Positions 1 to 64,000 of a stretch of 64,000 nt of DNA are shown in pieces (positions within the stretch are counted from its first letter, which is position 1; each line of letters begins with the position of its first letter). The notes under the pieces are model-generated. The model made no database searches and had not been told where the DNA came from. It saw only the letters and a list, made by a program, of their open reading frames with translations. Made by a program: the position numbers and the translations under genes. The stretch covers positions 197,807 through 261,806 of the IMG/VR virus record IMGVR_UViG_3300026097_000876; one strand, written 5' to 3'.

Positions 1-3000
1 TATTATATCAACAATAATGATATCGAAGCTTCTGGATTAATTATAATTAAAGACATTAGAGACAACACACAGTTAGATGTAGGATCTGATATTGTTGGTA
101 AAAAAACATATACTATGCAAAATGGTTACGAAATGACCAATGGCATGAAAGTAAAATTCTACGGAGAAATTACACCTGCTGAATACGCAATAGGAAATTG
201 GTATGTTGAAGGTGTAGGCGAAAGTATTCGTCTTGTATCTGAAGACGATGTTCTTATAACTGCAGATTATTTGTTAGATAATGCAACAGAATTTGATGAG
301 CAAGGATTTTCTACTTTGCCCTTTGACAACGCTACATCTTATGCTAGCGAAAAAGATTATATTGTAATTAATCGTGCTTCGCCAGATAACAATCAATGGT
401 CGAGATATAATAGATGGACACATAGATCTGTTATTGAAACTACTGCTACTATTAATAACGTTCCAGTAATGTTAGATCAAACGTTTCGTGCTGTACGACC
501 GATTATCGAATTTGAAGCAGGATTAAAATTATATAATAGTGGAACTTTCGCAAAACAATCTGTTGATCTAGTAGACACTAGGACTACAGACGTATTCAGT
601 CAAATTGAAGGACAAGTTGGTTATTTTGTTGACGGTGTTGAATTAGTGTCAGGAATGCGTGTATTGTTTACAGCAGATCCGGATAGTTTAGTATCTGGTA
701 AAATTTATGAAGTAAACTTTATCTCGCACAATGGTAGCACACAAATTACTCTTGTGGAAACTACAGACACAGCTCCTTTAGAAAACGAAACTGTACTTGT
801 CAAGGCTGGAACAAACTTCAAAGGTAAAATGTTCTATTATGACGGAACAGACTGGAAACAATCTCAAGATAAAACAGGAGTAAATCAACAACCGTTATTT
901 GATTTATATAATGATGAAGGAACCGCATTATCAGATTTAGACGGTAGTTCGTTCGTTGGTAACAAATTGTTTAGTTATAAAGTAGGCAACGGATCGAATG
1001 ATACTGAATTAGGATTTCCTTTATCTTATAGAACAATTGAAAATAGCGGCGATATTGTTTTTGATTTTAATTTACTAGCCGATACATACACATACGATCA
1101 ATTAACTGACGTAATTACATCAAGTACTGATACGGCTGTTCTAAGAAAGTATACATCAAGATCCTCATTTAATAGTGTGTCTGGATGGACTACAGCGAGT
1201 AAAAAATCAGAGCAATGGGTTGTGCAACAGCCAGAAGTAAAAACTAGAACAAATAACTTTAAAATCGATGTTTATGATCGTAGCGGAGACTTAACAGATC
1301 TAGCTATCAAAGTTTATGTAAACAACACTCGTTACACAGAAAATGATCAGTATACTATTGTTAAAGTAAACGGTTTTGCATACGTAACGTTTTCTAACAA
1401 CTTAACTTCTGGTGATAAACTTGTAATTAAAACAAATACTAGTGCAACTAAAAATGAAAAAGGTTTCTACGAGTTTCCTATCAACTTTGAAAAAAATCCT
1501 CAAAATGAAAATGTTACAACATTTACTTTAGGAGAAGTTTTAGATCATGTTAGTAGTATTGTTGACAACAACGACGAAGTCACTGGAACATTCCCAGGAG
1601 TAGGAAACTTAAGAGACGTTGGACAACTTTCAAAATACGGATTAAAATTTGTAAAACATAGTGGACCGATAAACCTTGCATTGTATAACCTGACAAATAA
1701 AGATTACGACGCAATCGGAGCTATTCGCTATGCAGGACTTGAATATATAAAATTTAAAAGAGAATTCTTAAGAATAGCTAATGAACTAGGTTTCGACGGA
1801 GTAGACAAAGTACACGTTGACAAAATTCTTACCACATTAAATAGCACAAAAACAAATCAAGATTCATTTTATTTTAGCGATATGGTTCCTTATGGCAATG
1901 ATTCGCTAACTACGCACAATATTGACGACCCATCAGAAACTATTTTTTCGTTAACAAGAGGCATCGATTTTACTACTCTTAATGAATATGCAGTACTACC
2001 TTATCTAAACAATAAGTTGCTAACTAAGGATAAAGACTATTCAATTAGCACATCAGGATTCTTAACACTAGAAATACCAGTTAAGGCAAATGATGTATTG
2101 GATGTTTATGAATTTGAATCTACTGATGGCTGTTGGATCCCTCCAACTCCTACTAAACTAGGACTGTATCCGAAATATAGACCTGAAGCATATTTAGATG
2201 ACACATACATTTATGTTACACCAGAGTCTACGGGTCCTTATAAGATATACGGAAGAGACGAAACAACTACTGATACATCTTATAAAAATAAATTAGGTTG
2301 GTTTTATCCATTATACACTTCAGAAGAAGATGCACAAAATGCAGATAGAGCAAATGGTGGCACCGGTATGGCACATGATCATGTGTTTGCTGGATATAAC
2401 AAAATCTTCTATATGCCTAACTCTGCAATGAATCATGCAACTGCTGATGACAATCGTTTTGAAGAATGGCCTGCAGCACAACCTATAATCCAAGGACACG
2501 ACGGATCTCGTTGGAGATGTTTCGGAGACTATAGAGATCATTTATTATTAGATTTAGAAAGACGAATCTATAATAATATTAAACAACCGTATAACGAAAC
2601 AATTTTAGATATTGCTGACTTTGTTGAAACTAAAGGACGTCAAACACAATTCGGACGTTACAAAGTTACAAAAACAATGATTTCAGATTTTAATCGTTGG
2701 AGTGAAACTGTAGGAAATCCAGACTACTCTACAAATACTTACTTTGATAGAACTAATGGGTTTACGTTTAATTACAGCAAATTTGCAGATCCGAATAATA
2801 ATTCGTTACCTGGATTTTGGAGAGCTGTTTATAAAGATTTTTATAATACTGATAGACCGCATAGTCACCCTTGGGAAATTTTAGGATTAACTGAAAAACC
2901 AGACTGGTGGGAAGAAGTGTACGGCGAAGCACCATACACTCGCAATAACTTAATTCTATGGGAAGATTTGTCAAAAGGTATAGTAAAAGAACCTGGTAAG

Positions 3001-6000
3001 AAAATTGTTTATAGAAACAAATTTAAAAACAGTTTAATTTACACTTATATTCCGGTCGACGATCAAGGAAACTTGCTAGATCCAGCTAATTGTGGATTAG
3101 CCAAAGACGGTATTGATTCTACTTATTCAGAACCATTTGTATTTGGCGACGAAGGTCCTGTTGAAACAGCATGGCGTCGAAGCTCTCATTATCCGTTTTC
3201 TTTAATTACAGCGTGGGCATTACATCAGCCTGCTCAGTTTTTTGGATTAGCTTTTGATAGAAGCAGAATTGCTAGAAATAGTGCAGGTCAGTTAGTTTAC
3301 ACCGATACTTCAAAAACAATTGAACTAGATCAGTTAAAATTTCCAAACAGCTCGACTGATAGTAGTAGAGTGCTTACAGCAGGAATTGTAAACTATATAC
3401 AAGGATATCTTGCGCAAAATCAAACAGTACAATTTTCTCAATATCAAACAGAAATAAAAAGTTTGCAAAATAAAATTGGCGCAAAACTTGGAGGATTTAC
3501 ACAGAAGGATAAGTTTAAATTAATCCTTGATTCTAGAACTCCTACTAATGAAGGAAATATATTCGTCCCAGAAGAAAACTATAAAATTAACCTAGTAAAA
3601 AGTGTACCAATTAATGTGTATACATATAGCGGGGTAATTATCGAAATAGTGCCGTCTGGGTATATTATTAGAGGATACGATAAAGAGAACCCATATTTCA
3701 AAACGTATAGTACTATTAAGAAGAATGCAGATCCTCTTATTTCAGTTGGCGGAACAAGCGAATCATTTTTAGCCTGGACATCAAGAAAATTTTATGAAGT
3801 TGGACAAATTGTTGAACTTAATGAAGTATATTATAGAGTTAAAGTTTCCCATACTAGTGGAGATAACTTTAATTTAGATAACTTCCAAAAATTAGCCGAA
3901 CTTCCTGAAGAAGGCGGAGCTAAGGCATTTTTCAGAAAAAACTTTGATCGCACTGAAGTAATTGAAATTCCATATGGAACACTGTATAGAGAAATACAAG
4001 ACGTTGTTGACTTTATTTTAGGTTATGAACAATACTTAATTAGTGTAGGATTTACGTTTGATAGCTTTAACCAAGACCTAGAAGAAGTAGAAAATTGGTC
4101 ATTATCTGCTAAAGAATATATGTTTTGGACGACGCAAAACTGGGAATCAGGCACAGTATTAACATTAAGTCCAAGTGCTAGACAAGTTAACTTTGAAGAA
4201 GAATATGTTGTAGCAGATGACATCTATAATAATTTTTACGATTACAGTTTATTAAAATCAGACGGTAAAAGATTATTAGCCGATTTTGCAACTACTGAAC
4301 GAGATAATACAAATTCTTTTGGAATCTATGTTAAAAATACTGAAGATGGTATTTACAATTTAAAGGTTCCGGTTGTCCAACACGAACACGTTATTATTTT
4401 AGATAACAGAACAGTATTTGGTGATGTAATCTACAACAGACCTCAAGGATACCGTCAAGAAAGAATTAAAGTAAAGGGTTATAGATCAGACGATTGGAAC
4501 GGATCTTATAATATTCCTGGATTTATCTTTGACGATGCTACTGTAAACGAGTGGCAATCTTATCAAGATTATTCCATAGGTTCTTTGATTAAACACAAGC
4601 AATATTATTATGTAGCAAAAGCAAATATAACAGGTACAGAGTTTTTTGAAGATACTAATTATGTTAGATTAAATGAAAAACCTGAGCAAGCTCTATTGCC
4701 AAACTGGGATTATAAAGCTAAACAGTTTTTAGATTTTTATGATTTAGACAGCGACAATTTTGATACAGAGCAACAAAGACTAGCACAACATCTAATTGGA
4801 TATCAGAACCGAACATATTTAGAAAACATTATTAATGATGATGTGTCTCAATTTAAGTTTTTCCAAGGGGCTATTCAAGACAAAGGTACAAAAAATGTTC
4901 TTACAAAGTTGTTTGATAAATTAGGAAGTGCAAGTAAAGACAGTTTAGAATTTTACGAAGAATGGGCTGTGCGTGTAGGACGCTACGGAGCAACTACAGG
5001 CGATGATCAATTTGAAGTATTATTAGATGAAGAAAAATATAGATTGAGCCCACAGCCTGTAGAACTTGTTGAAGTAGTAGATCCTCAAGATACTTCTTTA
5101 GTTTATAGATTAGATCGAAACAATATTCTTGTTAAGTCTCAAAATTATGATCATAAGCCGTTTCCGGTTAAATATTTCAACGATAATAACAGTTACACCA
5201 AAACAGCAGGATATGTAAATAGTTCTGATGTAAGCATGTCGTTGCTAAATTATGATGAAATTTTAGATAAAACATTAAGCGAAATCCCAGGAAATAGCTA
5301 TCTATGGGTAGCTCTTCAAAAAAATCAACAAACTTGGGCTGTTTATAAACACACACAAACTGAATTTAAAATCACAAGTATATCTGATAGCAATAATACT
5401 ACGTTTGATATTACATTAAATCGAGCTCCTAATTTTGAAATAGGAGACATTATTGGAGTAAACGACGTTAATGATGATGTAGATAAATTTTATAAAATTT
5501 CTAATATTTCTTTAAACGTTGTTTCGTTATTAACAACTGACAGTATTACAGCAGACGATGAGATTTCTGGATATATCACAGAGTTTAAGAACACACGGTT
5601 AGCAAGGTTGTCAGAAGCTAATTCCTTAATTGATAGTGCAAAACGTTTTGATATCGATAACAATAGTGTTGCATCTGACATTATTTGGGTTGACGATGAC
5701 GATACTGGAAAATGGATTGTACTAGAAAATAATCAAGTATTTGAATTAAAGCCAGACATTAAAAATACACTCGCTGGACTTTTTGATTCTACGCAAAAAG
5801 ACTTTGGATCTAATATCTCAGTTTCAAATGATAACAATTTAATTGCAATTTCTGCTCCTAAAGACCTAAACGGAAGTGTATACATTTATCAAAGACCAAG
5901 CGACAACACAGATTTCGGATATTTACAGCAAATTGACGAGCAAACACTAATATCTGATCAGCAAGGAGGATTCGGCTCAAGTGTTGCAATGAGTCCAGAT

Positions 6001-9000
6001 AAAAAATATCTTGCAATCGGATCACCAAATGCTTCTAATGTAAAGACAAAATTTAAAGGTGATTATAGAAGTAGTAACGCATATGTTGCAAATGATATAG
6101 TTCTACACGATACTCAGCTATGGAAGGCTAAACGTACAATTGAAAGTGAATTATCTCGCATATTTGACACACATGCATCTAATCAACAAAGTATTGAAGA
6201 CGACTATGATTCTACTGATCAGTCTTATCCAGAAATTCCTTTTATGATTCGAGGAGATTATTCTTTAGGAGCTGATGAATCAACTGATCATATTTTGATC
6301 AGAGCAGAAACTGACCAATGGGAAGGAACAAAAGCCGGAGATCGATTGTTCTTAAAGTGGAACAAATATACTACAACTAATAAGTTAGGTACACAGCCTT
6401 TTAATAATGACAGTGTACTAACAGAAACATTTATAAACGGCGAACATACAATTGTAAATAAAGTTTCGGCAATATGTCACGTACAGAGTACCTTGCTAGT
6501 ACCAGAGGTAGGTAGCGAAATTACAACAGATGTTGGTAAAGCAACCGTAGTATATAGAAAAGTAAACGACGAAAATCAAATGACACTTTATTTGTCTAAT
6601 ATCAATGGCCAAATTGGAGACGTTGGAACATTTTTGCAAAATGGTGTTACTGTAGGTGATTATGAGCTAGTACTACCTATTAGAGATGACTATCATAGCG
6701 GATGGTGGTATATCAATGTAGGATCAACGTTTACATCATCCAATCTTACTGAAACTAATGCAAATCTTGTAGTACAGACAATTAAGTTAGAAAATGATTT
6801 TTCTACACCTACTCCGTATTTTACAAATATTTTAGATGTTGTACAAAATAGAGATCAAACTAAGCCTACGCAACCGTCATACCTGGGTGTATTATCACAT
6901 ACTCAAGGACAAACACTAATAGATATTATCGATTCAAGGTGGTACTTTAGAACAGAATTAACACATGGAAGTAATGTTCAAGTGGGTGACAATGCTAATT
7001 TTTGGTTGAATAGCATAAAGGTAAATGATTTAGTTCAAGATCCGTCTGCAATTAATTTAAGTTTTGATTATCTAAACAACACACAACATACAGTAGATGA
7101 TATTTGGGACGGCTGGACAGAAGTTAGATTAACAAATTTTGATCTTAATGGAGATCCGTTTTTACCACTTGTTGGAGACACACTATCTGATACAGCTACT
7201 GGAGAAACAGCTGAAATTGCATTTATTGAAAGAGCATTTGGTACAGCAAAAATATATCTAAAAAATAGATCAGGAGCATGGGCGTTAGGCAGCGACTTTG
7301 GAGAACCTAGTAATGCTACGTTTATCCAAAACGATTCTACACTAAGGACTATTGGTCCTATTAATTCTACGCATATGCAAAATAGTATTTCCGGACCAAT
7401 TATTGTTATAGATAAAGCTGAAAATATTGCAATACCTTCTACAAATTATATACAAGATTTAGAATACTGGCACTACAGTGTTAGTGCTGTCCAAGGAATA
7501 ATTGATTCTACTACTCCCCCTTCGAGTATTAATCTAGACTGGACTCGAGTATTTAATATTCCAGCATCACCCGAAGGAACTCAGTCAGGATTAACTAACG
7601 AAGGTATGTTTGCAATATACGAATTTAGTGGATCAACGTATCAATTAATTAATTACTTTACGGTACCTAACAGTGCTTCTTATAGGCAACTTGGTACTAA
7701 TATGATGTTTTCTCAAACAAATGACAATTATAGATTATTTGTACATGCATCCGGTAATAACACAGAACTTAACCAAGGTAGAATTTATTATTTTGATAAG
7801 TCAGACACAGAAAACTGGTCAATCGGTACAGAGCCTAATTATAGAGGATTGTATAGAACATCTGGAACATATTTTGAAGGAGAATATACAAAATTTGGCG
7901 ACACAGTTTATGAAGCAAAAACTAATTTAATTCCTGGAATATTTAATCCTTCTCAATGGACGGAAATAGGATCAGGAATTGATTTATTAGGATATGTTCC
8001 AAACGACACTAATTTTTCAATATCAGAAAGTACACTTTCGCAAGATATGCTGGAAGAATTCGGATCGGTGTTTGACGTTAGCAATGACGGAAATGTATTA
8101 ATCGCCGCAGCCAGATACACTAATACTCAAGATAGTAGTGTTCCTAATATTAAAATTGTTGTTTACAGAAAAATAAATGACCAATATGTTTATAGTCAAT
8201 TATTAGAACCATCTGATTTAACTGAAAACTTTGGTGAAGATATTGCTATTTCAAATGACGGTAAAAAAATTGCTGTCGGTGCGTCATATAACAGTAATGT
8301 TAGTAGTGCTAACGGAGCCGTTTATATTTACATGCAACACGGCGACAGCTTTGTTTATAATCAAACAATTAGACCTAAGGATGTTTCGCCAAATACCCGA
8401 TTTGGCGCTAGATTAGACTTTGATGGCAACACTTTAGCTGTGACAGCCAAAGGAGGCGACATTGTTATAGCTACTTTAGTAGATAGCGGATCAACAACGT
8501 TTGACAATAATAATACAGAATTTACTACTGTTGATAATAATAGTGGATTAGTTAGTGTATACGAAACAGTAAATGATACATTATTGTACGGACAAGATTT
8601 TAGTTACGACCGAGATACTGAAGATTTTGGAAATGTTATTAAAGTAAAAAATAATCACGTGTATATCGGATTACCAACACAAGCTGTTAGTACAAATAAT
8701 ATTGTAGACAGAGGCGTTGTTTCTGAATTTAGAAAACCAGCAAATTCTACTACTTGGAGCATAACACGAAGCCCAGTACTACCTGCAGACCTAAGCAAAT
8801 TTAAAGGTGTATTTTTATACAATAAAAATGATAACAGCTTAGTGTCGTATGTCGACTATATTGATCCGATCCAAGGAAAAATCGCCGGGCCAGCTGAACA
8901 AGAAATTAGTTTTAAAACTAGTTATGATCCTGCTAGGTATTCTAACAGTACAACTACTTCTGTAGTTTCAAATACCTTAGACTTTACAAGCGATAAATGG

Positions 9001-12000
9001 ATCGGTAAACTTTGGTGGGATATCGGAAGTGCTAGATTTATCAATCACCACCAAGGCGATATTATTCAGTCAACTGCAAACTTTAATAAATTATTCCCTG
9101 GTACACAAGTAGATGTTTATGAATGGGTAGAAACTACCCTTACTCCGTCCGAATGGGACGAGCAAAGCGGAACCGAATCGGGCCTAACTAACGGTATTAG
9201 TGGTACTACAAAGTACGGAAATACAGCATACTCTGTCAGAAGAAGATACAACTCTGCCTCGCAAACATTTACAAACTATTATTATTACTGGGTAAGAAAC
9301 AAACAAACCTTACCAAATATAGATTCTAATAGAGTTACAACAGCATTTGATGTAGCAAGGTATATTAGCGATCCTGCTGGAATTAATCACAAGTTTGTTG
9401 CAATTTTAGGTGATAACAGATTTAGCATTTACAATTGCGAATCTCTTATACAAGACAAAGATATTGCAATTAGCTTCAATTGGTGGACTATTGAAAACCA
9501 ACAACAAAATGTTCATAATGAGTATCAACTTATTAGTGACGGATTATCTACAAGCACTCCAAATAACGAAATTGAACAAAAATGGTTTGATAGCTTAGTT
9601 GGATTTGATACAAATGATAGACCTGTTCCGGATATCAACCTTCCAATGAAACAACGATATGGTTCTTTAAACGAACCGCGACAAAGTTGGTTTATTAATA
9701 AAACAGAAGCAAGAAAACAGTTTATTGAAAGAACTAACAAGGTTTTATCACAAAACTTAATTGTTGATGATTTTGATCTGTCAGGATTAACAGAATTTGA
9801 TCCATTGCCGACAGTTGCTACAGGCATATTTGATACTACTTCTGATAGTTTTGCAGAACTTTCGTTTGTTAGTATTGCAAGAGTAAAACCTGCTACACTT
9901 ACTTTAGAAATTGAAAACGGTGTTATTATTAATGTTCTTATTACAGATCCAGGCGAAGGATATATTAATTCTCCAACTTATGTAATTAGTGATAGTCAAG
10001 GCACTGAAGGAGAGTTAGAATTTACATTAGACTCTAATGGTAAAATTAATAACGTTAATATTATTAACGGAGGTAAGAATTATTCTCAAAATGCAAGAAT
10101 TAGTATTAGAAAATTTGCTGTCCTAGTAAAAAATGACGAAAACATTAATGGTAAATGGAGTGTATTCCAGTGGGACGGAAGTGAGTGGTTAAGAACACTT
10201 ACACAAAGCTATGATGTAAACCTTTATTGGAAATACATTGACTGGTACCAAACCGGGTATAATCAGTTTACATTAATAAATCATTTAATCAATAGCAGCT
10301 ACGAGTTATTTGGTCTTGACGATCAAATCGGCGAAGTTGTTAAGATTAAATCTATTGGAACTGGCGGTTGGCTGTTATTAAGAAAAGTTGATAACCAAGA
10401 TGTTACTGATTACAGTATTAACTACCAAACTATCGGTAGAGAAAACGGCACCATAGAATTTTTAGATAGCTTGTATGATGTTAATAGTGAAAATATTGCA
10501 TTCGATGGTGCAAACTATGATAAGATTTTTTATGATACAGAGCCAGTTGAAGAATTTAGAAAAATAATTTCAATTATTAAAAATAATATATTTGTTGATC
10601 AATTGCAGCTGCATTGGAACGAATTATTCTTTGCTGGGCTTAGATATGTGTTTACAGAACAGCCAAATGTCGACTGGGCGTTTAAAACAAGTTTTGTAAA
10701 AGCAAAACATAATATTGGTGAACTGGCGCAAAAAATTACATTCCAAAACGATAGTCTTCCCAGCTATCAAGACTATGTTGAAGAAATGAAACCGTATAAA
10801 ACTAAGATTAGAGAATATTTAAGTTCGTACGAAAAAATCGATCCTGCCAATAATGTAGTAACTGATTTCGATCTTCCGCCAGTATACGATGAACTTGAAG
10901 GAAAAATTGTTCCGCAAAGTGTACAAATTATAAACGACGAAGTTGTTTCAGGAACATCAGACTTAACAGTTTATCCTGCAAAACACTGGTTGGACAATGT
11001 AGGATTTGAAATTACAAAGATTAATATTGCATCAGCAGGCAATGGATACGTAGAAGCCCCAATTATTAATATTACCGGCGGCGGCGGATCCGGCGCAACA
11101 GCAAAAGCCTTTATTGGTAATGGACAAGTTGTGTCAATAGAAGTTACAAATCCTGGACAAGGTTATCTGTCCCAACCTACAATTGAAGTAATTGGGTCAA
11201 TTGAAGAAGGTGGCTCAGTAGCAAGACTAAGCCCTGTGTTTGGAAACGGAAAAGTTAAATCTGCACACCTTAGATGCAAATTTGATCGAGTAACGGGCAC
11301 ATACTTATTCCAAACATTAGAAGAAACAGAAACATTTACATCGTCAATAGATCAATTGTTTATTGATCTTAAATGGCCTATGGAATTAAAATCTACTAAT
11401 ATTACTGTTACAGTTGACGGACTTGAATCTTTAAGAAGTGAATATACATTTGAGAATGTAGAAGATACTTCTAAAGGTTACACTCGATACTACGGTAGAA
11501 TTAATTTTACAAATGCATTAAGTTTAGGCAGATCAGTTTCTATAAAGTATAATAAAGCACCAGATCTGTTACAAGCACAAGATAGAATTAATCTTTATTA
11601 TAATCCTTCAACAGGAATGTTTGGTAATGAGTTAGGACAATTATTAGACGGAATAGACTACGGCGGAGTAGAAGTTACTAGCTTTGATTTCGGTGCAGGT
11701 TCTGGATGGGATTCAGACTCGTGGTTTACAAGTACCTATGATACATTTGATACTACTTACGAAGATGAAATATTCCAGTTAGATGGTAGTACAGAAGTAT
11801 TTGCGTTAAGTCGGCCATTAGAAGACGGGGTTGAATATAATATCTATCTAAATGGTGTAAAAATTGATGATCCAAATTTTGGAGATGACGATAGCTCCCT
11901 AGTTACAAATGAAAATGCTGTTATAAGAAGTATTACCGGAGACGGAGTAACTACTACGGTTACTATTTTAAATGATGTACAACGTTTTAAAGCTAATGAC

Positions 12001-14199
12001 GTAGTTGTTATTAGAAAGAATACATCCGACGGGTCATTTTTACCAGATCCGAGATCTTATGACACTGTATTAAGCGGCGGAAATTTACAATTTTCTACAG
12101 CAAAAGGTATTAATCCAGAAGAAATAATTATCGACGGCGATGGATTTGTTACACCTACAACGTCTAAAGGTCCTGAAGAGCAAGTACCTGGGCAGGTTTT
12201 AGATACAGTTGATATTAAAGTATTCCATAGGCCTGAAGAGGGAGGTAGCACTCTTTCAAGCAATACTTACAGAGCAAACGGTACCCGGGATACGTTTGCA
12301 TTCGGAATTCAGCCACAAAACAAAGAAGGTTTAATTGTAAAACTTGACGAAAACATTCAACGTCAATCCTTATACACTGTCGATTACAAAAATAAGACTG
12401 TTAAATTTAACACAGTCCCTTCTATTAACGCAACAATTAATATTGTTTCAATTAGTGGTAATGGTAAAAATGTATTAGAACAAAGTGAAACAATCGGCGA
12501 CGGATCTTCTATATCCTATGTTACAAAAGCAAGATATACTAGTACGCTTGATTACTATGCTACAGTAAACGGAGTTGCTGTTGAATCGGTTCTAGTATCA
12601 AGTGACGACGGAAGTACTGAAGATTCTAATCCAAAAGCTACTATACTTTTTGGTAGTCCTCCGCCCGATAATAGCGTTATTAGTTATGCAATTTACAGTG
12701 CTGTAGATTCTTTTAGTAAAATTGAAACTACAGAATTTATAGGTGACGGAAGCACAAAAACATTCGACTTAGAAACAACACCATACAGTGCTCTTCCAAA
12801 CAGTCACAATGTAATTGTTAAACAAGGAAATAGAATACTAAATCCTGGGTTTAATCAACAATACAATATTACAGCATCTCAAAGAGAATATTTCTTAGAA
12901 ATTTGGCAATCGCCAATTGGAAGTTTTGATACTTCTGATGTACTTGTATTGATTAACGGTGTAGAACAAACTATTGCTGTAGACTATAATATCCGTCCTG
13001 CAAATAGTAGTATTATTCTTGAGCCTGGCATTGGCGCAGACGGTGATATTTTGGAAGTGTATTTAAGAACCGACGGAGACTATGCGTTTGGTAGTATACA
13101 GATTGTTAATAATCAAAATACTTGGATAGACAGCGGGTCAACTCTGCAGTTAGACTCGGCTCCTCCTGAAGGAGAAATATTAACAGTTTATACGTTTAAC
13201 AAACACGACGATATGGACTTTGAAAGAATTAACTATGATGTTGTTGCTAGAACAACTCTTGTGGTTGGTTCTGAAGACGACATACAATACAATCACATAA
13301 AAGGTGGTTTAGTTAAATTAAGATATGCAGCTGTTGATGCACAATATGTATGGTTAACAGTAAATGGGTTATTACAAACTCCGAGCGTTGATTACATTCT
13401 AACTGACGATAAACAGTACTTAAGATATAAAGGTAGTTTTGCAGATAATGATGTTGTTGAATTAATTCAATTTAGCTCATTAGGCCCACTAACACCTAAG
13501 TTTGGATTTAGTCAGTTTAAAGATATATTGAATAGAAATATATATAAACGTTTAGGAGATGTTGCACCATTAAAACTTGCTCGTGATTTAAATACATTTG
13601 ATAAAGAAATAATATTAGAAGACGCTTCTACAATAAGTGCTCCAGACAAAAATAGTAAAGTTCCAGGAATTATTTTTATTAACGGAGAACGTATTGAGTA
13701 TTTGATCAAACAAGAAAATACACTAAGGCAAATCCAGCGAGGCACATTAGGAACTGGAGTTCCGCAAACACACTTGTCAGGTAGCGATGTTTATAATGCT
13801 GCAAGTACACAAACAGCACCGTATGCAGATAATACTATCGTTGACGAAATCGACGGCGACGGTTCGACTTTTGTATTCGAATTAGGATTTACTCCAGCAA
13901 GTGTAAATGAGTTTGAAGTATTTGTTGCAGGTAGAAGATTGCGTAAAAATGAAATTCAAGTATTTGATGCTACTTTAGATCAAGACTCTCCCGAAGGGGA
14001 TGTTACTGCACCTGCTGAGTTTAGTGTTGATGGAATAACACCATTTGTAACTTTGTTAAATAAGCCAGCAGACGGTACAAAAATAAAAATTGTTAGAAGA
14101 CAAGGAACCTTGTGGACAGATCCAGGAACACCGCTTAATAATTCAGAAAGTTTAGTTGCACGTTTCTTTAAAGCCGAAAAGGTGGAGCTACCCAAATAA
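1..14199 (+). CDS. Giant virion structural protein (baseplate/tail-associated), 5'-truncated, >4,732 aa
   Basis: The frame of ORF 115..14199 has no stop back to position 1 (YYINNNDIEASG...). It contains FG-GAP-like blades (FGSNISVSND, FGSSVAMSPD, FGEDIAISND), CBM5/12-like modules, a GGGGSGATA motif and C-terminal GDGSTxTF repeats, and lies upstream of tail-collar genes. Confidence 0.8.
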   Translation, partial: YYINNNDIEASGLIIIKDIRDNTQLDVGSDIVGKKTYTMQNGYEMTNGMKVKFYGEITPAEYAIGNWYVEGVGESIRLVSEDDVLITADYLLDNATEFDEQGFSTLPFDNATSYASEKDYIVINRASPDNNQWSRYNRWTHRSVIETTATINNVPVMLDQTFRAVRPIIEFEAGLKLYNSGTFAKQSVDLVDTRTTDVFSQIEGQVGYFVDGVELVSGMRVLFTADPDSLVSGKIYEVNFISHNGSTQITLVETTDTAPLENETVLVKAGTNFKGKMFYYDGTDWKQSQDKTGVNQQPLFDLYNDEGTALSDLDGSSFVGNKLFSYKVGNGSNDTELGFPLSYRTIENSGDIVFDFNLLADTYTYDQLTDVITSSTDTAVLRKYTSRSSFNSVSGWTTASKKSEQWVVQQPEVKTRTNNFKIDVYDRSGDLTDLAIKVYVNNTRYTENDQYTIVKVNGFAYVTFSNNLTSGDKLVIKTNTSATKNEKGFYEFPINFEKNPQNENVTTFTLGEVLDHVSSIVDNNDEVTGTFPGVGNLRDVGQLSKYGLKFVKHSGPINLALYNLTNKDYDAIGAIRYAGLEYIKFKREFLRIANELGFDGVDKVHVDKILTTLNSTKTNQDSFYFSDMVPYGNDSLTTHNIDDPSETIFSLTRGIDFTTLNEYAVLPYLNNKLLTKDKDYSISTSGFLTLEIPVKANDVLDVYEFESTDGCWIPPTPTKLGLYPKYRPEAYLDDTYIYVTPESTGPYKIYGRDETTTDTSYKNKLGWFYPLYTSEEDAQNADRANGGTGMAHDHVFAGYNKIFYMPNSAMNHATADDNRFEEWPAAQPIIQGHDGSRWRCFGDYRDHLLLDLERRIYNNIKQPYNETILDIADFVETKGRQTQFGRYKVTKTMISDFNRWSETVGNPDYSTNTYFDRTNGFTFNYSKFADPNNNSLPGFWRAVYKDFYNTDRPHSHPWEILGLTEKPDWWEEVYGEAPYTRNNLILWEDLSKGIVKEPGKKIVYRNKFKNSLIYTYIPVDDQGNLLDPANCGLAKDGIDSTYSEPFVFGDEGPVETAWRRSSHYPFSLITAWALHQPAQFFGLAFDRSRIARNSAGQLVYTDTSKTIELDQLKFPNSSTDSSRVLTAGIVNYIQGYLAQNQTVQFSQYQTEIKSLQNKIGAKLGGFTQKDKFKLILDSRTPTNEGNIFVPEENYKINLVKSVPINVYTYSGVIIEIVPSGYIIRGYDKENPYFKTYSTIKKNADPLISVGGTSESFLAWTSRKFYEVGQIVELNEVYYRVKVSHTSGDNFNLDNFQKLAELPEEGGAKAFFRKNFDRTEVIEIPYGTLYREIQDVVDFILGYEQYLISVGFTFDSFNQDLEEVENWSLSAKEYMFWTTQNWESGTVLTLSPSARQVNFEEEYVVADDIYNNFYDYSLLKSDGKRLLADFATTERDNTNSFGIYVKNTEDGIYNLKVPVVQHEHVIILDNRTVFGDVIYNRPQGYRQERIKVKGYRSDDWNGSYNIPGFIFDDATVNEWQSYQDYSIGSLIKHKQYYYVAKANITGTEFFEDTNYVRLNEKPEQALLPNWDYKAKQFLDFYDLDSDNFDTEQQRLAQHLIGYQNRTYLENIINDDVSQFKFFQGAIQDKGTKNVLTKLFDKLGSASKDSLEFYEEWAVRVGRYGATTGDDQFEVLLDEEKYRLSPQPVELVEVVDPQDTSLVYRLDRNNILVKSQNYDHKPFPVKYFNDNNSYTKTAGYVNSSDVSMSLLNYDEILDKTLSEIPGNSYLWVALQKNQQTWAVYKHTQTEFKITSISDSNNTTFDITLNRAPNFEIGDIIGVNDVNDDVDKFYKISNISLNVVSLLTTDSITADDEISGYITEFKNTRLARLSEANSLIDSAKRFDIDNNSVASDIIWVDDDDTGKWIVLENNQVFELKPDIKNTLAGLFDSTQKDFGSNISVSNDNNLIAISAPKDLNGSVYIYQRPSDNTDFGYLQQIDEQTLISDQQGGFGSSVAMSPDKKYLAIGSPNASNVKTKFKGDYRSSNAYVANDIVLHDTQLWKAKRTIESELSRIFDTHASNQQSIEDDYDSTDQSYPEIPFMIRGDYSLGADESTDHILIRAETDQWEGTKAGDRLFLKWNKYTTTNKLGTQPFNNDSVLTETFINGEHTIVNKVSAICHVQSTLLVPEVGSEITTDVGKATVVYRKVNDENQMTLYLSNINGQIGDVGTFLQNGVTVGDYELVLPIRDDYHSGWWYINVGSTFTSSNLTETNANLVVQTIKLENDFSTPTPYFTNILDVVQNRDQTKPTQPSYLGVLSHTQGQTLIDIIDSRWYFRTELTHGSNVQVGDNANFWLNSIKVNDLVQDPSAINLSFDYLNNTQHTVDDIWDGWTEVRLTNFDLNGDPFLPLVGDTLSDTATGETAEIAFIERAFGTAKIYLKNRSGAWALGSDFGEPSNATFIQNDSTLRTIGPINSTHMQNSISGPIIVIDKAENIAIPSTNYIQDLEYWHYSVSAVQGIIDSTTPPSSINLDWTRVFNIPASPEGTQSGLTNEGMFAIYEFSGSTYQLINYFTVPNSASYRQLGTNMMFSQTNDNYRLFVHASGNNTELNQGRIYYFDKSDTENWSIGTEPNYRGLYRTSGTYFEGEYTKFGDTVYEAKTNLIPGIFNPSQWTEIGSGIDLLGYVPNDTNFSISESTLSQDMLEEFGSVFDVSNDGNVLIAAARYTNTQDSSVPNIKIVVYRKINDQYVYSQLLEPSDLTENFGEDIAISNDGKKIAVGASYNSNVSSANGAVYIYMQHGDSFVYNQTIRPKDVSPNTRFGARLDFDGNTLAVTAKGGDIVIATLVDSGSTTFDNNNTEFTTVDNNSGLVSVYETVNDTLLYGQDFSYDRDTEDFGNVIKVKNNHVYIGLPTQAVSTNNIVDRGVVSEFRKPANSTTWSITRSPVLPADLSKFKGVFLYNKNDNSLVSYVDYIDPIQGKIAGPAEQEISFKTSYDPARYSNSTTTSVVSNTLDFTSDKWIGKLWWDIGSARFINHHQGDIIQSTANFNKLFPGTQVDVYEWVETTLTPSEWDEQSGTESGLTNGISGTTKYGNTAYSVRRRYNSASQTFTNYYYYWVRNKQTLPNIDSNRVTTAFDVARYISDPAGINHKFVAILGDNRFSIYNCESLIQDKDIAISFNWWTIENQQQNVHNEYQLISDGLSTSTPNNEIEQKWFDSLVGFDTNDRPVPDINLPMKQRYGSLNEPRQSWFINKTEARKQFIERTNKVLSQNLIVDDFDLSGLTEFDPLPTVATGIFDTTSDSFAELSFVSIARVKPATLTLEIENGVIINVLITDPGEGYINSPTYVISDSQGTEGELEFTLDSNGKINNVNIINGGKNYSQNARISIRKFAVLVKNDENINGKWSVFQWDGSEWLRTLTQSYDVNLYWKYIDWYQTGYNQFTLINHLINSSYELFGLDDQIGEVVKIKSIGTGGWLLLRKVDNQDVTDYSINYQTIGRENGTIEFLDSLYDVNSENIAFDGANYDKIFYDTEPVEEFRKIISIIKNNIFVDQLQLHWNELFFAGLRYVFTEQPNVDWAFKTSFVKAKHNIGELAQKITFQNDSLPSYQDYVEEMKPYKTKIREYLSSYEKIDPANNVVTDFDLPPVYDELEGKIVPQSVQIINDEVVSGTSDLTVYPAKHWLDNVGFEITKINIASAGNGYVEAPIINITGGGGSGATAKAFIGNGQVVSIEVTNPGQGYLSQPTIEVIGSIEEGGSVARLSPVFGNGKVKSAHLRCKFDRVTGTYLFQTLEETETFTSSIDQLFIDLKWPMELKSTNITVTVDGLESLRSEYTFENVEDTSKGYTRYYGRINFTNALSLGRSVSIKYNKAPDLLQAQDRINLYYNPSTGMFGNELGQLLDGIDYGGVEVTSFDFGAGSGWDSDSWFTSTYDTFDTTYEDEIFQLDGSTEVFALSRPLEDGVEYNIYLNGVKIDDPNFGDDDSSLVTNENAVIRSITGDGVTTTVTILNDVQRFKANDVVVIRKNTSDGSFLPDPRSYDTVLSGGNLQFSTAKGINPEEIIIDGDGFVTPTTSKGPEEQVPGQVLDTVDIKVFHRPEEGGSTLSSNTYRANGTRDTFAFGIQPQNKEGLIVKLDENIQRQSLYTVDYKNKTVKFNTVPSINATINIVSISGNGKNVLEQSETIGDGSSISYVTKARYTSTLDYYATVNGVAVESVLVSSDDGSTEDSNPKATILFGSPPPDNSVISYAIYSAVDSFSKIETTEFIGDGSTKTFDLETTPYSALPNSHNVIVKQGNRILNPGFNQQYNITASQREYFLEIWQSPIGSFDTSDVLVLINGVEQTIAVDYNIRPANSSIILEPGIGADGDILEVYLRTDGDYAFGSIQIVNNQNTWIDSGSTLQLDSAPPEGEILTVYTFNKHDDMDFERINYDVVARTTLVVGSEDDIQYNHIKGGLVKLRYAAVDAQYVWLTVNGLLQTPSVDYILTDDKQYLRYKGSFADNDVVELIQFSSLGPLTPKFGFSQFKDILNRNIYKRLGDVAPLKLARDLNTFDKEIILEDASTISAPDKNSKVPGIIFINGERIEYLIKQENTLRQIQRGTLGTGVPQTHLSGSDVYNAASTQTAPYADNTIVDEIDGDGSTFVFELGFTPASVNEFEVFVAGRRLRKNEIQVFDATLDQDSPEGDVTAPAEFSVDGITPFVTLLNKPADGTKIKIVRRQGTLWTDPGTPLNNSESLVARFFKAEKVELPK

Positions 14200-14203
14200 A
14201 TAC
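14196..14203 (+). promoter_or_regulatory. T4-type late promoter motif ATAAATAC
   Basis: Overlaps the stop of the giant ORF, 17 nt before the ATG at 14220; matches TATAAATA at 7/8. Confidence 0.6.
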
Positions 14204-14219
14204 AGTATAGGGAAAAGAT

Positions 14220-14831
14220 ATGATTGATACTATCAACGAACAAAATGGAGTAATGCTCCAAGGACATATTAAGATAACAGATCCGACATCGGGCGAAGTC
14301 TTAATTGATAAACGTAACGCTATTCATTACGAAAATATGAGTATTAGTCTTGCAGAAAGTTTAGCTAATGCAGGACAGGGATTTGTTTATGAAATGGCAT
14401 TTGGCAATGGTGGAACAAGCATCGATCCAACTGGTATTATTACATATCTTACTCCTAACAGTACAGGCACCAACGCAAGTTTGTATAATCAAACTTTTAT
14501 TAAAGTAGTAGATGACAGAAGTGTTAACAACACTGATCCTGCTAGAAATAAAATTGAATCAAGACACGTAAGTGGTACTAACTATACTGACATTGTTGTT
14601 ACTTGCCTACTTGACTATGGTGAACCTAGCGGGCAAGATGCTGTTGATAATGCAACTAATGCTGATAGTTTGTATGTGTTTGACGAACTTGGTTTAGTTA
14701 GTTATTCACCGTCAGGGCAAGGCAGGCTTTTGACACATGTTATTTTTCACCCGGTGCAAAAATCATTGAATAGACTTATTCAAATTGATTACACAGTTAG
14801 GGTACAAAGTTTATCGGGGTTTAATGAATAA
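14220..14831 (+). CDS. Virion structural protein (baseplate/tail-collar fibre-like)
   Basis: 203 aa in the tail cluster; the C-terminal DELGL...LLTHVIFHPVQK...IDYTV resembles phage tail-collar/baseplate proteins. Confidence 0.55.
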   Translation: MIDTINEQNGVMLQGHIKITDPTSGEVLIDKRNAIHYENMSISLAESLANAGQGFVYEMAFGNGGTSIDPTGIITYLTPNSTGTNASLYNQTFIKVVDDRSVNNTDPARNKIESRHVSGTNYTDIVVTCLLDYGEPSGQDAVDNATNADSLYVFDELGLVSYSPSGQGRLLTHVIFHPVQKSLNRLIQIDYTVRVQSLSGFNE

Positions 14832-16912
14832 TGGCATATACAATTAACTATTCCGACACGAACAAAGGTACTATTGCAATTGAAGATAGTACAATTAATC
14901 AGCAAACTAGTTTAGATTTACCTGGACGTAATACAACTAGTTATGGATCTGTTATTGCAGAAAGTTTTTTAAAAGTTTTAGAAAATTTTGCAAATGACAC
15001 AGCACCTAGGAATCCGGTTCAAGGACAATTGTGGTATGATAGTTCGACTGGTATTAATACGTTAAAGTTATATGACGGAACAGGATGGGTCAGTGCTAGC
15101 GGATTAAAAAAGGGAAATACAGCTCCAGAAGTTGCAAATGCTCTTGCAGGAGATTTATGGAGCGATACTGATAATAATCAGCTATACATTTTTACTGGAA
15201 GTGGATGGACACTTGTAGGACCTGAATATAGTGACGGTTTATTAACTGGCGCAAAGCCTGCTGTGGTAACAGGTAAAGATGATATCCTATATACTATTCT
15301 ACAAATAGAAGTAGGCGGATCACCAATTGCAATTTATAGCACTAAAACATTTCAACCAAAAAGCACTATTGCAGGATTTACAAGCATAAGACCGGGTCTT
15401 AACTTATCTAGTTTAAATATTGGCGGCTCGGGCATTAGTAAGTATTTTGGTACTAGCGAAAAAGCAGAAAGTTTAGTTGTAAATAACGAAGTAGTTATTG
15501 CAAGCAAGTTTTTAAGAAACGATGTAACAAGTACATCGAACGAACAAATTATTATTAGCAATAACAAAGGCATACAAGTTGGTCAGACAGCAACTGTTAC
15601 ATTTGACGTTCAGGGAACATCTGGAGTCGTTACAAATTTAACATCAGGTGCACCTATTGACTTTAAAGTTAATAATTTAGGTGTACAAAAAAATGTTATC
15701 AGAATTGACTCAACAGAAAAAGTTGGTATTAACACACTGTCTCCTGCAGAAGCATTAGACGTTAACGGCTCTATACAAACAAGCGATAATTTAATTGTTC
15801 AAGGAACAACTGATAGCGCAAGCATTGGTACTGGATCAGTTAAAATTAGTGGCGGAGTTGGTATTGCTAAAAAACTATTCATCGGCACTGATCTAAATGT
15901 AGCCGGAACTAGCACAACAGGATCAATTTTACCTGCCGCAACCCAAACGTCATCGTTGGGATCAACTGAAAAACGTTGGTCTGCAGTTCATGCAGTTGAA
16001 TTTAGAGGAAACTTAATTGGTAATATTACAGGTACAGTAACAGGTGGTGCCACAAACGCAAACAAATTAACTAGTGCTACAACATTTGAAATAACAGGAG
16101 ATGTTAGTTCTAATCAAATTACATTTGATGGACAAGTAGGCGGAACCTCAAAAACATTTTCCACAGAAATTAGCAACACATTTATTGCGGCAAAAACACC
16201 AGTAACTACGCCCAACGACGATGACGAAATTATTATTAATAGAATTTCAGGAGATGAAACTGGCGTATTTAAAATCTCTCAACAAGCATTAGTAAGTAGT
16301 GTTCCGGTTATTCCAATTGGTACAATTATTCCTTTTGCAGGCATTAATCTTCCAGGAGGTTGGTTGTTATGCGATGGCAGCGAAGTTAGGATTTCAGATT
16401 ATTTAACACTGTATAATACTATCTTATACCAATTCAAAGACCAGAGTCAAGTAGCTTCAGGATTCTTTGGATTGCCAGATCTTAGAGGTAGATTCCCACT
16501 AGGTGCAGATAACATGGGCGGCACAAGTGCAAATCGTGTAACTGATGTTAACGCAGATACTGTTGGTCTTGCATCAGGTGTAGAAAGTAGATCAATTGAT
16601 GTTAGAAATCTACCAGAGCATGAACACGATCTAAGATCGCCAAAAGGCGCTCAGTTTTATGTTATTCTTGATGACAGTGGTGTACAACAAGATGCTGATA
16701 CTATTCCATATGACGCTCCTACAGGTTCTCAAGCAGGACAAGCAAGAACTAGTTCAGGCGGCGTGTTGAACAGAAGAAATATTACTTATAATGCTGAAAC
16801 AGGACTAGAAGAATTTCAAACATTTGATATTACAGAATTAGGGACACCGTTTAATGTATTAAACCCATTCTTAACAGTCAAATATATTATCTATACGGGA
16901 GTTGGGGGCTAA
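14831..16912 (+). CDS. Tail fibre/baseplate protein with phage tail-collar domain
   Basis: Collar motif IPIGTIIPFAG...GWLLCDG...LPDLRGRFPLG; N-terminal domain shared with the next two genes; TAATG overlap. Confidence 0.8.
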   Translation: MAYTINYSDTNKGTIAIEDSTINQQTSLDLPGRNTTSYGSVIAESFLKVLENFANDTAPRNPVQGQLWYDSSTGINTLKLYDGTGWVSASGLKKGNTAPEVANALAGDLWSDTDNNQLYIFTGSGWTLVGPEYSDGLLTGAKPAVVTGKDDILYTILQIEVGGSPIAIYSTKTFQPKSTIAGFTSIRPGLNLSSLNIGGSGISKYFGTSEKAESLVVNNEVVIASKFLRNDVTSTSNEQIIISNNKGIQVGQTATVTFDVQGTSGVVTNLTSGAPIDFKVNNLGVQKNVIRIDSTEKVGINTLSPAEALDVNGSIQTSDNLIVQGTTDSASIGTGSVKISGGVGIAKKLFIGTDLNVAGTSTTGSILPAATQTSSLGSTEKRWSAVHAVEFRGNLIGNITGTVTGGATNANKLTSATTFEITGDVSSNQITFDGQVGGTSKTFSTEISNTFIAAKTPVTTPNDDDEIIINRISGDETGVFKISQQALVSSVPVIPIGTIIPFAGINLPGGWLLCDGSEVRISDYLTLYNTILYQFKDQSQVASGFFGLPDLRGRFPLGADNMGGTSANRVTDVNADTVGLASGVESRSIDVRNLPEHEHDLRSPKGAQFYVILDDSGVQQDADTIPYDAPTGSQAGQARTSSGGVLNRRNITYNAETGLEEFQTFDITELGTPFNVLNPFLTVKYIIYTGVGG

Positions 16913-18744
16913 TGGCATATCAAATTAACAAAACAAGTGGCGCACTACTTGTTAACTTGGCAGATGGACAAATTGATGTAACATCATCAGATATTACACT
17001 AATTGGTAGAGGATACTCGGGGTTTGGTGAAGCAGTTAACGAAAACTTCGTTAAGATGTTAGAAAATTTTGCAAGTCCATCTGCACCTACACAACCGTTA
17101 GCTGGGCAACTATGGTGGGATACATCTGCATCTCGTTTAAAGGTTTATACAGGGACAAACTGGACAACTGGCGGCGGACCTATTGTACAATCAACACAAC
17201 CTGTTATGGTCGCCGGCGATCTTTGGATTAATAACGAAGCTAATCAACTTTATTTCTTTGACGGAACAGACTTAACACTAGCAGGCCCTGTATATAATGC
17301 GTTCCAGGGAATATCAGGACCTGAAGTAATCACAGTACTTGACAATACAGGAACAAGCAGAACTATTGTTAAGTATTGGGTAGGCGGAACATTAGTAGGA
17401 CTATGGAGTAAGATTGGCTTTACTCCGCAAAATATAGATACTATTCCAAACTTTAGTGGAGACGTTGTTAAAGGATTTAACGTTGTTGATGACGACTTTA
17501 TTTTTGCAGGCACAGCAAGTAGAACTGAAACACTTGTTGACTCTAATAATGTTGCAAGAACAGCAGCTCAGTTTTTAGCTAGTGATAGTGATGATGCAAC
17601 TTCGGGTGCGTTAACAGTTAGAAACAACAACGGTTTAACAATTGGATTAACAGACAATCACGTTACAAAGGTTACTAGCGTAGGAGTAGTTGCCGAAAAC
17701 AACATTAGTAATCAAGACTTTATTGTTAGGATGACTAATTCGGGTGGTAAACAAGATGCAATAACTATTAAATCACAAACAAATCGAGTTGGAATCTACA
17801 ATGAATCTCCTGCATACACTCTTGATGTAGGCGGCGATGCTAGAATTGGCGGAGACTTAATAGTTGACGGTGATACAGTTTCGATTAATGTTACTGAGTT
17901 AAATGTAGAAGATAAGAGCATTACACTTGCTAAGCCAAGCGATAGCACAGGACTTGGCGATACTGACGTCGACGAATCAGGAATTATAGTCGCCTCAGTA
18001 GACGGTGACAAAGAATTCCTCTGGAGAACATCGACTAGTTCTTGGACAACAAACCAAAGTATAAATTTAACAAATGGAGCAAAACTTAAATCCAACGGAG
18101 TGGATCTAATTGACGGTACATCTGCACCAGGTATTACTTCATTAGGTAGTTTATCAAGTGCAACTATTGGTAATATGACATTTGACGGTGTTAGAATACA
18201 ATCTAGTTCAACCGATCTTGATGGAAACGGATTTACTTTAAATATTGCTGGCCCTGTTAGTTTAACTACAACGCAGACTATTAAAAATGTTTCTGATCCT
18301 GTGGATCTCCAAGATGTTGCTACAAAAAATTATGTAGACAGTCAAATCAACTTAGAAGTTATTCCTTTAGCACTAGATATCACTGGACTAGGAACAGGCG
18401 CAACATTGCAATCAAATATTGCAGTAATTCTTAATGATATAGCACCTACTAGTATTAAAGAAGACGGAACTGAAGCAAGAGTACACTGTACAACTACTAC
18501 TGGTGCTACAGCAACACTTACAGGAACTTCTTTGAATACAGCGTTTAACGAAAGTACAGCTATTGTACAGCAATTAGACGGAGGAGGAAATGACGATGGA
18601 TCAGTTGGTGTCATTCAAAGTGCTACATTTAACGATGCAACAGGTTCAATTTCTTCTACAGTATCAAGATCATTAAAATTATTTAGAGTGATTAGCGGAT
18701 CATGGACTTATGTACAAGACCTAACTCCGGGCGTATTAGTATAA
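16912..18744 (+). CDS. Tail fibre-like protein, paralogue 2
   Basis: N-terminus MAYQIN...GFGEAVNENFVKMLENFA...GQLWWD; G/T/S-rich beta repeats; QDVATKNYVD fibre motif. Confidence 0.7.
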   Translation: MAYQINKTSGALLVNLADGQIDVTSSDITLIGRGYSGFGEAVNENFVKMLENFASPSAPTQPLAGQLWWDTSASRLKVYTGTNWTTGGGPIVQSTQPVMVAGDLWINNEANQLYFFDGTDLTLAGPVYNAFQGISGPEVITVLDNTGTSRTIVKYWVGGTLVGLWSKIGFTPQNIDTIPNFSGDVVKGFNVVDDDFIFAGTASRTETLVDSNNVARTAAQFLASDSDDATSGALTVRNNNGLTIGLTDNHVTKVTSVGVVAENNISNQDFIVRMTNSGGKQDAITIKSQTNRVGIYNESPAYTLDVGGDARIGGDLIVDGDTVSINVTELNVEDKSITLAKPSDSTGLGDTDVDESGIIVASVDGDKEFLWRTSTSSWTTNQSINLTNGAKLKSNGVDLIDGTSAPGITSLGSLSSATIGNMTFDGVRIQSSSTDLDGNGFTLNIAGPVSLTTTQTIKNVSDPVDLQDVATKNYVDSQINLEVIPLALDITGLGTGATLQSNIAVILNDIAPTSIKEDGTEARVHCTTTTGATATLTGTSLNTAFNESTAIVQQLDGGGNDDGSVGVIQSATFNDATGSISSTVSRSLKLFRVISGSWTYVQDLTPGVLV

Positions 18745-18747
18745 ATA
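18740..18747 (+). promoter_or_regulatory. T4-type late promoter TATAAATA
   Basis: Exact consensus overlapping the upstream stop, 27 nt before the ATG at 18774. Confidence 0.7.
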
Positions 18748-18773
18748 CATGTAACACAATTAGGGGTTTATAA

Positions 18774-20264
18774 ATGGCGTATATAATTAATTTAACAAAT
18801 GGAGTACAGTTAGCCACTGTCGAAGATGGAACCATTGACCAGAGTACTACACTCAAATTAGTTGGTAAAAATTATGCCGGCTACGGTGAAATTCAAAATG
18901 AAAATTTTGTTCATTTAATGGAAAATTTTTCTAGTGCAAATTCACCAGCAAACCCATTATCAGGGCAAATTTGGTTTGATAGTGCTGTAAGAAAATTAAA
19001 GTTTTACGACGGATCTAAATTTAGAACCACAGGCGGTGCCGAAGTTTCCACAACTCAACCAGTGGGATTAACAACAGGTGACTTTTGGTGGGATAGCGAC
19101 AACAGTCAACTATATGCCCAAAATGCTGATGGAGGATTTGTCCTAATTGGTCCTCAAAGTATTGGCGATACAGTCAGTGCAATGGTAACAGCACAAGTAA
19201 GAGATAACGCTCAAAATAATAGAACAATTATTAAAGGTACAGTTGACGACGGTGTTGTTTTTATTGTTAGTAATGCAGAATTTACAATTGATCAAACAGA
19301 CCCAGCTAACGTAATTACTGGTTTTGATGTTATACGTCAAGGTCTTACACTAAGAAATACAACAAGCGGCACAGATGGTGTAACATCAACTGCACATCGA
19401 TTCCACGGCACAGCTACTAATGCTGAACGCCTTGGCGGAGTATCAGCAGAAAACTTTGTACAAAATACTCCGGGGCAAGAAAGTTCCTTTGGTGACATTG
19501 TTAGATTTGCTGATGTAGGACTTACAGTAGGCGCAGCAAACGACCTTGCAATTTATATTGATCAAGCCAATACCGGCGACGAAGGCGTGATTGAAAATAC
19601 TACAGGTAAAAAGATTAGATTTAAAGTAAAATCTACGGGCGGAGTTACAACAGAACCATTGCATATTGCTGCAGAAGGAATTGTTCCTACAGCAACAACA
19701 ACATACGATATTGGTAATGCAAGTTTCAAATTTAGAAATATGTATGCTACGTCATTTAACGGTCTAGCAACAAATGCAACAAACTTACAAGTTGGCTCAA
19801 ATTATAGAACCGGTGATGTGAATGCTACAAATAACACAGTAGCAGTTCGTGATTCTAGTGGTAATTTAGCAGCTAACGTATTTAATGGTATTTCGACTAG
19901 TGCTAGGTACGCTGACTTAGCAGAAAAATATACAACTGAAATCGATCATCCAGTAGGAACAATAATGGCTATTTGCGTTCACGAAGATCACGAAGCAGAT
20001 ATTGCAAATATAGGTGATGTAGTTGTTGGAGTAATCAGTGATAAACCTGCATATTTAATGAATGCAGAAGCTGAAGGACAAGCACTTGCCCTCAAAGGAC
20101 GAGTGCCTGTAAGAACAGTAGGACCGGTCGTCAAAGGACAATCAATTTATGTTAGTCAAGACGGTATTGCTTCAGCAGAAGGCAACGGCGACCTAGTAGG
20201 AATTGCATTAGAATCAAATAATAACACTGCCGAAAAATTAATCGAGTGTGTATTAAAAGTATAA
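18774..20264 (+). CDS. Tail fibre-like protein, paralogue 3
   Basis: Same N-terminal domain (GYGEIQNENFVHLMENFS...GQIWFD); C-terminal SARYADLAEKY...LKGRVPV domain typical of fibre ends. Confidence 0.7.
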   Translation: MAYIINLTNGVQLATVEDGTIDQSTTLKLVGKNYAGYGEIQNENFVHLMENFSSANSPANPLSGQIWFDSAVRKLKFYDGSKFRTTGGAEVSTTQPVGLTTGDFWWDSDNSQLYAQNADGGFVLIGPQSIGDTVSAMVTAQVRDNAQNNRTIIKGTVDDGVVFIVSNAEFTIDQTDPANVITGFDVIRQGLTLRNTTSGTDGVTSTAHRFHGTATNAERLGGVSAENFVQNTPGQESSFGDIVRFADVGLTVGAANDLAIYIDQANTGDEGVIENTTGKKIRFKVKSTGGVTTEPLHIAAEGIVPTATTTYDIGNASFKFRNMYATSFNGLATNATNLQVGSNYRTGDVNATNNTVAVRDSSGNLAANVFNGISTSARYADLAEKYTTEIDHPVGTIMAICVHEDHEADIANIGDVVVGVISDKPAYLMNAEAEGQALALKGRVPVRTVGPVVKGQSIYVSQDGIASAEGNGDLVGIALESNNNTAEKLIECVLKV

Positions 20265-20267
20265 ATA
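20260..20267 (+). promoter_or_regulatory. T4-type late promoter TATAAATA
   Basis: Exact consensus; the 20-mer 20261-20280 is identical to the reverse complement of 53741-53760. Confidence 0.7.
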
Positions 20268-20295
20268 TATACGTAGTTAAAGAGGAAGTATTACT

Positions 20296-21210
20296 ATGGC
20301 AGTCGGCAACGATATTACCGCAGCGAGATATAACAACATACGTTCAAGAATAGCAGCCGTCCTTGGTTTAGGATCAGGCGATGAAGGATATGGTCAATCA
20401 GTAAAAAGTGAAACAATAGCAGTCGGTGCAACTGTTAGTGCTGTTGACATGGAAAATTTGTTTGATGATATGACTAAAATTAGATTGCATCAAACAGGAC
20501 TTGCACCTAGCGAAATTGCCAAGCCTTCGATAGGCGATACTGTAGAAGATTCTAATGTCACTTCGAAAGAAGGATACGTACAGTACGAAGATCTTAGTAT
20601 TACTTGTCAAAGCGCAAGGCTAAATGCAGCTAGTAATCAGCTAGGATTGCAAGCAGGGACTTCTAGTGTTAGATCGGCCGCTTGGTCAACAGATATTAAT
20701 CATTTATTTACTGTTACTTTTGGCGGATATAGTGTTACAAATGGCGATGGATCGACAACAACTGTCTCTGGAGCAGATCATATGCGTGTATTCTTTAATG
20801 CAGGCGGATCTATTAATATCAGCGGGTCAATTGGTAGCGGAAATTCTACAATTAATAATGACTGGCGTAACCTAATGTCAAGTGTAGGTACTGTAGTATT
20901 TGATAGAGATAATACTAGTAACGGATCAACAGGAACTAATTTTGGATATGCAAATCTACCTGGGTCGTACACAACTATCTTTAATAAAACAGCAACAGCA
21001 TATAGTGCTAACGATTATTTAATTGAAGCCTACAAAAGCGGTAATGTACTGTACTTTAGAGTAACATTTAATGAAGACAAAGGACCTAATCCAAATTTTG
21101 ACGAAGCGGTCACGGCTACAACTACAAGTACGGTTCAAATGAACAGGCCTAACAACAGTGCAAGTGTAGACATTACAGCGCCATCTTTTGCAACAACTAA
21201 TAACCTTTAA
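20296..21210 (+). CDS. Virion structural protein (S/T/G-rich)
   Basis: 304 aa, late promoter and SD GAGG, last gene of the tail cluster. Confidence 0.55.
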   Translation: MAVGNDITAARYNNIRSRIAAVLGLGSGDEGYGQSVKSETIAVGATVSAVDMENLFDDMTKIRLHQTGLAPSEIAKPSIGDTVEDSNVTSKEGYVQYEDLSITCQSARLNAASNQLGLQAGTSSVRSAAWSTDINHLFTVTFGGYSVTNGDGSTTTVSGADHMRVFFNAGGSINISGSIGSGNSTINNDWRNLMSSVGTVVFDRDNTSNGSTGTNFGYANLPGSYTTIFNKTATAYSANDYLIEAYKSGNVLYFRVTFNEDKGPNPNFDEAVTATTTSTVQMNRPNNSASVDITAPSFATTNNL

Positions 21211-21213
21211 ACG

Positions 21214-21249
21214 TAAATAGTTATACTATAAACTAGGAGTATAACTATG
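21214..21249 (+). promoter_or_regulatory. Late promoter (TAAATA) followed by an RBS-occluding hairpin
   Basis: TAAATA at 21214-21219; perfect 10-bp inverted repeat 21218-21227/21238-21247 with a 10-nt loop; SD AGGAG at 21235-21239; the 3' arm ends on the A of the ATG. Confidence 0.6.
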
Positions 21250-21594
21250 GATGACGCTCTAGAAAAGGCACTTGAATTCTCAAATTTTACAGCAACCTTA
21301 AATAATCAAAAAAGAATACTTCATGAAAAATATACTGAAGAGCTTGGACTTTACTATTGCGGCGGTAAGTTTACAGTAACAAAAGAATTATTAACGTTTT
21401 GTCATTTGCTTTTAAGTAAAGACATTTCAAAAACTGTAGTAATAGACGATAATAATTCTCCTATCCAAATTGATGACATTGATGATTTTATGACAGTGTC
21501 ATTACAACAATACGCAACTGCCGCTAACAAATATTTTGCGCATTATAAAGAACTTAGTACTAAACGGAGTGTTGAAGGTTTAGCAGATGTCTGA
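21247..21594 (+). CDS. Hypothetical protein, possibly a tail-fibre assembly-type helical protein
   Basis: 115 aa with a strong SD; first gene of the coupled operon; function inferred from position only. Confidence 0.45.
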   Translation: MDDALEKALEFSNFTATLNNQKRILHEKYTEELGLYYCGGKFTVTKELLTFCHLLLSKDISKTVVIDDNNSPIQIDDIDDFMTVSLQQYATAANKYFAHYKELSTKRSVEGLADV

Positions 21595-22414
21595 CGGAGT
21601 ATTATGTTTTGCTCATAATAATGGATCTATTGACTATATAAAGCAAGCGGCGTTCTTGGCAAAAAGAGTAAAACAACATTTAGACATACCAGTGTCTGTT
21701 GTTACATCAACACCTGACAAAATTAATAAAAAACACAGTAAACTATTTGATAATATTATTTTTATTGATGATGACAATACAAATTCTAAAAGATATAATG
21801 ACGGACAGAACACACATCAAAATCTTTATTTTAAAAACAACGGAAGAATAAACAGTTACGACCTTACTCCGTATGATAGAACACTAGTTTTAGATACAGA
21901 TTACATTATTTGTAATGATGTTTTTAAAAATGCATTTGGAAATGGTAAATTTCAAATATATAGAGATGGGGTTGATTTATGTAGCTGGCGAAAACATGCA
22001 GAGTTTGATTATATTAACAATAAAGGCATTCCTTTCTATTGGGCAACTTGTTTCTATTTTGAAAAAGATCTAGAAAATAAGATATTTTTTGATACTCTAA
22101 AACAATTACAATCAAATTGGAGCTACTATAGCACAGTTTATGATTTAGGAAGTCGTAATTTTAGAAATGATCATATTTTTAGTATGGGTATTCATATCAT
22201 GAATGGATTTTCAGATAGCCACTGGGCTAAGTTATTACCGGGTAAAATGTTTTACACACTAGATAGAGATAAATTATACAAACTAGACAATGATAAATTA
22301 GTTTTTATGTTAGAAAAAGAAAGTCGAGTTAATGAATATGTTCTGTCTTCGACAGATCGATGTAATGTACATGTAATGAATAAATTTAGCTTGGAGCGTG
22401 TTTTAGATGTCTAA
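21587..22414 (+). CDS. GT-A glycosyltransferase (GT8-like)
   Basis: YDRTLVLDTDYII DxD motif; RNDHIFS. Confidence 0.65.
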   Translation: MSDGVLCFAHNNGSIDYIKQAAFLAKRVKQHLDIPVSVVTSTPDKINKKHSKLFDNIIFIDDDNTNSKRYNDGQNTHQNLYFKNNGRINSYDLTPYDRTLVLDTDYIICNDVFKNAFGNGKFQIYRDGVDLCSWRKHAEFDYINNKGIPFYWATCFYFEKDLENKIFFDTLKQLQSNWSYYSTVYDLGSRNFRNDHIFSMGIHIMNGFSDSHWAKLLPGKMFYTLDRDKLYKLDNDKLVFMLEKESRVNEYVLSSTDRCNVHVMNKFSLERVLDV

Positions 22415-23216
22415 AGGATACGTAATGATGGCTTCGGGTGCCGAATACGTTAAACAAGCATATTTGTGTGCTAAAAGTATTAGAGAAACTCAAACCATCA
22501 ATAATGTGTCATTGCTTACTAATGACACAGTGCCGCAAGAATATAAATCAGTATTCGACAAAATAATTGAAGTCCCTAACAGTCAAACAGATTTTTATCG
22601 TACAGACTTTCGCTGGAAAGTATTTCATATTACTCCGTATGACGAAACAATTGTATTAGACACTGATATGATATTTCTTACTGATGTTAGTCATTGGTGG
22701 AATTATCTCAGAAAATACGATATCTGTTTTACAAAAAACACAAGAACATATCGTAATACTCTGATAACAAACAATTATTATAGAAAGGCATTTGAAGATA
22801 ATTATCTTCCTAATATTTATTGTGCATTTCATTATTTTAAAAAAACTGACATAGCTTTAAATTATTACTTAAAGTTAAAACAAATTTGTAAAAACTATAA
22901 AGAATTTTATAAAATCTATGTTCCGAAACAAACACCTAAACTAAGTAGTATGGACATTAATCATGCCATTACAGTATTGGATCAACAAATAGAAAATTAT
23001 ATTTTTGAACCTGCTAGTTTTGTACACATGAAAAGCAATGTACAAGATTGGAAAAACCCAACAGAAAATTGGACAGATACTATTCCTTTTTATTTTTCAC
23101 AAGATTTTACTCTTAAAGTTGGAAATTATTTACAACACGGAATCTTTCATTATACCGAAAACAGTTTTTGCAACACTATAATACAACAACTAGGAAAACA
23201 AAATGAAGTATATTGA
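22407..23216 (+). CDS. GT-A glycosyltransferase (GT8-like), paralogue
   Basis: YDETIVLDTDMIF DxD motif; FVHMK; HYT. Confidence 0.65.
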   Translation: MSKGYVMMASGAEYVKQAYLCAKSIRETQTINNVSLLTNDTVPQEYKSVFDKIIEVPNSQTDFYRTDFRWKVFHITPYDETIVLDTDMIFLTDVSHWWNYLRKYDICFTKNTRTYRNTLITNNYYRKAFEDNYLPNIYCAFHYFKKTDIALNYYLKLKQICKNYKEFYKIYVPKQTPKLSSMDINHAITVLDQQIENYIFEPASFVHMKSNVQDWKNPTENWTDTIPFYFSQDFTLKVGNYLQHGIFHYTENSFCNTIIQQLGKQNEVY

Positions 23217-23721
23217 AGTACCTACTCCACAATATGTTTGTTATAATAAAAATACTGGAGAAATTTTTAGCATTGGACCTAGCATTGACGATGAATATTC
23301 TTATATTGAAATTGCAGAAGAGCAATCTCAATTATTTAAAAATTTTACAGAAAGAATGGTTGAATGGAAAGTACTGTATAATAAAAGATCTAAAAAATTT
23401 GAACTTCGTAAAGATATAGAAAAAACAGAAAACGAATTTCCTCTTAAAAAAATTACAAAAGCAGTAGATGAATACGCCGATGTTGAATTAATAATTGACA
23501 AACTAAAAAACTTGTGTTACATTAATATTAATGATCTTCCTGTTAACATAGACAAAGAAATAGAGTTTTTTATAACTAAAGAAAACGATCCACATTTTTT
23601 GTATCAATCTTTAAAGTTTAATTTAGGAAGTGCTGATAAAATACATATTGAGATAGCACATACATACAGTGTATATTCTAATAATATGTTTGTAGAGTGT
23701 GCTGTAAAGGAGATAGTTTGA
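23203..23721 (+). CDS. Hypothetical protein
   Basis: 172-aa ORF overlapping both neighbours. Confidence 0.55.
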   Translation: MKYIEVPTPQYVCYNKNTGEIFSIGPSIDDEYSYIEIAEEQSQLFKNFTERMVEWKVLYNKRSKKFELRKDIEKTENEFPLKKITKAVDEYADVELIIDKLKNLCYININDLPVNIDKEIEFFITKENDPHFLYQSLKFNLGSADKIHIEIAHTYSVYSNNMFVECAVKEIV

Positions 23722-24620
23722 AATTAAAAATTGCAGAACAAGACATTATCTATTTGTCGTACGACGAACCAAATGCAGAAAAAAATTATGCAGACTTGTT
23801 ATCTAAGGTTCCGTGGGCAAAACGAATTCACGGAGTCAAAGGTTCAGATGCGGCACATAAAGCCTGTGCAGAAATTAGCGAAACTGACAGATTTATTACT
23901 GTAGACGGTGATAATATTGTTGATCAAAAATTTTTAGATCAAGTCATTGATTTAGATCAACATACTGATTTAAAGAAAAGTGTTATTAGCTGGTGCGGGC
24001 GTAATGTTATTAATGGACTTGTATACGGCAACGGTGGACTTAAATGTTGGCCTAAAGATTATGTTTTAAATATGCGTACACACGAAGCAGCAGATCCTAA
24101 CGATATTAATGCACAAGTTGAATTTTGTTGGGATGCAGAATACATTCAAATGTCTGACTGTTATAGCACAGTACACAACAATGCAAGTCCAAAACAAGCG
24201 TGGCGAGCAGGTTTTCGTGAAGGTGTAAAACTTGCATTAGACCGAGGCGTAAAAGTAGACAAAGAATTATTTTTACAAAGCCATGAAAAAAATTTACATA
24301 TGTTATATATTTGGCTTATGGTAGGATATGATGTTCCGAACGGGCATTTTTCAGTGTATGGTGCCAGAGAAGGACTTATGATGACTATGCTAAGTGATTG
24401 GGATTATGTTCAGGTCCGTGACTTTGATTATTTAGATAGTCATTGGGAGGGTATTAGTAGCATGCCTATGGATGTTCTTTATAGTGAAATTAATAATAAC
24501 GGATTTATGTTAAGAGATGAGTTAGGTATTCCGATTGCACCTGAACCATTATCAGAAGATCAGAGTGAATTTTTTAAAGCAGTTCACCACAGCTTCGGAA
24601 GAGGTAAACATCTTAAATGA
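23718..24620 (+). CDS. Glycosyltransferase-like protein (GT-A)
   Basis: Probable TTG start at 23718 after AAGGAG; FITVDGD DxD; GVKGSDAAHKACA; WRAGFREGVKL. Confidence 0.55.
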   Translation: MKLKIAEQDIIYLSYDEPNAEKNYADLLSKVPWAKRIHGVKGSDAAHKACAEISETDRFITVDGDNIVDQKFLDQVIDLDQHTDLKKSVISWCGRNVINGLVYGNGGLKCWPKDYVLNMRTHEAADPNDINAQVEFCWDAEYIQMSDCYSTVHNNASPKQAWRAGFREGVKLALDRGVKVDKELFLQSHEKNLHMLYIWLMVGYDVPNGHFSVYGAREGLMMTMLSDWDYVQVRDFDYLDSHWEGISSMPMDVLYSEINNNGFMLRDELGIPIAPEPLSEDQSEFFKAVHHSFGRGKHLK

Positions 24621-25951
24621 ATAAAAATGAAGTAAAACAAAAATTAGATTCGGTTGGTTGCGGATTTTGTCTAGCTAAATGGACGCAAGTTACAATTCAT
24701 CTTGGATCCGGAATCAATCATAGTTGTCATCATGTCAGAGCACATGCAATTCCATTAAAAGATCTTGCTGACAATCCTAATGTTTTACACAACACAGGAT
24801 TCAAAAAGAATACCAGAAAGCAAATGCTAAACAACGAACGTCCTGATGAATGTGACTATTGTTGGAGAATCGAAGATAATACAGATAAACTTAGTGACAG
24901 AGTATTAAAAAGTGCAGATTCCTGGTCTTGGCCTGAATACGATATAATTAGTAAATCTTCAGGAGACGAGGATGTTTATCCTAAATATGTAGAAGTCAGT
25001 TTTAGTAATGTGTGTAATTTTAAATGTGGGTATTGCGGACCTGCATTTAGCAGCAAGTGGGCTGAAGAAATTAATCAACATGGTCCGTACACATTTGATA
25101 AAACTAATTGGAAATATAATTTGATTGACGAATATCAACAACAAATTCCTACTAGAGAACATAATCCTTATATTGAAGCATTTTGGAAATGGTTTCCGGA
25201 AGCTGTTGAACACATGCATACCTTTCGAATTACAGGTGGAGAACCATTACTAAGTAAACATACTGACAAAGTTTTACAACATTTATTAGAAAACCCCCAA
25301 CCAGAATTAGAATTTAGTATTAATACTAATGCATGTCCCCCGAATAATTTGTGGAAAGAATTTACTAAAAAAATAAAAGTTTTAGAAGAAAAAAACTGTA
25401 TTAAAAGATTTGTATTATTTGTAAGTGCAGAAGCCAAAGGAAAACAACAAGAATATAACAGACACGGAATGAATTGGCAATTGTTTGTAGATAATGTAGA
25501 ATACTTTCTTGAAAATACTAATGGGCGGCTTAGTTTTATGAGTGCATTTAATATTTTAAGTGTACCAACATTTTTGCCTTTTTTAAAATATGTATCTAGT
25601 CTCAAAGGAAGATTTGATAATGATGTAAATATTGATATTCCATATGTAAGAAATCCTCATTTTCTAGATTGTATGATTGCAACTGAAGAACTTGTACAAA
25701 CATATTTACATCCTTGTCTTAAATTTATGCAAGAAAAAAACTTTGAAGCGTTTGAGATACAAAAATTTGAAAGAATTCTCGAAGATTTAGATGGTCGTTT
25801 TAAAAATCCAGATAAATTTAAACAAATATCAAATGAAGGACGAAGAATGTTTTACGACTGGATTAGAGAACACGATAAGCGTCGAGGAACAAATTTTGAA
25901 AAAACTTTTCCAGAACTGATAACATTTTATAGAGATTGCTTGTATGTATGA
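24617..25951 (+). CDS. Radical SAM protein with N-terminal twitch domain
   Basis: CNFKCGYC core and ITGGEP; N-terminal CLAKW...SCHH...CDYC precedes the core. Confidence 0.85.
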   Translation: MNKNEVKQKLDSVGCGFCLAKWTQVTIHLGSGINHSCHHVRAHAIPLKDLADNPNVLHNTGFKKNTRKQMLNNERPDECDYCWRIEDNTDKLSDRVLKSADSWSWPEYDIISKSSGDEDVYPKYVEVSFSNVCNFKCGYCGPAFSSKWAEEINQHGPYTFDKTNWKYNLIDEYQQQIPTREHNPYIEAFWKWFPEAVEHMHTFRITGGEPLLSKHTDKVLQHLLENPQPELEFSINTNACPPNNLWKEFTKKIKVLEEKNCIKRFVLFVSAEAKGKQQEYNRHGMNWQLFVDNVEYFLENTNGRLSFMSAFNILSVPTFLPFLKYVSSLKGRFDNDVNIDIPYVRNPHFLDCMIATEELVQTYLHPCLKFMQEKNFEAFEIQKFERILEDLDGRFKNPDKFKQISNEGRRMFYDWIREHDKRRGTNFEKTFPELITFYRDCLYV

Positions 25952-26627
25952 TATTGTGTTTATAAGTTATCATGAATCTAATGCAGAACAAAACTTTGAT
26001 AAATTGCATCAAAGATTTAACAATATAGGCGTTTTTGGAGATAGAATAAAACGGGTATCTAATGTTAAGGGAATACATAATGCACATATCGAAGCTGCTA
26101 AGATAGTTAATACAAACTATTTTTATGTAGTCGATGGAGATGCTGATATTGTAAGTGACTTTAAATTTGATTATGAAACTATTGATAGTGATGTAGTACA
26201 TGTATATTCCAGTATTAATCCTATTAATAATCTTGAATACGGCTACGGTGGAGTAAAATTACTACCAACACAACTTACTAAAAATATAGATACTACTACA
26301 CACGATATGACCACAAGTATATCAAAAAAATTTAAAGTTTTAGATGAAATATCAAATATTACAGCATTTAATACAGATGAATTTAGCACTTGGCGTTCGG
26401 CATTTAGAGAATGTGCAAAATTATCGAGTAGAACAATACAAGGACAAATCGATGAAGAAACCGAACAAAGACTCAAAATTTGGACAACCGTGGGACACGA
26501 TAGAGACTTCGGTGAACATGCCATTAACGGTGCTAGGGCCGGTATGGAGTTTGGCCTTTCTAACCAGTCTGATATATCATTAATAAACGATTTTGATTGG
26601 CTAAAAGAGCAATTCAATAATGATTAA
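25944..26627 (+). CDS. Glycosyltransferase-like protein, paralogue of 23718
   Basis: DIVFISYHE.NAE.N; VKGIHNAH; VVDGDA; GYGGVKL; WRSAFRECAKL. Confidence 0.55.
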   Translation: MYDIVFISYHESNAEQNFDKLHQRFNNIGVFGDRIKRVSNVKGIHNAHIEAAKIVNTNYFYVVDGDADIVSDFKFDYETIDSDVVHVYSSINPINNLEYGYGGVKLLPTQLTKNIDTTTHDMTTSISKKFKVLDEISNITAFNTDEFSTWRSAFRECAKLSSRTIQGQIDEETEQRLKIWTTVGHDRDFGEHAINGARAGMEFGLSNQSDISLINDFDWLKEQFNND

Positions 26628-27471
26628 TATCGTTGTTACAAGTAAACCAGTAGATGGACTTCTTTATTATAGTTACGAATACTGTGATATGCTTAACAAA
26701 GCAGGCTATCCTGCTAAGGTTGTTATTATATGTCACCAAAAATTTAGTGTACTAGATTATATGGAAGTCCTAACCACCAAATACACATATGTAGATAATG
26801 TTGTGTATAACAATTTAAATGTAGGCAATGACGATGTAACACTTGTTATGGGCAGGAGTATGATTACACTGTCTTGGATCAATTACAACGATTATACAGA
26901 AGAACAAAAACAAACACTGCATAGTGTATTTGCTAATAAAGTAATAAGTGTGTATTCAGAAAATCATCCTGCACAATATCCGCAGGCAGTAGAGTTTTAT
27001 AGCCCTAAACAAATTGTAGACCTATGCGACACTGAAGTGTATCCTAATGGCGTAGGAGAACACTTTGAAAAAACAATTAATTTTAGTATATATAAACCGC
27101 ACACAGACAACATACAATTTAAACATTTATTTCTAGGAACAAACGACAAATACTACGCAACAGTAGAAAAGGTAATTGACCAATTTCCTGATCACGGGAT
27201 CTTGACATATGACGAAAAGTATGTTAATATTAAAAATAATAACGTATTTGCACCTGTAGGAAATCTAATGGGCATGTTCGAAACATATGTTTACACAAAA
27301 GAAACATTTGATCCGGCTCCTAGAATCTTTCAAGAGTGCAAATATTATGGAAAGGATGTGATTTACTTGAGAGACAAAAACATACAAGACGGCGGCAGTG
27401 TGTACTGGAAACGAGATCTAAAAGAACCAGATGTAACAGCAATCATAAATGCTATAAAGGAATTTAAATGA
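26620..27471 (+). CDS. Hypothetical protein (possibly a divergent GT-B fold)
   Basis: 283-aa coupled ORF; the C-terminal PRIFQECKYYGKDV is only weakly GT-B-like. Confidence 0.4.
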   Translation: MINIVVTSKPVDGLLYYSYEYCDMLNKAGYPAKVVIICHQKFSVLDYMEVLTTKYTYVDNVVYNNLNVGNDDVTLVMGRSMITLSWINYNDYTEEQKQTLHSVFANKVISVYSENHPAQYPQAVEFYSPKQIVDLCDTEVYPNGVGEHFEKTINFSIYKPHTDNIQFKHLFLGTNDKYYATVEKVIDQFPDHGILTYDEKYVNIKNNNVFAPVGNLMGMFETYVYTKETFDPAPRIFQECKYYGKDVIYLRDKNIQDGGSVYWKRDLKEPDVTAIINAIKEFK

Positions 27472-27827
27472 AAATTGATCCAAAATGTCTAAAATTTAAT
27501 ACCCCAAAAAATAAAGGTGCGGCATATACTTCTGATGGATTTATGCTGCCCTGCTGTTGGATAGACGATCCGCCAGTTTATAGATATCTTGTAGAAATGG
27601 GTATGAAAGATCCGGAATTAGCATTAGAAAATAACGATTGCTTAGAAGACATTTTTACATCAGATCAATGGGAGAACTTCTTCCAAAAATTATACGATGA
27701 TCCTGATCGGTGTTCATATATGTGTAAGAAAAAATGCGGCGTTGAACTTACCGACGGCGAAACTGAAATTCGTAAAGTAGAAGAAAGACTAGAGGTTTTA
27801 AAACAAAGTGAAGGAAAGAATTACTGA
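27468..27827 (+). CDS. Stand-alone SPASM/twitch-like Fe-S protein
   Basis: DGFMLPCCW...CSYMCKKKC in 119 aa, directly upstream of a radical SAM gene. Confidence 0.65.
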   Translation: MKIDPKCLKFNTPKNKGAAYTSDGFMLPCCWIDDPPVYRYLVEMGMKDPELALENNDCLEDIFTSDQWENFFQKLYDDPDRCSYMCKKKCGVELTDGETEIRKVEERLEVLKQSEGKNY

Positions 27828-28551
27828 TACCTATGTAAAATATCAGAAAAATTGCAGGATTAATGTCGATACCTCGCATCGTTGTCCCTTTCGGTGCCCT
27901 CAGTGCGTGAGACAAAAGACAATAAGCCAAGATATGATACGTAGAAGTTTTGATTTGGAAGAACATAACTTTCAAAAAATATTAGATTATTACGATAATG
28001 GTCCTACATTTTGTGGACAAATTTCTGACCCTATCTATCATCCTAGATTTTTAAATTTTTTAAAAATGTGCAATGGACGAAATAGAGCTGTTCGTATTGC
28101 CACAGTAGGTAGTGGTAAAAGCGACGAGTGGTGGGACGAGGCTTATAGCTATGGTCTTGGAGAAAATCAGTGGACTTTCGGAGTAGACGGTATAGACGAA
28201 AAGAGCGAACTGTATCGCGTTGGTAGTAATTTCAAAGATCAATGGCGTCGAATGCAACAGGGTAGAGATCTAGGACATGTAATTGTTTGGCAGTATATTA
28301 TATTTGGTTATAATGAACACGAAATAGATCAGGCAGTAGAAATTGCAAAGAAAGAAGATTTTACTCTGCTTTTTGTTAACACAAACAGGGGATTTAATCC
28401 AGAAAGTGATACCCTGAGAAAGAATGTTAATTTTAAAATAAACAGTCCCGATCCAAAGCATCTTACTGATCGTCTTAAGAAAGAATGGTATGCTCATACC
28501 ACAGATGTATTTCAGGCCTGGCGTGATCTTCCTCCTTGGAGTCCGAAATGA
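27808..28551 (+). CDS. Radical SAM protein (core only)
   Basis: CPFRCPQC; FCGQISDP; FGVDG; WQYIIF.YNEH. Confidence 0.85.
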   Translation: MKERITDTYVKYQKNCRINVDTSHRCPFRCPQCVRQKTISQDMIRRSFDLEEHNFQKILDYYDNGPTFCGQISDPIYHPRFLNFLKMCNGRNRAVRIATVGSGKSDEWWDEAYSYGLGENQWTFGVDGIDEKSELYRVGSNFKDQWRRMQQGRDLGHVIVWQYIIFGYNEHEIDQAVEIAKKEDFTLLFVNTNRGFNPESDTLRKNVNFKINSPDPKHLTDRLKKEWYAHTTDVFQAWRDLPPWSPK

Positions 28552-29117
28552 AAAGTAAAAAGAATAGCCTAGTTAAATGTGAGCATTATCCAACATTATT
28601 TTATGATACGCAATCTGATACTTTTGTAAAGTATTATAGTGATCGAGCTCCTTTTGAAAAATGGTGGAGTGTTTATAGAGAGTATCAAAATTTTGAACAT
28701 AGAACTGTGCAGGTTTTAGACGTAAATTTCAAAAAGAAATACTTTGTAATGGAGTCAATAAAAGGTATTAATCTTGAGCACGAGATGATTAAACTAGATT
28801 TTGAGGATACAAAGAAAGTTCTGACACAGACTTTAGAAATTTTTAGTAATAAATTTAGTTTTGCATGCGAAGCTATGCATGACACAGAGATATTTTTCCA
28901 TAAAGACTTTCGAACTGAAAATCTCATGTTTGACGAAAATAAAAATGTGAGACTAGTAGACCCTGATAGTTTCAGTGTTTTGCCACTTGATAGAATGAAT
29001 AATTTATTGTTTTTTGGAAGGTACATGGATACTCTTACATCCATTCGAGAACGCCTTAGTTTTGCAGAGCTTACCGAAGAGCAAAAATATCGATTAGGAA
29101 GAGGATATTTATACTAA
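28548..29117 (+). CDS. Protein kinase-like/APH-fold kinase
   Basis: Catalytic loop HKDFRTEN and LVDPD; ATG at 28548 gives an ATGA overlap. Confidence 0.6.
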   Translation: MKSKKNSLVKCEHYPTLFYDTQSDTFVKYYSDRAPFEKWWSVYREYQNFEHRTVQVLDVNFKKKYFVMESIKGINLEHEMIKLDFEDTKKVLTQTLEIFSNKFSFACEAMHDTEIFFHKDFRTENLMFDENKNVRLVDPDSFSVLPLDRMNNLLFFGRYMDTLTSIRERLSFAELTEEQKYRLGRGYLY

Positions 29118-30190
29118 TGATTTCTTATGACGGCTGGGATAAGGAGTATCAAGAAAATCGAGAAGAATACTTGGAAGTGTTTGATCGTTTTATGAGTCAA
29201 ATGAATTACGAAAATAATGAAGACTGGGAGCGTAGTTTTGCAGAACGTGTAGGTCGTAAACATTGTGTTAGTGTTGCTAGTGCCACAGATGCACTACACT
29301 TTACGCTATTAGCACACGGTATTGGTACAGACGACGAAGTACTAGTAACAGACTTTAGTTGGATTAGTAGTTCAGCTTGCGTAAGTATGGTAGGTGCCAC
29401 TCCAGTATTTTGCGACATTGACTTAGATACATATCATATGAGCTTAGACAGCATACAGCGCATGTACAGCAGTAAGACTAAGGCAATTGTATATGTACAC
29501 CTATTTGGTAACATGACTGACACAAGCGCAATACAAGCGTTCTGTGCAGAAAAAAATATACTGTTTATCGAAGATGCTGCACAGAGTTTAGGTAGTAGTC
29601 TCAACGGTGTTAGAGCAGGCACTATTGGCGATTGCAGTGTGTACAGTTTTAACTCAAACAAAGTTATTGCAGGCATCAACGGCGGCGGCGTTGTGTTAAC
29701 CGACAACGAAGATATTGCAAAACGTGTAAAGCAGATTCGCAGACACGGCAAAGACAAAACATTCGACACGCTAGGCTACAACAGTCGCATGTATGTGCTT
29801 AATGCAGAAATTATTAATCTGCGATTACAACGTGCAGAAGAAAATCAATCAAAGCGTCAAGATATTGCAAAACGTTACAACGAAGCATTTGCAGAGTTGT
29901 CTGTAGTAACACAAGCAATGTCAAACGGATTAAATCACAACTATCACAAATACGTAGTAAGATTCAAAGACAAGGACACTAGAAAGCGTGTTAAAGACGC
30001 CTTAAATGCTAGTATACACTACGAGACTCCGTTGAGTGCTAACGGTATGTACGACACACTACAGTGCAGGAGAGACGCTTGTACAGCGTCTGTGACGGCA
30101 TCTAATACTGTTTTATCGTTGCCGATACACGCTTGGTTAACTGAGGATGAAATAAGTAATATTATCAAACTAGTTAAGGATAACATATGA
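29117..30190 (+). CDS. DegT/DnrJ/EryC1/StrS PLP-dependent sugar aminotransferase
   Basis: SATDALH; GATPVFCDID; IEDAAQS; SFNSNK (PLP lysine); GYNSRM; LSLPIH. Confidence 0.9.
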   Translation: MISYDGWDKEYQENREEYLEVFDRFMSQMNYENNEDWERSFAERVGRKHCVSVASATDALHFTLLAHGIGTDDEVLVTDFSWISSSACVSMVGATPVFCDIDLDTYHMSLDSIQRMYSSKTKAIVYVHLFGNMTDTSAIQAFCAEKNILFIEDAAQSLGSSLNGVRAGTIGDCSVYSFNSNKVIAGINGGGVVLTDNEDIAKRVKQIRRHGKDKTFDTLGYNSRMYVLNAEIINLRLQRAEENQSKRQDIAKRYNEAFAELSVVTQAMSNGLNHNYHKYVVRFKDKDTRKRVKDALNASIHYETPLSANGMYDTLQCRRDACTASVTASNTVLSLPIHAWLTEDEISNIIKLVKDNI

Positions 30191-30906
30191 TAGAAGAATT
30201 ATTTGGTAAAAGAAAACATGTTGTACATTATGATACAGAAATTATTCCTACACGATCCGAAGTAGAAGAAATACTAAGAGTAGGGTATTCTCTAGCAACA
30301 TCCAAACAGAAGGCTTATGCCTATAAGTTTTGGATATTAGGACCAAATAAAGAACGCAGTCACATGTTATGGGAAATGGCTGAAGGTAGGAAAATTGATG
30401 TGGATTACGAAGCATACGGTACTACTACAAAAGATAAAAAATATGTTGCTAATCCCGCTTTGTTCCATCTAAAAAGTTCTCCGTGGACTTTTTTGGTTAC
30501 TCCGAGAACTTCGTCCCCTAATCCGCATTTTAAGTATGCATTTGAAACTGCTGGCAGTAAATGGCAGTTAGAAGACAGGGACTTTGTTAATACAAAAAAC
30601 AGAGAATCAAATGCCATAGATGTAGGAATGGTGGCAAAAACAATCAGCGGAGCCGCATTTGAAAAAGGTTGGGATGTATCATACAATATCTGTTTTGAAA
30701 ACGACAAAACAAAATGGCCAAAGTGTCTTCCATTCATTAGTGACCATGCTACAGGTTTTAGGCCTGTAATGATGATGACCTTAGGAAAAGGAAAAAAATA
30801 TTATTATGAAAGATTGATTAGTGACGGCACAATCGCAAATGATCCTAAATATAATGCAGATCCTCCTTTTGAAACTATTTTCGAATTTTTTGACGAGAAC
30901 AAATGA
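30187..30906 (+). CDS. Nitroreductase-fold protein 1
   Basis: KRKHV..YD; ATSKQKAYAYKFWILGP; IDVGM; MMMTLGK. Confidence 0.6.
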   Translation: MIEELFGKRKHVVHYDTEIIPTRSEVEEILRVGYSLATSKQKAYAYKFWILGPNKERSHMLWEMAEGRKIDVDYEAYGTTTKDKKYVANPALFHLKSSPWTFLVTPRTSSPNPHFKYAFETAGSKWQLEDRDFVNTKNRESNAIDVGMVAKTISGAAFEKGWDVSYNICFENDKTKWPKCLPFISDHATGFRPVMMMTLGKGKKYYYERLISDGTIANDPKYNADPPFETIFEFFDENK

Positions 30907-31592
30907 TGGAAAATTATAAGTATGTTTTAGAGTATGATAATTCTGCATTTATTGATCCTACTCATATTGATAATGCATTAGAATATGCTTGGAAGGTAAC
31001 TCCGTCAAAACAAAATTTTATGCCTTATAAGGTGCATGTTCTCTCACCCGAAGCTGAAGGGCATAAACAAATTTTATACAACAAAGCACTCATTCAACAA
31101 GCGCGAGGATCAGGAATTAAGATAAAAAATTCTAAAGCCTTGCAAAAATATGATCAGCGATTAAAGAATGATGACATGCAACCTTTTTTTCGTAATTTAA
31201 AAACAGCTCCGTATGTTTTTATATTTGCACAGCGGGTTGAAGACGAACCTAATCCATTCCAGCAACATAATATCAATTATGGATTAACATATTGTCAAAC
31301 AGAGAATAGCGACCCCGGACATGCACACGGTAAAGATATTGCAAGAATTGAAATAGGCATGTTCAGTGCAAATCTTGCATCGCATTTGTTAACTAATAAG
31401 ATAGATGTTTCTTTTACACAGTGTTTTCCTGGTGAGCTTGACACTTGGACTGAAAAAGAATTTAAATTTTTAAAAGATGACGTTCTTTTAATTATGACGG
31501 CAGGCAAAGGCAAAATATATAGAAGAGATCTTAAATCACAAGAAAAAGATCTAAAACCAAATTTTAAAAGAATAGTAAACAAGGAAGTATAA
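30903..31592 (+). CDS. Nitroreductase-fold protein 2
   Basis: AWKVTPSKQNFMPYKVHV; IEIGMF; LIMTAGK. Confidence 0.7.
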   Translation: MMENYKYVLEYDNSAFIDPTHIDNALEYAWKVTPSKQNFMPYKVHVLSPEAEGHKQILYNKALIQQARGSGIKIKNSKALQKYDQRLKNDDMQPFFRNLKTAPYVFIFAQRVEDEPNPFQQHNINYGLTYCQTENSDPGHAHGKDIARIEIGMFSANLASHLLTNKIDVSFTQCFPGELDTWTEKEFKFLKDDVLLIMTAGKGKIYRRDLKSQEKDLKPNFKRIVNKEV

Positions 31593-32272
31593 TGATTAAA
31601 AAGATTTTAGACAAATGGAAATATGTTCTTGCATTCGATACTGAACACAGAACAGACAAAACTGTTATTAAAGACATAATGCATACAGCTTGGCAGACAA
31701 CGCCGAGCAAAAACAGTTTCATGCCTTATAGAGTTCATGTATTTGGCCCAGGAGAAGAAAAGTCAAAAAGAATAATATATGAAACAAGTGCCGCAAAAGA
31801 GAAAAATTCAAACAGCAGAAATTCGAACCCCGATCAATGGGAAGTTAATTCAAATAAAGCAAGTTTATTAACAGCTGAATATATCCTGGTATTCACTCCG
31901 AGAGCAGAAGATAATCCTAGTCCTTGGCAAATTCATCTACACAACGGCGGGTGCTACATGGATGCATGGTACGAAGACAAATTAAAAAAATATAGGGCAA
32001 CAATTTTAGTAGAAGTTGGGTTATTTGCACAAGCAGTCTCTACATTGTGTTTAGAACAAGGTCTGCATACTAACTACATTTCATCATTTGAATCAGATTT
32101 AGAATACTGGAAAGATCTTGACTTTATAAAGCATCCACCTTGTCTAATTATGGGAATAGGTAAGGCTAAGTATTTTCGTAGAGAATGGATGAAAAAAATC
32201 GGATGGGACGAAGGTGATCATAAACCGAGCTTCAGCAGTGTAGTTAATTTCCATGGAATTGATACCGAATGA
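31592..32272 (+). CDS. Nitroreductase-fold protein 3
   Basis: AWQTTPSKNSFMPYRVHV; VEVGLF; LIMGIGK. Confidence 0.7.
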   Translation: MIKKILDKWKYVLAFDTEHRTDKTVIKDIMHTAWQTTPSKNSFMPYRVHVFGPGEEKSKRIIYETSAAKEKNSNSRNSNPDQWEVNSNKASLLTAEYILVFTPRAEDNPSPWQIHLHNGGCYMDAWYEDKLKKYRATILVEVGLFAQAVSTLCLEQGLHTNYISSFESDLEYWKDLDFIKHPPCLIMGIGKAKYFRREWMKKIGWDEGDHKPSFSSVVNFHGIDTE

Positions 32273-32907
32273 TGTCAACCGATCAAATGGAAAATAATTT
32301 TTTTAACCGAACTGAAGTAAATGTGGATATTGCATATAGATGTGCTCTTGACTGTCCGAGATGTCAACGTTGGAGGGTCTATAGAAAGCATAACAAGAAA
32401 GTTCCAGGTTATGACATGACCATGACTGAGTTTAAAAGAATTGTCTCACACTTTACTGAAGTTAGTTTTTGCGGACAGTATTCTGATCCAATTCATCATC
32501 CGAAATTTATTGATTTTCTAAAACTATGCAAGGATAAAGGTATAAAAGCATCTGTGCATAATGCATCATCTGCTAAATCAGAAGATTGGTATATTCAAGC
32601 ATTTAAAGCAAATCCCAATGCTCAATGGTTTTTTGGAATAGACGGGTTGCCTCATCAGAGCCATCAGTATAGAATTAATCAAGATGGCGTAAAACTTTAT
32701 AATATTATGCTAGAAGCAAAAAAGTATTTAAAAACAAAACCAATATGGCAGTACATCATTTTTAATTACAATGAAAATCATGTCGAAGAAGCTAAAAAAA
32801 TGGCTGACGACGACGACGTCTATTTTATGTTAGTAAGATCTTCTAGGTGGGACCGAGACGATCCATTAATGCCTACTCTTAAAGAATATAAGTTAAATAG
32901 ATTATGA
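32269..32907 (+). CDS. Radical SAM protein (core only), paralogue of 27808
   Basis: CALDCPRC; FCGQYSDP; FGIDG; WQYIIFNYNE. Confidence 0.85.
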   Translation: MMSTDQMENNFFNRTEVNVDIAYRCALDCPRCQRWRVYRKHNKKVPGYDMTMTEFKRIVSHFTEVSFCGQYSDPIHHPKFIDFLKLCKDKGIKASVHNASSAKSEDWYIQAFKANPNAQWFFGIDGLPHQSHQYRINQDGVKLYNIMLEAKKYLKTKPIWQYIIFNYNENHVEEAKKMADDDDVYFMLVRSSRWDRDDPLMPTLKEYKLNRL

Positions 32908-33239
32908 CTGTAGAATTAAAACCAAAATGTTTTGAAGATCAGCAGATGGCTGTAACTAATAGAGGTCATTTAATACCTTGTTGTTATTGCGATACTCAGC
33001 ATACTATGAATGATTTAGAATTTCAAAAACTATTGAAAGTTAGCAAAATAAGCGACTATAACAGTATAGAAGAAATTTTGAATACAAACGAATGGAAAGA
33101 GTTTTATAAAAATCTGCAACAAAATATTGGGCCTCGTGCTTGTCAGACTGTCTGTGCTAAAAATAAAAAAGACCCGTTAAATATTAAAGAAATAGAAGAC
33201 GGTCGAACAGGAAAAATTATACATACTAGAATTGCATAG
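32904..33239 (+). CDS. Stand-alone SPASM/twitch-like Fe-S protein
   Basis: RGHLIPCCYC...ACQTVC in 111 aa, directly downstream of a radical SAM gene. Confidence 0.65.
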   Translation: MTVELKPKCFEDQQMAVTNRGHLIPCCYCDTQHTMNDLEFQKLLKVSKISDYNSIEEILNTNEWKEFYKNLQQNIGPRACQTVCAKNKKDPLNIKEIEDGRTGKIIHTRIA

Positions 33240-33258
33240 CAACATATGGAAGATTAAA

Positions 33259-33930
33259 ATGTTAGAAGAGTTAATGCTGAAAAGGCAACAAGTAAGATTT
33301 TTTGATAGAGAAAACTATCCTAGCGAAAAAATAATTTACTCAATCTTAGAAAAAACTTATCAAATAGTTCCATCTAAACAAAATTTAGTGCCTTACAAAG
33401 TCCATGTGTTAGGTCCAAGCATGGAAGAACATAAAAGAGAGTTATATCTTTTATCTTCTAAACAACAGCTAGGTGACAAGTTAAATTATAACGAACTTGC
33501 CAAACGTAATAGCGGAAATACACAGTTGTTGGCTCCTTATGTTCTACTTTTTGAAAAAAGATTACCAGAACCTAACGATTTTGTAAAAAAAGAAATGCTC
33601 CTAGGACATAAATTTAATGAATGTTTGCCCGAACAACAAAGAAATCAAAGGATAGCTACAGCTATCGAGGTGGGTATGTTTACAGCAATGCTATCTGGGT
33701 TTTGTATGGAGGAAGATATTTCTCTAAGTTATATAGGATGCCTTCCTGGAAACCCAGAAACCTACAAAAATAATCCTTCTGTCAATTTTGATTTTATCGA
33801 ACAACACATTTTTTTAGGGATAGGCATAGGTTACCAAGACTATTCTATCGAAGAAAATCTTAGATTATCTCGTTTACAAAATTGTGGAGAGATAAAACCT
33901 AAAAGTGATAATGTAATTGTTAAACATTAA
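33259..33930 (+). CDS. Nitroreductase-fold protein 4
   Basis: KRQQVRFFD; PSKQNLVPYKVHVLGP; IEVGMF; GIGIG. The ATG at 33259 is preferred over the TTG at 33232. Confidence 0.7.
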   Translation: MLEELMLKRQQVRFFDRENYPSEKIIYSILEKTYQIVPSKQNLVPYKVHVLGPSMEEHKRELYLLSSKQQLGDKLNYNELAKRNSGNTQLLAPYVLLFEKRLPEPNDFVKKEMLLGHKFNECLPEQQRNQRIATAIEVGMFTAMLSGFCMEEDISLSYIGCLPGNPETYKNNPSVNFDFIEQHIFLGIGIGYQDYSIEENLRLSRLQNCGEIKPKSDNVIVKH

Positions 33931-33935
33931 TGGTG

Positions 33936-33964
33936 TTGACAATTCATATTAATTAGTGTATAAT
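33936..33964 (+). promoter_or_regulatory. Consensus sigma70 promoter TTGACA-N17-TATAAT
   Basis: -35 at 33936-33941, -10 at 33959-33964; SD AGGA before the ATG at 33993. Confidence 0.85.
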
Positions 33965-33992
33965 ATAAGAAAATAAGTATAGGAAAATAAAA

Positions 33993-34829
33993 ATGTTTCT
34001 AACCCTTGAAGATTTAAAAGGTTCAGAATATCGTACAGTAGACTTTTATATGACAAAAAGTTGTAATAAGAGTTGCCATTATTGTACTGCATGGACTCTT
34101 GAAATGCGTAATCTTGATGTTGACATGGATTTTTTGCGTACTATTTTAGAAGGTCTTGCTCCTTATAAAACACGTATTTGTTTGCTCGGCGGTGAACCTG
34201 GACTTGTTAAGAACTTAAGAGAAGTTATTGCCGAAATTAAAAAGTATCCCAATCTAGTAGTACAGGTACTTTCTAACAGTCTTATACGTAAATTTTATCC
34301 AGAAGTATTAGAAGATCCTGAGATTATTTACATCGAACATTTAGTGTTGGACTTTTACGAAGATCGAATTGAAAAGTTAGGTAACTATGATTTCTTTGAA
34401 CCTAATGATCTAAACAATTATAATCTTATAATTGAAACACCTGGATACTTTGATTACAGAGACAAACATGATTTGTCTTATCTTATGCACAAAAATACAG
34501 AATTTAAAGAATATAATTCACGCTCTCCGGATTTCTTTTCAGATCATAAAATTGTACAAGCGCCAGAAATTGAAAGACGAGTATGTGCTAAGTTTCCGCA
34601 AGTTCCTGTGTTTGATTTTGAAATACAAAAAATTAGACATTGTAGCAGGAAAGTTATTAACGGTAGCCGTCAATTTGATGTTACTAAAGAAAATATTGAA
34701 AAGATGATGAACTACGAACTTTTTGAATTCGAAAACTATTGCAAAGGTTGTATGGATATTATTCCTCCGAGGCCAGTAGCACGTAGATTAGAAATATTAG
34801 AAAAAATAGCATTAGAAGATATCACATGA
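33993..34829 (+). CDS. Radical SAM protein with C-terminal twitch-like cysteines
   Basis: CNKSCHYC; LLGGEP; C-terminal VC...HC...YCKGC. Confidence 0.85.
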   Translation: MFLTLEDLKGSEYRTVDFYMTKSCNKSCHYCTAWTLEMRNLDVDMDFLRTILEGLAPYKTRICLLGGEPGLVKNLREVIAEIKKYPNLVVQVLSNSLIRKFYPEVLEDPEIIYIEHLVLDFYEDRIEKLGNYDFFEPNDLNNYNLIIETPGYFDYRDKHDLSYLMHKNTEFKEYNSRSPDFFSDHKIVQAPEIERRVCAKFPQVPVFDFEIQKIRHCSRKVINGSRQFDVTKENIEKMMNYELFEFENYCKGCMDIIPPRPVARRLEILEKIALEDIT

Positions 34830-36289
34830 AGTTTTATGCAGTAGCCTTAAATATGCACGATCATAATACATATGACGGTGTAACACACTATCAACTAGAA
34901 AGACACACCCGTGCTAAACATAATCTAAATTATAAAAATGTTCATGATCCAGAACCGAGTAAACGTTTTTTTGATAATTTTGTAAAGACTAATGATAAAG
35001 TACTTTGCTTTACTGTTTCTAATCTAGGACAAGAATTTGTATTAGACCGGATTGAAAAAAAATTCGGAAAAGACTTTTTAAACTTCAGACCTAGCCATAT
35101 CTGGGATTGTTATCATACCGATGATTTTTATTATATCGATCATCATCAAAGTCATGCTACCTATGCTCTTCTAAGTTCAGGATTTCCGGAAAGTGACATT
35201 CTTGCTATCGACGGCAGAGGTTGGCAATTTAATTGTATTTTTGTTAACAAAGAAGGAAGAATAAAAGATCTTACAGATGAATTATCTATTGGCGGACTTT
35301 GGAATAGGCTATCGCAAGATCTTGGTTTTGGATATTTAGGCGCAGGTAAAGTAATGGGTCTTGCTGGTTACGGTAAGTATGATCATAGGGTTCACGCTAT
35401 GTTAGAAGTATATCTCACTAATGATAATAACCTTCCTAACTGGTATAAAAAAATTATCGACAGCTGCAACAAAGAAGATATTGCTTTTACTCTACAATAT
35501 GTTACAGAAGAATTAATTAAAAAATATGTATATCCTCTCAAAACTAGTGACAATTTGTGTGTAGCAGGCGGAGTAGCATATAATGGCTACATGAATGAGG
35601 AATTTACTAAACATTATAAAAACGTACATGTACCGCCTGCTGTTGGTGACGAAGGTCAGGCAATAGGTACTTACATGCATGCCGAATATGTAGTAAACGG
35701 AAATGTACACATTCCTTGTGTATACTCTGGTGTTGAACATAAGTACACACTACCAGATACATTTGAAGATTTGAATATCCCTAAACTGGCACAACAAATA
35801 GCAGATGGCAAAATAGTAGGATGGTTCCAAGGAAAGAGTGAAAGTGGTAATAGAGCACTAGGCAATCGTAGTATACTTGCAGATCCACGCAATCCCGATA
35901 TTAAAGATATTATTAACAGTAAGATTAAACTACGTGAAGACTTTAGACCGTTTGCTCCTAGCGTACTAGAAGAACATTATACAGAATATTTTGATACTAA
36001 TCAGCCATCGCCTTATATGAGCAGGATTGTAAAAGTTAAAGGTAACATCATACCGGGCGTAACTCACGTAGACAGTACAGCAAGGATTCAAACTGTTAAT
36101 AAAACACAGAATCAAAAATTTTATGATTTAATTAACGAATTTTATAAAATTACAGGAGTTCCTATGTTACTTAACACAAGTTTTAACTGTCAAGAACCTA
36201 TTGTAGAAACTCCGCACGAAGCATATGAAACTTATAACAAAACTTCTTTGGATATTCTTGTTATTAATGATAAAGTGATTGAAAAATGA
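34826..36289 (+). CDS. Carbamoyltransferase (NodU/CmcH/TobZ family)
   Basis: HHQSHA; GKVMGLAGYG; AGGVAYN; GNRALGNRSILADPR; FRPFAP; HVDSTARIQ; LLNTSFN. Confidence 0.9.
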   Translation: MKFYAVALNMHDHNTYDGVTHYQLERHTRAKHNLNYKNVHDPEPSKRFFDNFVKTNDKVLCFTVSNLGQEFVLDRIEKKFGKDFLNFRPSHIWDCYHTDDFYYIDHHQSHATYALLSSGFPESDILAIDGRGWQFNCIFVNKEGRIKDLTDELSIGGLWNRLSQDLGFGYLGAGKVMGLAGYGKYDHRVHAMLEVYLTNDNNLPNWYKKIIDSCNKEDIAFTLQYVTEELIKKYVYPLKTSDNLCVAGGVAYNGYMNEEFTKHYKNVHVPPAVGDEGQAIGTYMHAEYVVNGNVHIPCVYSGVEHKYTLPDTFEDLNIPKLAQQIADGKIVGWFQGKSESGNRALGNRSILADPRNPDIKDIINSKIKLREDFRPFAPSVLEEHYTEYFDTNQPSPYMSRIVKVKGNIIPGVTHVDSTARIQTVNKTQNQKFYDLINEFYKITGVPMLLNTSFNCQEPIVETPHEAYETYNKTSLDILVINDKVIEK

Positions 36290-36891
36290 TAGACGAAATT
36301 ATTTTTAGAAATGTACTAAAAGAAATTAAACAAAATTCAGAATATGCTGACGATATTATTGATTCATTCAGTGACAATCAGTTTATTGCTAAACGCAAAG
36401 TTTTAGAATATGCTAATAGATTAAATATACTAGATAAAGATTCAGAAGTAATTATTTTTGGATCTTGGTACGGAAGTATTTTAATTCCTGGATTAGTTGA
36501 TAAAGTAAAAAAAATTAGTTGTATTGATATTGACAAACGAGTTTTACAAACTGCAAAAAATAGATTCTTCAAAGATTATACCAATATAGATTATATTGCA
36601 GGCAACGTATTTGATTTAGATCTCAAAAGATATCACACGGCTAATCTTTTTATAAACACGTCGTGCGAACATATGCCGTCGATGAAGGAATTTTTATACT
36701 GGCCTGACCAAACCCATTTTGTCTTCACAAGTAATGATATGTTCAACATCGAAGGACACATAAATTGTGTAAACAGTTTAGATGAATTTAAAGAACAATT
36801 GCCCGAACGTGCAGAAGTATTGTATGAAGAAGAAGTAGAGGATACCAGAGGCACACGTTATATACTAGTCGGAAAAATTAACGGTATTTAA
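36286..36891 (+). CDS. Class I SAM-dependent methyltransferase
   Basis: VIIFGSWYG motif I; CIDID; INTSCEH. Confidence 0.65.
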   Translation: MIDEIIFRNVLKEIKQNSEYADDIIDSFSDNQFIAKRKVLEYANRLNILDKDSEVIIFGSWYGSILIPGLVDKVKKISCIDIDKRVLQTAKNRFFKDYTNIDYIAGNVFDLDLKRYHTANLFINTSCEHMPSMKEFLYWPDQTHFVFTSNDMFNIEGHINCVNSLDEFKEQLPERAEVLYEEEVEDTRGTRYILVGKINGI

Positions 36892-38125
36892 TTCGTATAC
36901 TTCTTGTAAACTGATCTAATTTTTGATAAATTTCTTCTACAGTTTTGCCTAGTAGAATTAATTGTCCGTTTTGATGCCCTATACTTGCATTCCAATTGTC
37001 TGGTATTACACTCTTAGAAGTTAGTGTGCTACTAAAATGATGTACACTTTCATCTGCCTCAGGCCAGTCGATACTTTCAATTGTTCCGGGTGCAAATCTA
37101 AATTGTTTTCCTAAAGAATAATTAAACTGCGTATCATGTTTTTGCGTAAAGTCTGAAATATAGTCTTTCGAATTTAGCTTAACTAATTCTCGAGTTACAT
37201 TATAACCGTATATTTTATGAAAACTTGTTGCAGTATGACTACTACCAGGACGCAAATTAGTTTCAATTACGTTAATTACATTTAAATCTTTATCGTAAAA
37301 AAATTCTGTTCGTAGAGCACCGTTTTTGATTTCGAGAACATCTGTTAGTTGTTGTAAAATTGATAGTACTTCGTCTGTTAAGAATTTTGGATCACTAGGG
37401 AACAATGCTTCTTCGTAATAGAAATAAGGTAATCTTTCTTGCTCTAATTTGCTTTTTTGATCTCTAGCATAATGTGTGTAAGGTTTAATTATACCGTCTT
37501 GTACATAACAGTTTACACCACTAAAATAATCAGCATCTGTATATTGTTGAACTAGATAATAATCATATTTCTTATCTAAATTCCATCCATTTGAACGATC
37601 TTGATCATCCATGAATGATTTTAATTCAGCTGCATTATGTATTTGTTTAATTCCGTTGCTTCCTGCCCCGTAGTTAGGTTTTACAATACAGGGATACTCC
37701 AATGTTGATAAGTCTTTAATTTCGTCATATCGATAGGACCAGTCTGGTCTAGGCAAATTTTGATTTTCTAATAATTTATGCCATGCTTCTTTACTTGCAC
37801 AGTGTGTTGCAGCAACTTCTCCAATGCCCTTAAATCCCATACGAGTGTTTACACATGCCATAGCCATGCTAGCATCGTTAGTACATGGGTGTGTAACAGT
37901 CATACTAGCGCCACTAGTTTTTGCAAGATTTACTAATGCATCGATATCCATATAACTTATAATATGAAATTCGTCTATCATGTCTTTTACTGTGTCGTAA
38001 TAGTATTTGCTAGTAATATCCATAGGATGTGTTGCTACTATTTTATATCCAAGTGCTTGTGCTTCTCGCATATAAAGATAACTATCATCAAAAACACCAA
38101 TGTGTAATGCTACTTTATCCGCCAT
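36878..38125 (-). CDS. ATP-grasp ligase (L-amino-acid-ligase-like)
   Basis: PCIVKPNYGAGSNG; LVQQY; IETNLRPG; C-terminal small domain. Confidence 0.8.
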   Translation of the reverse strand: MADKVALHIGVFDDSYLYMREAQALGYKIVATHPMDITSKYYYDTVKDMIDEFHIISYMDIDALVNLAKTSGASMTVTHPCTNDASMAMACVNTRMGFKGIGEVAATHCASKEAWHKLLENQNLPRPDWSYRYDEIKDLSTLEYPCIVKPNYGAGSNGIKQIHNAAELKSFMDDQDRSNGWNLDKKYDYYLVQQYTDADYFSGVNCYVQDGIIKPYTHYARDQKSKLEQERLPYFYYEEALFPSDPKFLTDEVLSILQQLTDVLEIKNGALRTEFFYDKDLNVINVIETNLRPGSSHTATSFHKIYGYNVTRELVKLNSKDYISDFTQKHDTQFNYSLGKQFRFAPGTIESIDWPEADESVHHFSSTLTSKSVIPDNWNASIGHQNGQLILLGKTVEEIYQKLDQFTRSIRIKYR

Positions 38126-39569
38126 AAATATCTCTTATATCTTTGCCTGTAATTTTTTTATATCGTTCTACTAGAAATGTTGGTGAGTCTAACGCAAATT
38201 TGTAACCTAAATCTCTGCAATGATTGCGTAATCTAAACCATCTTTCAATTCTTACTTTTTGTGTGTTATCACCGATTTCCCATGCTCCTACATCGTCATA
38301 GTCTACACCCATTTCTTGAAACTGATCGAATAGCGGCGTGCCTGGATAGATTCGCATAGTTGCTCCGAGACTGACTTGAAAAACTGTTCCATCTTTTGCA
38401 TACTTGGCATTTCGAGTAAACATGTCCATAGTTTCTTGAAATTCTTCCTCGCCTTCGCCCGGGTATCCAATTAGCATCATCATTACAGTATCGATGCCGT
38501 TTTTAGAACATTGTTCCAAAGTGTAGTCAATATCAACAGCTCTAGCACCCTTTTTCATTGCATTAAGAACTTTTTGACTGCCGCTCTCGATACCTAACAG
38601 CATTCTAGTACATCCGCTCTTTGATAACTTTTCGTATATTTCTGGACCTTGCGAATTAGGAGGTCTCACAATAAATTGTCCTCCCCATTTTACACCATCT
38701 AAATTTTCTTCAATGAGTGTGTCCATCATTGCATCCATTTGGGGAATATTACCGTTTAGTAAACTATCTGTAAAATAAAACTCTTTTATTCCTGGATGCG
38801 TCTTAACTTGATGTATAATTTCTTTTGCAATAGTTACTCCGCTTTTACTAGTAAAAGATGGCCAGCGTTTGCCTACATCACAAAACTTACAACGTCTAAT
38901 ACACCCTCTACTTCCAGTTAAGTATAACAGATCTGTTCCTTTTGGATCTTCAAATGGATCTCTAAACAAATGACTATATTGTGACAAGTCATAATCTGTA
39001 TAATCAGCAAACGGAAGTGAATCTAACTCTTTCATCTGTATAGGAAACTTTCCGTTTATTCCTGGATAGTCTGTATTTCCGTTAAGCAGATGTAGTATAG
39101 GATTTTCTCCTTCTGCTTCCACATATGCATAAATTCTATCTTGTTTAAGATTAGTAGGCCCGTAATCAGGTGATGCACCCGGTCCTCCTAATATAACTTT
39201 AACTTCGGGCAATCTAATAAGTATTTCGTCTAAGAACAAGTCACACATTACAAGTTGCCAATGACTTAATAATGTTATACCAACAAACTTTGGATTATAA
39301 CCTGCAATTTTCTCTACAGCCTGTTCTACTAACGGAACAAATATATGTTTAACTTTTTCAAAATATTTCTTGTTAATTAGTGTTTGGTCGTTGTCTAGCC
39401 AAAGATGAGCATATTCGTCTTTTACAATATTCCAAAATTCTACATTAAAGTCAATACATTTACTAGTATAACCATGTTCTTCGACAACTGCCTTTAGTGC
39501 TGCTGGCCCAATAAGAGGGCTTTGTACTTCAAATTTTGGAATACTAATAAAAACAATATCTTTATTCAT
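38115..39569 (-). CDS. Cobalamin-binding radical SAM enzyme (class B methyltransferase-like)
   Basis: N-terminal B12 domain (FVGIT...ILGGP...EGE); GSRGCIRRCKFC; FTDS; GIESGS; GYPGE. Confidence 0.85.
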   Translation of the reverse strand: MNKDIVFISIPKFEVQSPLIGPAALKAVVEEHGYTSKCIDFNVEFWNIVKDEYAHLWLDNDQTLINKKYFEKVKHIFVPLVEQAVEKIAGYNPKFVGITLLSHWQLVMCDLFLDEILIRLPEVKVILGGPGASPDYGPTNLKQDRIYAYVEAEGENPILHLLNGNTDYPGINGKFPIQMKELDSLPFADYTDYDLSQYSHLFRDPFEDPKGTDLLYLTGSRGCIRRCKFCDVGKRWPSFTSKSGVTIAKEIIHQVKTHPGIKEFYFTDSLLNGNIPQMDAMMDTLIEENLDGVKWGGQFIVRPPNSQGPEIYEKLSKSGCTRMLLGIESGSQKVLNAMKKGARAVDIDYTLEQCSKNGIDTVMMMLIGYPGEGEEEFQETMDMFTRNAKYAKDGTVFQVSLGATMRIYPGTPLFDQFQEMGVDYDDVGAWEIGDNTQKVRIERWFRLRNHCRDLGYKFALDSPTFLVERYKKITGKDIRDIYGG

Positions 39570-40344
39570 AAGTTCGATTTACCCTTCCTAAGTATATGAG
39601 AACAGCATATACTATAGTAGTTATCACACTTACTGATAAGACACTTGGACTAATGATGTCAGTAACATAACTCCACATAATAATTGGAAGAGTTTGAGTA
39701 CTATGATCTAATAACAACAACGCTACAATAAACTCGTCAAAACTAGTAATAAACGCAAGAGAACATCCTGCAAGCAATCCGGGCAACATAACTGGAAGTT
39801 GTATATCTTTTAATATTTGAAAACTATTTGCACCGCATAGTCTAGCACTTTTTGCAATATTTTCATCATAGTTATTTAGACTACTTAGCGTCATTAAAAT
39901 TACATAAGGAACACATAAAACAGTATGTGCTATAATAAGATTGATAAAACTGTTAGTAAACCCTATATCATTAAAAAAGAAAATCCAGCCAAGGCCAATA
40001 ATGATACTCGGTATTACAATAGGACTGATTATTACACTTAGAACTATTCCGTTTCTATATTGGTTCAACCACAACGCCGCAGGAACAGATAGTAGTATAC
40101 AACTAATAACAGTATATGCTCCTACTTGAAAACTAGTTACAATACTTTTATACCACATAGGATCTGTAAATAATTGGTTATACCATTTCAAGCTGAACTC
40201 AAAATCAGAAATTTTAAAATAGTTTCCACCGTCAACGCTAAACAAAATAATAACCAACATAGGCATTAACAAATATAAGAACATGCCATAAGCAAATAAT
40301 CTAAGCACGGGCGTCTCCTTTAAAGTTAATACGATAATAAACAT
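39562..40344 (-). CDS. potC: Polyamine ABC transporter permease, PotC-like
   Basis: FSLKWY; IIAHT; SARLCGA EAA loop; FITSFDEF; QTLP. Confidence 0.8.
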   Translation of the reverse strand: MFIIVLTLKETPVLRLFAYGMFLYLLMPMLVIILFSVDGGNYFKISDFEFSLKWYNQLFTDPMWYKSIVTSFQVGAYTVISCILLSVPAALWLNQYRNGIVLSVIISPIVIPSIIIGLGWIFFFNDIGFTNSFINLIIAHTVLCVPYVILMTLSSLNNYDENIAKSARLCGANSFQILKDIQLPVMLPGLLAGCSLAFITSFDEFIVALLLLDHSTQTLPIIMWSYVTDIISPSVLSVSVITTIVYAVLIYLGRVNRTYE

Positions 40345-41287
40345 AAAACAACATTAAACTAGTTGATAGCATAATAACTGTTAGCGCACTTGCTAGGCCC
40401 CAGTTTAATGTATATTGAACTTGTCTAATTATTTGTTCTGTAACAAACAGGCCTTTACTTCCACCTAACAGACTTGGAGTAATATAGTATCCAGTAACAC
40501 TCATAAATGTTAGTATGGTGCTGTTTGCAATACCTTTGATTGTTTGCGGCAAATACACATATCTAAATGTTTGAAATTTATTAGCACCTGAAATTGTACT
40601 TACTTTAATTAAATCGTTATTAACATTTTTCATAGCAAGATATATAGGTAATACACTTAGTGGCAGTGCGATATATACACTGCCTATATAAATTGCTGTA
40701 ATTGTATTCATAAGATCGAAAGGTTGTAACAATAATATCCAACTAACTGTACGACTTAAGAAGCTACTAAACAGCGGAATCAACACAACAAATAGTGCAA
40801 TCTTAGCTGCTTTGCCTTTTAGTTTAGTAAGATAATATGCAAGAGGATACGCTACTACTAAGCAAATGGCTGTAATAATTGCACTAAGAAGATATGTCCT
40901 TCCTATAACTTTTAAGTATAAGTCGTTAAATGCACGTTTAAAATTAGCAAATGTATAAGGCTTTACTTCTTGTTCTATTACACTCCAAAATGCAGGGTCT
41001 TGCCATCCAGGGTGTTCTAAACCTTTTCTAAACATACTTCGTGTTTTGTGATAGTGATGATTAAGGTAGGTGATAGATCTACGACTGTCCTCACGGGCTA
41101 AGTCACTTTTTATAGCTTCAGTCCGGTCTCCGCCGTTAACTACGTAGTCGGTTATGTTTGGAAGATAACGTTCAACAGTTGTGTTGTAAACACTATTTTT
41201 AAGAATTTCACCTAGTGGAAGGAGAAAGAACACTGCTAGAAAAAATACTAGCGGTATAATCTTTCCATGTTTCGCAAACAAATTCAT
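40301..41287 (-). CDS. potB: Polyamine ABC transporter permease, PotB-like
   Basis: ICLVVAYPLAY; SFLSRTVSW; ISGA..FQTF.YVYLP; YYITPSLLGG; NWGLASAL. Confidence 0.8.
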   Translation of the reverse strand: MNLFAKHGKIIPLVFFLAVFFLLPLGEILKNSVYNTTVERYLPNITDYVVNGGDRTEAIKSDLAREDSRRSITYLNHHYHKTRSMFRKGLEHPGWQDPAFWSVIEQEVKPYTFANFKRAFNDLYLKVIGRTYLLSAIITAICLVVAYPLAYYLTKLKGKAAKIALFVVLIPLFSSFLSRTVSWILLLQPFDLMNTITAIYIGSVYIALPLSVLPIYLAMKNVNNDLIKVSTISGANKFQTFRYVYLPQTIKGIANSTILTFMSVTGYYITPSLLGGSKGLFVTEQIIRQVQYTLNWGLASALTVIMLSTSLMLFYVYYRINFKGDARA

Positions 41288-41951
41288 TTACAAAATCACT
41301 CCTAGGATTATCAAGAATTTCTGTAGGACTGCCTACTTGCTCTACTTTTCCTTGATTCATAATAACAATAGTGTCGCACATATTAAATGCTTCAGTGAAG
41401 TCGTGTGTGACGTACACTACTGTTGTATTTTTAAGTAGCTGTTTAATATCTTTTTGTAATTTAATTCTTAGCTTTAAGTCTAGCGATGCTAAAGGTTCGT
41501 CCATTAGTATAACATCTGGATTATATACTAATGCCCTTGCAATTGCAACTCGCTGTTGTTGCCCACCGCTTAATTGTTTAGGATATTTATCAGCATGTTC
41601 TTCCATTCCTATAACATTTAAAATATTAGATACAGCGGATGTATTCTTGCCTTTTACTCTCAATGGATATGCTATATTTTCATAAGCAGTCATATTAGGA
41701 AATAAACTAAAGTTTTGAAACACCATTCCTAGTGGTCTTTTATTACTACTTAGGCTAGTAATATCCAAACCGTTAACTATTACTTGTCCACAGTCTGGTG
41801 TTTCAAACCCTGTAATGCAATTAAGTAGGGTACTTTTGCCGCTGCCACTAGGTCCTAGAACAGCGACATTCGATCCAGAAGAAACATTAAAAGTTACATC
41901 ATCGAGAACTTTATCTCGAAATGTTTTGCTAATGTTCTTTATTTCTAGCAT
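41208..41951 (-). CDS. potA: ABC ATPase, PotA-like, lacking the C-terminal TOBE/regulatory domain
   Basis: Walker A GPSGSGKS; VFQNFSLFP; LSGGQQQRV; ILMDEP; VTHD; the core ends at NPRSDFVNEF. Confidence 0.85.
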   Translation of the reverse strand: MLEIKNISKTFRDKVLDDVTFNVSSGSNVAVLGPSGSGKSTLLNCITGFETPDCGQVIVNGLDITSLSSNKRPLGMVFQNFSLFPNMTAYENIAYPLRVKGKNTSAVSNILNVIGMEEHADKYPKQLSGGQQQRVAIARALVYNPDVILMDEPLASLDLKLRIKLQKDIKQLLKNTTVVYVTHDFTEAFNMCDTIVIMNQGKVEQVGSPTEILDNPRSDFVNEFVCETWKDYTASIFSSSVLSPSTR

Positions 41952-43036
41952 TAGTCTAAGAGCCAGGCTTCCCAGCGTTCATTGATGCGTTCGCCATTGT
42001 CAGCCCACCATGCGCCGTCACGTGGAATGCTACCAGTATAGTTATTAGGGTTAGTAACCATTTCGGCTTCCATGTCTGATCCAGTGTCTACCGAAGTCCA
42101 GTTGCCTGAATTTAAATCAATTGAACTCTTACGTGTAGGCGAGTAAGGAATAATACGACTAATTAGTGCTAGTGTTTCTGTACTAGTAGCATGTTGCAAA
42201 AACGCCTTTACTTCAGGAGTCATTTGTCCTTTTGCTACTACCCAAGGAGAAACTGTATAAATTTGTGCATCCCAAATTTGCTCAATGCTTTGTCCGTCTA
42301 CGTTCTTGGCTTTCCAAAAACGTCCATTATAGCTTGCTAAAATTTGTACTTGTCCTGCACTCAATTGTTGAATACCAGCGGCTGCTTTGTCCCACCATAC
42401 AATATGATCTTTAATAGTATCTAACTTAGCAAATGCACGATCGAGTCCTTCGTCAGTTGCTAGTACATCACGTACAATGTTTCGATCCACTCCATCGGCA
42501 ATCAGTGCCCATTCTAAGTTATTGTAAGGACGGCGTTGTAATCCTCGCTTTCCTGGAAACTGTTCAACATCAAATACATCGTAAATTGTTTGTGGTGCGT
42601 TGTTAGCGTATGTTTCTGGATCGTATCCAAACTGAATACTGTATACTGCCTGTGGTGCCACACAATCTTTTAGCATACCAGGAAGAAAGTCCTCACTAGG
42701 TAGTGTACCGTCTGGTGCAGGCAGCAACACATCGTCGTGATTAAAGTTTTCTACTAAACCGTCTTCGCATGCAATAGCAAGTGCTTCCTGAGGAATATCA
42801 ATTACATCATATGTAATGTTTCCTGTTTCAATTTGTGTACGCAATGCTGCTAGTGCAGAGTGTGCATTTTTGATAACGTTTACAGTTACATCTGGATTCT
42901 GCTCAATAAACGGATCAATTGCTGCTCTTTGTTGTGCTTCGCCCCATGCACCGCCATAATTTACAATATTTACAGTACTGTCAGCATATGCTGAACTTGC
43001 AACAAGTGCTAGAACTGTCATAAAGGTATATTTCAT
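41951..43036 (-). CDS. potD: Periplasmic polyamine-binding protein, PotD/PotF-like
   Basis: Signal peptide MKYTFMTVLALVASSAYA; YGGAWG.AQ; FPGKRGL; LEWALIADG; DRAFAKLD.IK..IVWW; SD AGGAG. Confidence 0.8.
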   Translation of the reverse strand: MKYTFMTVLALVASSAYADSTVNIVNYGGAWGEAQQRAAIDPFIEQNPDVTVNVIKNAHSALAALRTQIETGNITYDVIDIPQEALAIACEDGLVENFNHDDVLLPAPDGTLPSEDFLPGMLKDCVAPQAVYSIQFGYDPETYANNAPQTIYDVFDVEQFPGKRGLQRRPYNNLEWALIADGVDRNIVRDVLATDEGLDRAFAKLDTIKDHIVWWDKAAAGIQQLSAGQVQILASYNGRFWKAKNVDGQSIEQIWDAQIYTVSPWVVAKGQMTPEVKAFLQHATSTETLALISRIIPYSPTRKSSIDLNSGNWTSVDTGSDMEAEMVTNPNNYTGSIPRDGAWWADNGERINERWEAWLLD

Positions 43037-43060
43037 TTCATCTCCTGTAAGTCTTACTAT

Positions 43061-43095
43061 AGTAATTATCTACGTATATAACTTAGATATTTACT
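43061..43095 (-). promoter_or_regulatory. Imperfect inverted repeat in the potD leader containing TAAATA and the TATATACGTAG motif
   Basis: Arms 43061-43072 and 43084-43095 pair at 11/12; TAAATA at 43088-43093 (minus strand); motif at 43070-43080. Confidence 0.4.
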
Positions 43096-43110
43096 TCTGA
43101 CATACTAATA

Positions 43111-43139
43111 ATAATACTACAATCAGCTCTAGTAGTCAA
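43111..43139 (-). promoter_or_regulatory. sigma70-type promoter TTGACT-N17-TATTAT for the potD operon
   Basis: -35 at 43134-43139 and -10 at 43111-43116 on the minus strand. Confidence 0.6.
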
Positions 43140-43167
43140 CTGTTTTATCGAGCATATATAATATACA

Positions 43168-44022
43168 ATGTCATATAAAGTAACACATAATCACCATCTT
43201 AGCGTTCGCAAAACAACAGATTATATTGTAAAATTAGGTCGTTGTGAGAACATGCCTATGGATTTTAAATCTGAAGCATTACGAGCTGCTAAGTTAATAG
43301 CAAAAGAATCTAATAATATATGGATTAGTTACAGCGGCGGTATAGACAGTGAGTTTATTATTCAAGTGTTTCTTGAAGCAGGCATCCAATTTAGAGTTGC
43401 CACAATTGTTATGAAAGACGGATCTAACGATTACGATCTACAGCACAGTAGAAATTTTTGTAAACGTATGGGTATCAAGCTACACGAATTTGAAATTGAT
43501 TTAGAAGAGTTTTATAAAAATGATCTAGAAACATATGCTGTTGCAACTAATTGTATTAGTCCACAGTTTCCGGTGCATATGTGGTTATGGGATCAACTAG
43601 ATGGATTTATAGTTGCAGGCCACGGTGATCCAATCTTTAAACGTAAAGATTCTAGATGGTATCTTCAAATTCAAAAAAAAGAAGACAGCGTATTTAGATA
43701 TGCTCAGTGGAGAAATAGAAACATGGCTCCGGGATTTTACGTATATACTCCGGAACTTCTACTAAGTTTTATGCTAGAAAAAGAAGTAAGTAATATGTTT
43801 ATTGCTCCTAAGTTAGCAGGGTTAAGAGATATTGCACAAGTCAAACATCTGGTTTATTCTAAATATTACGATATGGTCGAAAGAGAAAAAAGAACTGGCT
43901 TTGAGTTAGTAGATAACTTAAACAATGAATATAAAATACATTTAGAAAATACAATACCCGGACATGGCGTATTTCTACAATCAGTAGAAGACCTATTACA
44001 TAGAATTTGGCCTAAACTATGA
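43168..44022 (+). CDS. PP-loop (N-type ATP pyrophosphatase) family protein
   Basis: WISYSGGIDSE PP-loop; no QueC-type C-terminal cysteine cluster. Confidence 0.65.
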   Translation: MSYKVTHNHHLSVRKTTDYIVKLGRCENMPMDFKSEALRAAKLIAKESNNIWISYSGGIDSEFIIQVFLEAGIQFRVATIVMKDGSNDYDLQHSRNFCKRMGIKLHEFEIDLEEFYKNDLETYAVATNCISPQFPVHMWLWDQLDGFIVAGHGDPIFKRKDSRWYLQIQKKEDSVFRYAQWRNRNMAPGFYVYTPELLLSFMLEKEVSNMFIAPKLAGLRDIAQVKHLVYSKYYDMVEREKRTGFELVDNLNNEYKIHLENTIPGHGVFLQSVEDLLHRIWPKL

Positions 44023-44468
44023 TTATTAAACAAGTAGATTTTGAAACAGTGTTACCTGCGTGGGAAAACAATCTTTGGCCTAATCGCAAAGATCCTATTA
44101 AACCTACAAATAATATTTGTTATCTAGGTGGAAGAGATAAAGATATTAATAATCAAACACCTGTATTTTTTGCCGTGTACGATAATAAAACTATAGTAGG
44201 TGTAAACAGCGGCTTTCCTACACTACACGGAGGATTTCGTAGTAGAGGTATTTGGGTTGATCCGGCATATAGAGAAAAAGGTGTTGGGGCAATGTTGCTA
44301 AATGCTGTAATTGATTATGCTCGAGAGAATGAATATTCTTATGCATGGAGTATGCCAAGACAAAGTGCTCTATCAGCATATACTAATGTAGGCTTTGAGC
44401 AAACAAGCGATTTTTTTGACGAAGGCGTAGAGTTTGGTCCTAACTGTTTTGTAAGGATTGATCTATGA
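44019..44468 (+). CDS. GNAT acetyltransferase
   Basis: RGIWVDPAYREKGVG motif A; YTNVGF. Confidence 0.85.
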   Translation: MIIKQVDFETVLPAWENNLWPNRKDPIKPTNNICYLGGRDKDINNQTPVFFAVYDNKTIVGVNSGFPTLHGGFRSRGIWVDPAYREKGVGAMLLNAVIDYARENEYSYAWSMPRQSALSAYTNVGFEQTSDFFDEGVEFGPNCFVRIDL

Positions 44469-45937
44469 CTGATGTAGTTTTAGTTACTTTACCTAAAATG
44501 GAAATTAGAGCACCCTTAATTGGCCCGGCTGCTCTTAAAAGTATATGCGAAGCAGATGGGTACTCTGTACATTGCGTTGACTTTAATATCGAACTATATC
44601 ATCAATTGCGAACACAAGTTCCTGAATGGTGGATTTATAATGATCAAACATTTATGCAAGACGATTTATTTGACGAAGCATGGACTACTATATTAGAACC
44701 TATAGTTCACAGCTGGTGTAAAAAACTACAAGACCTAAATCCTAAAGTAATTGGTGTTACAGTATTAAGCATGTGGACCGAACGTATCTGTAATAAGTTT
44801 TTGCAAACACTAGAATTATATTGTCCAGATACCCGTGTAGTATTAGGGGGACCGGGAACACAGCCAGCATATGGTCCAAAGATGCTAGAAGCAAAAAAAA
44901 TTGATGCATACATTACAGGCGAAGGCGAAGTTAGTTTTTTAGAATATCTTAGAGGCAACAAATATTATCCTGGAATAAATGGCAATCCTGCTGAACAGAT
45001 TGGAGATATGAATACATTACCGTTTCCTGACTATAGTGATTTTGATTTATCAAAATATAGCAGCACTTGGTGGGAACCTCACAAAGAGCCAACAGGGTGT
45101 AAATGGTTGTATATTACAGGCACTCGGGGGTGTATTAAGCGATGCACTTTTTGTAATGTAGGATCAATATGGCCAAAGTTTGTTAGCAAAACAGGTGAAA
45201 CTATTGCTAAAGAAATAAAACATTATATGGATACTACAGGAGTAACTCACTATTATTTTACTGACAGTTTACTCAATGGTAATGTAAAGAATCTAGAAGA
45301 AATGGTAGACGCTATTATTTCTTTAGGTATTAAGCCTACTATAAAAGGACAATGGATTGCTCGTGGTAAAGATTTAATTAATAGTGAGCTATGGAAAAAG
45401 ATGGGCAGAGCAGGTTTCAAACAACTCTTAGTGGGTATCGAAAGTGGAAGTTATAAAACACGCAACGAAATGAAAAAGGGTGTTAGAGAAGAAGATATAG
45501 AATATACATTTGAACAAGCAAGCAAAAACAAAATTAGATGTATACCGTTGCTTATGGTAGGATATCCAACAGAGACAGCAGAAGATTTTGAGGAAAATAT
45601 TAAATTTTGGACTAGGTATAAAAAATATAATGACAATGGTACTATTCTAAAACCTAGTGTGATGGCAACGAATATTTTACCAGACACTCCTCTACATCAT
45701 AAATTTACCGGAAACGGACTAGAGTATGACGATTTAGGTAACTGGGTATATAAAGACAACACTATGAAAGTTCGAATCGAACGCTGGTTTAGATATCGAG
45801 ACGAGGCACATCGCTTAGGTTATGAACTTACTTTAGATACTCCTAAACATCTCATAAGAGAATACAAGCGTATTACTGGAATAGATCTTAGTGAAGAATA
45901 CAAACTCAAAGATACAGAAGAAATATGGAATGATTGA
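44465..45937 (+). CDS. Cobalamin-binding radical SAM enzyme, paralogue of 38115
   Basis: PLIGPAALK; VLGGP; GTRGCIKRCTFC; FTDS; GIESGS; GYPTE. Confidence 0.85.
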   Translation: MTDVVLVTLPKMEIRAPLIGPAALKSICEADGYSVHCVDFNIELYHQLRTQVPEWWIYNDQTFMQDDLFDEAWTTILEPIVHSWCKKLQDLNPKVIGVTVLSMWTERICNKFLQTLELYCPDTRVVLGGPGTQPAYGPKMLEAKKIDAYITGEGEVSFLEYLRGNKYYPGINGNPAEQIGDMNTLPFPDYSDFDLSKYSSTWWEPHKEPTGCKWLYITGTRGCIKRCTFCNVGSIWPKFVSKTGETIAKEIKHYMDTTGVTHYYFTDSLLNGNVKNLEEMVDAIISLGIKPTIKGQWIARGKDLINSELWKKMGRAGFKQLLVGIESGSYKTRNEMKKGVREEDIEYTFEQASKNKIRCIPLLMVGYPTETAEDFEENIKFWTRYKKYNDNGTILKPSVMATNILPDTPLHHKFTGNGLEYDDLGNWVYKDNTMKVRIERWFRYRDEAHRLGYELTLDTPKHLIREYKRITGIDLSEEYKLKDTEEIWND

Positions 45938-45964
45938 TACATATTTAATAAAGGATTAAACAAT

Positions 45965-46567
45965 ATGATAAACACACTTTATAAAGTACCAATTTGGATA
46001 CAAGACAATACATTGCCGCAAGATAAATTAGATATGCTAGAACAAGCATGCTACGACAAGTGTCAACCATTGTCAGATTATCCAGATGAATTTAATCCTG
46101 ATATTTTTAAATTTTCTCGTTCTAACAAAATAAATGTTCATACGGAGCCTGAATTTAAAGAAGTTACTAACTTAATGTTAACAGCCGCAAGAAATATGAT
46201 GTTAGAAATGAGTTACACACAAGAACAGGCTCAGCGTCTTAGAATTGTTAACAGCTGGTTTGCAATATATAAAAATAAAGATAATCTACCTATGCATACA
46301 CACCGTGATAGTTTCTTTTCAGGAGCATATTATATTAAAGATGTTACAGATTGTAAATTACGATTTATTCATGACATCTATAGAAATACACCTTACCCAG
46401 AAGATTTACATAATGAATGGGGCAAAAATGTTACAGACTTTGATTGTAAAGACGGACGAATTATTATATTTCCTAGTGACTGTATACACGGAATTGATCA
46501 GCTTAATAGTAATAAGCCCGATAATGAACCTATTAAAGTTATGTTATCGTATAATTTTAATTTTTAA
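45965..46567 (+). CDS. 2OG-Fe(II) oxygenase-like protein (TIGR02466-type)
   Basis: HTHRDSFFSGAYY; IFPS..IHG; MLSYN. Confidence 0.7.
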   Translation: MINTLYKVPIWIQDNTLPQDKLDMLEQACYDKCQPLSDYPDEFNPDIFKFSRSNKINVHTEPEFKEVTNLMLTAARNMMLEMSYTQEQAQRLRIVNSWFAIYKNKDNLPMHTHRDSFFSGAYYIKDVTDCKLRFIHDIYRNTPYPEDLHNEWGKNVTDFDCKDGRIIIFPSDCIHGIDQLNSNKPDNEPIKVMLSYNFNF

Positions 46568-47058
46568 ACACAGGCAACAATATGAATTCGATCCTCAAAA
46601 CTTCCGTTTAATGCTAGGTGCTTTAATCTAGTATCTAACCAATATAAATGACCTACTGATTCCATTCTTAATATTTCTTCGTCTACTATAAACATACAAT
46701 TATTATTTGTAGTTACAGGAATATGCATTCGCGGGGTTGGATCTGTGTGATATGAATAACATTCTTTAGAGCGCAGTGTCATTACTCTAGTTCTATATAA
46801 ATTATTTTCTTTAATAATACTATTAATATATGGTATATCGTAGTAACATTCGGTAATATCTGTTTCTTCAAAATGTGTTTTAGCAGTTCTTTCTTTGTTT
46901 ATAGGATCAAACACATCAAAATCACCTCTCCATGTTTGTAGATTATTGTTAGAATTTATAGCGTAGTTAATACTTTCTAATTCACTAATAATCTTTTCAA
47001 CATCATATTTTTTGCCTGTTTTTATAAATTTATTCACGTACCTTTTCCCTTCGGACAT
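46564..47058 (-). CDS. 2OG-Fe(II) oxygenase (aspartyl beta-hydroxylase-like)
   Basis: YHTD HxD; RMHIP; HLALN; RIHIV. Confidence 0.7.
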   Translation of the reverse strand: MSEGKRYVNKFIKTGKKYDVEKIISELESINYAINSNNNLQTWRGDFDVFDPINKERTAKTHFEETDITECYYDIPYINSIIKENNLYRTRVMTLRSKECYSYHTDPTPRMHIPVTTNNNCMFIVDEEILRMESVGHLYWLDTRLKHLALNGSFEDRIHIVACV

Positions 47059-47486
47059 ACAGTTAATTCTTTTACTCTATACGGCTGGTCCAATACCCAT
47101 TCAATTATACCTACTACATATTCTAAATCCATTTTAGGAGTGTCAATGTCTGCTACTCGTTCGGTATCAAAAAAACCAAAATTTAAACATGTAGTATCGT
47201 AATAATTATCAAAAAGTTGGCTGTTTGCATCACGCAGAGCTTTCTTTTCTACGCCATATCTATATGTTTTTTTTCCTGGATGATAAATCCAGTCACTTGC
47301 TGAACTTCCTATATTAATTACTTTTTTGTTTTTTTCTATTGCTTTGTAGAGTAATTTTACTTGAGAAAATTCGTCATGCTTACAGTTAATAAACACATCG
47401 CATTCGTCTAACGATTCGCAATTGCCGTATTTTTCTTCAAGAACTTTTCCTAGACCTCGTCTTGTTCCTGTGATATAAAATTTCAT
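47034..47486 (-). CDS. Minimal short-chain dehydrogenase/reductase
   Basis: TGTRRGLG; INIGSS; YGVEK (YxxxK); only 150 aa. Confidence 0.7.
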   Translation of the reverse strand: MKFYITGTRRGLGKVLEEKYGNCESLDECDVFINCKHDEFSQVKLLYKAIEKNKKVINIGSSASDWIYHPGKKTYRYGVEKKALRDANSQLFDNYYDTTCLNFGFFDTERVADIDTPKMDLEYVVGIIEWVLDQPYRVKELTVCPKGKGT

Positions 47487-47513
47487 TAGTAAGTTCCTTG
47501 GCTATAACACTAT

Positions 47514-47521
47514 TATAAGTA
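47514..47521 (+). promoter_or_regulatory. Late-promoter variant TATAAGTA before speD
   Basis: 7/8 match to TATAAATA; SD AAAGGA and ATG at 47554. Confidence 0.45.
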
Positions 47522-47553
47522 TATATACACTTATATTAGAAAGGACATATATT

Positions 47554-47907
47554 ATGGCATGGGGCTATCATTTATTAGTGGACTGTAAGCAAGGCGACAT
47601 TCCTAGTATTACTAGCAAAGAAAATGTATCTACTTTTGTTAGGAAATTAGTAAAAGGAATTGACATGGTAGCATACGGTGATTTAATGATTGAACGCTTT
47701 GCTACACATGATCCTGATAAAGCCGGTATTAGTTTTTGTCAAATGATTGAAACGTCAAACATTACAGGACATTTCGTCGAACTTAATGGAAACTTTTATA
47801 TTGATGTTTTTAGTTGTAAACCTTATGATACTCATACAGTGCTGGATTTAATACAAGAATATTTTAATCCAGCATCTGTTAGCACAACTTTTATTAATAG
47901 AGATTAA
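47554..47907 (+). CDS. speD: Pyruvoyl-dependent S-adenosylmethionine decarboxylase proenzyme family
   Basis: GYHLLVDC; IETSNITGHF (self-cleavage serine); IDVFSC; 117 aa. Confidence 0.8.
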   Translation: MAWGYHLLVDCKQGDIPSITSKENVSTFVRKLVKGIDMVAYGDLMIERFATHDPDKAGISFCQMIETSNITGHFVELNGNFYIDVFSCKPYDTHTVLDLIQEYFNPASVSTTFINRD

Positions 47908-48899
47908 GCAACTAAGTTGACCCAAGCGCCGTTTTCGTAGCCTTGGAATTTATTGTCAGTTGTATTATAGATAACCATGCCATTGGCAGCAGTTAATGCA
48001 TCTCTTTCAGTAGTAGTTAAGCTACCAAACTGTACAAATCCTGTAAAAGAACCGTTTCCTCTAATGTCTAGTTCATTTTGAGGAAAGTATGTACCATAAG
48101 CAATACCTTCGTATGTAATTGTAGTAGTAGTTTCTTGTACCCAGTTACCTGGATTTCCAGTAGCAAAGTCGTTTTGTATAAACAAACCATATCTACCACC
48201 GACAAGTTTTAATCCTTGTCCTTTTAGACCAGTAGTTGTTCTACCAGAAAAAATAACTTCCCCATATGACTGATCTAAGTCGCCCATGTTGTCATACACA
48301 AGTTCTACTATAGCTCTATTACCATCCTCGCTGTAGAGTGTTTTACTTCCACTCATATTAGGAGCATGCAATGTACCGTTAATAGCATCTAATAAAAGAC
48401 TAGAATCATCAGCAAACACACTACCTTCAATATCACCGACAACATTTCCAAAGTGAGATCCTGTCGTATTACCGATTACGCTACCAGTAACACTACCAGT
48501 TACATCACCTATTAAGTCGCCTACAATATTACCAGAACTTATAACTGACGTAGTATTAACAGGCCCAAGTATTTGTCCATTGATTGCATCTACTAACAAT
48601 GTAGAATCGTCAGCGTAAATATTACCACGTAAGTCTAGTGCAGGATTGTCAGTAGGAGCCCAATTTGAACCATTATAAACAAGGATTTGATCTTTCTGCG
48701 GTGCTAATGCTTGCACATTGCCTAAATCTTCTAAATCTTGCGTAGATACTGAAACTGGAACACCGCCTACTGTTGCTCCATCGCCTACAAAAACTTCTTT
48801 AGAATCCGTAGTGTAAACGAGTTCACCTTCTGCAGGAGTAAATCCCGGACTGTCTTGTAATGCAGTCTTAGTTCCTCGTTTAATTCTTAACGTACCCAT
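47904..48899 (-). CDS. Fibre/decoration-like virion protein
   Basis: N-terminal IKRG...AEGELVYTTD..EVFVGDG; duplicated ADDSxLLxDAING; C-terminal LTTTERDAL...GMVIYNTT...FQGY. Confidence 0.7.
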   Translation of the reverse strand: MGTLRIKRGTKTALQDSPGFTPAEGELVYTTDSKEVFVGDGATVGGVPVSVSTQDLEDLGNVQALAPQKDQILVYNGSNWAPTDNPALDLRGNIYADDSTLLVDAINGQILGPVNTTSVISSGNIVGDLIGDVTGSVTGSVIGNTTGSHFGNVVGDIEGSVFADDSSLLLDAINGTLHAPNMSGSKTLYSEDGNRAIVELVYDNMGDLDQSYGEVIFSGRTTTGLKGQGLKLVGGRYGLFIQNDFATGNPGNWVQETTTTITYEGIAYGTYFPQNELDIRGNGSFTGFVQFGSLTTTERDALTAANGMVIYNTTDNKFQGYENGAWVNLVA

Positions 48900-48926
48900 T
48901 TAATGCTCCTAAATCGTTGTTATATG

Positions 48927-48933
48927 TATTTAT
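48927..48933 (-). promoter_or_regulatory. Late promoter motif ATAAATA
   Basis: 28 nt upstream of the ATG at 48899; SD AGGAG. Confidence 0.6.
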
Positions 48934-48949
48934 GCCATAATCAGAAATA

Positions 48950-49264
48950 TCATCTTCTTTTTTTAGTAGGATTTTTTAAAAAGGCTCTAGTTTTTTTAAT
49001 AACATCTTTTTTAACTTTCTGCGTATTCAAACGAAAATCAACATGGAGAATTTCATCTCCATACTCATCAAATAACCCAGCTACAGTTTCGTCAAGATTT
49101 GCACCTGTTTCTTTTTTGGCATTACAATCTATTTCCCATACAGTACCTTCTTTAAATTCTATTCGAATCGTACTAAGATAGTTAATGGGAATAGTGTGTA
49201 TATCAATGTCTTTAAAGACTTCGGGCCAATGTTTAATTACATCCTCAGGAAGTCTTTTATTCAC
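48950..49264 (-). CDS. Hypothetical protein
   Basis: 104 aa, overlapping the upstream gene. Confidence 0.6.
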   Translation of the reverse strand: MNKRLPEDVIKHWPEVFKDIDIHTIPINYLSTIRIEFKEGTVWEIDCNAKKETGANLDETVAGLFDEYGDEILHVDFRLNTQKVKKDVIKKTRAFLKNPTKKRR

Positions 49265-49901
49265 TTTTGACTTTCTTTTTTGTAGGGACTAATTCTTCTG
49301 CCTGCTTTCTTAACGCTTGTGCTTCTTTAAACAATCTGTCAGCTTGTGATCTATAACTTGCAGCTAAGTCGTCGTCTGAAAGAACTCCGTCTGTCGGCGC
49401 TTGTAAGTTTGCAGCTTGCGATTCTGCCACTACAGGAGAGGGTTTGCTAGGCATCTCATTAACAGATCCCGCTTCTTGAATAGTAGTACCTTCGGGAAGT
49501 TCGTTAGGATCCTTAAGTGCTAAGTCGGCTATTGTTACACCACGCTGGTCTGCAATAATTTTATTAAGTTCATCAAGACCGATACTAGTTGTTGTGTTAG
49601 GAGTCATTTCGATTTGACTCATTGGAATCTTTTGTAACTTTCCAGTTGCATGGAAACGTGCAAGCATATTAGCGCCATCACTTAATTGTGAGCGTGACAT
49701 CACTTCTACAAACTCAAATGCACTCTGTCCTGCATTGCTTTCAACAGTTCTAATTACGGTATCATGATCAGAATCTGATAAACTAGCTGTGTCAATTACA
49801 AGTGCGTTAGTTGGAGGATTTTCACCGGGGATAACTCGGTAAGCAACAATAACTTTACGTTGATTTGCTTTAAGTCTTCCTACATGTTTAATTTCGCTCA
49901 T
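49257..49901 (-). CDS. Hypothetical protein
   Basis: 214 aa, TAATG-coupled to the upstream gene. Confidence 0.65.
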   Translation of the reverse strand: MSEIKHVGRLKANQRKVIVAYRVIPGENPPTNALVIDTASLSDSDHDTVIRTVESNAGQSAFEFVEVMSRSQLSDGANMLARFHATGKLQKIPMSQIEMTPNTTTSIGLDELNKIIADQRGVTIADLALKDPNELPEGTTIQEAGSVNEMPSKPSPVVAESQAANLQAPTDGVLSDDDLAASYRSQADRLFKEAQALRKQAEELVPTKKKVKSE

Positions 49902-50143
49902 TACTTGTCTCCTTGTGCCTCGTCGGCTTGGGCCTTAGCTTCTTCTTCCGCTTTTTGTACAGTCTGCAAGAAAGTATCAAGTTTGTTAAACGTTTTACCA
50001 ACTGCTTCTAGCTCATTAGCTTTGAATGCACCCCGCTGAGATGCAACATCAATAATAGATCTTAATACACCAAGATCTTGTACAGTAAGCTCAACTGCTG
50101 TTTGAGTTGTTTCTGCTTCCTGAGTTGCTGTTTCTGTAGACAT
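49901..50143 (-). CDS. Hypothetical coiled-coil protein
   Basis: 80 aa, SD AAGGAG, late promoter upstream. Confidence 0.65.
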   Translation of the reverse strand: MSTETATQEAETTQTAVELTVQDLGVLRSIIDVASQRGAFKANELEAVGKTFNKLDTFLQTVQKAEEEAKAQADEAQGDK

Positions 50144-50176
50144 ATTAATACTCCTTCTAGTTATATATGTACTTAA

Positions 50177-50188
50177 TATTTATTTATA
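50177..50188 (-). promoter_or_regulatory. Tandem late promoter TATAAATAAATA
   Basis: Exact TATAAATA at 50181-50188 overlapping a second ATAAATA at 50177-50183. Confidence 0.65.
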
Positions 50189-50461
50189 TTTTAGGAAAGG
50201 ACATGCAAGAACGAAATAGGAAAGCTCTTTTGGATCTTCAAATCCGACTCTTACAATGTTATCTATTTTATTTTCGCTAGTAACTCCTACGCTTTTACTA
50301 AGAAAATATCTTTTTTTAAGATTAGCTTCTATCCATTTTTCTAATGCTTTTTCTATATTATATGTGTAAGCTAAGTCAATAGTTTCAAGGTGGGGAGGCT
50401 GATGAGAAAGCCTCCTTATCTTAAATAAATTTTCTGGTGTAGTAGCAGACTTAATTGACAT
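50180..50461 (-). CDS. Hypothetical protein (93 aa, MSIKSATT...)
   Basis: The ATG at 50461 overlaps the VWA gene stop; the longer ORF call 50180..50611 lies inside the VWA gene. Confidence 0.55.
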   Translation of the reverse strand: MSIKSATTPENLFKIRRLSHQPPHLETIDLAYTYNIEKALEKWIEANLKKRYFLSKSVGVTSENKIDNIVRVGFEDPKELSYFVLACPFLKYK

Positions 50462-51767
50462 GTTCGTCGTACAGTGCCGTTTGTCCAAATGGTGCCTGAA
50501 TGTTCTTGTCGTGGTGAGAGTGAATAACAAATACTGTATCACAGTAGTCCTCGTCGCCCCAGCTGTTCCAAGCATAACCATCTGTAAACATAATAAACTT
50601 CTTAGGAACAATGTTATTTTCTTTCATGTAATCCCAGTTACACATAAAGTCAGTACCACCGCCACCTACAATTTCGTAGTCTAGCAAGTCATCTCCTCCG
50701 TCTGCACTAAAGTCTTGCTCATTATATACCTTAGTGTCAAAACACCACAATTTAATATTGTAGTCTTTATACTCTTCCATAATACCTTTGATTTCGCTAA
50801 GAAAGTCCTGAGCTTGATCATTACCAATTGACCCGCTCATATCAAGAGATACAGCAATATCAATTGTCTCTGAGAAATTCATACCAGGTAGTACTGCACC
50901 AGTATGCCAACCTTTACGTGACGGACGTTGAAACGTAAAGTCGTTTCGAATAGTGCTCTGGATTTGTTGACGTAACAGTTCACGCCAGTTCATCTTAGGC
51001 TCTGTAAGCTCTTTAATCATCCTAGCAACTTCGCCTGGAATATTTCCTGCTCCGGCACTTTGCGCTGCACTAAGCATGTTCTCTTTGATCTCGTCTTTGA
51101 TCTGCTTCATTTCTTCTTCAGAGAACTTAGGCCTACGCTTGCTTACATCGTTGCCGTTACTGTCTTCGCCTTCTGCATCACCTTCACTGTCATTGTCGTC
51201 TTCGCCTTCACCGTCAAGGTGTTCATCTAGCATTTCGCCTAACTTTTCTAAGAACTCTTCGCCGTTTTTTTCAGCTTGCTCGAATAAGTCATCATACACT
51301 TCTTCCGAACTCCAGCCGTCGTATTTAAAGTCTTGGAAACAGTCTACAATCTTAGGAGTTTCGCCGATGCGATCACGTACTAGAGTATTGTTTACAATAT
51401 AGTCAGCTGCAATATTATACAGCATGGGATTACGTTCTTCACGTCGCCCTAAGTGATCAAACACCATGTGTAGAATTTCGTGTGCAACAACAAACTCGAT
51501 CTCCTTGTTTGACATTGCATTAAAGAATTGTGTGTTATAATATAAGTTACGTCCGTCTACAGCGGCTGTCGGAAGCCAGTCATCAGCCGCTAGTACACGC
51601 AATCGTGTTGCCATATTACCAAAGAATGGATGACGTAGTAGCAAGCCGACTCGTGCAATAATAATACGATCGTATACTTCTACACGCATTTTTTCTAATT
51701 CTTCTTGCGTGATATCCGGGTCGGGTGTCCAGTTTTTAAGTTTACTTGCTGTATCTTTAGCCGCCAT
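50451..51767 (-). CDS. HEXXH metallopeptidase-VWA protein (DUF2201-like)
   Basis: AHEILH; TAAVDG; acidic linker; VWA MIDAS DMSGS; GGGTDF; FTDG. Confidence 0.85.
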   Translation of the reverse strand: MAAKDTASKLKNWTPDPDITQEELEKMRVEVYDRIIIARVGLLLRHPFFGNMATRLRVLAADDWLPTAAVDGRNLYYNTQFFNAMSNKEIEFVVAHEILHMVFDHLGRREERNPMLYNIAADYIVNNTLVRDRIGETPKIVDCFQDFKYDGWSSEEVYDDLFEQAEKNGEEFLEKLGEMLDEHLDGEGEDDNDSEGDAEGEDSNGNDVSKRRPKFSEEEMKQIKDEIKENMLSAAQSAGAGNIPGEVARMIKELTEPKMNWRELLRQQIQSTIRNDFTFQRPSRKGWHTGAVLPGMNFSETIDIAVSLDMSGSIGNDQAQDFLSEIKGIMEEYKDYNIKLWCFDTKVYNEQDFSADGGDDLLDYEIVGGGGTDFMCNWDYMKENNIVPKKFIMFTDGYAWNSWGDEDYCDTVFVIHSHHDKNIQAPFGQTALYDEHVN

Positions 51768-51799
51768 ATTGCACCTTATTTGTTAATTTCTATAGTATA

Positions 51800-51828
51800 A
51801 CTATAACAGTATTTACAGAGTAAGTCAA
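51800..51828 (-). promoter_or_regulatory. sigma70-type promoter TTGACT-N17-TATAGT
   Basis: -35 at 51823-51828, -10 at 51800-51805. Confidence 0.65.
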
Positions 51829-51833
51829 GAGAT

Positions 51834-51854
51834 TAAGGGGCATTATGCCCCTTA
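51834..51854 (-). terminator. GC-rich hairpin just after the MoxR stop (possible terminator or processing site)
   Basis: TAAGGGGCAT-N-ATGCCCCTTA perfect inverted repeat; the U-tract is weak. Confidence 0.45.
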
Positions 51855-51855
51855 G

Positions 51856-52944
51856 TTATGCACTTTGTGCTGCTTGGATATACTTGCCAAACCGCTCGTG
51901 GAATTCATCAAAACATTCAATGGAGTCCGGATCAATAGGCAATGAGTATTGCGTAAGAGCAAGTTTAATGCCCATCACTACAAGCTCTGTATCAAAATTG
52001 TCCATAGCAAAACGCAAGAAGTTATTTACTTTGTTATCAAACTTCTTGTCATCTTTATCACAAGCATCTTTTAACTCGTAGCATAGCGATACTGTCAACG
52101 AGTACAATGCACTAATTTCTTTAGTCTTAATATCTTTGACTTTGCCGTTTAAAATATCTGTTGGATTAGGGAGTTTGCTAGCAACTTTTCGATGTGCCAT
52201 GAACTTAACAGCAAGTCCTTCGCCAACAGCACCGCTAACAAGATCAGTTGTAGTACTTTCGTCATCGTCGTCCTCTAACAACTCTGATACAAAAGACCAC
52301 GAACGAGGCGTTGCAAAGCTACGACTTGGACTCTTAGGATCAAAATCATACAAGTCTTTCTTACTAAACTGAAGAAAACCTACAACATCTTTGTGAATAC
52401 TGTTTTTAACAGCCCATTCAAACCAATCATCGAAACTAACTTCCATTTCCAAGTGTACAAAGCGATTAGCCAACGGAGCAGGCATACGATATGTAACACC
52501 TTTGTCAGCTTCTCTGTTACCTGCGGCAACAATAAGCACATTGTCTGGTAACTCGTATGTACCAACTTTGCGATTAAGAATAAGCTGATATGCCGCCGCC
52601 TGTACAGCAGGAGCCGCTGAGTTCATTTCGTCTAAGAACAATACAATGTTGTCGTACTTAGCAGCCATTTCTGCACTAGGCAGTTCACTTGGCGCAGCCC
52701 AAACCATAGTACTTGAGTTGCTATCAAAGTAAGGAATACCTTTAATGTCTGTAGGCTCCCATAAACTCAAACGAATATCAATTAACAAACTGTTTTCAAG
52801 ACTTTTTGTAATCTGATCAACAATTTCAGACTTACCAATACCCGGAGCACCCCAAAGAAACAGCGGACGCTTCTTTTTAAAAGCTCGGACAATACTCTTT
52901 TTTGCATTATTAGGACTTACAGTACGTAGTGCAATATTTTCCAT
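51856..52944 (-). CDS. MoxR-like AAA+ ATPase
   Basis: GAPGIGKS; LFLDEMN; AAGN; PLANRF; TPRSW. Confidence 0.85.
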   Translation of the reverse strand: MENIALRTVSPNNAKKSIVRAFKKKRPLFLWGAPGIGKSEIVDQITKSLENSLLIDIRLSLWEPTDIKGIPYFDSNSSTMVWAAPSELPSAEMAAKYDNIVLFLDEMNSAAPAVQAAAYQLILNRKVGTYELPDNVLIVAAGNREADKGVTYRMPAPLANRFVHLEMEVSFDDWFEWAVKNSIHKDVVGFLQFSKKDLYDFDPKSPSRSFATPRSWSFVSELLEDDDDESTTTDLVSGAVGEGLAVKFMAHRKVASKLPNPTDILNGKVKDIKTKEISALYSLTVSLCYELKDACDKDDKKFDNKVNNFLRFAMDNFDTELVVMGIKLALTQYSLPIDPDSIECFDEFHERFGKYIQAAQSA

Positions 52945-52994
52945 TATGTATTCCTTGTAGTTTGCTAATGAAAGTTATTTCTAACTATGAATAC

Positions 52995-53022
52995 AGTATA
53001 GCACCACAGTATAAAAAGTCAA
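52995..53022 (-). promoter_or_regulatory. sigma70-type promoter TTGACT-N16-TATACT with TGn extension
   Basis: -35 at 53017-53022, -10 at 52995-53000. Confidence 0.65.
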
Positions 53023-53039
53023 CCTCTTTGTGCGAAAAT

Positions 53040-53435
53040 TTATTCTTCTTCATCTTCTTCATGTCTTGCAATAGCTTTGTTAAGTCCATACTTGCGTAAA
53101 TCGCCACTAAACAAATGTAATTCCATTGCCTTTTTTTCATCTGTTACAAAGATACTGTGATTGGTCAAATAGTAAGGGCATGTAATAAATTTATCTAAAA
53201 AAATAATAGTCTGTGTAGTCATCTTAAAATCTTTAGGAAAAGGAACTTCGTAGGTTTGTAAGTCCAAATTATCTGTGATAAATTCAAATCCTTGATCAGT
53301 TAACCTAAGACCGCCTTCGGATTTTTCTCTAGTATTTTGCCACCATACTGGCAAGTATTGTTTTAGTGTAGAGTTACTAACAGCAATGTTTGATTGTTTA
53401 AGAAAGATCTTGGTATAGGTCTCTTTCCAGTTCAT
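53040..53435 (-). CDS. Hypothetical protein
   Basis: 131 aa, ATGA overlap. Confidence 0.6.
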   Translation of the reverse strand: MNWKETYTKIFLKQSNIAVSNSTLKQYLPVWWQNTREKSEGGLRLTDQGFEFITDNLDLQTYEVPFPKDFKMTTQTIIFLDKFITCPYYLTNHSIFVTDEKKAMELHLFSGDLRKYGLNKAIARHEEDEEE

Positions 53436-53722
53436 TCTTCTCTCACAACTTCCCCGTCAGTTAATTTGTACACAGCAAATTCATCTGACTTAAATGTTTC
53501 GTTTAATTTTTTTGCTAAGTTGTGAGCATGTCCTGGATTACTAAAACTTACTTTTTTATATTTAGGTCCGGGATAGTTTGTAAGAGCGTTAGATGTTTTT
53601 AAATTAAAAGGCTTTCCTTGATAGAATACAGCCCATATTGCATCTGCTAGTAATACTTGCTCTGATTTGTATGTTGATTTGTCGATATTTTCTAAAATAA
53701 TCGTTGGTTTTGGACGACTCAT
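53432..53722 (-). CDS. Hypothetical protein
   Basis: 96 aa, SD AAAGGA. Confidence 0.65.
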   Translation of the reverse strand: MSRPKPTIILENIDKSTYKSEQVLLADAIWAVFYQGKPFNLKTSNALTNYPGPKYKKVSFSNPGHAHNLAKKLNETFKSDEFAVYKLTDGEVVREE

Positions 53723-53760
53723 ATACGTAATTCCTTTAAGTTAACTACGTATATATTTAT
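53720..53760 (-). promoter_or_regulatory. Late promoter ATAAATA followed by an RBS/start-occluding hairpin
   Basis: ATAAATA at 53754-53760; 12-bp stem (one G-U) 53743-53754/53721-53732; 10-nt loop ending AAAGG; the 3' arm includes AT of the ATG. Confidence 0.6.
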
Positions 53761-53784
53761 CTTTTTTAGCTAAAAACTGCTAAG

Positions 53785-54030
53785 TTATTTCCACCCAGAG
53801 CCGCCGTCCATGCTAATAGTGACCACTTCTTCACTATTGGATTTGTTATCAACAATTAATTTTTCTAGACGTCCTTGCTGATTTGCCATTACTGTAGACA
53901 GTGCATACACAAGTGCTTTTGCCTGTGATAAAGGAAGTTTAACTTCTTTTTGATTGCTAGAGTCGGCTGTTTTTACAATTTGTATAAATTGTTGAATTGG
54001 AATAGTATTAATCGGTTCGTTTGTTTGCAT
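53785..54030 (-). CDS. Hypothetical protein
   Basis: 81-aa ORF. Confidence 0.6.
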   Translation of the reverse strand: MQTNEPINTIPIQQFIQIVKTADSSNQKEVKLPLSQAKALVYALSTVMANQQGRLEKLIVDNKSNSEEVVTISMDGGSGWK

Positions 54031-54484
54031 TGCTCAACTCCTGACGCATAGTAAAGTCTGTCTTGAAAGGGCCTTTATGGTCATATTTCTCAAGTGTTGC
54101 TAACTTGGGGCAAAAACTTCTTACCCAACCTTTATCAAATTTAATAATATAATATCCTGCACAGTATAAACTCTTAGATTTTTTGCTCTTTGTAAAAAGA
54201 GGCAACTTTTTTTGTACATTATACATAACATTATACGGTGTAGAAGAAGTAGCAAATCCGTGAATATTTTTTTCTCGATCGCTGTCGTCAGAAATACTAG
54301 TTTTATCCCAGTTAACATCTCCTATAAACGATCTAAAAGACTTTGTATCATTAAAATACTCAGTACCGGATGAACAATGATACATGTATCTTTTGTCTTC
54401 TTCTTTCGAGAGCGTACCGATTCGTTCTCCGTCTGATTCAATAATCCAAAATTTATTTTTTAAAATTGGCTTTGCATTAATCAT
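54008..54484 (-). CDS. Hypothetical protein
   Basis: 158 aa, TAATG-coupled to rnh. Confidence 0.6.
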   Translation of the reverse strand: MINAKPILKNKFWIIESDGERIGTLSKEEDKRYMYHCSSGTEYFNDTKSFRSFIGDVNWDKTSISDDSDREKNIHGFATSSTPYNVMYNVQKKLPLFTKSKKSKSLYCAGYYIIKFDKGWVRSFCPKLATLEKYDHKGPFKTDFTMRQELSNANKRTD

Positions 54485-55476
54485 TATATCTCCTTAGGAT
54501 ATTTTGCATTAAGTGCCTCAGCATAAGGCTGTATATTATCTGAAATTCTTTGCATGTCATGTTTAGCACAAAATTTCATTAGGCGCAATCCTACTTGTGA
54601 TACTTCCTTAGGTTTTGCACGTTCTGCAATAGTGTTATTAATTATCTCTCTAATGTCATCAGGTTGTGCTGTAAGGTCACAAAGTGTTACATTGCGTGTG
54701 TAATCATCTAACACACGATGTTCGACACCTTCGTGATCAATCCAACGCTGCAGCATCATGTTATTCCAGTTGTAACCTTTTGTGCCTTTGTCTTCAAACG
54801 CTTCGATAAGACCAACTTTATTCTTAGTACCTTTCTTGCGTACACCAGGATAAGCACTGAACACATTATCACTAGTGTCGCCACGCATACACTTTTCAAA
54901 CAACATAAACGCAGGATCAGGTGCAGGCTTAGGTTCTTTAGTTTTCTTGTCAATTACTTCTGAACCGTCATCGTTAAAGTAACCTTCGTGTGTGATAGTT
55001 ACATTACTAACACCGTTGTATTGTTTTACATTAGGTGCTACTAGCTGTGCAAAGTCGCCGTCTGTTGAAATAATAACATGATTGTCATTAGGGTGCGACT
55101 GTACCCAGCCTGCAATCAAATCATCTGCTTCTAACTGTTTGTGCTGTAGTACAGTACAATTAGTTTTTTCACTTACAAAGTCTTTAAACTCATCAAATGT
55201 CTGCCAAAAGATTTCGTCTTCTTCTTGTTCGCGTTGTGTAAGTGCATCTCGTGCTACTTGTCGATTGCGTTTGTAGGGTTCGTAATAGTCTTTACGCCAA
55301 CTACGACCTTCTAAACAAAACACAACATGAGTGCCATTAAAGTCTGTCCACGCTTTTTTAATACTGTTAAGAGTAATATGAAAAGCCATACCTACTTTAG
55401 TATCAATGTCGCCACGCACAACATGTCGAGCTCTAAAAAAAGTGTTAGCTGTGTCTATTAAGATATAAGTATTCAT
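54484..55476 (-). CDS. rnh: T4 RNase H-like 5'-3' exonuclease (FEN1 family)
   Basis: LIDTAN; EGRSWRK; LEADDLIA; ISTDGDFAQL; GDTSDNV. Confidence 0.85.
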   Translation of the reverse strand: MNTYILIDTANTFFRARHVVRGDIDTKVGMAFHITLNSIKKAWTDFNGTHVVFCLEGRSWRKDYYEPYKRNRQVARDALTQREQEEDEIFWQTFDEFKDFVSEKTNCTVLQHKQLEADDLIAGWVQSHPNDNHVIISTDGDFAQLVAPNVKQYNGVSNVTITHEGYFNDDGSEVIDKKTKEPKPAPDPAFMLFEKCMRGDTSDNVFSAYPGVRKKGTKNKVGLIEAFEDKGTKGYNWNNMMLQRWIDHEGVEHRVLDDYTRNVTLCDLTAQPDDIREIINNTIAERAKPKEVSQVGLRLMKFCAKHDMQRISDNIQPYAEALNAKYPKEI

Positions 55477-55509
55477 TCGTCCTCACTGACATAAGTCTTC
55501 ATACTTAAT

Positions 55510-55538
55510 AGTATATTGCCTATGTGTGCTTTTGTCAA
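55510..55538 (-). promoter_or_regulatory. sigma70-type promoter TTGACA-N17-TATACT
   Basis: -35 at 55533-55538, -10 at 55510-55515. Confidence 0.7.
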
Positions 55539-55577
55539 ATTTAAATAATGGAATGTAACCAAATAGTTTTTTAAATA

Positions 55578-55967
55578 TCATGATACCTCACTCTTGCCGT
55601 CGTCTAGTTTATCTGTTTTAATGTAACCTCGACCCCTGTCTGTGTCAAGACCGTCGTCCTCTAGCATCTGTCCAACAATTGTTTTAAACCAAGCATCTAC
55701 AATTTGTTCTTGACTCTCACCTTGATACCCTACATCCATAAGTTGTTCAATAAACTCATTATTCCAATCAAGTTCAAAGAAGCCGTTACGAATGTTTTCA
55801 GGATTAATCTGTGTGTCAAGTACAGCTACCCACGGTTCGCCTGCTTCAGTAGCCGCCGCCTTTTCTGCGTCTAGTGCTTCGCGACGTAGATCTTCTGAAG
55901 TCTTTACTTCTTCAGTAGTTTGTTCTTTCTCTTTCTTACCAATTAATCGTTTAAACCATTCACTCAT
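55578..55967 (-). CDS. Hypothetical acidic protein
   Basis: 129 aa, SD GGAGG. Confidence 0.65.
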   Translation of the reverse strand: MSEWFKRLIGKKEKEQTTEEVKTSEDLRREALDAEKAAATEAGEPWVAVLDTQINPENIRNGFFELDWNNEFIEQLMDVGYQGESQEQIVDAWFKTIVGQMLEDDGLDTDRGRGYIKTDKLDDGKSEVS

Positions 55968-56071
55968 AATCCTGCCTCCCTAGCTCGTTGTTCTAAATCT
56001 AAATCGGGTTTTTTAATCGGAGCCTTCATAGCACGTTTGTGTTGCTCATTTTTGTAGTATTCACTTGGCAT
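55964..56071 (-). CDS. Possible 35-aa peptide (MPSEYYK...REAGL)
   Basis: Fills the gap between queE and the next gene with an ATGA overlap; SD spacing is poor. Confidence 0.3.
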   Translation of the reverse strand: MPSEYYKNEQHKRAMKAPIKKPDLDLEQRAREAGL

Positions 56072-56078
56072 ACCTCTA

Positions 56079-56972
56079 CTATGTTCCCCAGGCATTTCCG
56101 AATAAGCTGATGTGGAGTCTTGGCGTAAATCTCCAGCCCCGTTCCATACACGCTTCTGCAACGTCTTTAACATTGAGACTGTACTCTTCCGAACGTCCGC
56201 CAAGCGGCATAAGATATACTGGACACTCAATGCCTCGATCACGGTATGCTTGAACAGCTCTAGTGACTTCATCAAAGTCGTCTTCACTAGCGACAACAAA
56301 CTTGAGATACATGTCGCTACCGTTAACACTATCATACTGACTAGCAACATCAGGCAATATAGCAGTTTCCCAAGGTTCTCCGCTAACACTAAGTTTCGGG
56401 GAGCAACTCCAAGTAACTTCAAATCTGTCTTGAGTGTTGAGATACTCGTAGAAATCATCGTGTAACTTTTGTGTAGTGTTTGTTTCAAATGTAACATTTT
56501 TTAAATCCTTCATACGTGGATGCTCAAACAGTTCTACGTAAAGTCGTTGCCACGCTAACAACGGCTCACCACCTGTGAGGATAAGATGTACATCTTGTCC
56601 ATTATCCATTGTCCACTTGCCCTCTGGAGTAAGACTCAGCAAATGTTCAACTACTTCGTCAACTTCTGCCTGACGATTAAAGTGTTTAAACTCAGGATAG
56701 ATACTAGCATATGTGTCACAGCCTGTGTGGATAATAGGCAAGTCTTCAAACTTTTCTGTGGTCTTGTGTACATCTTTTGCAATTAAATCTGCAACTTCTG
56801 CGTTGTATCTTTGTCCTTCTGCGTGTAACTCTGTGCGATTCTTCTTAGTATCAACACCAAAGTTCATACAACGGAAGTTACAACCGAATGTGCGCAGGAA
56901 TACACTAGGTACTCCTACGAACTTGCCTTCACCTTGCACTGAATAAAACGCTTCACTATAGCGTAGTTTCAT
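56079..56972 (-). CDS. queE: 7-carboxy-7-deazaguanine synthase (radical SAM)
   Basis: EAFYSVQGEG..VG.PSVFLRTFGCNFRC...GCDT; LTGGEP; FETN; CSPKL; PRLH. Confidence 0.85.
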   Translation of the reverse strand: MKLRYSEAFYSVQGEGKFVGVPSVFLRTFGCNFRCMNFGVDTKKNRTELHAEGQRYNAEVADLIAKDVHKTTEKFEDLPIIHTGCDTYASIYPEFKHFNRQAEVDEVVEHLLSLTPEGKWTMDNGQDVHLILTGGEPLLAWQRLYVELFEHPRMKDLKNVTFETNTTQKLHDDFYEYLNTQDRFEVTWSCSPKLSVSGEPWETAILPDVASQYDSVNGSDMYLKFVVASEDDFDEVTRAVQAYRDRGIECPVYLMPLGGRSEEYSLNVKDVAEACMERGWRFTPRLHISLFGNAWGT

Positions 56973-57162
56973 CAACAATCTCCCAATAGAACACTTCTTT
57001 ACCTGTACGTTCTTCTACAGCAGGCAGTGCAATATACTTGTCGGTGACTTCTGTTCTGCCAACATACTGCCAAGTGTGTCCTGCGTTCTGACGCTCTTCT
57101 ACCATTTCTAAAAATTCAGCATTATCTGCGGCAAACAATGCAATAAATACCATCCAAATCAT
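56956..57162 (-). CDS. Small protein with hydrophobic N-terminus
   Basis: 68 aa, MIWMVFIALFAA. Confidence 0.5.
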   Translation of the reverse strand: MIWMVFIALFAADNAEFLEMVEERQNAGHTWQYVGRTEVTDKYIALPAVEERTGKEVFYWEIVDETTL

Positions 57163-57290
57163 TATCTTTGTCTCTTCCTTTCTGCTGTAGGTTTGTGTTC
57201 AGCTTCCGTAATATGCGAAACTATCATGTTTGCTAACGGAGTCTGTTTATCTCTTTTTTTAGGTTTAAACATTTTAGTTAAAAACTTCAT
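57162..57290 (-). CDS. Small basic protein (42 aa), not in the ORF track
   Basis: MKFLTKMFKPKKRDKQ...RKRQR; its TAA overlaps the next ATG; GAGG upstream. Confidence 0.45.
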   Translation of the reverse strand: MKFLTKMFKPKKRDKQTPLANMIVSHITEAEHKPTAERKRQR

Positions 57291-57303
57291 TCTGCAACCT
57301 CTT

Positions 57304-57741
57304 TTATCGGTTAAATCTTACTGTGTATTCACGATTGTTATCCCAAAAAGTAACAGTTGAATGACTGTAAACCCTAACCTGTTCTTCTTCATAGCGTGTT
57401 TCACGCTGACATTGTGTTCTAGTGCCACCTTGTGCGTCTGAGTTTTGGTTGCCAATAATGCCACCTAACACTCCGCCAATCTTTGCACCATCTTTGTGGT
57501 CAATTTGATGTCCTACTACGCCACCAATGATTGTACCAACAATAGTGTCAGCAGTTTTATCACCACTCACGGCAACATCCTTGCATACTTCGACAGTATA
57601 CGGACGTTGTTTAATCACAGTTTTGTAGTGGTCCTCTGTAACACCCATTACGTTATTAGAATCAGCAAATGCTACACTTGCTAAGAAACTTGTGCCTACA
57701 GCAATTGCCACTGTGTGGAAATATAATTCTTTAAACTTCAT
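57304..57741 (-). CDS. Exported glycine-zipper protein
   Basis: Signal-like N-terminus; GTIIGGVVG...GGVLGGIIG. Confidence 0.7.
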   Translation of the reverse strand: MKFKELYFHTVAIAVGTSFLASVAFADSNNVMGVTEDHYKTVIKQRPYTVEVCKDVAVSGDKTADTIVGTIIGGVVGHQIDHKDGAKIGGVLGGIIGNQNSDAQGGTRTQCQRETRYEEEQVRVYSHSTVTFWDNNREYTVRFNR

Positions 57742-58127
57742 GCTTCTTCCTCAATATACCTTAAAAGTTCTTTGTCTTCAACATCACCAGGGATGTCGTT
57801 TTTATAAAAAATTCTATAACTGTCGGAACCATATTTGCCAATGCCGCATAAATCGTTGGCATCCTTTTTGTCCCAGTTAATATATTGTAAACTCATTTTC
57901 CAAATACGTCTAGCCCTAACATTCTGCATGCCCAATGGCTTCAGCACTTCGGCAATCTCATCAACCGTTGCATACAGCAAATAGCCTGCTGTAGGCCACC
58001 GTTCAAAAAACTCTGTGAGCACAGGCTTGGTCTGACGCCTATCAACTTGGTTAAGGCAGATCACACCTACCATGTGTTGCCACTCGCATTCAACCTGTTG
58101 TTGCACCATCAAATCATCACGCATCAT
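57738..58127 (-). CDS. MBD4-like HhH-GPD DNA glycosylase domain
   Basis: W...V.VICLNQ; LKPLGM...RA; LCGIGKYGSDSYRIF; DKEL..Y. Confidence 0.75.
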   Translation of the reverse strand: MMRDDLMVQQQVECEWQHMVGVICLNQVDRRQTKPVLTEFFERWPTAGYLLYATVDEIAEVLKPLGMQNVRARRIWKMSLQYINWDKKDANDLCGIGKYGSDSYRIFYKNDIPGDVEDKELLRYIEEEA

Positions 58128-58225
58128 AGTATAAAATCCTGTACAAATCCTACTACACCTAGTAATAGAGCACAAACGATCAATCCTTTTGCCATATATA
58201 CAGCAACAATATCTAAATCATTCAT
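58124..58225 (-). CDS. 33-aa membrane peptide, not in the ORF track
   Basis: MNDLDIVAVYMAKGLIVCALLLGVVGFVQDFIL; ATGA overlaps at both ends. Confidence 0.55.
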   Translation of the reverse strand: MNDLDIVAVYMAKGLIVCALLLGVVGFVQDFIL

Positions 58226-58908
58226 CGTGGAGCAAACTCCTGTTGTAGTTTAATGTTGTCAAAGAACTCTTTCTTTGTGCCTGCATCATCTTTAAAAGCA
58301 CCTTTTAGCACACTGGTCTGTGTAAGACTGCTATGTGCCATAATGCCTCTGTTTTCGCAACAACCGTGTGTTGCTTGAATGTACACACCTAAGTGTTCAG
58401 CACCAGTTGCATATGCAATCTCACGTGCAATGTCATTTGCAAGTTCTTCTTGCAGTGTGCCACGTCGAGCGCACCACTGTGCAATACGTGTGTACTTGCT
58501 AAGTCCAATAAGTTTGTCTGCGGCAATAATACCAATGTACGCTACGCCGGCAACCGGCTGATGGTGGTGACTGCAAACACTGCGCAGTTCGCTACGCACT
58601 ACTAGCATACCATCATAGCGGTCTTCACTGTCATTAGGAAATGCCGTAGCCTCAGGACGATAATCATAACGTCCAGCCATCAGTTCATTGAAGTACATTT
58701 TAGCCAGTCTGCGAGCTGTGCCGTGACTGTTGGGATCAGTTTCTCTGTCAATGACCAGTGCGTCAAGCACTGTTTCAAATGCTTCAGTGGCTTCGTCGAT
58801 CAGTTGTTCTTTTTCGCCACTCTGTATTATTCGAGCAATGTTATCGCCTGCCCAGTAGCGTTTGTCTGCGGCTTTGCAACGTTGTGCGATTTCTTCATAT
58901 TTTTTCAT
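58222..58908 (-). CDS. folE: GTP cyclohydrolase I
   Basis: DPNS.GTARRLAKM; SVCSHH; GLSK..R; LQEE; HGCCENRG. Confidence 0.92.
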   Translation of the reverse strand: MKKYEEIAQRCKAADKRYWAGDNIARIIQSGEKEQLIDEATEAFETVLDALVIDRETDPNSHGTARRLAKMYFNELMAGRYDYRPEATAFPNDSEDRYDGMLVVRSELRSVCSHHHQPVAGVAYIGIIAADKLIGLSKYTRIAQWCARRGTLQEELANDIAREIAYATGAEHLGVYIQATHGCCENRGIMAHSSLTQTSVLKGAFKDDAGTKKEFFDNIKLQQEFAPR

Positions 58909-58947
58909 TTTTTCTCCGAGTTAAAGACGTGGATGTCTTATTGTTTT

Positions 58948-58976
58948 ATTATATGATATATTTAGGTTTTTGTCAA
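58948..58976 (-). promoter_or_regulatory. Consensus sigma70 promoter TTGACA-N17-TATAAT for folE
   Basis: -35 at 58971-58976 (inside the last codons of the upstream gene), -10 at 58948-58953. Confidence 0.85.
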
Positions 58977-59783
58977 GTTTTTTATGTAATTAAAATAATC
59001 TTTAGCAATTAATTCATGTATTTCTTTAGTATAGTGTTCACCGTCTAGTCTATGTTGATCTGTTTCAATATCTATACCTTTAGAATGCTTTAAAAAACCT
59101 TCTGCTGATATTTTTGATTTGATACCTGCTTCAAATTCTCCATACATTTCAATATTTTTTGGAACAAAAACTCTATTATTAATAGTCCATTGATACCATT
59201 TTATATTCCTTCTAGAACACATAGTATCAATGGCTAATAGATCTAAACAATAATCTTTATATTGCAAAGGCGAAACTAATTCGTGCCACAATTTAGTATA
59301 GATATACTTTTCATGAAACGGCTTCCAATCTGCTTTAACTTCCATGTCATCAAATTCGAAACCTTTAAAGTCTTCGTAATTTTCTGGCCGAACCTGATCA
59401 ATCATTTCGATATAATTTTCGGTCACTCGATGATCAGTGTATCTATCTACTAAATTGTCTTTTAACTGATCATCATCTAAATATAAGTCAACACCAGTAT
59501 CTTCCCCGATGTCTAAATGTCGAGAGCAAGAAAGCAAAAATCTATTCCAGTAAGTAGATTGTATAAACACCTCGTCGATGTCATCATAGCGATTAAGAAC
59601 GGATTTTACCCAGGCAGGGTATTTTCGATTACATCCGCCTGGCTGACTATAAATTACAACTTTTTTATTATGATGTTTTGCATAAATTTCAGCATAGTTA
59701 TTGTCTTGCCATGCAGATATATTACCATTAACTTCGTAATATCCGTGAGCGTGACTGTCGCCTATGAATAATGTTCTGCCCAT
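58962..59783 (-). CDS. SGNH/GDSL-like hypothetical protein
   Basis: LFIGDSH block I; C-terminal DGEHY. Confidence 0.5.
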   Translation of the reverse strand: MGRTLFIGDSHAHGYYEVNGNISAWQDNNYAEIYAKHHNKKVVIYSQPGGCNRKYPAWVKSVLNRYDDIDEVFIQSTYWNRFLLSCSRHLDIGEDTGVDLYLDDDQLKDNLVDRYTDHRVTENYIEMIDQVRPENYEDFKGFEFDDMEVKADWKPFHEKYIYTKLWHELVSPLQYKDYCLDLLAIDTMCSRRNIKWYQWTINNRVFVPKNIEMYGEFEAGIKSKISAEGFLKHSKGIDIETDQHRLDGEHYTKEIHELIAKDYFNYIKNLTKT

Positions 59784-59986
59784 TATGACTTAAAGTATTT
59801 TTCTACCATTTCCAACATATCATCATATTCTGCAATCTGTTTAACTTCGTGTTCGATTGCTTCGATAATGTCCGAATGTTCTCCAATACCTGCTGGATTG
59901 TGCAAGTATACTTCTACATTTGCACGATGTTTTTCAATATGTCCTTTTGCGTGTGACACAAACGCTTCTAGTAATTGTTCTCTCAT
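59783..59986 (-). CDS. Small hypothetical protein of a type seen in T4-like phages
   Basis: 67 aa, H.ANVEVYL.NP.GIGEH. Confidence 0.6.
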   Translation of the reverse strand: MREQLLEAFVSHAKGHIEKHRANVEVYLHNPAGIGEHSDIIEAIEHEVKQIAEYDDMLEMVEKYFKS

Positions 59987-59998
59987 TGTATTTCCTTT

Positions 59999-60397
59999 CT
60001 AACAACCATCGCCGTATATTATATCAGCAATATCTTCAGTATTTAGACAATCTTTTTTGTAATTTCCTTTTTCTGGAATCACATGTCTTACACCACCTCG
60101 TGGATCTTTCATATCATCTTTACGTCTAGGAATAAGATGCACATGTGGATACATCACAGTCTGTCCAGCTTCTTCGCCGATATTCTGGCCGATATTATAA
60201 GCATCGCAGTATCCACCTTGTACCCAATCGTATCCCCAAGCATATGCTGCTTTATAGCACTTTGCTAAGGATTCCCAGTCTTGTACTTTAGGAACAAAAA
60301 GAACGTGTCCTTCTGTAACGGGATATCCGTCTTTAAATACAGTGTAGTCTCTAGTATCGAGCACTACGTCTGTCCAAGGTACTTCGTTAAATTCCAT
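59999..60397 (-). CDS. HIT-family nucleotide hydrolase
   Basis: DGYPVTEGHVLFVP; YNIGQN...AGQTVMYPHVHLIPR. Confidence 0.85.
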   Translation of the reverse strand: MEFNEVPWTDVVLDTRDYTVFKDGYPVTEGHVLFVPKVQDWESLAKCYKAAYAWGYDWVQGGYCDAYNIGQNIGEEAGQTVMYPHVHLIPRRKDDMKDPRGGVRHVIPEKGNYKKDCLNTEDIADIIYGDGC

Positions 60398-60968
60398 AAT
60401 TAAATGCCACCGTAATTCTTTCTTTATCTACCATTTGTTGATCTACCTTATGCCAAAGATAACTGGGGAAAATTAATAATGATCCTGTTTCTACCGCACA
60501 GACTAGCGTAGGAGTATTTGACTCGCTTAATTGCGTAACACGACTTCTAGGCCAATTTGATTTTTGATTACCGTTTACTAGTGTGAGTCCAGGATGATCT
60601 TGATCTGCCTGTACATAGTAAACACCACTCCATATGTCTGGTAAGTGATTGTGTTCTTCGTGATATGTATATTTTCTATTAATACTAAACCAACTGTCTC
60701 CTAAAATTGGCGTGCCAGCTAGGTTAGTCTCTTTATGACATTCCTGCACACAATTTTCAATAAACATTTTTAGATCGTTTAATAAGGGATCGTTTAGAAT
60801 TTTATGACTCACACCAAACGAAGTATATCCGTTTGCACTGTATTTTACTGGCGACTGATCACTTTTTTTCTCTTGCAAGAAATTCTGGAACCATCTTTTT
60901 TTGTAGTTCTTCGGCATTATCATACATTGTACGAAAAACTTGCGTTGGAAATATATATTGCTTCTCAA
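60387..60968 (-). CDS. 2OG-Fe(II) oxygenase-like protein (TIGR02466-type)
   Basis: HNH...WSGVYYV; IFPSYLWHKV; RITVAFN. Confidence 0.75.
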   Translation of the reverse strand: MRSNIYFQRKFFVQCMIMPKNYKKRWFQNFLQEKKSDQSPVKYSANGYTSFGVSHKILNDPLLNDLKMFIENCVQECHKETNLAGTPILGDSWFSINRKYTYHEEHNHLPDIWSGVYYVQADQDHPGLTLVNGNQKSNWPRSRVTQLSESNTPTLVCAVETGSLLIFPSYLWHKVDQQMVDKERITVAFNYGI

Positions 60969-61516
60969 TCATAATTGCCAACATTCTCCCACGGATATAC
61001 TAACCAAACATCATCTTCGGCTTTGTTAAGTTCGTGAACTGTATAGTCCACTCTGCCATTAAACTCGCTTGCTAAGTTATCTGTTAGTGTAGCAAAGCGA
61101 ACATTGTTGTGCCAAATCTTTCCCCATTTAGGATCATTAGGCAAGCATGTACTTTGCCAATCTTGCATGATCCAGTTAAACGTAGAACCAGTGTCGTTGA
61201 TGTCGTCTACAATAAGAATTTTCTTTTCTAATGGACCGCCAGTAATTTTATCTTCATCTTTACTTACATATCCAAATGCATCTTCGGACATCCAACAGTT
61301 GCTTTCACTGCCGTGGCCACTGTCGTCTCGCAGGCTTACTTTAAGTGCTTCGCAACGAATGCCAGTCATATTGCTAATAATAGTAGCAGGAACATTACCA
61401 CCACGGGTAATACCTACAATATAATCAGGACGCCAATTGTCAGCATACATTTGATTAACAATATTCACGCACATTGTTTCTACATCTTGCCAGGTATAAT
61501 AATGCTTATTGACCAT
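60965..61516 (-). CDS. Type I phosphoribosyltransferase (Gpt-like)
   Basis: IVGITRGG; ILIVDDINDTGST PRPP loop; WLVYPWE. Confidence 0.85.
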   Translation of the reverse strand: MVNKHYYTWQDVETMCVNIVNQMYADNWRPDYIVGITRGGNVPATIISNMTGIRCEALKVSLRDDSGHGSESNCWMSEDAFGYVSKDEDKITGGPLEKKILIVDDINDTGSTFNWIMQDWQSTCLPNDPKWGKIWHNNVRFATLTDNLASEFNGRVDYTVHELNKAEDDVWLVYPWENVGNYD

Positions 61517-61721
61517 TTTTCTTTTCCTTTAGTTTAGGATGAATTTGTTTGTCATTATAAATGTCGCCAGCCAATGCTTGAATTTGATCTACAAGATGTG
61601 TAACACGATCGAAATCATATTCTTCGCCAGGTGCTTTTTTATATTTTTCTCTATGTGCTAACACAGTAAGTTCGTGTATAGCACTGACTTTATCCATTAG
61701 TTGTTGAATTGTGTGCTGCAT
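61506..61721 (-). CDS. Hypothetical protein
   Basis: 71 aa, overlapping its neighbours. Confidence 0.55.
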   Translation of the reverse strand: MQHTIQQLMDKVSAIHELTVLAHREKYKKAPGEEYDFDRVTHLVDQIQALAGDIYNDKQIHPKLKEKKNGQ

Positions 61722-62151
61722 TATATTTTTCCTCTAAGTATGTGTGATTGTCAATCCATTCACCGTCTTTGATAAATCCCCATTCTCTCAGTTTAGGTCC
61801 GGGGATAAAAATAGTCCAAGTGTCAACACCAGGCTCAAGATCAATACGATGCAGACTGTGAGCACCAGATATTCTAAAATGTCCAGGCCTTCTCCAAAAC
61901 ACTCCTTTTGGAGTAGTTTCCCAGTAACCGCCACGCAGAATAAGAGCAAAGTAAGGCCAAGGATGATCGTGTAAGTCATCTAAATCTCCTTTGTGAAAGT
62001 TGTGCAGAAAGACGTTAAACGGAAACCATTTGCGATCTTTCAAGAACAAATAGTATCGAGTAAGATATGGCTCGTTGCAATAACGATCCATAATCACACG
62101 CTTTCTGCCTATGCTGTCTAACCAGTTTAATAAATTAAAACGGAATGTCAT
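61690..62151 (-). CDS. Cupin-like hypothetical protein
   Basis: LHDHPW...GGYWE...HRI; start uncertain. Confidence 0.55.
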   Translation of the reverse strand: MTFRFNLLNWLDSIGRKRVIMDRYCNEPYLTRYYLFLKDRKWFPFNVFLHNFHKGDLDDLHDHPWPYFALILRGGYWETTPKGVFWRRPGHFRISGAHSLHRIDLEPGVDTWTIFIPGPKLREWGFIKDGEWIDNHTYLEEKYNAAHNSTTNG

Positions 62152-62485
62152 CGTCTAGCTCTCCAGCTTGTTTCTTGCCCTTGTAGTCTTGTTTGACCAT
62201 ATCGTATACGCTTTTAAAATTACGCCAAGTTTTTTCCAGTGCTGGATACTCTTTACACATACGTTCAATTTCATCTTTATCGATGAGAGTGCTTTCATAC
62301 TCCCAAAACGGTTTAGTAAGGGTAATACTCGATACGTCAATAGTGTCACTTAAATCAGTAACAGTAAATGCATCGCCGTGTGTAAAAGTAATATCATCTA
62401 CAGTATCTATATATGATGTAGTTGTACCATATGTGTCATCTAAGTTGATAGTGATAGTATCATCATTATCCTTTGATTGTGTCAT
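62135..62485 (-). CDS. Hypothetical acidic protein ending DDIPF
   Basis: ATG at 62485; D/T-rich N-terminus; the C-terminal DDIPF resembles SSB-type partner-binding tails. Confidence 0.55.
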   Translation of the reverse strand: MTQSKDNDDTITINLDDTYGTTTSYIDTVDDITFTHGDAFTVTDLSDTIDVSSITLTKPFWEYESTLIDKDEIERMCKEYPALEKTWRNFKSVYDMVKQDYKGKKQAGELDDDIPF

Positions 62486-63521
62486 ACAGAGCTTCTCCAC
62501 TAAAAAAAAGTTTGTTTAATTTTTTATTTTGTTTCTCCATCAAAATATAATAATAATTATTATAGTTTTCCATATAGTCTACAATTTGTTTTTTTAGACT
62601 TTCTTTATGAGTTTGATATTGATCAAAATTCTTTGTCCATATACTAGGATATTTAAATTCTTGTAGAGCCATTTCTGAGTAGCTCAATCGATCTGGCACC
62701 ATAGGAATAGCACCCACTAGTGCACCTTCATACCAGCTAATGCCAAGCGTTTCTTGCAAATTAGCTGAAAACACAAGTTTAGCCTCACCTAATAAATTAT
62801 GATATTCATTTTTAGTAAGTTCTTGCTCTTGACACACAACAAATTCATATTGCGGAAGTTCTTGTTTTAGATCACGAAAAATTTCTATTTGTTTTTCTGG
62901 AGCAATACGATGCGGGAATAAGATAAGATCACGTTTTTCCATACCACTGTATGTTACCAAACGGTCCTTTAGATATTCCATAGGCCAGCCAACCTTCTTA
63001 ATCTTAGAATAATCAATTTGATTTTTATTAAAAATTCTTTTAAAAAGATCTATATGAAATTGTGTAGCAAAGAAATTATCATCATAGCATTCGTACATGC
63101 TACGTTCAGCATGCCTTACCCAAGGCTTATCTCCAATCAAACGACCGAGGAAATCATGCGGGTCATAACTACCAGCATGCCAAAGACCGCCAACTCTAAT
63201 GTCGACCCCAAGTAGTTCAGCCATGTAACGTAACTGTATAACAGTCGGATTCCAAGCATCCGTATATAGGAAATAATCCCCATTTTTAATGTCTCCTTTG
63301 CAAAACATTTCACCAATCTGTTCGAGCTGTTTGCTCTTGTACACATTAGTTCCACCGAAGTTAAGGAAAGCCCCAGGCGTAGTTGCCTGAGGCGTTTCCC
63401 CGCCACTAATTACAATAACATCTGTATTTGTAGCATGTTGCAATTGTTTAGGAAGATAGTCCTTCCATTGTTTAGTGTAGCGAGTATCAACTGCTTCAAT
63501 GTCTACAATATAGATTGTCAT
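62466..63521 (-). CDS. GT-B glycosyltransferase-like protein
   Basis: WHAGSYDP; FPHRIAPEKQ; QETLGISWYEGALVGAIP.VPDRLSYSE (Ex7E-like). Confidence 0.7.
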   Translation of the reverse strand: MTIYIVDIEAVDTRYTKQWKDYLPKQLQHATNTDVIVISGGETPQATTPGAFLNFGGTNVYKSKQLEQIGEMFCKGDIKNGDYFLYTDAWNPTVIQLRYMAELLGVDIRVGGLWHAGSYDPHDFLGRLIGDKPWVRHAERSMYECYDDNFFATQFHIDLFKRIFNKNQIDYSKIKKVGWPMEYLKDRLVTYSGMEKRDLILFPHRIAPEKQIEIFRDLKQELPQYEFVVCQEQELTKNEYHNLLGEAKLVFSANLQETLGISWYEGALVGAIPMVPDRLSYSEMALQEFKYPSIWTKNFDQYQTHKESLKKQIVDYMENYNNYYYILMEKQNKKLNKLFFSGEALYDTIKG

Positions 63522-63772
63522 TAACTTCTCCGATTGTTTTGATAACGACCGTTATTGTTATTGTTATTATTGTTATTATTATGCCGGCGCTTACCTCCGT
63601 TACGAAAACGTTGATATGCTTGCCAGGCACGGCTTTTACTATTGTATAGATTTCGCTCGTCCCATTCATATCCGTTATGACCGTAAAGCCACGCGGTTGA
63701 ACAGAAATATTTAAAACGCTCAAGCTCTTCGAATACTTTATTATAAGCTTCACGATTAAATTGAATTGCCAT
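63521..63772 (-). CDS. Hypothetical protein with Asn/Arg-rich tail
   Basis: 83 aa, TAATG-coupled to the glycosyltransferase. Confidence 0.6.
   Translation of the reverse strand: MAIQFNREAYNKVFEELERFKYFCSTAWLYGHNGYEWDERNLYNSKSRAWQAYQRFRNGGKRRHNNNNNNNNNNGRYQNNRRS
63551..63580 (-). repeat. AAT/AAC trinucleotide run encoding 10 Asn
   Basis: Ten consecutive Asn codons, mixed AAT and AAC. Confidence 0.85.
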
Positions 63773-63788
63773 ACTATTATTTTCCTTG

Positions 63789-64000
63789 TTAATTTTTAGG
63801 ATAAAAGATTAAACAGCCATTTTCGTTATCTTCAGCTACGCTGATCTCTACAAAGCGGCCGGGATACTTTGTAGAAATTTCTTGATACAAGTCATCTGCG
63901 ATCATTTCGCAGCTCTTGTGATCTAAATAGAGCACTGGAGTCGAACTGTCGACTTCAGCATAGAGTCTTTCCATCCATCGCTTGAACTGGATGAATTCGA
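63789..64000 (-). CDS. QueD/DpdL-like T-fold protein, 5'-truncated
   Basis: The frame is open to the window edge: EFIQFKRWMERLY...SCEMIADDL...VAEDNENG; it lies in the folE/queE region. Confidence 0.6.
   Translation of the reverse strand, partial: EFIQFKRWMERLYAEVDSSTPVLYLDHKSCEMIADDLYQEISTKYPGRFVEISVAEDNENGCLIFYPKN

Follow-up and report, generated by a model that had tools for sequence, protein, structure and literature searches.

An uncultured marine jumbo phage, distantly related to PA5oct, carries a complete and well-conserved four-gene ABC importer whose predicted binding pocket appears suited to a small carboxylate-bearing solute rather than to polyamines, and which is inherited together with phage ligase and acetyltransferase genes that probably use what it imports. 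The analysed stretch (the window) comprises 64,000 nucleotides, positions 197,807 to 261,806 of IMG/VR record IMGVR_UViG_3300026097_000876. The observation in the initial annotation, that a complete importer lies among phage genes, was confirmed, whereas its interpretation was only partly supported: the importer is intact and belongs to a phage, but neither the polyamine assignment nor an alphaproteobacterial origin was supported.

Results

Gene content and genomic context

Four consecutive open reading frames without internal stops encode a substrate-binding protein (SBP), an ATPase and two permeases (Table 1). The SBP has a Sec-type signal peptide ending AYA-D and no lipobox, and the ATPase contains Walker A at residue 33, the Q-loop at 77, LSGGQ at 127, Walker B at 147 and the H-switch at 181. 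Hydropathy analysis predicted six helices in permease 2 and five above threshold in permease 1, and both permeases have EAA-like loops. The periplasmic insert of the PotB-like permease, which had been regarded as alphaproteobacterial, is real, but it is a trait of the whole bacterial operon family (median 420 aa) and not of one class.

Table 1. Features of the importer region and its surroundings (window coordinates).
Position	Strand	Feature	Length (aa)	Observations
14.8-20.3 kb		Tail-fibre genes		
36878-38125	-	ATP-grasp ligase, L-amino-acid-ligase-like; last gene of the importer transcription unit	415	Pfam ATP-grasp_4; profile against PDB: 4dim 4e-14, L-amino-acid ligase 3vot 6e-9, Ddl, BacD; adjacent to the importer in L003, L007, L008 and L095
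38115-39569	-	B12-binding radical SAM enzyme A, between permease 2 and the ATP-grasp gene	484	Pfam Radical_SAM plus B12-binding; best NCBIfam hits are class-B methyltransferases, all below cut-off
39562-40344	-	Permease 2, PotC-like	260	BPD_transp_1; EAA-like loop at residues 165-184
40301-41287	-	Permease 1, PotB/PotH-like	328	BPD_transp_1; periplasmic loop of roughly 98 residues after TM1; EAA-like loop at residues 228-247; longest ORF overlaps the ATPase gene by 80 nt, an overlap conserved in L003 and L004
41208-41951	-	ABC ATPase, nucleotide-binding domain only	247	ABC_tran only, E 6.6e-38
41951-43036	-	Periplasmic SBP, cluster-D fold	361	Pfam SBP_bac_8, E 2.6e-39; AF2 model pLDDT 92.6; predicted pocket Y27, W31, A130, Y132, Y236, R239, S263, Y298
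43041-43139	-	Leader of the importer operon, in a 131-bp divergent intergenic region shared with the PP-loop/GNAT operon		Sigma-70-like promoter TTGACT-17-TATTAT (43139-43111) and AGGAGA ribosome-binding site (43046-43041), consensus match only
43168-44022	+	PP-loop ATP pyrophosphatase	284	Invariant SGGIDS motif; weak Pfam NAD_synthase match; fold nearest the beta-lactam synthetase/asparagine synthetase domain, TtuA and TilS, with low TM of 0.3-0.47; orthologues next to the SBP in L003, L005, L007, L008 and L095
44019-44468	+	GNAT acetyltransferase	149	Pfam Acetyltransf_1; weak PDB hits to the amino-acid N-acetyltransferases YncA and PAT; fused to the PP-loop domain in other family members (P0152 and P0172)
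44465-45937	+	B12-binding radical SAM enzyme B		
45965-46567	+	2OG-Fe(II) oxygenase		In L003 and L004 a 2OG oxygenase homologue lies between the SBP and ATPase genes
46564-47058	-	AspH-like hydroxylase		This and the next two genes: orthologues beside the module in L003, L005/L095, L007 and L012
47034-47486	-	Conserved protein	150	
47554-47907	+	Pyruvoyl AdoMet_dc-family decarboxylase		
47904-48899		Mtd_N fibre gene		

The phage context is supported by the fibre genes, and by an AAA ATPase, a DUF2201 protein and an exonuclease shared with PA5oct-like jumbo phages at 49% identity. The same 21 kb is identical in three other assemblies, and was found in IMG/VR contigs of 72 and 262 kb and in an ENA contig of 279 kb. 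About 17 diverged relatives on phage contigs (52-91% SBP identity) carry the same importer; individual relatives are designated here by L numbers. L003 has 79% nucleotide identity and comes from the same sample, while more distant relatives (L004, L005/L006, L007, L008/L009, L012, L013 and L095) have the same importer among phage genes, and L095 repeats the downstream order Mtd_N, DUF2201, AAA and exonuclease seen in the window.

It had been proposed that the leader carries phage motifs, but this was not confirmed, since no k-mer of the 131-bp leader recurs in the window beyond single chance matches. The leader does hold promoter-like and ribosome-binding sequences, although promoter-like matches in this AT-rich region are no more frequent than in shuffled sequence, and no Rfam element was found in 36-48.5 kb.

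Phage ownership and descent

The initial annotation also noted that the SBP gene is more GC-rich than that of permease 2, which is correct (41.6% versus 31.7%), but this is not a sign of foreign origin. The GC3 of the four genes is 0.22-0.27, against a window mean of 0.26 +/- 0.06, and the difference sits in codon positions 1 and 2 and so reflects amino-acid composition. The dN/dS values are 0.06-0.11 for all four genes (0.06-0.09 for the SBP), with dS above 1, indicating purifying selection. In a tree with 80 bacterial sequences the phage SBPs form one clan (SH-aLRT 100) on a stem of about 0.8 substitutions per site, and no bacterial genome exceeds 46% identity. The clan branches outside a mixed gamma- and alphaproteobacterial set, and the top identities are shared by Halomonadaceae and unclassified Pseudomonadota, so that an alphaproteobacterial origin is not supported or cannot be told from these data. 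Descent from a bacterial four-gene operon is indicated by the finding that homologues of all four proteins occur in the same ATPase-SBP-permease-permease operon in 64 of 80 bacterial loci.

We also considered whether the segment is a host fragment mis-joined to a phage contig, which had been named beforehand as a finding that would overturn the observation, or a recently captured operon that is decaying. The three 100%-identical assemblies may derive from the same sample and are thus not fully independent, and the ATPase is truncated relative to bacterial homologues, with its gene overlapping that of the permease. However, the same junctions occur in diverged relatives from other samples, genes specific to the phage clade are interleaved with the ABC genes, and, together with the phage-like GC3, the low dN/dS, the distance from bacterial genomes and the intact motifs, this effectively refutes an artefact or relic.

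Such systems are rare in sequenced phages. A tblastn search of 50,697 phage records with the permease gave only 28 weak hits, mostly unannotated fragments, and the SBP gave none.

Family assignment and the predicted binding pocket

The permeases score best in NCBIfam against PotB and PotC, and PotA is among the top hits of the ATPase, but none of the four proteins reaches the Pot cut-offs. The scores lie 2-4 fold below them, with 256 against an equivalog cut-off of 482, 118 bits against 348 for PotB and 111 bits against 326 for PotC, and the SBP matches no NCBIfam model. PotD, PotF and SpuD were not found in a sequence search of the PDB at E <= 0.01, and by fold alignment they (the canonical PotD and SpuD among them) are only 13-15% identical. 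"Polyamine" is only a family label.

The nearest solved relative is the SAR11 "PotD" in complex with GABA (8jv1, of the series 8jv1-8jv4; TM 0.85, 32% identity, phmmer E 4.6e-53). We infer from the entry title and from PMC11485210 that this is SAR11_1336, which binds glycine betaine (Kd 2 nM), DMSP and GABA and not polyamines (PMC11485210), showing the annotation of this SBP subfamily to be wrong for that protein. The NGR, WDAQ and Y-P-R motifs are shared, and two Cys residues that are invariant in our 55-sequence alignment are also present in 8jv1. GABA and opine binding proteins of the same SBP cluster (Pf622/iGABASnFR, Atu4243, MotA and AgtB) gave fold matches with E 1e-24 to 1e-27, at an identity of only 23-30%, and share with the phage SBP the conserved carboxylate-binding Arg and stacking aromatic residues.

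The eight residues of the Pf622 GABA site (PMC12999171) were mapped onto the window SBP. This assignment rests on pairwise sequence alignment to a homologue at 30% identity and on an AF2 model, without inspection of its coordinates, and should be considered as a prediction. R239, which corresponds to the carboxylate-binding R205 of Pf622, and Y236 and Y298 are invariant in 55 of 55 sequences, and Y132 in 54 of 55. The bacterial homologues have W27, Y31, D263 and G264 in 40 of 40 sequences and E/D at 261 in 38 of 40, whereas the phage clade has W31 and S/T263 in 15 of 15, T261 in 14 of 15 and Y27 in 13 of 15. SAR11 PotD has D and E where the phage clade has T261 and S/T263, and the amine-binding Asp (D228 in Pf622) is Ser in the window protein and Ser/Thr throughout the phage clade. 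As SAR11 PotD keeps the acidic residues that the phage lacks, its ligand range cannot simply be transferred.

Loss of the ATPase regulatory domain

The ATPase aligns to positions 2-237 of the roughly 350-380-residue PhnT2, PotA and CysA models and lacks the C-terminal TOBE regulatory domain. The phage ATPases are 243-247 aa, except the basal L007 copy (326 aa, TOBE_2), whose SBP also keeps E261, while the bacterial homologues have a median of 370 aa and carry TOBE_2.

Co-inherited enzymes

The genes for the SBP, PP-loop enzyme, GNAT, ATPase, both permeases and the ATP-grasp are adjacent in every sufficiently long relative, but no bacterial locus has the three enzymes within 6 kb. The ATP-grasp matches L-amino-acid ligases and BacD over its full length, and had only 24 homologues, all metagenomic, in a search of 5.8 billion proteins. 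Adjacency shows co-inheritance and not a shared pathway, and the PP-loop, GNAT and (in one case) ATP-grasp genes also occur in other phage contigs with no importer in the stretches recovered.

Discussion

We favour the reading, to which we assign a probability of roughly 55%, that this is a functional, phage-adapted, binding-protein-dependent type I ABC importer of the polyamine/opine/phosphonate (POPT-like) branch, carried by a jumbo myovirus that infects a Gram-negative host. In this view the operon would be transcribed from its own sigma-70-like promoter, the SBP would be exported by the host Sec system to the periplasm, capture its ligand and dock on the PotB/PotC-like heterodimer in the inner membrane, and a dimer of the 247-residue ATPase would drive uptake. 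Without the TOBE domain the pump is probably free of host-type feedback control. Our data establish the integrity of the genes, their ownership by the phage, purifying selection, the family relationships and the substitutions in the pocket, while transport and ligand binding themselves, the ligand class, the promoter, the deregulation and the coupling to the neighbouring enzymes are inferred from sequence.

The ligand is probably not a polyamine and is more likely a small solute bearing a carboxylate, since the Arg that binds the carboxylate in GABA-binding relatives is invariant and surrounded by aromatic residues (Y27, W31, Y132, Y236 and Y298), and the two acidic residues that bacterial relatives use for the amino or ammonium group of the ligand have been replaced in the phage lineage. 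This is the opposite of what a polycation binder needs. The alternative proposed initially is that putrescine or spermidine is brought in to neutralise and condense a 260-280 kb genome during packaging, complementing the AdoMet decarboxylase of the phage. A polyamine theme is kept alive by the Pot-like family hits, by the annotation of bacterial homologues as "putative spermidine/putrescine" proteins, by conservation of the AdoMet_dc-family gene in L003 and L005/L095, and by L007, which has two AdoMet_dc genes and an arginase-family gene 8 kb away. However, no aminopropyltransferase was detected in the window, and together with the low family scores and the pocket this makes the polyamine reading unlikely.

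A stand-alone osmolyte or nutrient importer of the glycine betaine, DMSP or GABA type, acting as a classical auxiliary metabolic gene to sustain host turgor, energy, or nitrogen and sulfur supply during a long jumbo-phage infection and without a link to the neighbouring enzymes, also appears doubtful. The ligands of SAR11_1336 are in line with this, an aromatic-rich pocket with Arg suits zwitterionic osmolytes, the relatives come, judging by sample names, from marine or coastal samples, and the bacterial homologues come largely from halophilic or marine genera. On the other hand, the specific replacement of acidic residues that are conserved in the 40 aligned bacterial homologues and present in SAR11 PotD points to a changed ligand, and the tight, rearranged interleaving with the PP-loop, GNAT and ATP-grasp genes across lineages at 52% SBP identity is hard to explain without a functional link.

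In most lineages the importer also travels with B12-radical-SAM enzymes, 2OG/AspH-type oxygenases and an AdoMet_dc-family decarboxylase, and its most likely role is to supply an external precursor to this putative phage-encoded ligation and tailoring pathway. By analogy only, the NAGGN osmolyte pathway places the same three chemistries side by side, with N-acetylation and ATP-grasp peptide ligation (Ngg, GNAT plus ATP-grasp) and PP-loop amidation (AsnO, an asparagine-synthetase-type amidotransferase), but no NCBIfam NAGGN model was matched at E <= 1e-5 and the PP-loop protein of the phage lacks a glutaminase domain.

The importer can be compared to several known systems. It shares its four-component architecture with the proteobacterial operon family of SAR11 PotD, from which it differs, besides the pocket and the ATPase, in being encoded by a virus, in a permease 1 that is about 90 aa shorter, and in a rearranged gene order, with the SBP separated from the ATPase by other genes in the relatives. 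With E. coli PotABCD and PotFGHI it shares the type I arrangement of one SBP, two BPD_transp_1 permeases and one ATPase, but it has no PotA C-terminal domain. Phages often carry a lone PstS, and one 2026 preprint (bioRxiv 10.64898/2026.10.24.761521) reports 15 complete ABC systems (SBP, ATPase and permease) next to PspA in huge phages. Whether or not that set includes the present clade, the importer described here is not next to PspA, belongs to the Pot-like branch, is conserved across a deep phage clade and is interleaved with ligase, acetyltransferase and radical-SAM genes.

The importer genes and their phage context

The window contains four intact, co-directional genes for a substrate-binding protein (SBP), an ABC ATPase and two permeases, and the observation of a complete four-gene importer made in the initial annotation therefore holds. 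Its interpretation is only partly supported, since the importer belongs to a phage but the assignment to polyamine transport is not borne out by our data. The ATPase has Walker A, Q-loop, LSGGQ signature, Walker B and H-switch motifs at residues 33, 77, 127, 147 and 181, and both membrane subunits are BPD_transp_1 proteins with EAA-like loops, at residue 228 in permease 1 and 165 in permease 2, and with 5-6 predicted helices. Permease 1 has a periplasmic loop of about 98 residues after TM1. The SBP has a two-lobe fold in a predicted model with pLDDT 92.6, and a Sec signal peptide without a lipobox is found in all members of the phage clade. These features are those of a type I SBP-dependent ABC importer, ATP-driven uptake of a ligand being inferred from sequence alone. 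The ATPase stop and the longest permease-1 ORF overlap by 80 nt in different frames, an overlap that is conserved in the two close relatives L003 and L004, whereas the more distant relatives L005 and L008 have a 4-nt overlap; the true start of permease 1 is uncertain, because gene callers chose versions of 291-315 aa. Upstream of the SBP gene lies a divergent intergenic region of 131 bp, which holds a sigma-70-like promoter (TTGACT-17-TATTAT) and an AGGAGA ribosome-binding site, but promoter-like matches are not enriched over shuffled sequence, so this is only a plausible start. The claim in the initial annotation that the leader carries phage motifs was not confirmed, as no motif of the leader recurs elsewhere in the window, and a search for a riboswitch that might have named the ligand gave no Rfam hit at E <= 1 in 36-48.5 kb.

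Location of the importer genes and of other features noted in the window and in related contigs (L numbers denote contig loci, P numbers proteins)
Feature	Location	Strand	Remarks
SBP	window 41951-43036	-	Pfam SBP_bac_8; signal peptide ending AYA followed by D
ABC ATPase	window 41208-41951	-	ABC_tran, E 6.6e-38
Permease 1, PotB-like	window 40301-41287	-	Pfam BPD_transp_1 (E 1e-15 and 5e-16 for the two permeases)
Permease 2, PotC-like	window 39562-40344	-	Pfam BPD_transp_1
Overlap of ATPase gene and longest permease-1 ORF	window 41208-41287; L003 8043-8122; L004 12362-12441		80 nt
Giant ORF, 4694 aa	window 115-14199	+	Only Pfam hit is a single FG-GAP repeat
Tail-fibre genes	window 14.8-20.3 kb		
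Island of small enzymes	window 21247-36891	+	Long and co-directional
Radical-SAM-like genes of the island (at least five)	window 24617, 27808, 32269, 33993; SPASM piece at 32904		
DegT/DnrJ sugar aminotransferase	window 29117-30190		In the island
NodU/CmcH-type carbamoyltransferase	window 34826-36289		In the island
201-aa protein	window 36286-36891		Weak generic methyltransferase similarity only
2OG-Fe(II) oxygenase	window 45965-46567		
2OG-Fe(II) oxygenase between SBP and ATPase genes	L003 6743-7378; L004 11083-11697		45% identical to window 45965-46567
Mtd_N fibre gene	window 47.9 kb		
MoxR-like AAA ATPase and DUF2201 protein	window 50451-52944	-	DUF2201 protein is metallopeptidase-like plus VWA
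Group with GTP cyclohydrolase I	window 56079-62151	-	
Weak radical-SAM/Fer4_12 ORF	window 56079-56978		In the group with GTP cyclohydrolase I
GTP cyclohydrolase I	window 58222-58908		
Two AdoMet_dc-family genes flanking an arginase/agmatinase-family gene	L007 1370-3005		8 kb from the importer
PP-loop family and GNAT/PP-loop pairs in other phage contigs (proteins P0152, P0172, P0265)	L098 8001-9437; L100 7507-9608		

The window is phage DNA, carrying tail-fibre genes, an Mtd_N fibre gene, an AAA ATPase/DUF2201 pair and an exonuclease, and its AAA ATPase is 49% identical to that of PA5oct-like Pseudomonas jumbo phages. The 21 kb around the operon is 100% identical in three other contigs, two IMG/VR viral contigs of 72 kb and 262 kb and one ENA contig of 279 kb, although these may be re-assemblies of one sample. 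The stronger evidence comes from diverged relatives. L003 is a 79%-identical relative in the same JGI sample, and the relatives L004, L005/L006, L007, L008/L009, L012, L013 and L095 have SBPs 52-91% identical to that of the window; all carry the same importer among phage genes, and L095 repeats the downstream order of Mtd_N, DUF2201, AAA and exonuclease. The phage identity of L007, a contig of 104 kb, rests however only on weak PHROG hits. The higher GC of the SBP gene (41.6%) was rejected as a signal of recent transfer, since the difference lies in codon positions 1-2, and GC3 of the four genes (0.22-0.27) equals the window mean (0.26 +/- 0.06). Pairwise dN/dS against L003 and L004 is 0.06-0.11, with dS above 1, and no genome among 185,579 species representatives encodes an SBP more than 46% identical. 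The possibility of a chimeric host assembly, named beforehand as a condition that would refute the observation, is therefore excluded for practical purposes, as is a decaying capture.

Origin and reduction of the proteins

In a maximum-likelihood tree of 97 SBPs, the 17 phage-contig sequences form one clan (SH-aLRT 100), separated by a stem of about 0.8 substitutions per site from 80 bacterial sequences in which Gamma- and Alphaproteobacteria are intermixed. As the phage clan sits outside this mixed set, no donor class can be named, and the alphaproteobacterial origin proposed in the initial annotation was not retained. In 64 of 80 bacterial loci, homologues of all four phage proteins lie in one operon ordered ATPase-SBP-permease-permease, which suggests descent from such an operon. 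The phage versions are all smaller, the ATPase, permease 1, permease 2 and SBP being 247, 328, 260 and 361 aa, against bacterial medians of 370, 420, 283 and 368 aa. The ATPase has lost its TOBE domain, which among the phage copies is kept only by L007, the basal phage branch. It aligns only to positions 18-251 of the 378-residue PotA model and gives no TOBE hit, and thus lacks the C-terminal regulatory domain of the PotABCD/PotFGHI transporters. The loss of TOBE suggests that the pump escapes feedback control.

Ligand class inferred from the binding protein

The polyamine label is a family-level label only. The top NCBIfam hits are PhnT2/PotA for the ATPase and PotB/PotH and PotC/PotI for the permeases, which together with a cluster-D SBP fold places the system in the polyamine/opine/phosphonate-type (Pot-like) ABC branch. 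The scores are however 2-4 fold below the curated cut-offs of the Pot equivalogs (PotA 256 against 482, PotG 215 against 613, PotB 118 against 348, PotH 101 against 489, PotC 111 against 326 and PotI 77 against 476), and the SBP matched no model. The best structural match of the predicted SBP model is 8jv1, entitled SAR11 PotD in complex with GABA (TM 0.85, 32% identity), followed by the opine binders MotA and AgtB and the GABA binders Atu4243 and Pf622, while PotD, VcPotD1 and SpuD appear only at 13-15% identity. A literature search for the PDB codes 8JV1-4 found nothing relevant, and the entry title was taken from the structural search. Clifton et al. showed that SAR11_1336 (potD), annotated as a spermidine/putrescine binder, actually binds glycine betaine (Kd 2 nM), DMSP and other osmolytes (PMC11485210).

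The eight GABA-site residues of Pf622 (W9, T13, F100, Y102, W202, R205, D228 and Y264; PMC12999171) were mapped onto the window SBP by sequence alignment, and all eight fit a constant numbering offset, which validates the mapping. The carboxylate-binding Arg (R239) and two aromatic residues (Y236 and Y298) are invariant in 55 of 55 phage and bacterial sequences, and Y132 is kept in 54 of 55. The 40 bacterial homologues are fixed for W27, Y31, D263 and G264, where D263 is the equivalent of the amine-binding D228, and 38 of 40 have E/D at 261. The phage clade has W31 and S/T263 in 15 of 15 sequences, T261 in 14 of 15 and Y27 in 13 of 15, while the basal L007 copy still has E261. From this alignment we infer that the lineage remodelled its pocket stepwise after capture. 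Compared with 8jv1, the Arg and most aromatic residues are kept, but the acidic pair (D and E in 8jv1) is T261/S263 and positions 27 and 31 are swapped, so that the binding-site residues of the SAR11_1336-type broad osmolyte SBP, which 8jv1 is inferred to represent, are not conserved. A pocket with Arg, aromatic residues and no acidic pair argues against a polycation and for a carboxylate-bearing ligand whose other end is not a simple primary amine, although this is inferred from homology mapping without inspection of model coordinates, and the mapping does not place the other conserved acidic residues (D77, E175 and D256).

The polyamine reading keeps some weight, since an AdoMet_dc-family gene is conserved in the island around the importer and L007 has two such genes flanking an arginase/agmatinase-family gene, a possible phage polyamine-synthesis trio. 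A spermidine synthase role for the 201-aa protein was considered, but only weak generic methyltransferase similarity was found. A stand-alone osmolyte importer is also possible, as the relatives appear from sample names to be marine or coastal, and the bacterial homologues come largely from halophilic or marine genera. The pocket changes and the gene linkage described below argue against both, though not conclusively. A phosphonate or phosphinate pathway, prompted by PhpK-like and PhnT2-like best hits, was rejected, since no PEP mutase turned up among the ORFs scanned and all those hits are far below cut-off.

Linked enzymes and possible role

Seven genes travel together in every sufficiently long relative, down to 52% SBP identity, namely those for the SBP, a PP-loop protein of 284-314 aa with an invariant SGGIDS motif, a GNAT, the ATPase, both permeases and an ATP-grasp protein of 410-415 aa. 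Most lineages also interleave B12-radical-SAM and SPASM enzymes, 2OG and AspH-type oxygenases and an AdoMet_dc-family decarboxylase, and the position of a 2OG-Fe(II) oxygenase gene between the SBP and ATPase genes in the two closest relatives shows recent gene shuffling inside the module. None of the 80 bacterial loci has the three enzymes (PP-loop, GNAT and ATP-grasp) nearby. The ATP-grasp has only 24 homologues in a search of 5.8 billion proteins, all metagenomic, and as a profile it matches L-amino-acid ligases (3vot), BacD and Ddl over its full length. The predicted PP-loop model (pLDDT 77) is nearest the beta-lactam synthetase/asparagine synthetase domain, TtuA and TilS, with low TM scores. 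This protein belongs to a large family of 1597 representative clusters, and none of the 10 sampled carries an informative name. Some members are fused to a GNAT domain, at either end, which ties these two activities together. Related GNAT and PP-loop genes occur with several AspH-like hydroxylases in other phage contigs, one of which (L100) also has a fatty-acid-desaturase-like protein and a sulfotransferase, and no importer lies in the stretches recovered there. Membership of the NAGGN synthesis system was rejected, since neither the ATP-grasp nor the PP-loop protein gave a hit to the Ngg or AsnO family models in NCBIfam at E <= 1e-5.

We therefore read the importer as an added supply line for a putative phage ligation and tailoring pathway. 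The integrity of the four genes, their place in a phage genome, the purifying selection acting on them and the residue substitutions rest directly on the analysis, whereas uptake itself, the class of ligand, the escape from feedback control and the coupling to the neighbouring enzymes are inferred. A more far-reaching and tentative possibility, which we consider less likely than not, is that a clade of marine jumbo phages carries a self-contained pathway for import and tailoring, in which a deregulated ABC importer, with a binding pocket re-specified after capture from bacteria, would be combined with a phage-specific L-amino-acid-ligase-like ATP-grasp, a GNAT/PP-loop pair, B12-radical-SAM methylases and oxygenases. 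Together these would convert an environmental solute into a new small molecule, or into a covalent modification of virion, DNA or host envelope, and this would be a virus-encoded metabolic route that begins outside the cell.

Relation to known viral transport genes

Phage auxiliary genes for uptake are usually single binding proteins such as PstS, which plug into the pump of the host, whereas here a virus brings the whole machine and has kept it under purifying selection through deep divergence. Complete ABC systems in huge phages were noted in a 2026 preprint, in which 15 cases lie next to PspA. Cultured phages essentially lack them. DNA similarity to 50,697 phage records gave only short, chance-level ATPase matches, tblastn with the SBP and the ATP-grasp found nothing, and BFVD holds no close viral SBP, the best match having TM 0.41. 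What is new is a deep phage clade that keeps the whole importer, its pocket, re-specified as judged from the alignment, its truncated ATPase and its linkage to phage-restricted enzymes. The removal of the regulatory domain and the change of the predicted ligand-contacting residues make the system a natural case of viral re-engineering of a transporter, and one that is amenable to direct testing with four genes and one soluble protein. It is also a caution for viromics, since a spermidine/putrescine transporter label on viral contigs would feed wrong conclusions about polyamine or nitrogen cycling, when the only characterised member of the subfamily binds osmolytes and the phage version differs again. 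The tight linkage to about 24 known copies of a phage-restricted ATP-grasp ligase, and to a large unnamed PP-loop/GNAT family, points to uncharted virus-encoded chemistry.

Other gene content of the window

The giant ORF sits directly upstream of the tail-fibre genes and is possibly a giant virion or fibre protein. The island of small enzymes contains, besides the genes listed in the table, two nitroreductase-like proteins, a kinase-like protein and many ORFs with no Pfam match, and together with the importer module it forms a roughly 27-kb biosynthetic-looking block between tail-fibre genes. GTP cyclohydrolase I lies near the weak radical-SAM/Fer4_12 ORF, an HhH-GPD glycosylase-like protein, a HIT protein, a phosphoribosyltransferase, a second 2OG oxygenase and a cysteine-dioxygenase-like protein, which could be part of a deazapurine or other nucleotide-modification route. 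The MoxR-like AAA ATPase paired with the DUF2201 protein has homologues in PA5oct, Phosso, Atu_ph07 and SCTP-2 jumbo phages, and the PHROGs label of its partner, HNH endonuclease, looks like a misnomer.

What the first reader, a model, noticed from the sequence alone, without database searches (positions are those of the whole stretch)
41208..41951. PotA trimmed of its C-terminal regulatory domain, possibly feedback-insensitive
Seen: 247 aa; the ATPase core ends at NPRSDFVNEF, followed by a short tail overlapping potB by 80 nt. Established: cellular PotA is ~350-380 aa, and its C-terminal region mediates spermidine inhibition in E. coli. Inference: the deletion removes the brake on uptake during infection.
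Basis: partly seen in the sequence, partly recalled or inferred. Interest (0 to 1): 0.65.

Follow-up and report, generated by a model that had tools for sequence, protein, structure and literature searches.

The report
Phage ABC-importer ATPase without regulatory domain
A large marine-type phage carries a complete nutrient-import pump whose motor protein has lost the tail domain that normally lets such pumps be switched off from inside the cell. The loss is real and conserved, but what the pump imports, and whether losing the domain matters, is still unproven.

Summary
[quoted passage not shown] It is not an assembly artefact: the same 247-aa form occurs in about 10 relatives at 69-100% identity, and contigs from independent sequencing runs cross the junction without gaps. 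It is not a pseudogene either: all catalytic motifs are intact and core pN/pS is 0.21.

By sequence and fold it belongs to the PotA/CysA/MalK class, whose members carry a C-terminal TOBE domain. Cellular operons with the same binding-protein type have 361-370-aa ATPases with TOBE_2. The short forms make one well-supported group in the tree, which fits a single domain loss in a phage-associated cassette.

The last 14 or so residues are unconstrained out-of-frame read-through of the permease start. Only 'CETWKDYT' is conserved.

'Feedback-insensitive' is a reasonable inference, but 'spermidine' is not established. The binding protein is not a PotD/PotF orthologue, and characterised or named relatives bind or are named for GABA, opines or, by inference, glycine betaine/DMSP.

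More notable is the conserved cassette around it: a complete importer together with radical-SAM, ATP-grasp, PP-loop and GNAT enzymes, with an AdoMetDC-like gene nearby.

The parts
41208..41951 (-). PotA/CysA/MalK-class ABC ATPase, NBD only (247 aa). Walker A is at residues 33-41, Q-loop Q79, signature LSGGQQQR 127-134, Walker B/catalytic D151-E152, D-loop D158 and H-switch H183.
   Evidence: invariant motif columns. AF2 model pLDDT 88.8. Top Foldseek hit is E. coli PotA 8y5f_A, TMq 0.87, 40% id. Core pN/pS 0.21 across 6 relatives.
41208..41287 (-). 80-nt dual-coding overlap: ATPase residues 222-247 in one frame and permease residues 1-27 (including TM1) in the +1 frame.
   Evidence: The permease ATG, preceded by an in-frame stop, is conserved in 6/6 relatives. 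An AGGAG motif lies 9-10 nt upstream in 4/6. ATPase residues 226-233 (CETWKDYT) have pN=0. Residues 234-247 have pN/pS of about 3 in the ATPase frame against 0.36 in the permease frame. The distal tail has pLDDT 45-59.
41951..43036 (-). Periplasmic substrate-binding protein (361 aa, SBP_bac_8, Sec-type signal peptide); PotD-like subfamily with unknown ligand.
   Evidence: No NCBIfam hit. Best PDB match is 8jv1 (E 5e-53), then GABA and opine binders. Cellular relatives are 43-47% identical, from Alpha- and Gammaproteobacteria.
40301..41287 (-). PotB/PotH-like permease (328 aa, BPD_transp_1).
39562..40344 (-). PotC-like permease (260 aa, BPD_transp_1).
38115..39569 (-). B12-binding radical SAM enzyme (484 aa), same operon, 8-nt overlap with the permease gene.
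   Evidence: Conserved downstream of the transporter in L003, L005, L018-L020 and L024.
36878..38125 (-). ATP-grasp ligase (415 aa), last gene of the operon.
   Evidence: Conserved in all three cassette lineages.
43168..44022 (+). PP-loop (NAD-synthase-like) ATPase, 284 aa, transcribed divergently from the SBP gene; part of the cassette core.
44019..44468 (+). GNAT N-acetyltransferase (149 aa); part of the cassette core.
44465..45937 (+). Second B12-binding radical SAM enzyme (490 aa).
47554..47907 (+). AdoMet-decarboxylase-family (pyruvoyl) protein, 117 aa; recurs near the cassette in relatives.
   Evidence: Also in L005-L007, L018, L019, L023 (two copies plus an arginase-fold gene) and L024.

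Best explanation
The ORF encodes the functional motor subunit of a phage-encoded, binding-protein-dependent type I ABC importer (SBP, NBD and two permeases in one translationally coupled operon).

Shown. Its NBD belongs by sequence and fold to the PotA/CysA/MalK class, which normally ends in a TOBE-type regulatory domain. Here that domain is absent. The short architecture is fixed in a group of virus-type cassettes and evolves under purifying selection.

Inferred evolutionary path, in two steps. First, the TOBE domain was lost in the common ancestor of the '247-aa' and '240-254-aa' lineages. Second, in the 247-aa lineage a further small deletion brought the permease start codon into ATPase codon 222/223. 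The ATPase now terminates by reading about 25 codons of the permease gene out of frame. Of that overprinted tail, only the first eight residues (CETWKDYT, which extend the last NBD helix) are conserved. The rest is an unconstrained, probably disordered by-product.

Inferred mechanistic consequence. The pump keeps ATP binding and hydrolysis and coupling-helix docking, as in NBD-only importers such as ArtP/GlnQ. It cannot receive any signal that acts through a C-terminal domain: trans-inhibition by accumulated substrate (as in MetN and ModC, and as proposed for PotA) or protein regulators (as for MalK). Uptake in the infected cell would then be governed only by expression and by the binding protein.

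Open. The cargo is an amine-type solute that has not been identified. Linkage to AdoMetDC-like, GNAT, ATP-grasp and PP-loop genes points towards polyamine-like chemistry, but glycine betaine/DMSP, GABA or opine-like ligands fit the SBP family equally well.
For: ORF, motifs and missing domain.

Fold: the AF2 model is a complete NBD. Its best Foldseek hit is the E. coli PotA NBD (TMq 0.87, TMt 0.60). NBD-only ArtP-type proteins match over their full length (TMt 0.88).

Class assignment: HMM scores to RD-bearing families (PhnT2 282, PotA 256, WtpC 243, UgpC 238 bits) exceed those to RD-less families (GlnQ 201, PstB 163).

Conservation: 10 relatives of 247 aa (one of 233 aa) at 69-100% id. Core pN/pS is 0.21. 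The same operon occurs in L005-7 and L018-21.

Single origin: the short proteins form one bipartition, SH-aLRT 99.

Cellular counterparts with TOBE_2: L022 (370 aa) and L082 (361 aa). A related cassette has TOBE_2: L023.

Overlap anatomy and selection by frame.

No assembly error.

Precedents for regulation through C-terminal domains: PMC10710835 (MetNI, ModBC). PMC11414716 reports that spermidine lowers PotABC ATPase activity and proposes binding to the regulatory domain.
Against: No functional data exist for this protein or any close relative. The tree is unrooted, so 'loss' rests on class membership and parsimony, not on a nested position. The short group sits on a long branch and is not resolved as sister to the ATPases that travel with the orthologous SBP type (L022/L023). 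A TOBE-bearing ATPase persists in a related cassette (L023), so the domain is not obviously harmful in this setting. The substrate is unknown, so nothing shows that the ancestral domain was inhibitory. pN=0 for CETWKDYT rests on only two independent substitutions. The virus record is only about 73% complete, so a trans-acting partner domain encoded elsewhere cannot be excluded.
Confidence: 0.62

Rival explanations
1. Neutral streamlining. The TOBE domain was dispensable baggage and was lost through the deletion bias of phage genomes. The transporter behaves like its full-length relatives, and the loss has no regulatory meaning.
For: Many type I importers work with NBD-only ATPases; ArtP-type proteins match the model over their full length. 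The gene junctions of the operon are compact or overlapping. The distal tail is plainly a by-product. A sister-type cassette retains TOBE, so both states appear viable.
Against: In every characterised case these C-terminal domains have a regulatory role: MetN, ModC and MalK, and this is proposed for PotA. The short state has stayed fixed through divergence to about 50% identity, with no regain.
Confidence: 0.25
2. One reading: a spermidine/putrescine importer (true PotABCD) made insensitive to spermidine feedback, so that the infected cell is flooded with polyamine.
For: The NBD's best structural match is E. coli PotA. The permeases' best HMMs are PotB and PotC. An AdoMetDC-family gene, and in L023 an arginase-fold gene, recur next to the cassette. 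Phages are known to need and manipulate spermidine (PMC9992855). Spermidine lowers PotABC ATPase activity.
Against: The SBP, which sets specificity, hits no NCBIfam PotD/PotF model. Its solved relatives include GABA and opine binders, and E. coli PotD/PotF are not among the hits at E<=1e-3. A SAR11 'potD' SBP binds glycine betaine/DMSP, not polyamines (PMC11485210); its membership of this SBP family is my inference. All transporter subunits score below the equivalog cut-offs. No spermidine synthase is found in the record.
Confidence: 0.2
3. Ancestrally short: the protein descends from an NBD-only ATPase family and never had a TOBE domain.
For: The midpoint root falls between the short group and all TOBE-bearing hits. 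Its size equals that of GlnQ/ArtP-type NBDs.
Against: HMM scores favour RD-bearing families by 50-80 bits over NBD-only families. The start of the NBD-TOBE linker motif (F-I/V-G-E-T/N) is still recognisable as F-V-C-E-T. Every nearest neighbour that is not a fragment has TOBE_2. The partner SBP and permeases belong to systems whose cellular versions use TOBE ATPases.
Confidence: 0.08
4. Artefact or decay: an assembly deletion, a frameshift or a dying gene.
For: The long out-of-frame overlap with the next gene looks superficially like a frameshift.
Against: Independent assemblies and runs agree without indels. The length is identical in relatives down to 69% id. Core pN/pS is 0.21. All catalytic motifs are intact. 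No TOBE remnant is found in any frame.
Confidence: 0.02

Closest known systems
E. coli PotA (spermidine-preferential importer PotD-PotABC; PDB 8Y5F/8ZX1)
   Same: NBD sequence (about 40% id) and fold (TMq 0.87, rmsd 1.5 A). It works with two BPD_transp_1 permeases whose best HMMs are PotB and PotC, and with a periplasmic SBP.
   Different: It lacks the whole C-terminal regulatory (TOBE) domain, roughly residues 251-378 of PotA. It scores far below the PotA equivalog cut-off (256 vs 482 bits). The partner SBP is not a PotD orthologue. The gene order is SBP-ATPase-permeases, not potABCD.
Cellular 'PotD-like' importers of marine Proteobacteria (Nitrincola-type operon L022; Pelagibacteraceae operon L082, probably the SAR11_1336 osmolyte system)
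   Same: Same SBP subfamily (45% and 35% id to the phage SBP) and the same four-component type I importer.
   Different: The cellular ATPases are 361-370 aa with TOBE_2, the gene order is ATPase-SBP-permease-permease, and no radical-SAM, ATP-grasp, PP-loop or GNAT genes are attached. That L082 is the orthologue of SAR11_1336 is inferred, not shown.
NBD-only ATPases of polar amino-acid importers (ArtP/GlnQ/HisP type; PDB 4YMS, 2OLJ, 4U00)
   Same: Same size and domain content. The model matches over the full length of both proteins (TMq 0.85-0.86, TMt 0.86-0.88). These show that an RD-less NBD can drive a type I importer.
   Different: Sequence affiliation is weaker (GlnQ 201 bits vs 256-282 for PotA/PhnT2). 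The permease and SBP families differ.
Trans-inhibited importers MetNI and ModBC, and MalK
   Same: Same overall class of type I importer, in which a C-terminal domain on the NBD is the regulatory input (PMC10710835). They provide the logic for 'no domain, no brake'.
   Different: Those domains are present and ligand-binding there. Here the domain is absent, and the ancestral ligand, if there was one, is unknown.
Phage-encoded polyamine metabolism (AdoMetDC/speD homologues, spermidine N-acetyltransferases; Li et al. 2023, PMC9992855)
   Same: An AdoMetDC-family gene and a small GNAT lie in or near the cassette.
   Different: A term search of that survey found no mention of transport, uptake or PotD. 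The GNAT here matches no SpeG model. The enzymatic roles are untested.

Membership tests
ABC transporter nucleotide-binding domain (PF00005) | Walker A, Q-loop, LSGGQ signature, Walker B with catalytic Glu, D-loop and H-switch all present | tested here: met
   GPSGSGKST 33-41, Q79, LSGGQQQR 127-134, D151-E152, D158 and H183 are invariant in alignments. PF00005 E 6.6e-38.
PotA, spermidine/putrescine import ATP-binding protein (NF006987 / TIGR01187) | Whole-protein score above the curated cut-off | tested here: not met
   256.3 bits vs cut-off 482 (NF006987) and 255 vs 355.6 (TIGR01187). Only profile positions 18-251/378 are matched.
PotA, spermidine/putrescine import ATP-binding protein (NF006987 / TIGR01187) | C-terminal TOBE-type regulatory domain | tested here: not met
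   No PF08402 in the protein or in any frame of the 262-kb record.
PotA, spermidine/putrescine import ATP-binding protein (NF006987 / TIGR01187) | Operates with a PotD/PotF-orthologous polyamine-binding protein | tested here: not met
   The SBP has no NCBIfam hit at E<=1e-3. E. coli PotD/PotF are not among its PDB matches at E<=1e-3; the nearest are 8jv1, GABA and opine binders.
PotA, spermidine/putrescine import ATP-binding protein (NF006987 / TIGR01187) | ATPase inhibited by spermidine | not testable with these tools
   Needs a biochemical assay. For E. coli see PMC11414716.
PotA/CysA/MalK class of importer NBDs (TOBE-bearing class) | NBD sequence and fold closest to this class rather than to NBD-only classes | tested here: met
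   HMM scores are 282-225 bits for PhnT2, PotA, CysA, WtpC, UgpC and FbpC against 201 for GlnQ. The top 25 Foldseek hits are all from this class. The nearest full-length homologues all carry PF08402.
Type I SBP-dependent ABC importer (complete system) | SBP with signal peptide, two BPD_transp_1 permeases and an NBD encoded together | tested here: met
   Genes at 43036..39562 (-) are contiguous or overlapping. The same set occurs in relatives.
NBD-only importer ATPases (GlnQ/HisP/ArtP type) | Orthology to polar amino-acid transporter ATPases | tested here: not met
   GlnQ scores 200.9 bits vs cut-off 379. The partner permeases and SBP are of PotBC / SBP_bac_8 type. The protein resembles these ATPases in architecture only.

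The most novel reading that the evidence does not exclude
The truncated ATPase is one adapted part of a previously undescribed, virus-specific 'import-and-modify' module. The module comprises a deregulated ABC importer hard-wired to B12-radical-SAM, ATP-grasp, PP-loop and GNAT enzymes, with an AdoMetDC-like gene nearby. Large marine phages would use it to pull a specific amine (a polyamine or related compound) from seawater and convert it into a phage-specific product. On this reading, removal of the TOBE domain was selected so that uptake continues regardless of the cell's own homeostatic signal.
Probability: 0.2. Interest if true: 0.75.

Novelty: new variant of a known kind. Interest (0 to 1): 0.42.

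Why it matters
If the inference holds, this is a natural experiment. A virus would have kept the engine of a host-type nutrient pump and discarded its off-switch, a simple way to override host homeostasis. That can be tested directly with the TOBE-bearing relatives found here (L022, L023) as controls.

It also flags a conserved phage cassette that couples a complete binding-protein-dependent importer to unusual tailoring enzymes. A term search of the main survey of viral polyamine metabolism found no mention of transport (PMC9992855).

On its own, though, an NBD-only ABC ATPase is common biology, and the 'spermidine' label rests on annotation transfer. That transfer is known to fail at least once, for the SAR11 'potD' protein (PMC11485210), which I infer belongs to this SBP family.

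Tried and rejected
1. Phage GenBank collection: no close DNA or protein relatives. The hits at 46% id or less are generic ABC ATPases, many in records that look like bacterial contamination.
2. IMG/VR scans: only one further contig, 100% identical. The 45% hits were not followed up.
3. Short ATPases P0038, P0067 and P0113 sit beside near-identical full-length proteins in the tree and are taken to be fragments.
4. Gene-caller starts for the permease in L018/L019 (no overlap) were rejected. The ATG, the upstream stop and the TM1-coding sequence are conserved at the overlapping position in all six relatives.
5. Origin and ligand of PDB 8jv1 were not found in the paper library. It is not from the SAR11 SBP study.
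6. The promoter/terminator scan gave no more sites than shuffled sequence. One -35/-10-like site lies upstream of the SBP gene, but it is not evidence.
7. A search for a cellular source of the cassette using the ATP-grasp protein found only one full-length relative (30% id) among the species genomes searched, in a Gracilibacteria MAG contig that has the PP-loop gene but no transporter.
8. No spermidine synthase was found in the record.
9. The word search already returned both short and full-length relatives.
10. Complex prediction was not run. NBD-permease docking is not the open question, and no binding claim rests on it.
11. No alternative genetic code was used.
Full report
**1. What is there**

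The window is the last 64 kb of a 261,806-bp linear IMG/VR virus record, estimated about 73% complete. GC is about 35%. It carries tail-fibre-like genes, a 5'-3' exonuclease and a 4,732-aa open frame, so it is a large tailed phage.

On the minus strand, 43036 to 36878 holds six contiguous or overlapping genes:
- a periplasmic substrate-binding protein (SBP): 361 aa, SBP_bac_8, Sec-type signal peptide;
- the 247-aa ATPase in question (41208-41951);
- a PotB/PotH-like permease (328 aa);
- a PotC-like permease (260 aa);
- a B12-binding radical-SAM enzyme (484 aa);
- an ATP-grasp ligase (415 aa).

Transcribed divergently from the SBP gene are a PP-loop ATPase, a GNAT acetyltransferase, a second B12-radical-SAM enzyme and a 2OG-Fe(II) oxygenase. 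An AdoMet-decarboxylase-family gene lies at 47554-47907.

**2.

- The ATPase has every catalytic motif of an ABC nucleotide-binding domain (NBD).
- HMMs of PotA, PhnT2, CysA, WtpC, UgpC and MalK match it only over their first 235-250 positions or so, out of 340-380.
- No TOBE domain is found in the protein, or in any frame of the whole record.
- The AlphaFold model (pLDDT 88.8) is a complete NBD. Its last helix (219-238) fades into a low-confidence end: pLDDT 59 for 231-240 and 45 for 241-247.
- The best structural match is the NBD of E. coli PotA (8y5f_A: TMq 0.87, TMt 0.60, 40% id). NBD-only ATPases such as ArtP match over the full length of both proteins.

**3. It is neither an artefact nor a dying gene**

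- A second IMG/VR contig carries an identical copy.
- The word search found ten proteins at 69-100% identity. All are 247 aa, except one of 233 aa that begins later at the N-terminus.
- Contigs from independent sequencing studies cross the ATPase-end/permease-start junction with substitutions but no gaps: X3 record 17 and X6 record 24.
- Across six relatives, the NBD core has pN/pS 0.21.

**4. The tail and the overlap**

- The permease ATG sits at ATPase codon 222/223. In all six relatives it is preceded by an in-frame stop, and in four by an AGGAG motif 9-10 nt upstream. The encoded N-terminus contains TM1 and is well conserved. The 80-nt overlap is therefore real and conserved. Gene callers that placed the permease start downstream in two relatives are probably wrong.
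- Frame-specific counts split the tail in two. For ATPase residues 226-233 (CETWKDYT), all differences are synonymous in the ATPase frame (pN=0), although this rests on only two independent substitutions. For residues 234-247, pN/pS is about 3 in the ATPase frame and 0.36 in the permease frame. The distal tail is therefore a hitch-hiking, out-of-frame read-through of the permease gene.
- The stop codon varies (TAG, TGA, TAA) at a fixed position (output).
- A sister lineage (P0011-13, P0016, L024; 49-54% id; 240-254 aa) is equally short. It ends in a different conserved segment (…SGLQHIQTLSQVIQ) and overlaps the permease gene by only 4 nt. I infer two steps: TOBE loss first, then a second small deletion in the 247-aa lineage that created the overprinted tail.

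**5. Is it 'trimmed' relative to cellular homologues?**

Yes, as far as the data reach.
- After the two short lineages, every hit that is not a fragment is 324-386 aa, and most are flagged PF08402 (TOBE_2). Three other short hits are near-identical to full-length proteins and are taken as fragments.
- In an NBD-only tree the two short lineages form one bipartition (SH-aLRT 99) against all TOBE-bearing proteins.
- The SBP's closest cellular relatives (43-47% id) are from Alpha- and Gammaproteobacteria. In a Nitrincola-type operon the accompanying ATPase is 370 aa with TOBE_2. In a Pelagibacteraceae genome it is 361 aa with TOBE_2.
- A 104-kb phage-like contig (L023) has the same cassette core but a 326-aa ATPase with a weak TOBE_2 match. 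That ATPase groups with the Nitrincola-type ATPase.
- The tree is unrooted, so 'loss' rests on class membership and on the residual linker motif F-V-C-E-T, not on nesting. The HMM scores to RD-bearing families are 50-80 bits higher than to GlnQ-type families.

**6. What it imports is open**

- The permeases' best models are PotB and PotC, and the ATPase's are PhnT2 and PotA. All score far below the equivalog cut-offs.
- The SBP, which determines specificity, hits no NCBIfam model.
- Among solved structures the SBP matches 8jv1 (named 'spermidine/putrescine-binding', ligand unknown to me), then a GABA sensor scaffold, mannopine- and agropine-binding proteins and 4eq7. E. coli PotD/PotF are not among the hits at E<=1e-3.
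- Clifton et al. [quoted passage not shown] The Pelagibacteraceae homologue found here (35% id) is probably that system, but this is inferred.
- In favour of polyamine-type chemistry, an AdoMetDC-family gene recurs next to the cassette in all three lineages, and L023 adds a second copy and an arginase-fold gene. Such phage genes are known polyamine enzymes (PMC9992855). No spermidine synthase is present in the record.

**7. How it most likely works**

Shown: this is a complete type I importer with an intact, conserved NBD-only motor.

From established knowledge:
- C-terminal domains on importer NBDs are the route for trans-inhibition in MetNI and ModBC (PMC10710835).
- In MalK the C-terminal domain is the site of protein-mediated control (my knowledge, not checked here).
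- For PotA, spermidine lowers PotABC ATPase activity, and binding to the acidic regulatory domain has been proposed but 'requires further investigation' (PMC11414716).
- From memory only, Kashiwagi et al. 2002 (J Biol Chem 277:24212) assigned spermidine inhibition to residues 251-378. I could not read that paper here.

Inferred: without the domain, the phage pump cannot be throttled through this route. Whether that was selected or is neutral streamlining cannot be decided from sequence.

**8. The cassette**

- A core of SBP, PP-loop ATPase, ABC ATPase, two permeases, ATP-grasp and GNAT is shared by the window, L024 and L023 at 35-66% identity. B12-radical-SAM genes are shared by the window and L024 only.
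- Outside the cassette, L023 shares nothing with this phage record at E<1e-5.
- The ATP-grasp protein has only one full-length relative (30% id) among the species genomes searched. It lies in a Gracilibacteria MAG contig that also has the PP-loop gene but no transporter.
- The cassette therefore looks virus-associated, and its chemistry is unknown. This is the more unusual feature of the locus.

**9. Verdict**

The domain loss is real, derived, old and conserved. 'Feedback-insensitive' is a fair but untested inference, and 'spermidine' is not established.

NBD-only ABC ATPases are commonplace, so the finding taken alone is a new variant of a known kind, of moderate interest. The linked import-and-modify cassette deserves its own follow-up.

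Noticed in passing
window 1-14199 (+): A single open frame of 4,732 aa that runs off the window's 5' end (4,694 aa from the first ATG). It is followed by three ORFs (14831-20264) that share an N-terminal virion-protein module (phrog_15511/14394) and tail-fibre-like C-termini.
   Followed up: partly
window 47904-48899 (-): A 331-aa protein with an N-terminal Mtd_N (major tropism determinant) domain and a tail-fibre-like C-terminus, directly abutting the AdoMetDC-like gene. It could be a receptor-binding protein. No diversity-generating retroelement was looked for.
   Followed up: no
window 36878-47907; L023, L024, L005, L018, L019: A conserved 'import-and-modify' cassette: SBP, PP-loop ATPase, ABC ATPase, two permeases, ATP-grasp and GNAT, with or without B12-radical-SAM enzymes, 2OG oxygenases and an AdoMetDC-like gene. 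It is shared by three divergent lineages of virus-type contigs. The ATP-grasp + PP-loop pair also occurs without the transporter in a Gracilibacteria MAG contig (L025:9001-11119).
   Followed up: partly
L018:6901-7515, L019:6768-7382, L021:107-721: In three relatives a 204-aa 2OG-Fe(II) oxygenase gene is inserted between the SBP and ATPase genes. In the window and L005 these two genes overlap by 1 nt, so the operon is being remodelled by gene-sized insertions and deletions.
   Followed up: no
L023:1370-3005: The phage-like 104-kb contig carries two AdoMetDC-family genes flanking an arginase-fold gene, about 7 kb from its TOBE-bearing version of the transporter. This looks like a putrescine/agmatine-type module like those described for marine phages.
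   Followed up: no
window 50451-52944 (-): Adjacent DUF2201 metallopeptidase/VWA-like protein (438 aa; PHROG annotation 'HNH endonuclease' looks doubtful) and a MoxR-like AAA ATPase (362 aa). This pair is a recurring two-gene module of unknown role in phages.
   Followed up: no
window 21587-36891 (+): Upstream of the cassette lies a long run of same-strand biosynthetic-looking genes, including a carbamoyltransferase (34826-36289), a radical-SAM protein (33993-34829) and a methyltransferase-like ORF. Relatives also carry a DegT-type aminotransferase here. The whole 21-47 kb region looks like one metabolic island.
   Followed up: partly
sequencing runs: The run holding the exact sequence (X1, possibly the source) is labelled 'soil metagenome'. 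All partial holders are marine, estuary or plankton metagenomes, so the habitat label of the source sample may be loose.
   Followed up: no

What the first reader, a model, noticed from the sequence alone, without database searches (positions are those of the whole stretch)
56079..64000. 7-deazaguanine cluster with a DpdL/QueD-like gene, glycosyltransferase, PRTase and HIT hydrolase but no visible DpdA or QueC
Seen: queE, folE and a truncated T-fold gene (EFIQFKRW...SCEMIADDL), interleaved with a GT-B protein, Gpt-like PRTase, HIT, 2OG oxygenase, cupin and SGNH-like genes. Established: FolE-QueD-QueE make CDG; DpdL is a QueD-like predicted CDG decarboxylase; described phage deazaguanines are inserted by DpdA transglycosylases. 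Inference: either dpdA lies outside the window, or base salvage by the PRTase feeds a replicative route; the linked glycosyltransferase could yield a glycosylated deazaguanine not yet described.
Basis: partly seen in the sequence, partly recalled or inferred. Interest (0 to 1): 0.7.

Follow-up and report, generated by a model that had tools for sequence, protein, structure and literature searches.

The report
Marine jumbo-phage 7-deazaguanine DNA-modification cluster
The end of this phage contig carries genes for replacing guanine in the phage's DNA with a 7-deazaguanine base; the 'missing' insertion enzyme (DpdA) lies just past the contig end, and a sugar-adding enzyme travels with these genes in several unrelated phage groups, which hints at a modified DNA base that has not been described.

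Summary
The genes are real. On the minus strand lie queE, folE, a GT-B/GT4 glycosyltransferase, a 6-oxopurine-type PRTase, HIT, a 2OG oxygenase, a cupin, and the 3' third of a DpdL gene cut off by the contig end. No DpdA or QueC lies in the window or the 262-kb contig.

A 100%-identical public contig continues past the window. It gives the full DpdL, with the LxxxHRHxF signature. About 1.3 kb beyond the window end it carries a 515-aa protein with the TGT catalytic motifs (GDSGGFQ, FDCASP) and a TGT fold. This is a long DpdA2-like transglycosylase.

QueC is absent from this lineage. QueD lies about 50 kb away in relatives.

Across 23 related marine contigs the fixed core is DpdA–172aa–DpdL–GT4–PRTase–FolE–QueE. 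HIT, cupin, 2OG and the 273-aa gene are variable.

The DpdA2-like/DpdL/GT4 trio recurs in Acidovorax ACP17, Pseudomonas PA5oct (guanine modified, identity unknown), Sinorhizobium Phosso and Synechococcus BUCT-ZZ01. The PRTase occurs elsewhere only in DpdL phages, including the fully dDG-substituted Cellulophaga phiST.

Most likely this is post-replicative insertion of 7-deazaguanine. The glycosyltransferase step is inferred and unproven.

The parts
63789..64000 (-). 3' part (last 69 codons plus stop) of dpdL, a QueD-like predicted CDG decarboxylase. The 5' part is cut off by the contig end.
   Evidence: The full 154-aa gene is on the 100%-identical contig L084:9269-9733 and carries LGYPHRHIF. 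It is 31% identical to phiST CGPG_00067 (DpdL), E 3e-14. PHROG 17812, E 8e-31. 45 of 100 Atlas feature neighbours are PTPS clusters.
63521..63772 (-). 83-aa ORF with a run of 10 Asn, function unknown. It is a variable gene.
   Evidence: Present in 13/23 relatives. No family hit.
62466..63521 (-). GT-B fold, GT4-like (retaining-type) glycosyltransferase. It is a conserved partner of DpdL and DpdA.
   Evidence: AF2 pLDDT 95.8. Foldseek hits are glycogen synthase, BshA, GlgM, PimB' and MshA, E 6e-10, and Swiss-Prot GT4 enzymes. E257-x7-E265 and R205/K210 are conserved across 50 diverse homologues. Present in 23/23 relatives.
62135..62485 (-). 116-aa ORF, function unknown.
   Evidence: Present in 21/23 relatives. 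Weak HMM match to PA5oct EST35_0319.
61690..62151 (-). Cupin-like protein (accessory).
   Evidence: PHROG 4786 'cysteine dioxygenase', E 1.5e-34. Present in 15/23 relatives.
61506..61721 (-). 71-aa ORF, function unknown (accessory).
   Evidence: Present in 4/23 relatives.
60965..61516 (-). Type I phosphoribosyltransferase of the 6-oxopurine kind (core gene).
   Evidence: PF00156, E 1.5e-11. Nearest PDB sequences are P. horikoshii and Sulfolobus purine PRTs and yeast HGPRT. Present in 23/23 relatives. Among phage isolates, homologues occur only in the Cellulophaga phiST group and BUCT-ZZ01, plus a divergent PA5oct EST35_0321.
60387..60923 (-). 2OG-Fe(II) oxygenase (accessory).
   Evidence: PF13759, E 5e-21. 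Present in 3/23 relatives.
59999..60397 (-). HIT-family nucleotide hydrolase or transferase (accessory).
   Evidence: PF01230, E 2.6e-9. Present in 16/23 relatives.
58962..59783 (-). 273-aa protein, function unknown.
   Evidence: Best Pfam hit is SGNH at E 0.18. Present in 4/23 relatives.
58222..58908 (-). GTP cyclohydrolase I (FolE).
   Evidence: PF01227, E 1.9e-38. Present in 23/23 relatives.
57738..58127 (-). Small HhH-GPD DNA-glycosylase-like protein (accessory).
   Evidence: PF00730, E 3.5e-7. Present in 9/23 relatives.
57304..57741 (-). Glycine-zipper protein with a hydrophobic N-terminus. It looks like a recent insertion.
   Evidence: PF05433. Present in 0/23 relatives.
56079..56972 (-). 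QueE-like radical-SAM CDG synthase. It has an insertion of about 49 residues between the 2nd and 3rd cluster cysteines.
   Evidence: PHROG 2076, E 3e-52. NCBIfam QueE models hit below cut-off. Alignment. Present in 23/23 relatives.

Best explanation
This is the 3' half of a phage 7-deazaguanine DNA-modification module of the 'DpdL type' (no QueC). It sits in a marine jumbo phage related to the Phosso, Atu_ph07 and Vibrio 2.275.O phages.

Proposed route:
1. FolE turns GTP into H2NTP.
2. A QueD encoded about 50 kb away (or the host's) makes CPH4.
3. The QueE-like radical-SAM enzyme makes 7-carboxy-7-deazaguanine (CDG).
4. DpdL, a QueD paralogue with LxxxHRHxF, converts CDG to 7-deazaguanine. This activity was predicted by others and has not been demonstrated.
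5. A 515-aa DpdA2-like transglycosylase, encoded about 1.3 kb beyond the window end, swaps the base for guanine in finished DNA.

The conserved PRTase most likely recycles the guanine that this exchange releases back to GMP and then GTP, which feeds FolE. The conserved GT4 glycosyltransferase, genetically coupled to DpdL in many lineages, most likely elaborates the base or the DNA with a sugar, or is otherwise needed for the pathway.

Shown: gene identities, folds, motifs, synteny and co-occurrence. Inferred: every chemical step, the PRTase role and the GT role.
For: Gene identities.

Contig continuation: L084 is 100.000% identical to the window over 11,535 bp and extends 9.5 kb further.

DpdL:
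- It carries the motif and is homologous to phiST DpdL.
- It has PTPS-like features.

DpdA:
- D106 in GDSGGFQ and D299 in FDCASP are invariant in 22 homologues.
- These match ILTDSGGFQ and MFDCVMPTRNARNG of E. coli Tgt.
- The AF2 model's top 50 PDB matches are all Z. mobilis TGT, E 4e-7.
- Homology chain to DpdA2: the marine DpdA HMM hits L095_402 at 5e-17; BLASTP links L095_402 to ACP17 ASD50403 at 1.5e-6; the ACP17 protein matches Vibrio nt-1 at 36% identity, at what I take to be nt-1's DpdA2 locus; hhalign of the marine family against the ACP17 protein gives 69% probability.

Pathway context:
- QueC is absent: 0 matches in the own contig and 0 of 5 large related contigs over cut-off.
- QueD is present elsewhere in relatives and is abundant in the group.
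- The core set is fixed in 23/23 spanning loci.
- The trio is conserved in ACP17, PA5oct, Phosso, BUCT-ZZ01 and two distant metagenomic contigs.

Literature:
- phiST has dDG replacing all G and encodes DpdL and DpdA3 (PMC10516641).
- PA5oct DNA resists G-containing restriction sites (PMC12191111).

PRTase: its homologues among 50,697 phage records are restricted to DpdL phages.
Against: - No chemistry was measured for this phage or any close relative.
- DpdL's decarboxylase activity is only a published prediction. ACP17 dpdL plus dpdA gave no dDG in E. coli (PMC10516641).
- The 515-aa protein has no Pfam, PHROG, NCBIfam or PDB sequence hit. Its model is only of moderate confidence (pLDDT 73, TM about 0.5).
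- 7-deazaguanine itself offers no obvious hydroxyl for a glycosyltransferase, so the GT's acceptor is unexplained.
- QueD was not found in the window's own contig, which is 73% complete.
- The guanine-recycling role of the PRTase is pure inference.
Confidence: 0.78

Rival explanations
1. Replicative route. The PRTase converts the free deazapurine (DG or CDG) with PRPP to a nucleotide. Host or phage kinases and ribonucleotide reductase then make 7-deaza-dGTP, and the phage polymerase incorporates it. DpdA would be secondary or would serve as a proof-reader.
For: - The PRTase is core (23/23).
- Among isolates it occurs only in DpdL phages, including phiST, whose G is 100% replaced (PMC10516641).
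- It is adjacent to QueE in BUCT-ZZ01.
- A distant GT-family contig carries a PRTase and a NUDIX gene side by side.
- From memory: PRTases act on CDG or preQ0 in tubercidin and toyocamycin biosynthesis, and 7-deaza-dGTP is a good polymerase substrate.
Against: - A DpdA is present and universally conserved next to DpdL, so there is no gap to fill.
- No homologue of phiST's MazG-like dNTPase was found in the contig or in L084.
- The nearest solved relatives are ordinary 6-oxopurine salvage enzymes.
- ACP17, Phosso and the Xanthomonas phages have the trio without this PRTase.
Confidence: 0.15
2. The glycosyltransferase (and the upstream sugar-nucleotide genes) have nothing to do with the deazaguanine base. 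They would glycosylate something else, such as the virion, the host envelope or a protein. The linkage to DpdL would then be inherited gene order.
For: - GT4 enzymes typically act on small molecules, lipids or glycans.
- DG has no obvious acceptor group.
- phiST makes dDG without any such GT.
- The complex prediction gave no verdict, so it adds nothing either way.
Against: - The GT abuts DpdL, often with overlapping stop and start codons and in both gene orders. This holds in lineages that share little else: ACP17, Phosso, BUCT-ZZ01, PA5oct and metagenomic L095 and L097.
- 29-38%-identical GT family members still sit beside DpdL, DpdA-like, FolE or PTPS genes.
- Among isolates, 18 of 23 records with this GT also have DpdL.
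Confidence: 0.25
3. The module makes a soluble pterin or deazapurine metabolite, for example a pteridine glycoside from FolE, a PTPS-like enzyme and a GT, or it modifies tRNA rather than phage DNA.
For: - From memory only: FolE, a PTPS-family T-fold enzyme and a group-1 glycosyltransferase together resemble the cyanobacterial pteridine-glycoside route.
- One trio-bearing phage infects Synechococcus elongatus.
Against: - QueE and a TGT-family enzyme are fixed members of the module.
- The module is embedded between the DNA polymerase/clamp genes and the FEN/RNase H gene.
- Related DpdL phages have dDG in their DNA (PMC10516641), and PA5oct DNA is restriction-resistant at G sites (PMC12191111).
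Confidence: 0.05

Closest known systems
Cellulophaga phage phiST dDG system (FolE, QueD, QueE, DpdL, DpdA3; Cui et al. 2023, PMC10516641)
   Same: - DpdL homologue with LxxxHRHxF.
- FolE and QueE are present and QueC is absent.
- The genome also carries a homologue of the same PRTase.
   Different: - phiST's transglycosylase is the short 259-aa DpdA3, whose relation to the 515-aa protein is barely detectable.
- phiST has no GT4.
- phiST has a MazG/dUTPase-like gene next to DpdL that is absent here.
DpdA2-like/DpdL/GT4 clusters of Acidovorax phage ACP17, Pseudomonas phage PA5oct (Wroclawvirus), Sinorhizobium phage Phosso and Synechococcus phage BUCT-ZZ01
   Same: - The same trio next to FolE and QueE and the replication genes.
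- PA5oct and BUCT-ZZ01 also share the PRTase and the QueE insertion.
- PA5oct shares the clamp-DpdA-GT-DpdL-...-PRTase-QueE-p129-FEN order.
   Different: - In those records the genes are annotated mostly as hypothetical, and the chemical product is unknown.
- ACP17's DpdA is 424 aa and closer to nt-1 DpdA2.
- The marine group adds the 172-aa gene (shared only with ACP17) and upstream sugar-nucleotide genes.
Vibrio phage nt-1 / KVP40-type DpdA2 systems (Hutinet et al. 2019, PMC6884629)
   Same: A DpdA2-family transglycosylase, reached through the ACP17 protein, and a QueE homologue.
   Different: Those phages encode QueC and an amidotransferase and carry dPreQ0, dADG or dG+ at low levels. They have no DpdL or GT4.
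T4 alpha/beta-glucosyltransferases (DNA glucosyl-hmC)
   Same: A GT-B fold enzyme of about 350 aa in a phage DNA-modification context (from memory).
   Different: They did not appear among the top structural matches, which are all GT4-type enzymes. The acceptor there is a hydroxymethyl group, and no equivalent group is evident on DG.
CDG/preQ0 phosphoribosyltransferases of tubercidin and toyocamycin biosynthesis (TubE, ToyH; from memory)
   Same: A PRTase sits beside FolE, QueD and QueE without QueC being needed.
   Different: The phage enzyme's nearest solved relatives are purine salvage PRTs.

Membership tests
DpdL (QueD-like predicted CDG decarboxylase) | LxxxHRHxF in place of the QueD motif CxxxHGH | tested here: met
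   LGYPHRHIF is in the full-length gene on the 100%-identical contig. The motif is conserved in the 20 marine homologues, and one distant member (L097) has HGH instead. The motif lies outside the window.
DpdL (QueD-like predicted CDG decarboxylase) | Homology to phiST CGPG_00067 | tested here: met
   BLASTP E 3e-14 at 31% identity. HMM E 7.7e-17.
DpdL (QueD-like predicted CDG decarboxylase) | PTPS/QueD T-fold | tested here: inconclusive
   There is no PF01242 hit even at E 5, and hhalign against two QueD sequences is weak. However, 45 of 100 Atlas feature neighbours are PTPS clusters, score 0.94, and the published HHpred for phiST DpdL is 99.9% (PMC10516641).
DpdL (QueD-like predicted CDG decarboxylase) | Genome context of DpdA, FolE and QueE (plus QueD) without QueC | tested here: met
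DpdL (QueD-like predicted CDG decarboxylase) | CDG decarboxylase activity | not testable with these tools
   The activity has not been demonstrated even for phiST or ACP17 DpdL (PMC10516641).
DpdA / TGT transglycosylase (515-aa protein, outside the window) | TGT (beta/alpha)8 fold | tested here: met
   All top 50 Foldseek PDB matches are TGT, E 4e-7, probability 1.00, TM by target about 0.5. The model's pLDDT is 73.
DpdA / TGT transglycosylase (515-aa protein, outside the window) | The two catalytic Asp motifs (DSGGFQ and FDC.xP) | tested here: met
   D106 and D299 are invariant. They match E. coli Tgt ILTDSGGFQ and MFDCVMPTRNARNG. That these residues are the catalytic aspartates is from memory.
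DpdA / TGT transglycosylase (515-aa protein, outside the window) | Match to the Pfam TGT model PF01702 | tested here: not met
   No hit. This is as expected for the DpdA2 and DpdA3 subfamilies, which the papers found only by HHpred.
DpdA / TGT transglycosylase (515-aa protein, outside the window) | Guanine/deazaguanine exchange on DNA | not testable with these tools
   -
QueE (CDG synthase) | Radical-SAM cluster motif and a match to QueE family models | tested here: inconclusive
   PHROG QueE-like E 3e-52. Five NCBIfam QueE equivalogs hit, all far below cut-off. The cysteine motif is split, CNFRC-(49 aa)-CDTY.
GTP cyclohydrolase I (FolE) | Pfam PF01227 above the gathering score | tested here: met
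   132 bits against a cut-off of 27.
GT4-type GT-B glycosyltransferase | Two-Rossmann GT-B fold | tested here: met
GT4-type GT-B glycosyltransferase | EX7E motif and the basic residues that bind the diphosphate | tested here: met
   E257 (at least 90% conserved) and E265 (invariant) are eight residues apart. R205 and K210 are at least 90% conserved. The meaning of the motif is from memory.
GT4-type GT-B glycosyltransferase | Pfam Glycos_transf_1 or Glyco_trans_4 match | tested here: not met
   No hit for this protein. Some Atlas neighbour clusters do carry PF00534.
6-oxopurine phosphoribosyltransferase | Type I PRT domain with a PRPP loop | tested here: met
   PF00156, 44 bits against a cut-off of 26. 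ILIVDDINDTGST aligns to the PRPP loop of solved purine PRTs.
6-oxopurine phosphoribosyltransferase | Base specificity (guanine versus 7-deazaguanine) | not testable with these tools
   -

The most novel reading that the evidence does not exclude
The conserved DpdA2-like/DpdL/GT4 trio, often with the PRTase, may specify a 7-deazaguanine-derived DNA base that has not been described. It would most plausibly be a glycosylated or otherwise GT-dependent derivative. On this reading the GT4 is the 'unknown enzyme' whose absence made ACP17 dpdL plus dpdA inactive in E. coli. The base would be abundant in the sea: this GT family has at least 8,000 90%-identity clusters and 1,226 50%-identity clusters. 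It would also be the unidentified modified G of PA5oct.
Probability: 0.3. Interest if true: 0.85.

Novelty: new variant of a known kind. Interest (0 to 1): 0.6.

Why it matters
Only eight 7-deazaguanine bases are known in DNA. The published dDG route (DpdL plus DpdA) could not be reconstituted for ACP17.

This analysis shows three things:
- The ACP17, PA5oct and marine version always carries a GT4 glycosyltransferase beside DpdL.
- A purine PRTase tracks DpdL phages.
- The module is very common in marine viromes.

That gives concrete, testable candidates for the missing pathway component and for the unidentified modified guanine of PA5oct, a phage that can be grown in the laboratory. It also shows how a contig end produced an apparent 'DpdA-less' cluster. 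This supports the published view that every deazaguanine phage has a DpdA.

Tried and rejected
- PDB sequence searches found nothing. This covered the 515-aa protein alone and as a profile, and the GT.
- Pfam, PHROG and NCBIfam gave no hit for the 515-aa and 172-aa proteins. The 172-aa core protein stays unexplained. Its Atlas features pointed weakly to glycosyl-hydrolase-like fragments (score 0.86, a lead only). It is shared only with ACP17. Phosso's annotated 'glycosylase' is not its homologue.
- Profile comparisons (hhalign) were weak for the DpdA family against phiST DpdA3 (12%) and E. coli Tgt (13%), although the motif-level alignment is sensible.
- Profile comparisons of DpdL against two QueD sequences were also weak.
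- The GT-DpdL complex prediction returned 'no answer'. It is not evidence either way.
I dropped them and did not send them elsewhere.
- The supplementary tables of Cui et al. are not held, so I could not check which ACP17 gene they called dpdA.
- Sequencing runs that hold the locus are kept only as contigs, so no read-level signal of modification could be sought.
- The PP-loop protein at 43168-44022 is not QueC-like.
- No homologue of phiST's MazG-like gene was found.
- Literature searches found no report of a glycosylated deazaguanine in DNA, or of a PRTase role in these pathways.

Full report
**Where the window sits.** The window is the last 64 kb of a 261,806-bp IMG/VR viral contig that CheckV rates 73% complete. 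From about 46 kb to the end, all genes run on the minus strand. The finding's region therefore reads from the contig end inwards.

**What is in the window.**
- QueE-like radical-SAM enzyme, 56079-56972: PHROG 2076 E 3e-52; five NCBIfam QueE models hit below cut-off.
- FolE, 58222-58908: PF01227 E 2e-38.
- Small HhH-GPD protein, 57738-58127.
- HIT protein, 59999-60397.
- 2OG-Fe(II) oxygenase, 60387-60923.
- Type I PRTase, 60965-61516.
- Cupin-like protein, 61690-62151.

The 351-aa protein at 62466-63521 has no Pfam hit. An AlphaFold2 model built on 50 diverse homologues (pLDDT 95.8) is a GT-B fold. It matches GT4-type enzymes: glycogen synthase, BshA, GlgM, PimB' and MshA, with E down to 6e-10. 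An E-x7-E pair (E257, E265) and R205/K210 are conserved.

No TGT, QueC or PTPS model matches anywhere in the contig.

**The truncated gene is DpdL.** ORF 63789-63998 runs off the contig end. The exact GT protein also occurs on an ENA contig of 278,713 bp. That contig is 100.000% identical to window 52466-64000 over 11,535 bp and continues 9.5 kb further. I treat it as the same or a near-identical genome.

On it the gene is 154 aa and reads ...DVSFLGYPHRHIFHF... This is the DpdL signature LxxxHRHxF rather than the QueD motif CxxxHGH. It is 31% identical (E 3e-14) to Cellulophaga phage phiST CGPG_00067, the founding DpdL (PMC10516641). It matches PHROG 17812 end to end. Its Atlas feature neighbours are largely PTPS-bearing clusters. 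Direct Pfam and hhalign links to QueD are weak, so the T-fold assignment rests partly on the published HHpred result.

**DpdA is just outside the window.** On the identical contig, about 1.3 kb beyond the window end, lies a 515-aa gene (L084:7007-8554). A 66-aa DUF465 gene and a 172-aa gene separate it from dpdL. It has no Pfam, PHROG, NCBIfam or PDB sequence hit.

It does contain GDSGGFQ and FDCASPFLATANG. Both aspartates are invariant in 22 homologues. They correspond to ILTDSGGFQ and MFDCVMPTRNARNG of E. coli Tgt. Its AlphaFold2 model (pLDDT 73) has only Z. mobilis tRNA-guanine transglycosylase among its top 50 PDB matches (E 4e-7).

It also links by sequence to DpdA2, in four steps:
1. The marine family's HMM hits a 402-aa metagenomic relative.
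2. BLASTP links that relative to ACP17 ASD50403.
3. hhalign of the marine family against the ACP17 protein gives 69% probability.
4. The ACP17 protein is 33-37% identical to proteins of the Vibrio nt-1/KVP40 group and to Stenotrophomonas phage proteins annotated queuine tRNA-ribosyltransferase. I take these to be the DpdA2 family of PMC6884629.

So it is a long, divergent DpdA2-like enzyme. The cluster is not DpdA-less. The contig merely ends inside it.

**QueC and QueD.** QueC is absent from the contig. It is also absent, above cut-off, from five large related contigs. This fits the DpdL-type pathway.

A PTPS/QueD gene (PF01242, 47.7 bits) lies about 50 kb upstream of the cluster in one related 237-kb contig. 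It has at least 600 close relatives in IMG/VR. One 84-kb contig carries both this QueD and the GT. By position, the window's genome would carry it in the unassembled part. This was not shown.

**What is core and what is accessory.** The GT has 376 confirmed IMG/VR relatives. It also has at least 8,000 90%-identity clusters and 1,226 50%-identity clusters in public data.

In the 23 fetched loci that span polB to FEN, these genes are present in all 23:
- polB
- an RfaE-II-like or TagD-like nucleotidyltransferase
- a clamp-like 248-aa protein
- DpdA
- DUF465
- the 172-aa protein
- DpdL
- GT
- PRTase
- FolE
- QueE
- a 129-aa protein
- FEN

These genes are variable:
- epimerase, 22/23
- the 116-aa ORF, 21/23
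- HAD/PMM-like, 19/23
- HIT, 16/23
- cupin, 15/23
- HhH-GPD, 9/23
- the 273-aa gene, 4/23
- 2OG oxygenase, 3/23
- the glycine-zipper and 68-aa genes, 0/23

**The same module elsewhere.** By polB similarity the phage belongs with the Phosso, Atu_ph07, Vibrio 2.275.O and Rak2-like jumbo phages. The GT sits next to DpdL in several phages:
- Pseudomonas PA5oct: EST35_0316 DpdA-like, 0317 GT, 0318 DpdL, 0321 divergent PRTase, 0322 QueE.
- Acidovorax ACP17: QueD, FolE, 132-aa, 424-aa DpdA2-like, GT, DpdL, QueE.
- Sinorhizobium Phosso.
- Synechococcus BUCT-ZZ01: QueE, PRTase, QueD, FolE, 447-aa, DpdA2-like, DpdL, GT.
- Xanthomonas BUDD and X1, and Burkholderia BCSR5.

Two metagenomic GT family members, at 29% and 38% identity, again abut DpdL and a DpdA-like gene. 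One of them also sits beside PTPS and FolE. DpdL and the GT often share overlapping stop and start codons, and they occur in either order. phiST and its kin have DpdL without this GT.

PA5oct DNA resists restriction enzymes with G in their sites, and its modification is unidentified (PMC12191111). Cui et al. could not obtain dDG from ACP17 dpdL plus dpdA in E. coli. They suggested that another enzyme may be needed (PMC10516641).

**The PRTase.** Its nearest solved relatives are archaeal purine PRTs and yeast HGPRT (E 3e-8). Among 50,697 phage records, tblastn finds it in two places: the five records of phiST, phi13:1 and phi19:2 (phages with dDG), and BUCT-ZZ01. One unannotated 4-kb faecal fragment also matches. 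An HMM adds PA5oct 0321. All the named phages are DpdL phages.

Since DpdA is present, I read the PRTase as a salvage enzyme for the guanine that base exchange releases. That would close a GTP to deazaguanine to guanine to GMP loop. A role in making a deazapurine nucleotide remains possible, and only an assay can decide.

**Mechanism and its limits.** The order FolE, QueD, QueE, DpdL, DpdA follows established and published pathway knowledge, applied to the genes shown here.

The GT's acceptor is the main unexplained point, because 7-deazaguanine has no obvious hydroxyl. The possibilities are:
- glycosylation of a different DpdL or QueE product
- glycosylation of CDG
- glycosylation of an exocyclic nitrogen
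- a non-DNA acceptor

The upstream nucleotidyltransferase, HAD phosphatase or mutase, SDR epimerase and NDP-sugar dehydrogenase genes could supply a donor sugar. They lie outside the window and are absent near the trio in ACP17 and PA5oct. The GT-DpdL complex prediction gave no verdict.

**Verdict.** The replicative-route alternative is no longer needed.

The glycosylated-base idea is unproven, but a strong and previously unremarked GT-DpdL linkage now backs it. I rate this a new variant of a known kind: the DpdL-type deazaguanine system with a DpdA2-like enzyme, a GT4 and a PRTase. Interest is moderate to high because it is abundant and directly testable in PA5oct or ACP17.

Noticed in passing
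window 115-14199 (+), with 14831-16912: A single 4,694-aa ORF whose only Pfam hit is one FG-GAP repeat. A tail-collar-domain protein follows it. This is probably a giant fibre or adhesin.
   Followed up: partly
window 39562-43036 (-): A complete ABC importer inside a phage: SBP_bac_8 binding protein, ABC ATPase and two BPD_transp_1 permeases.
   Followed up: partly
window 34826-39569 and 43168-46567: The transporter is flanked by two B12-binding radical-SAM proteins (38115-39569, 44465-45937). Also nearby are an ATP-grasp protein, a carbamoyltransferase, a PP-loop (NAD-synthase-like, not QueC) protein and another 2OG oxygenase. This may be a second auxiliary metabolic cluster of unknown product.
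   Followed up: partly
window 47904-48899 (-): A protein with an Mtd_N (major tropism determinant N-terminal) domain and a tail-fibre-like C-terminus. It may be the target of a diversity-generating retroelement. No template repeat or reverse transcriptase was looked for.
   Followed up: no
window 57738-58127 (-): The small HhH-GPD protein reads LCGIGKYGSDSYRIFY...VEDKELLRY. From memory this resembles MBD4/Mig-type mismatch glycosylases. It is present in 9/23 relatives, and its position varies. A DNA glycosylase in a phage that replaces G is worth a look.
   Followed up: partly
window 56079-56972 (-): QueE carries an insertion of about 49 residues between the second and third cysteines of the radical-SAM motif (CNFRC...GCDTY). 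PA5oct and BUCT-ZZ01 QueE share it. ACP17 and Phosso QueE do not.
   Followed up: partly
window 56956-57741 (-): A glycine-zipper protein with a hydrophobic N-terminus and a 68-aa ORF lie between folE and queE. They are found in none of the 23 related loci, so this looks like a recent moron-like insertion.
   Followed up: partly
L084:2820-6228 (beyond the window end): Sugar-nucleotide genes lie between polB and the clamp-like gene: an SDR epimerase, an RfaE-II/TagD-like nucleotidyltransferase, a HAD-IIB/PMM-like protein and a truncated NDP-sugar dehydrogenase. The nucleotidyltransferase is core (23/23). They could supply a donor for the GT.
   Followed up: partly
L084:8732-9250 (beyond the window end): A 172-aa core protein between DpdA and DpdL is shared only with ACP17 (upstream of its DpdA) and has no recognisable family.
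   Followed up: partly
window 50451-52944 (-): A MoxR-like AAA ATPase is paired with a DUF2201 metallopeptidase/VWA protein. The pair is conserved in relatives.
   Followed up: no
L097:3335-3733: A distant DpdL-family member next to a GT has HGH (LAQEHGHTF) instead of HRH. It may be an intermediate between the QueD and DpdL signatures.
   Followed up: no
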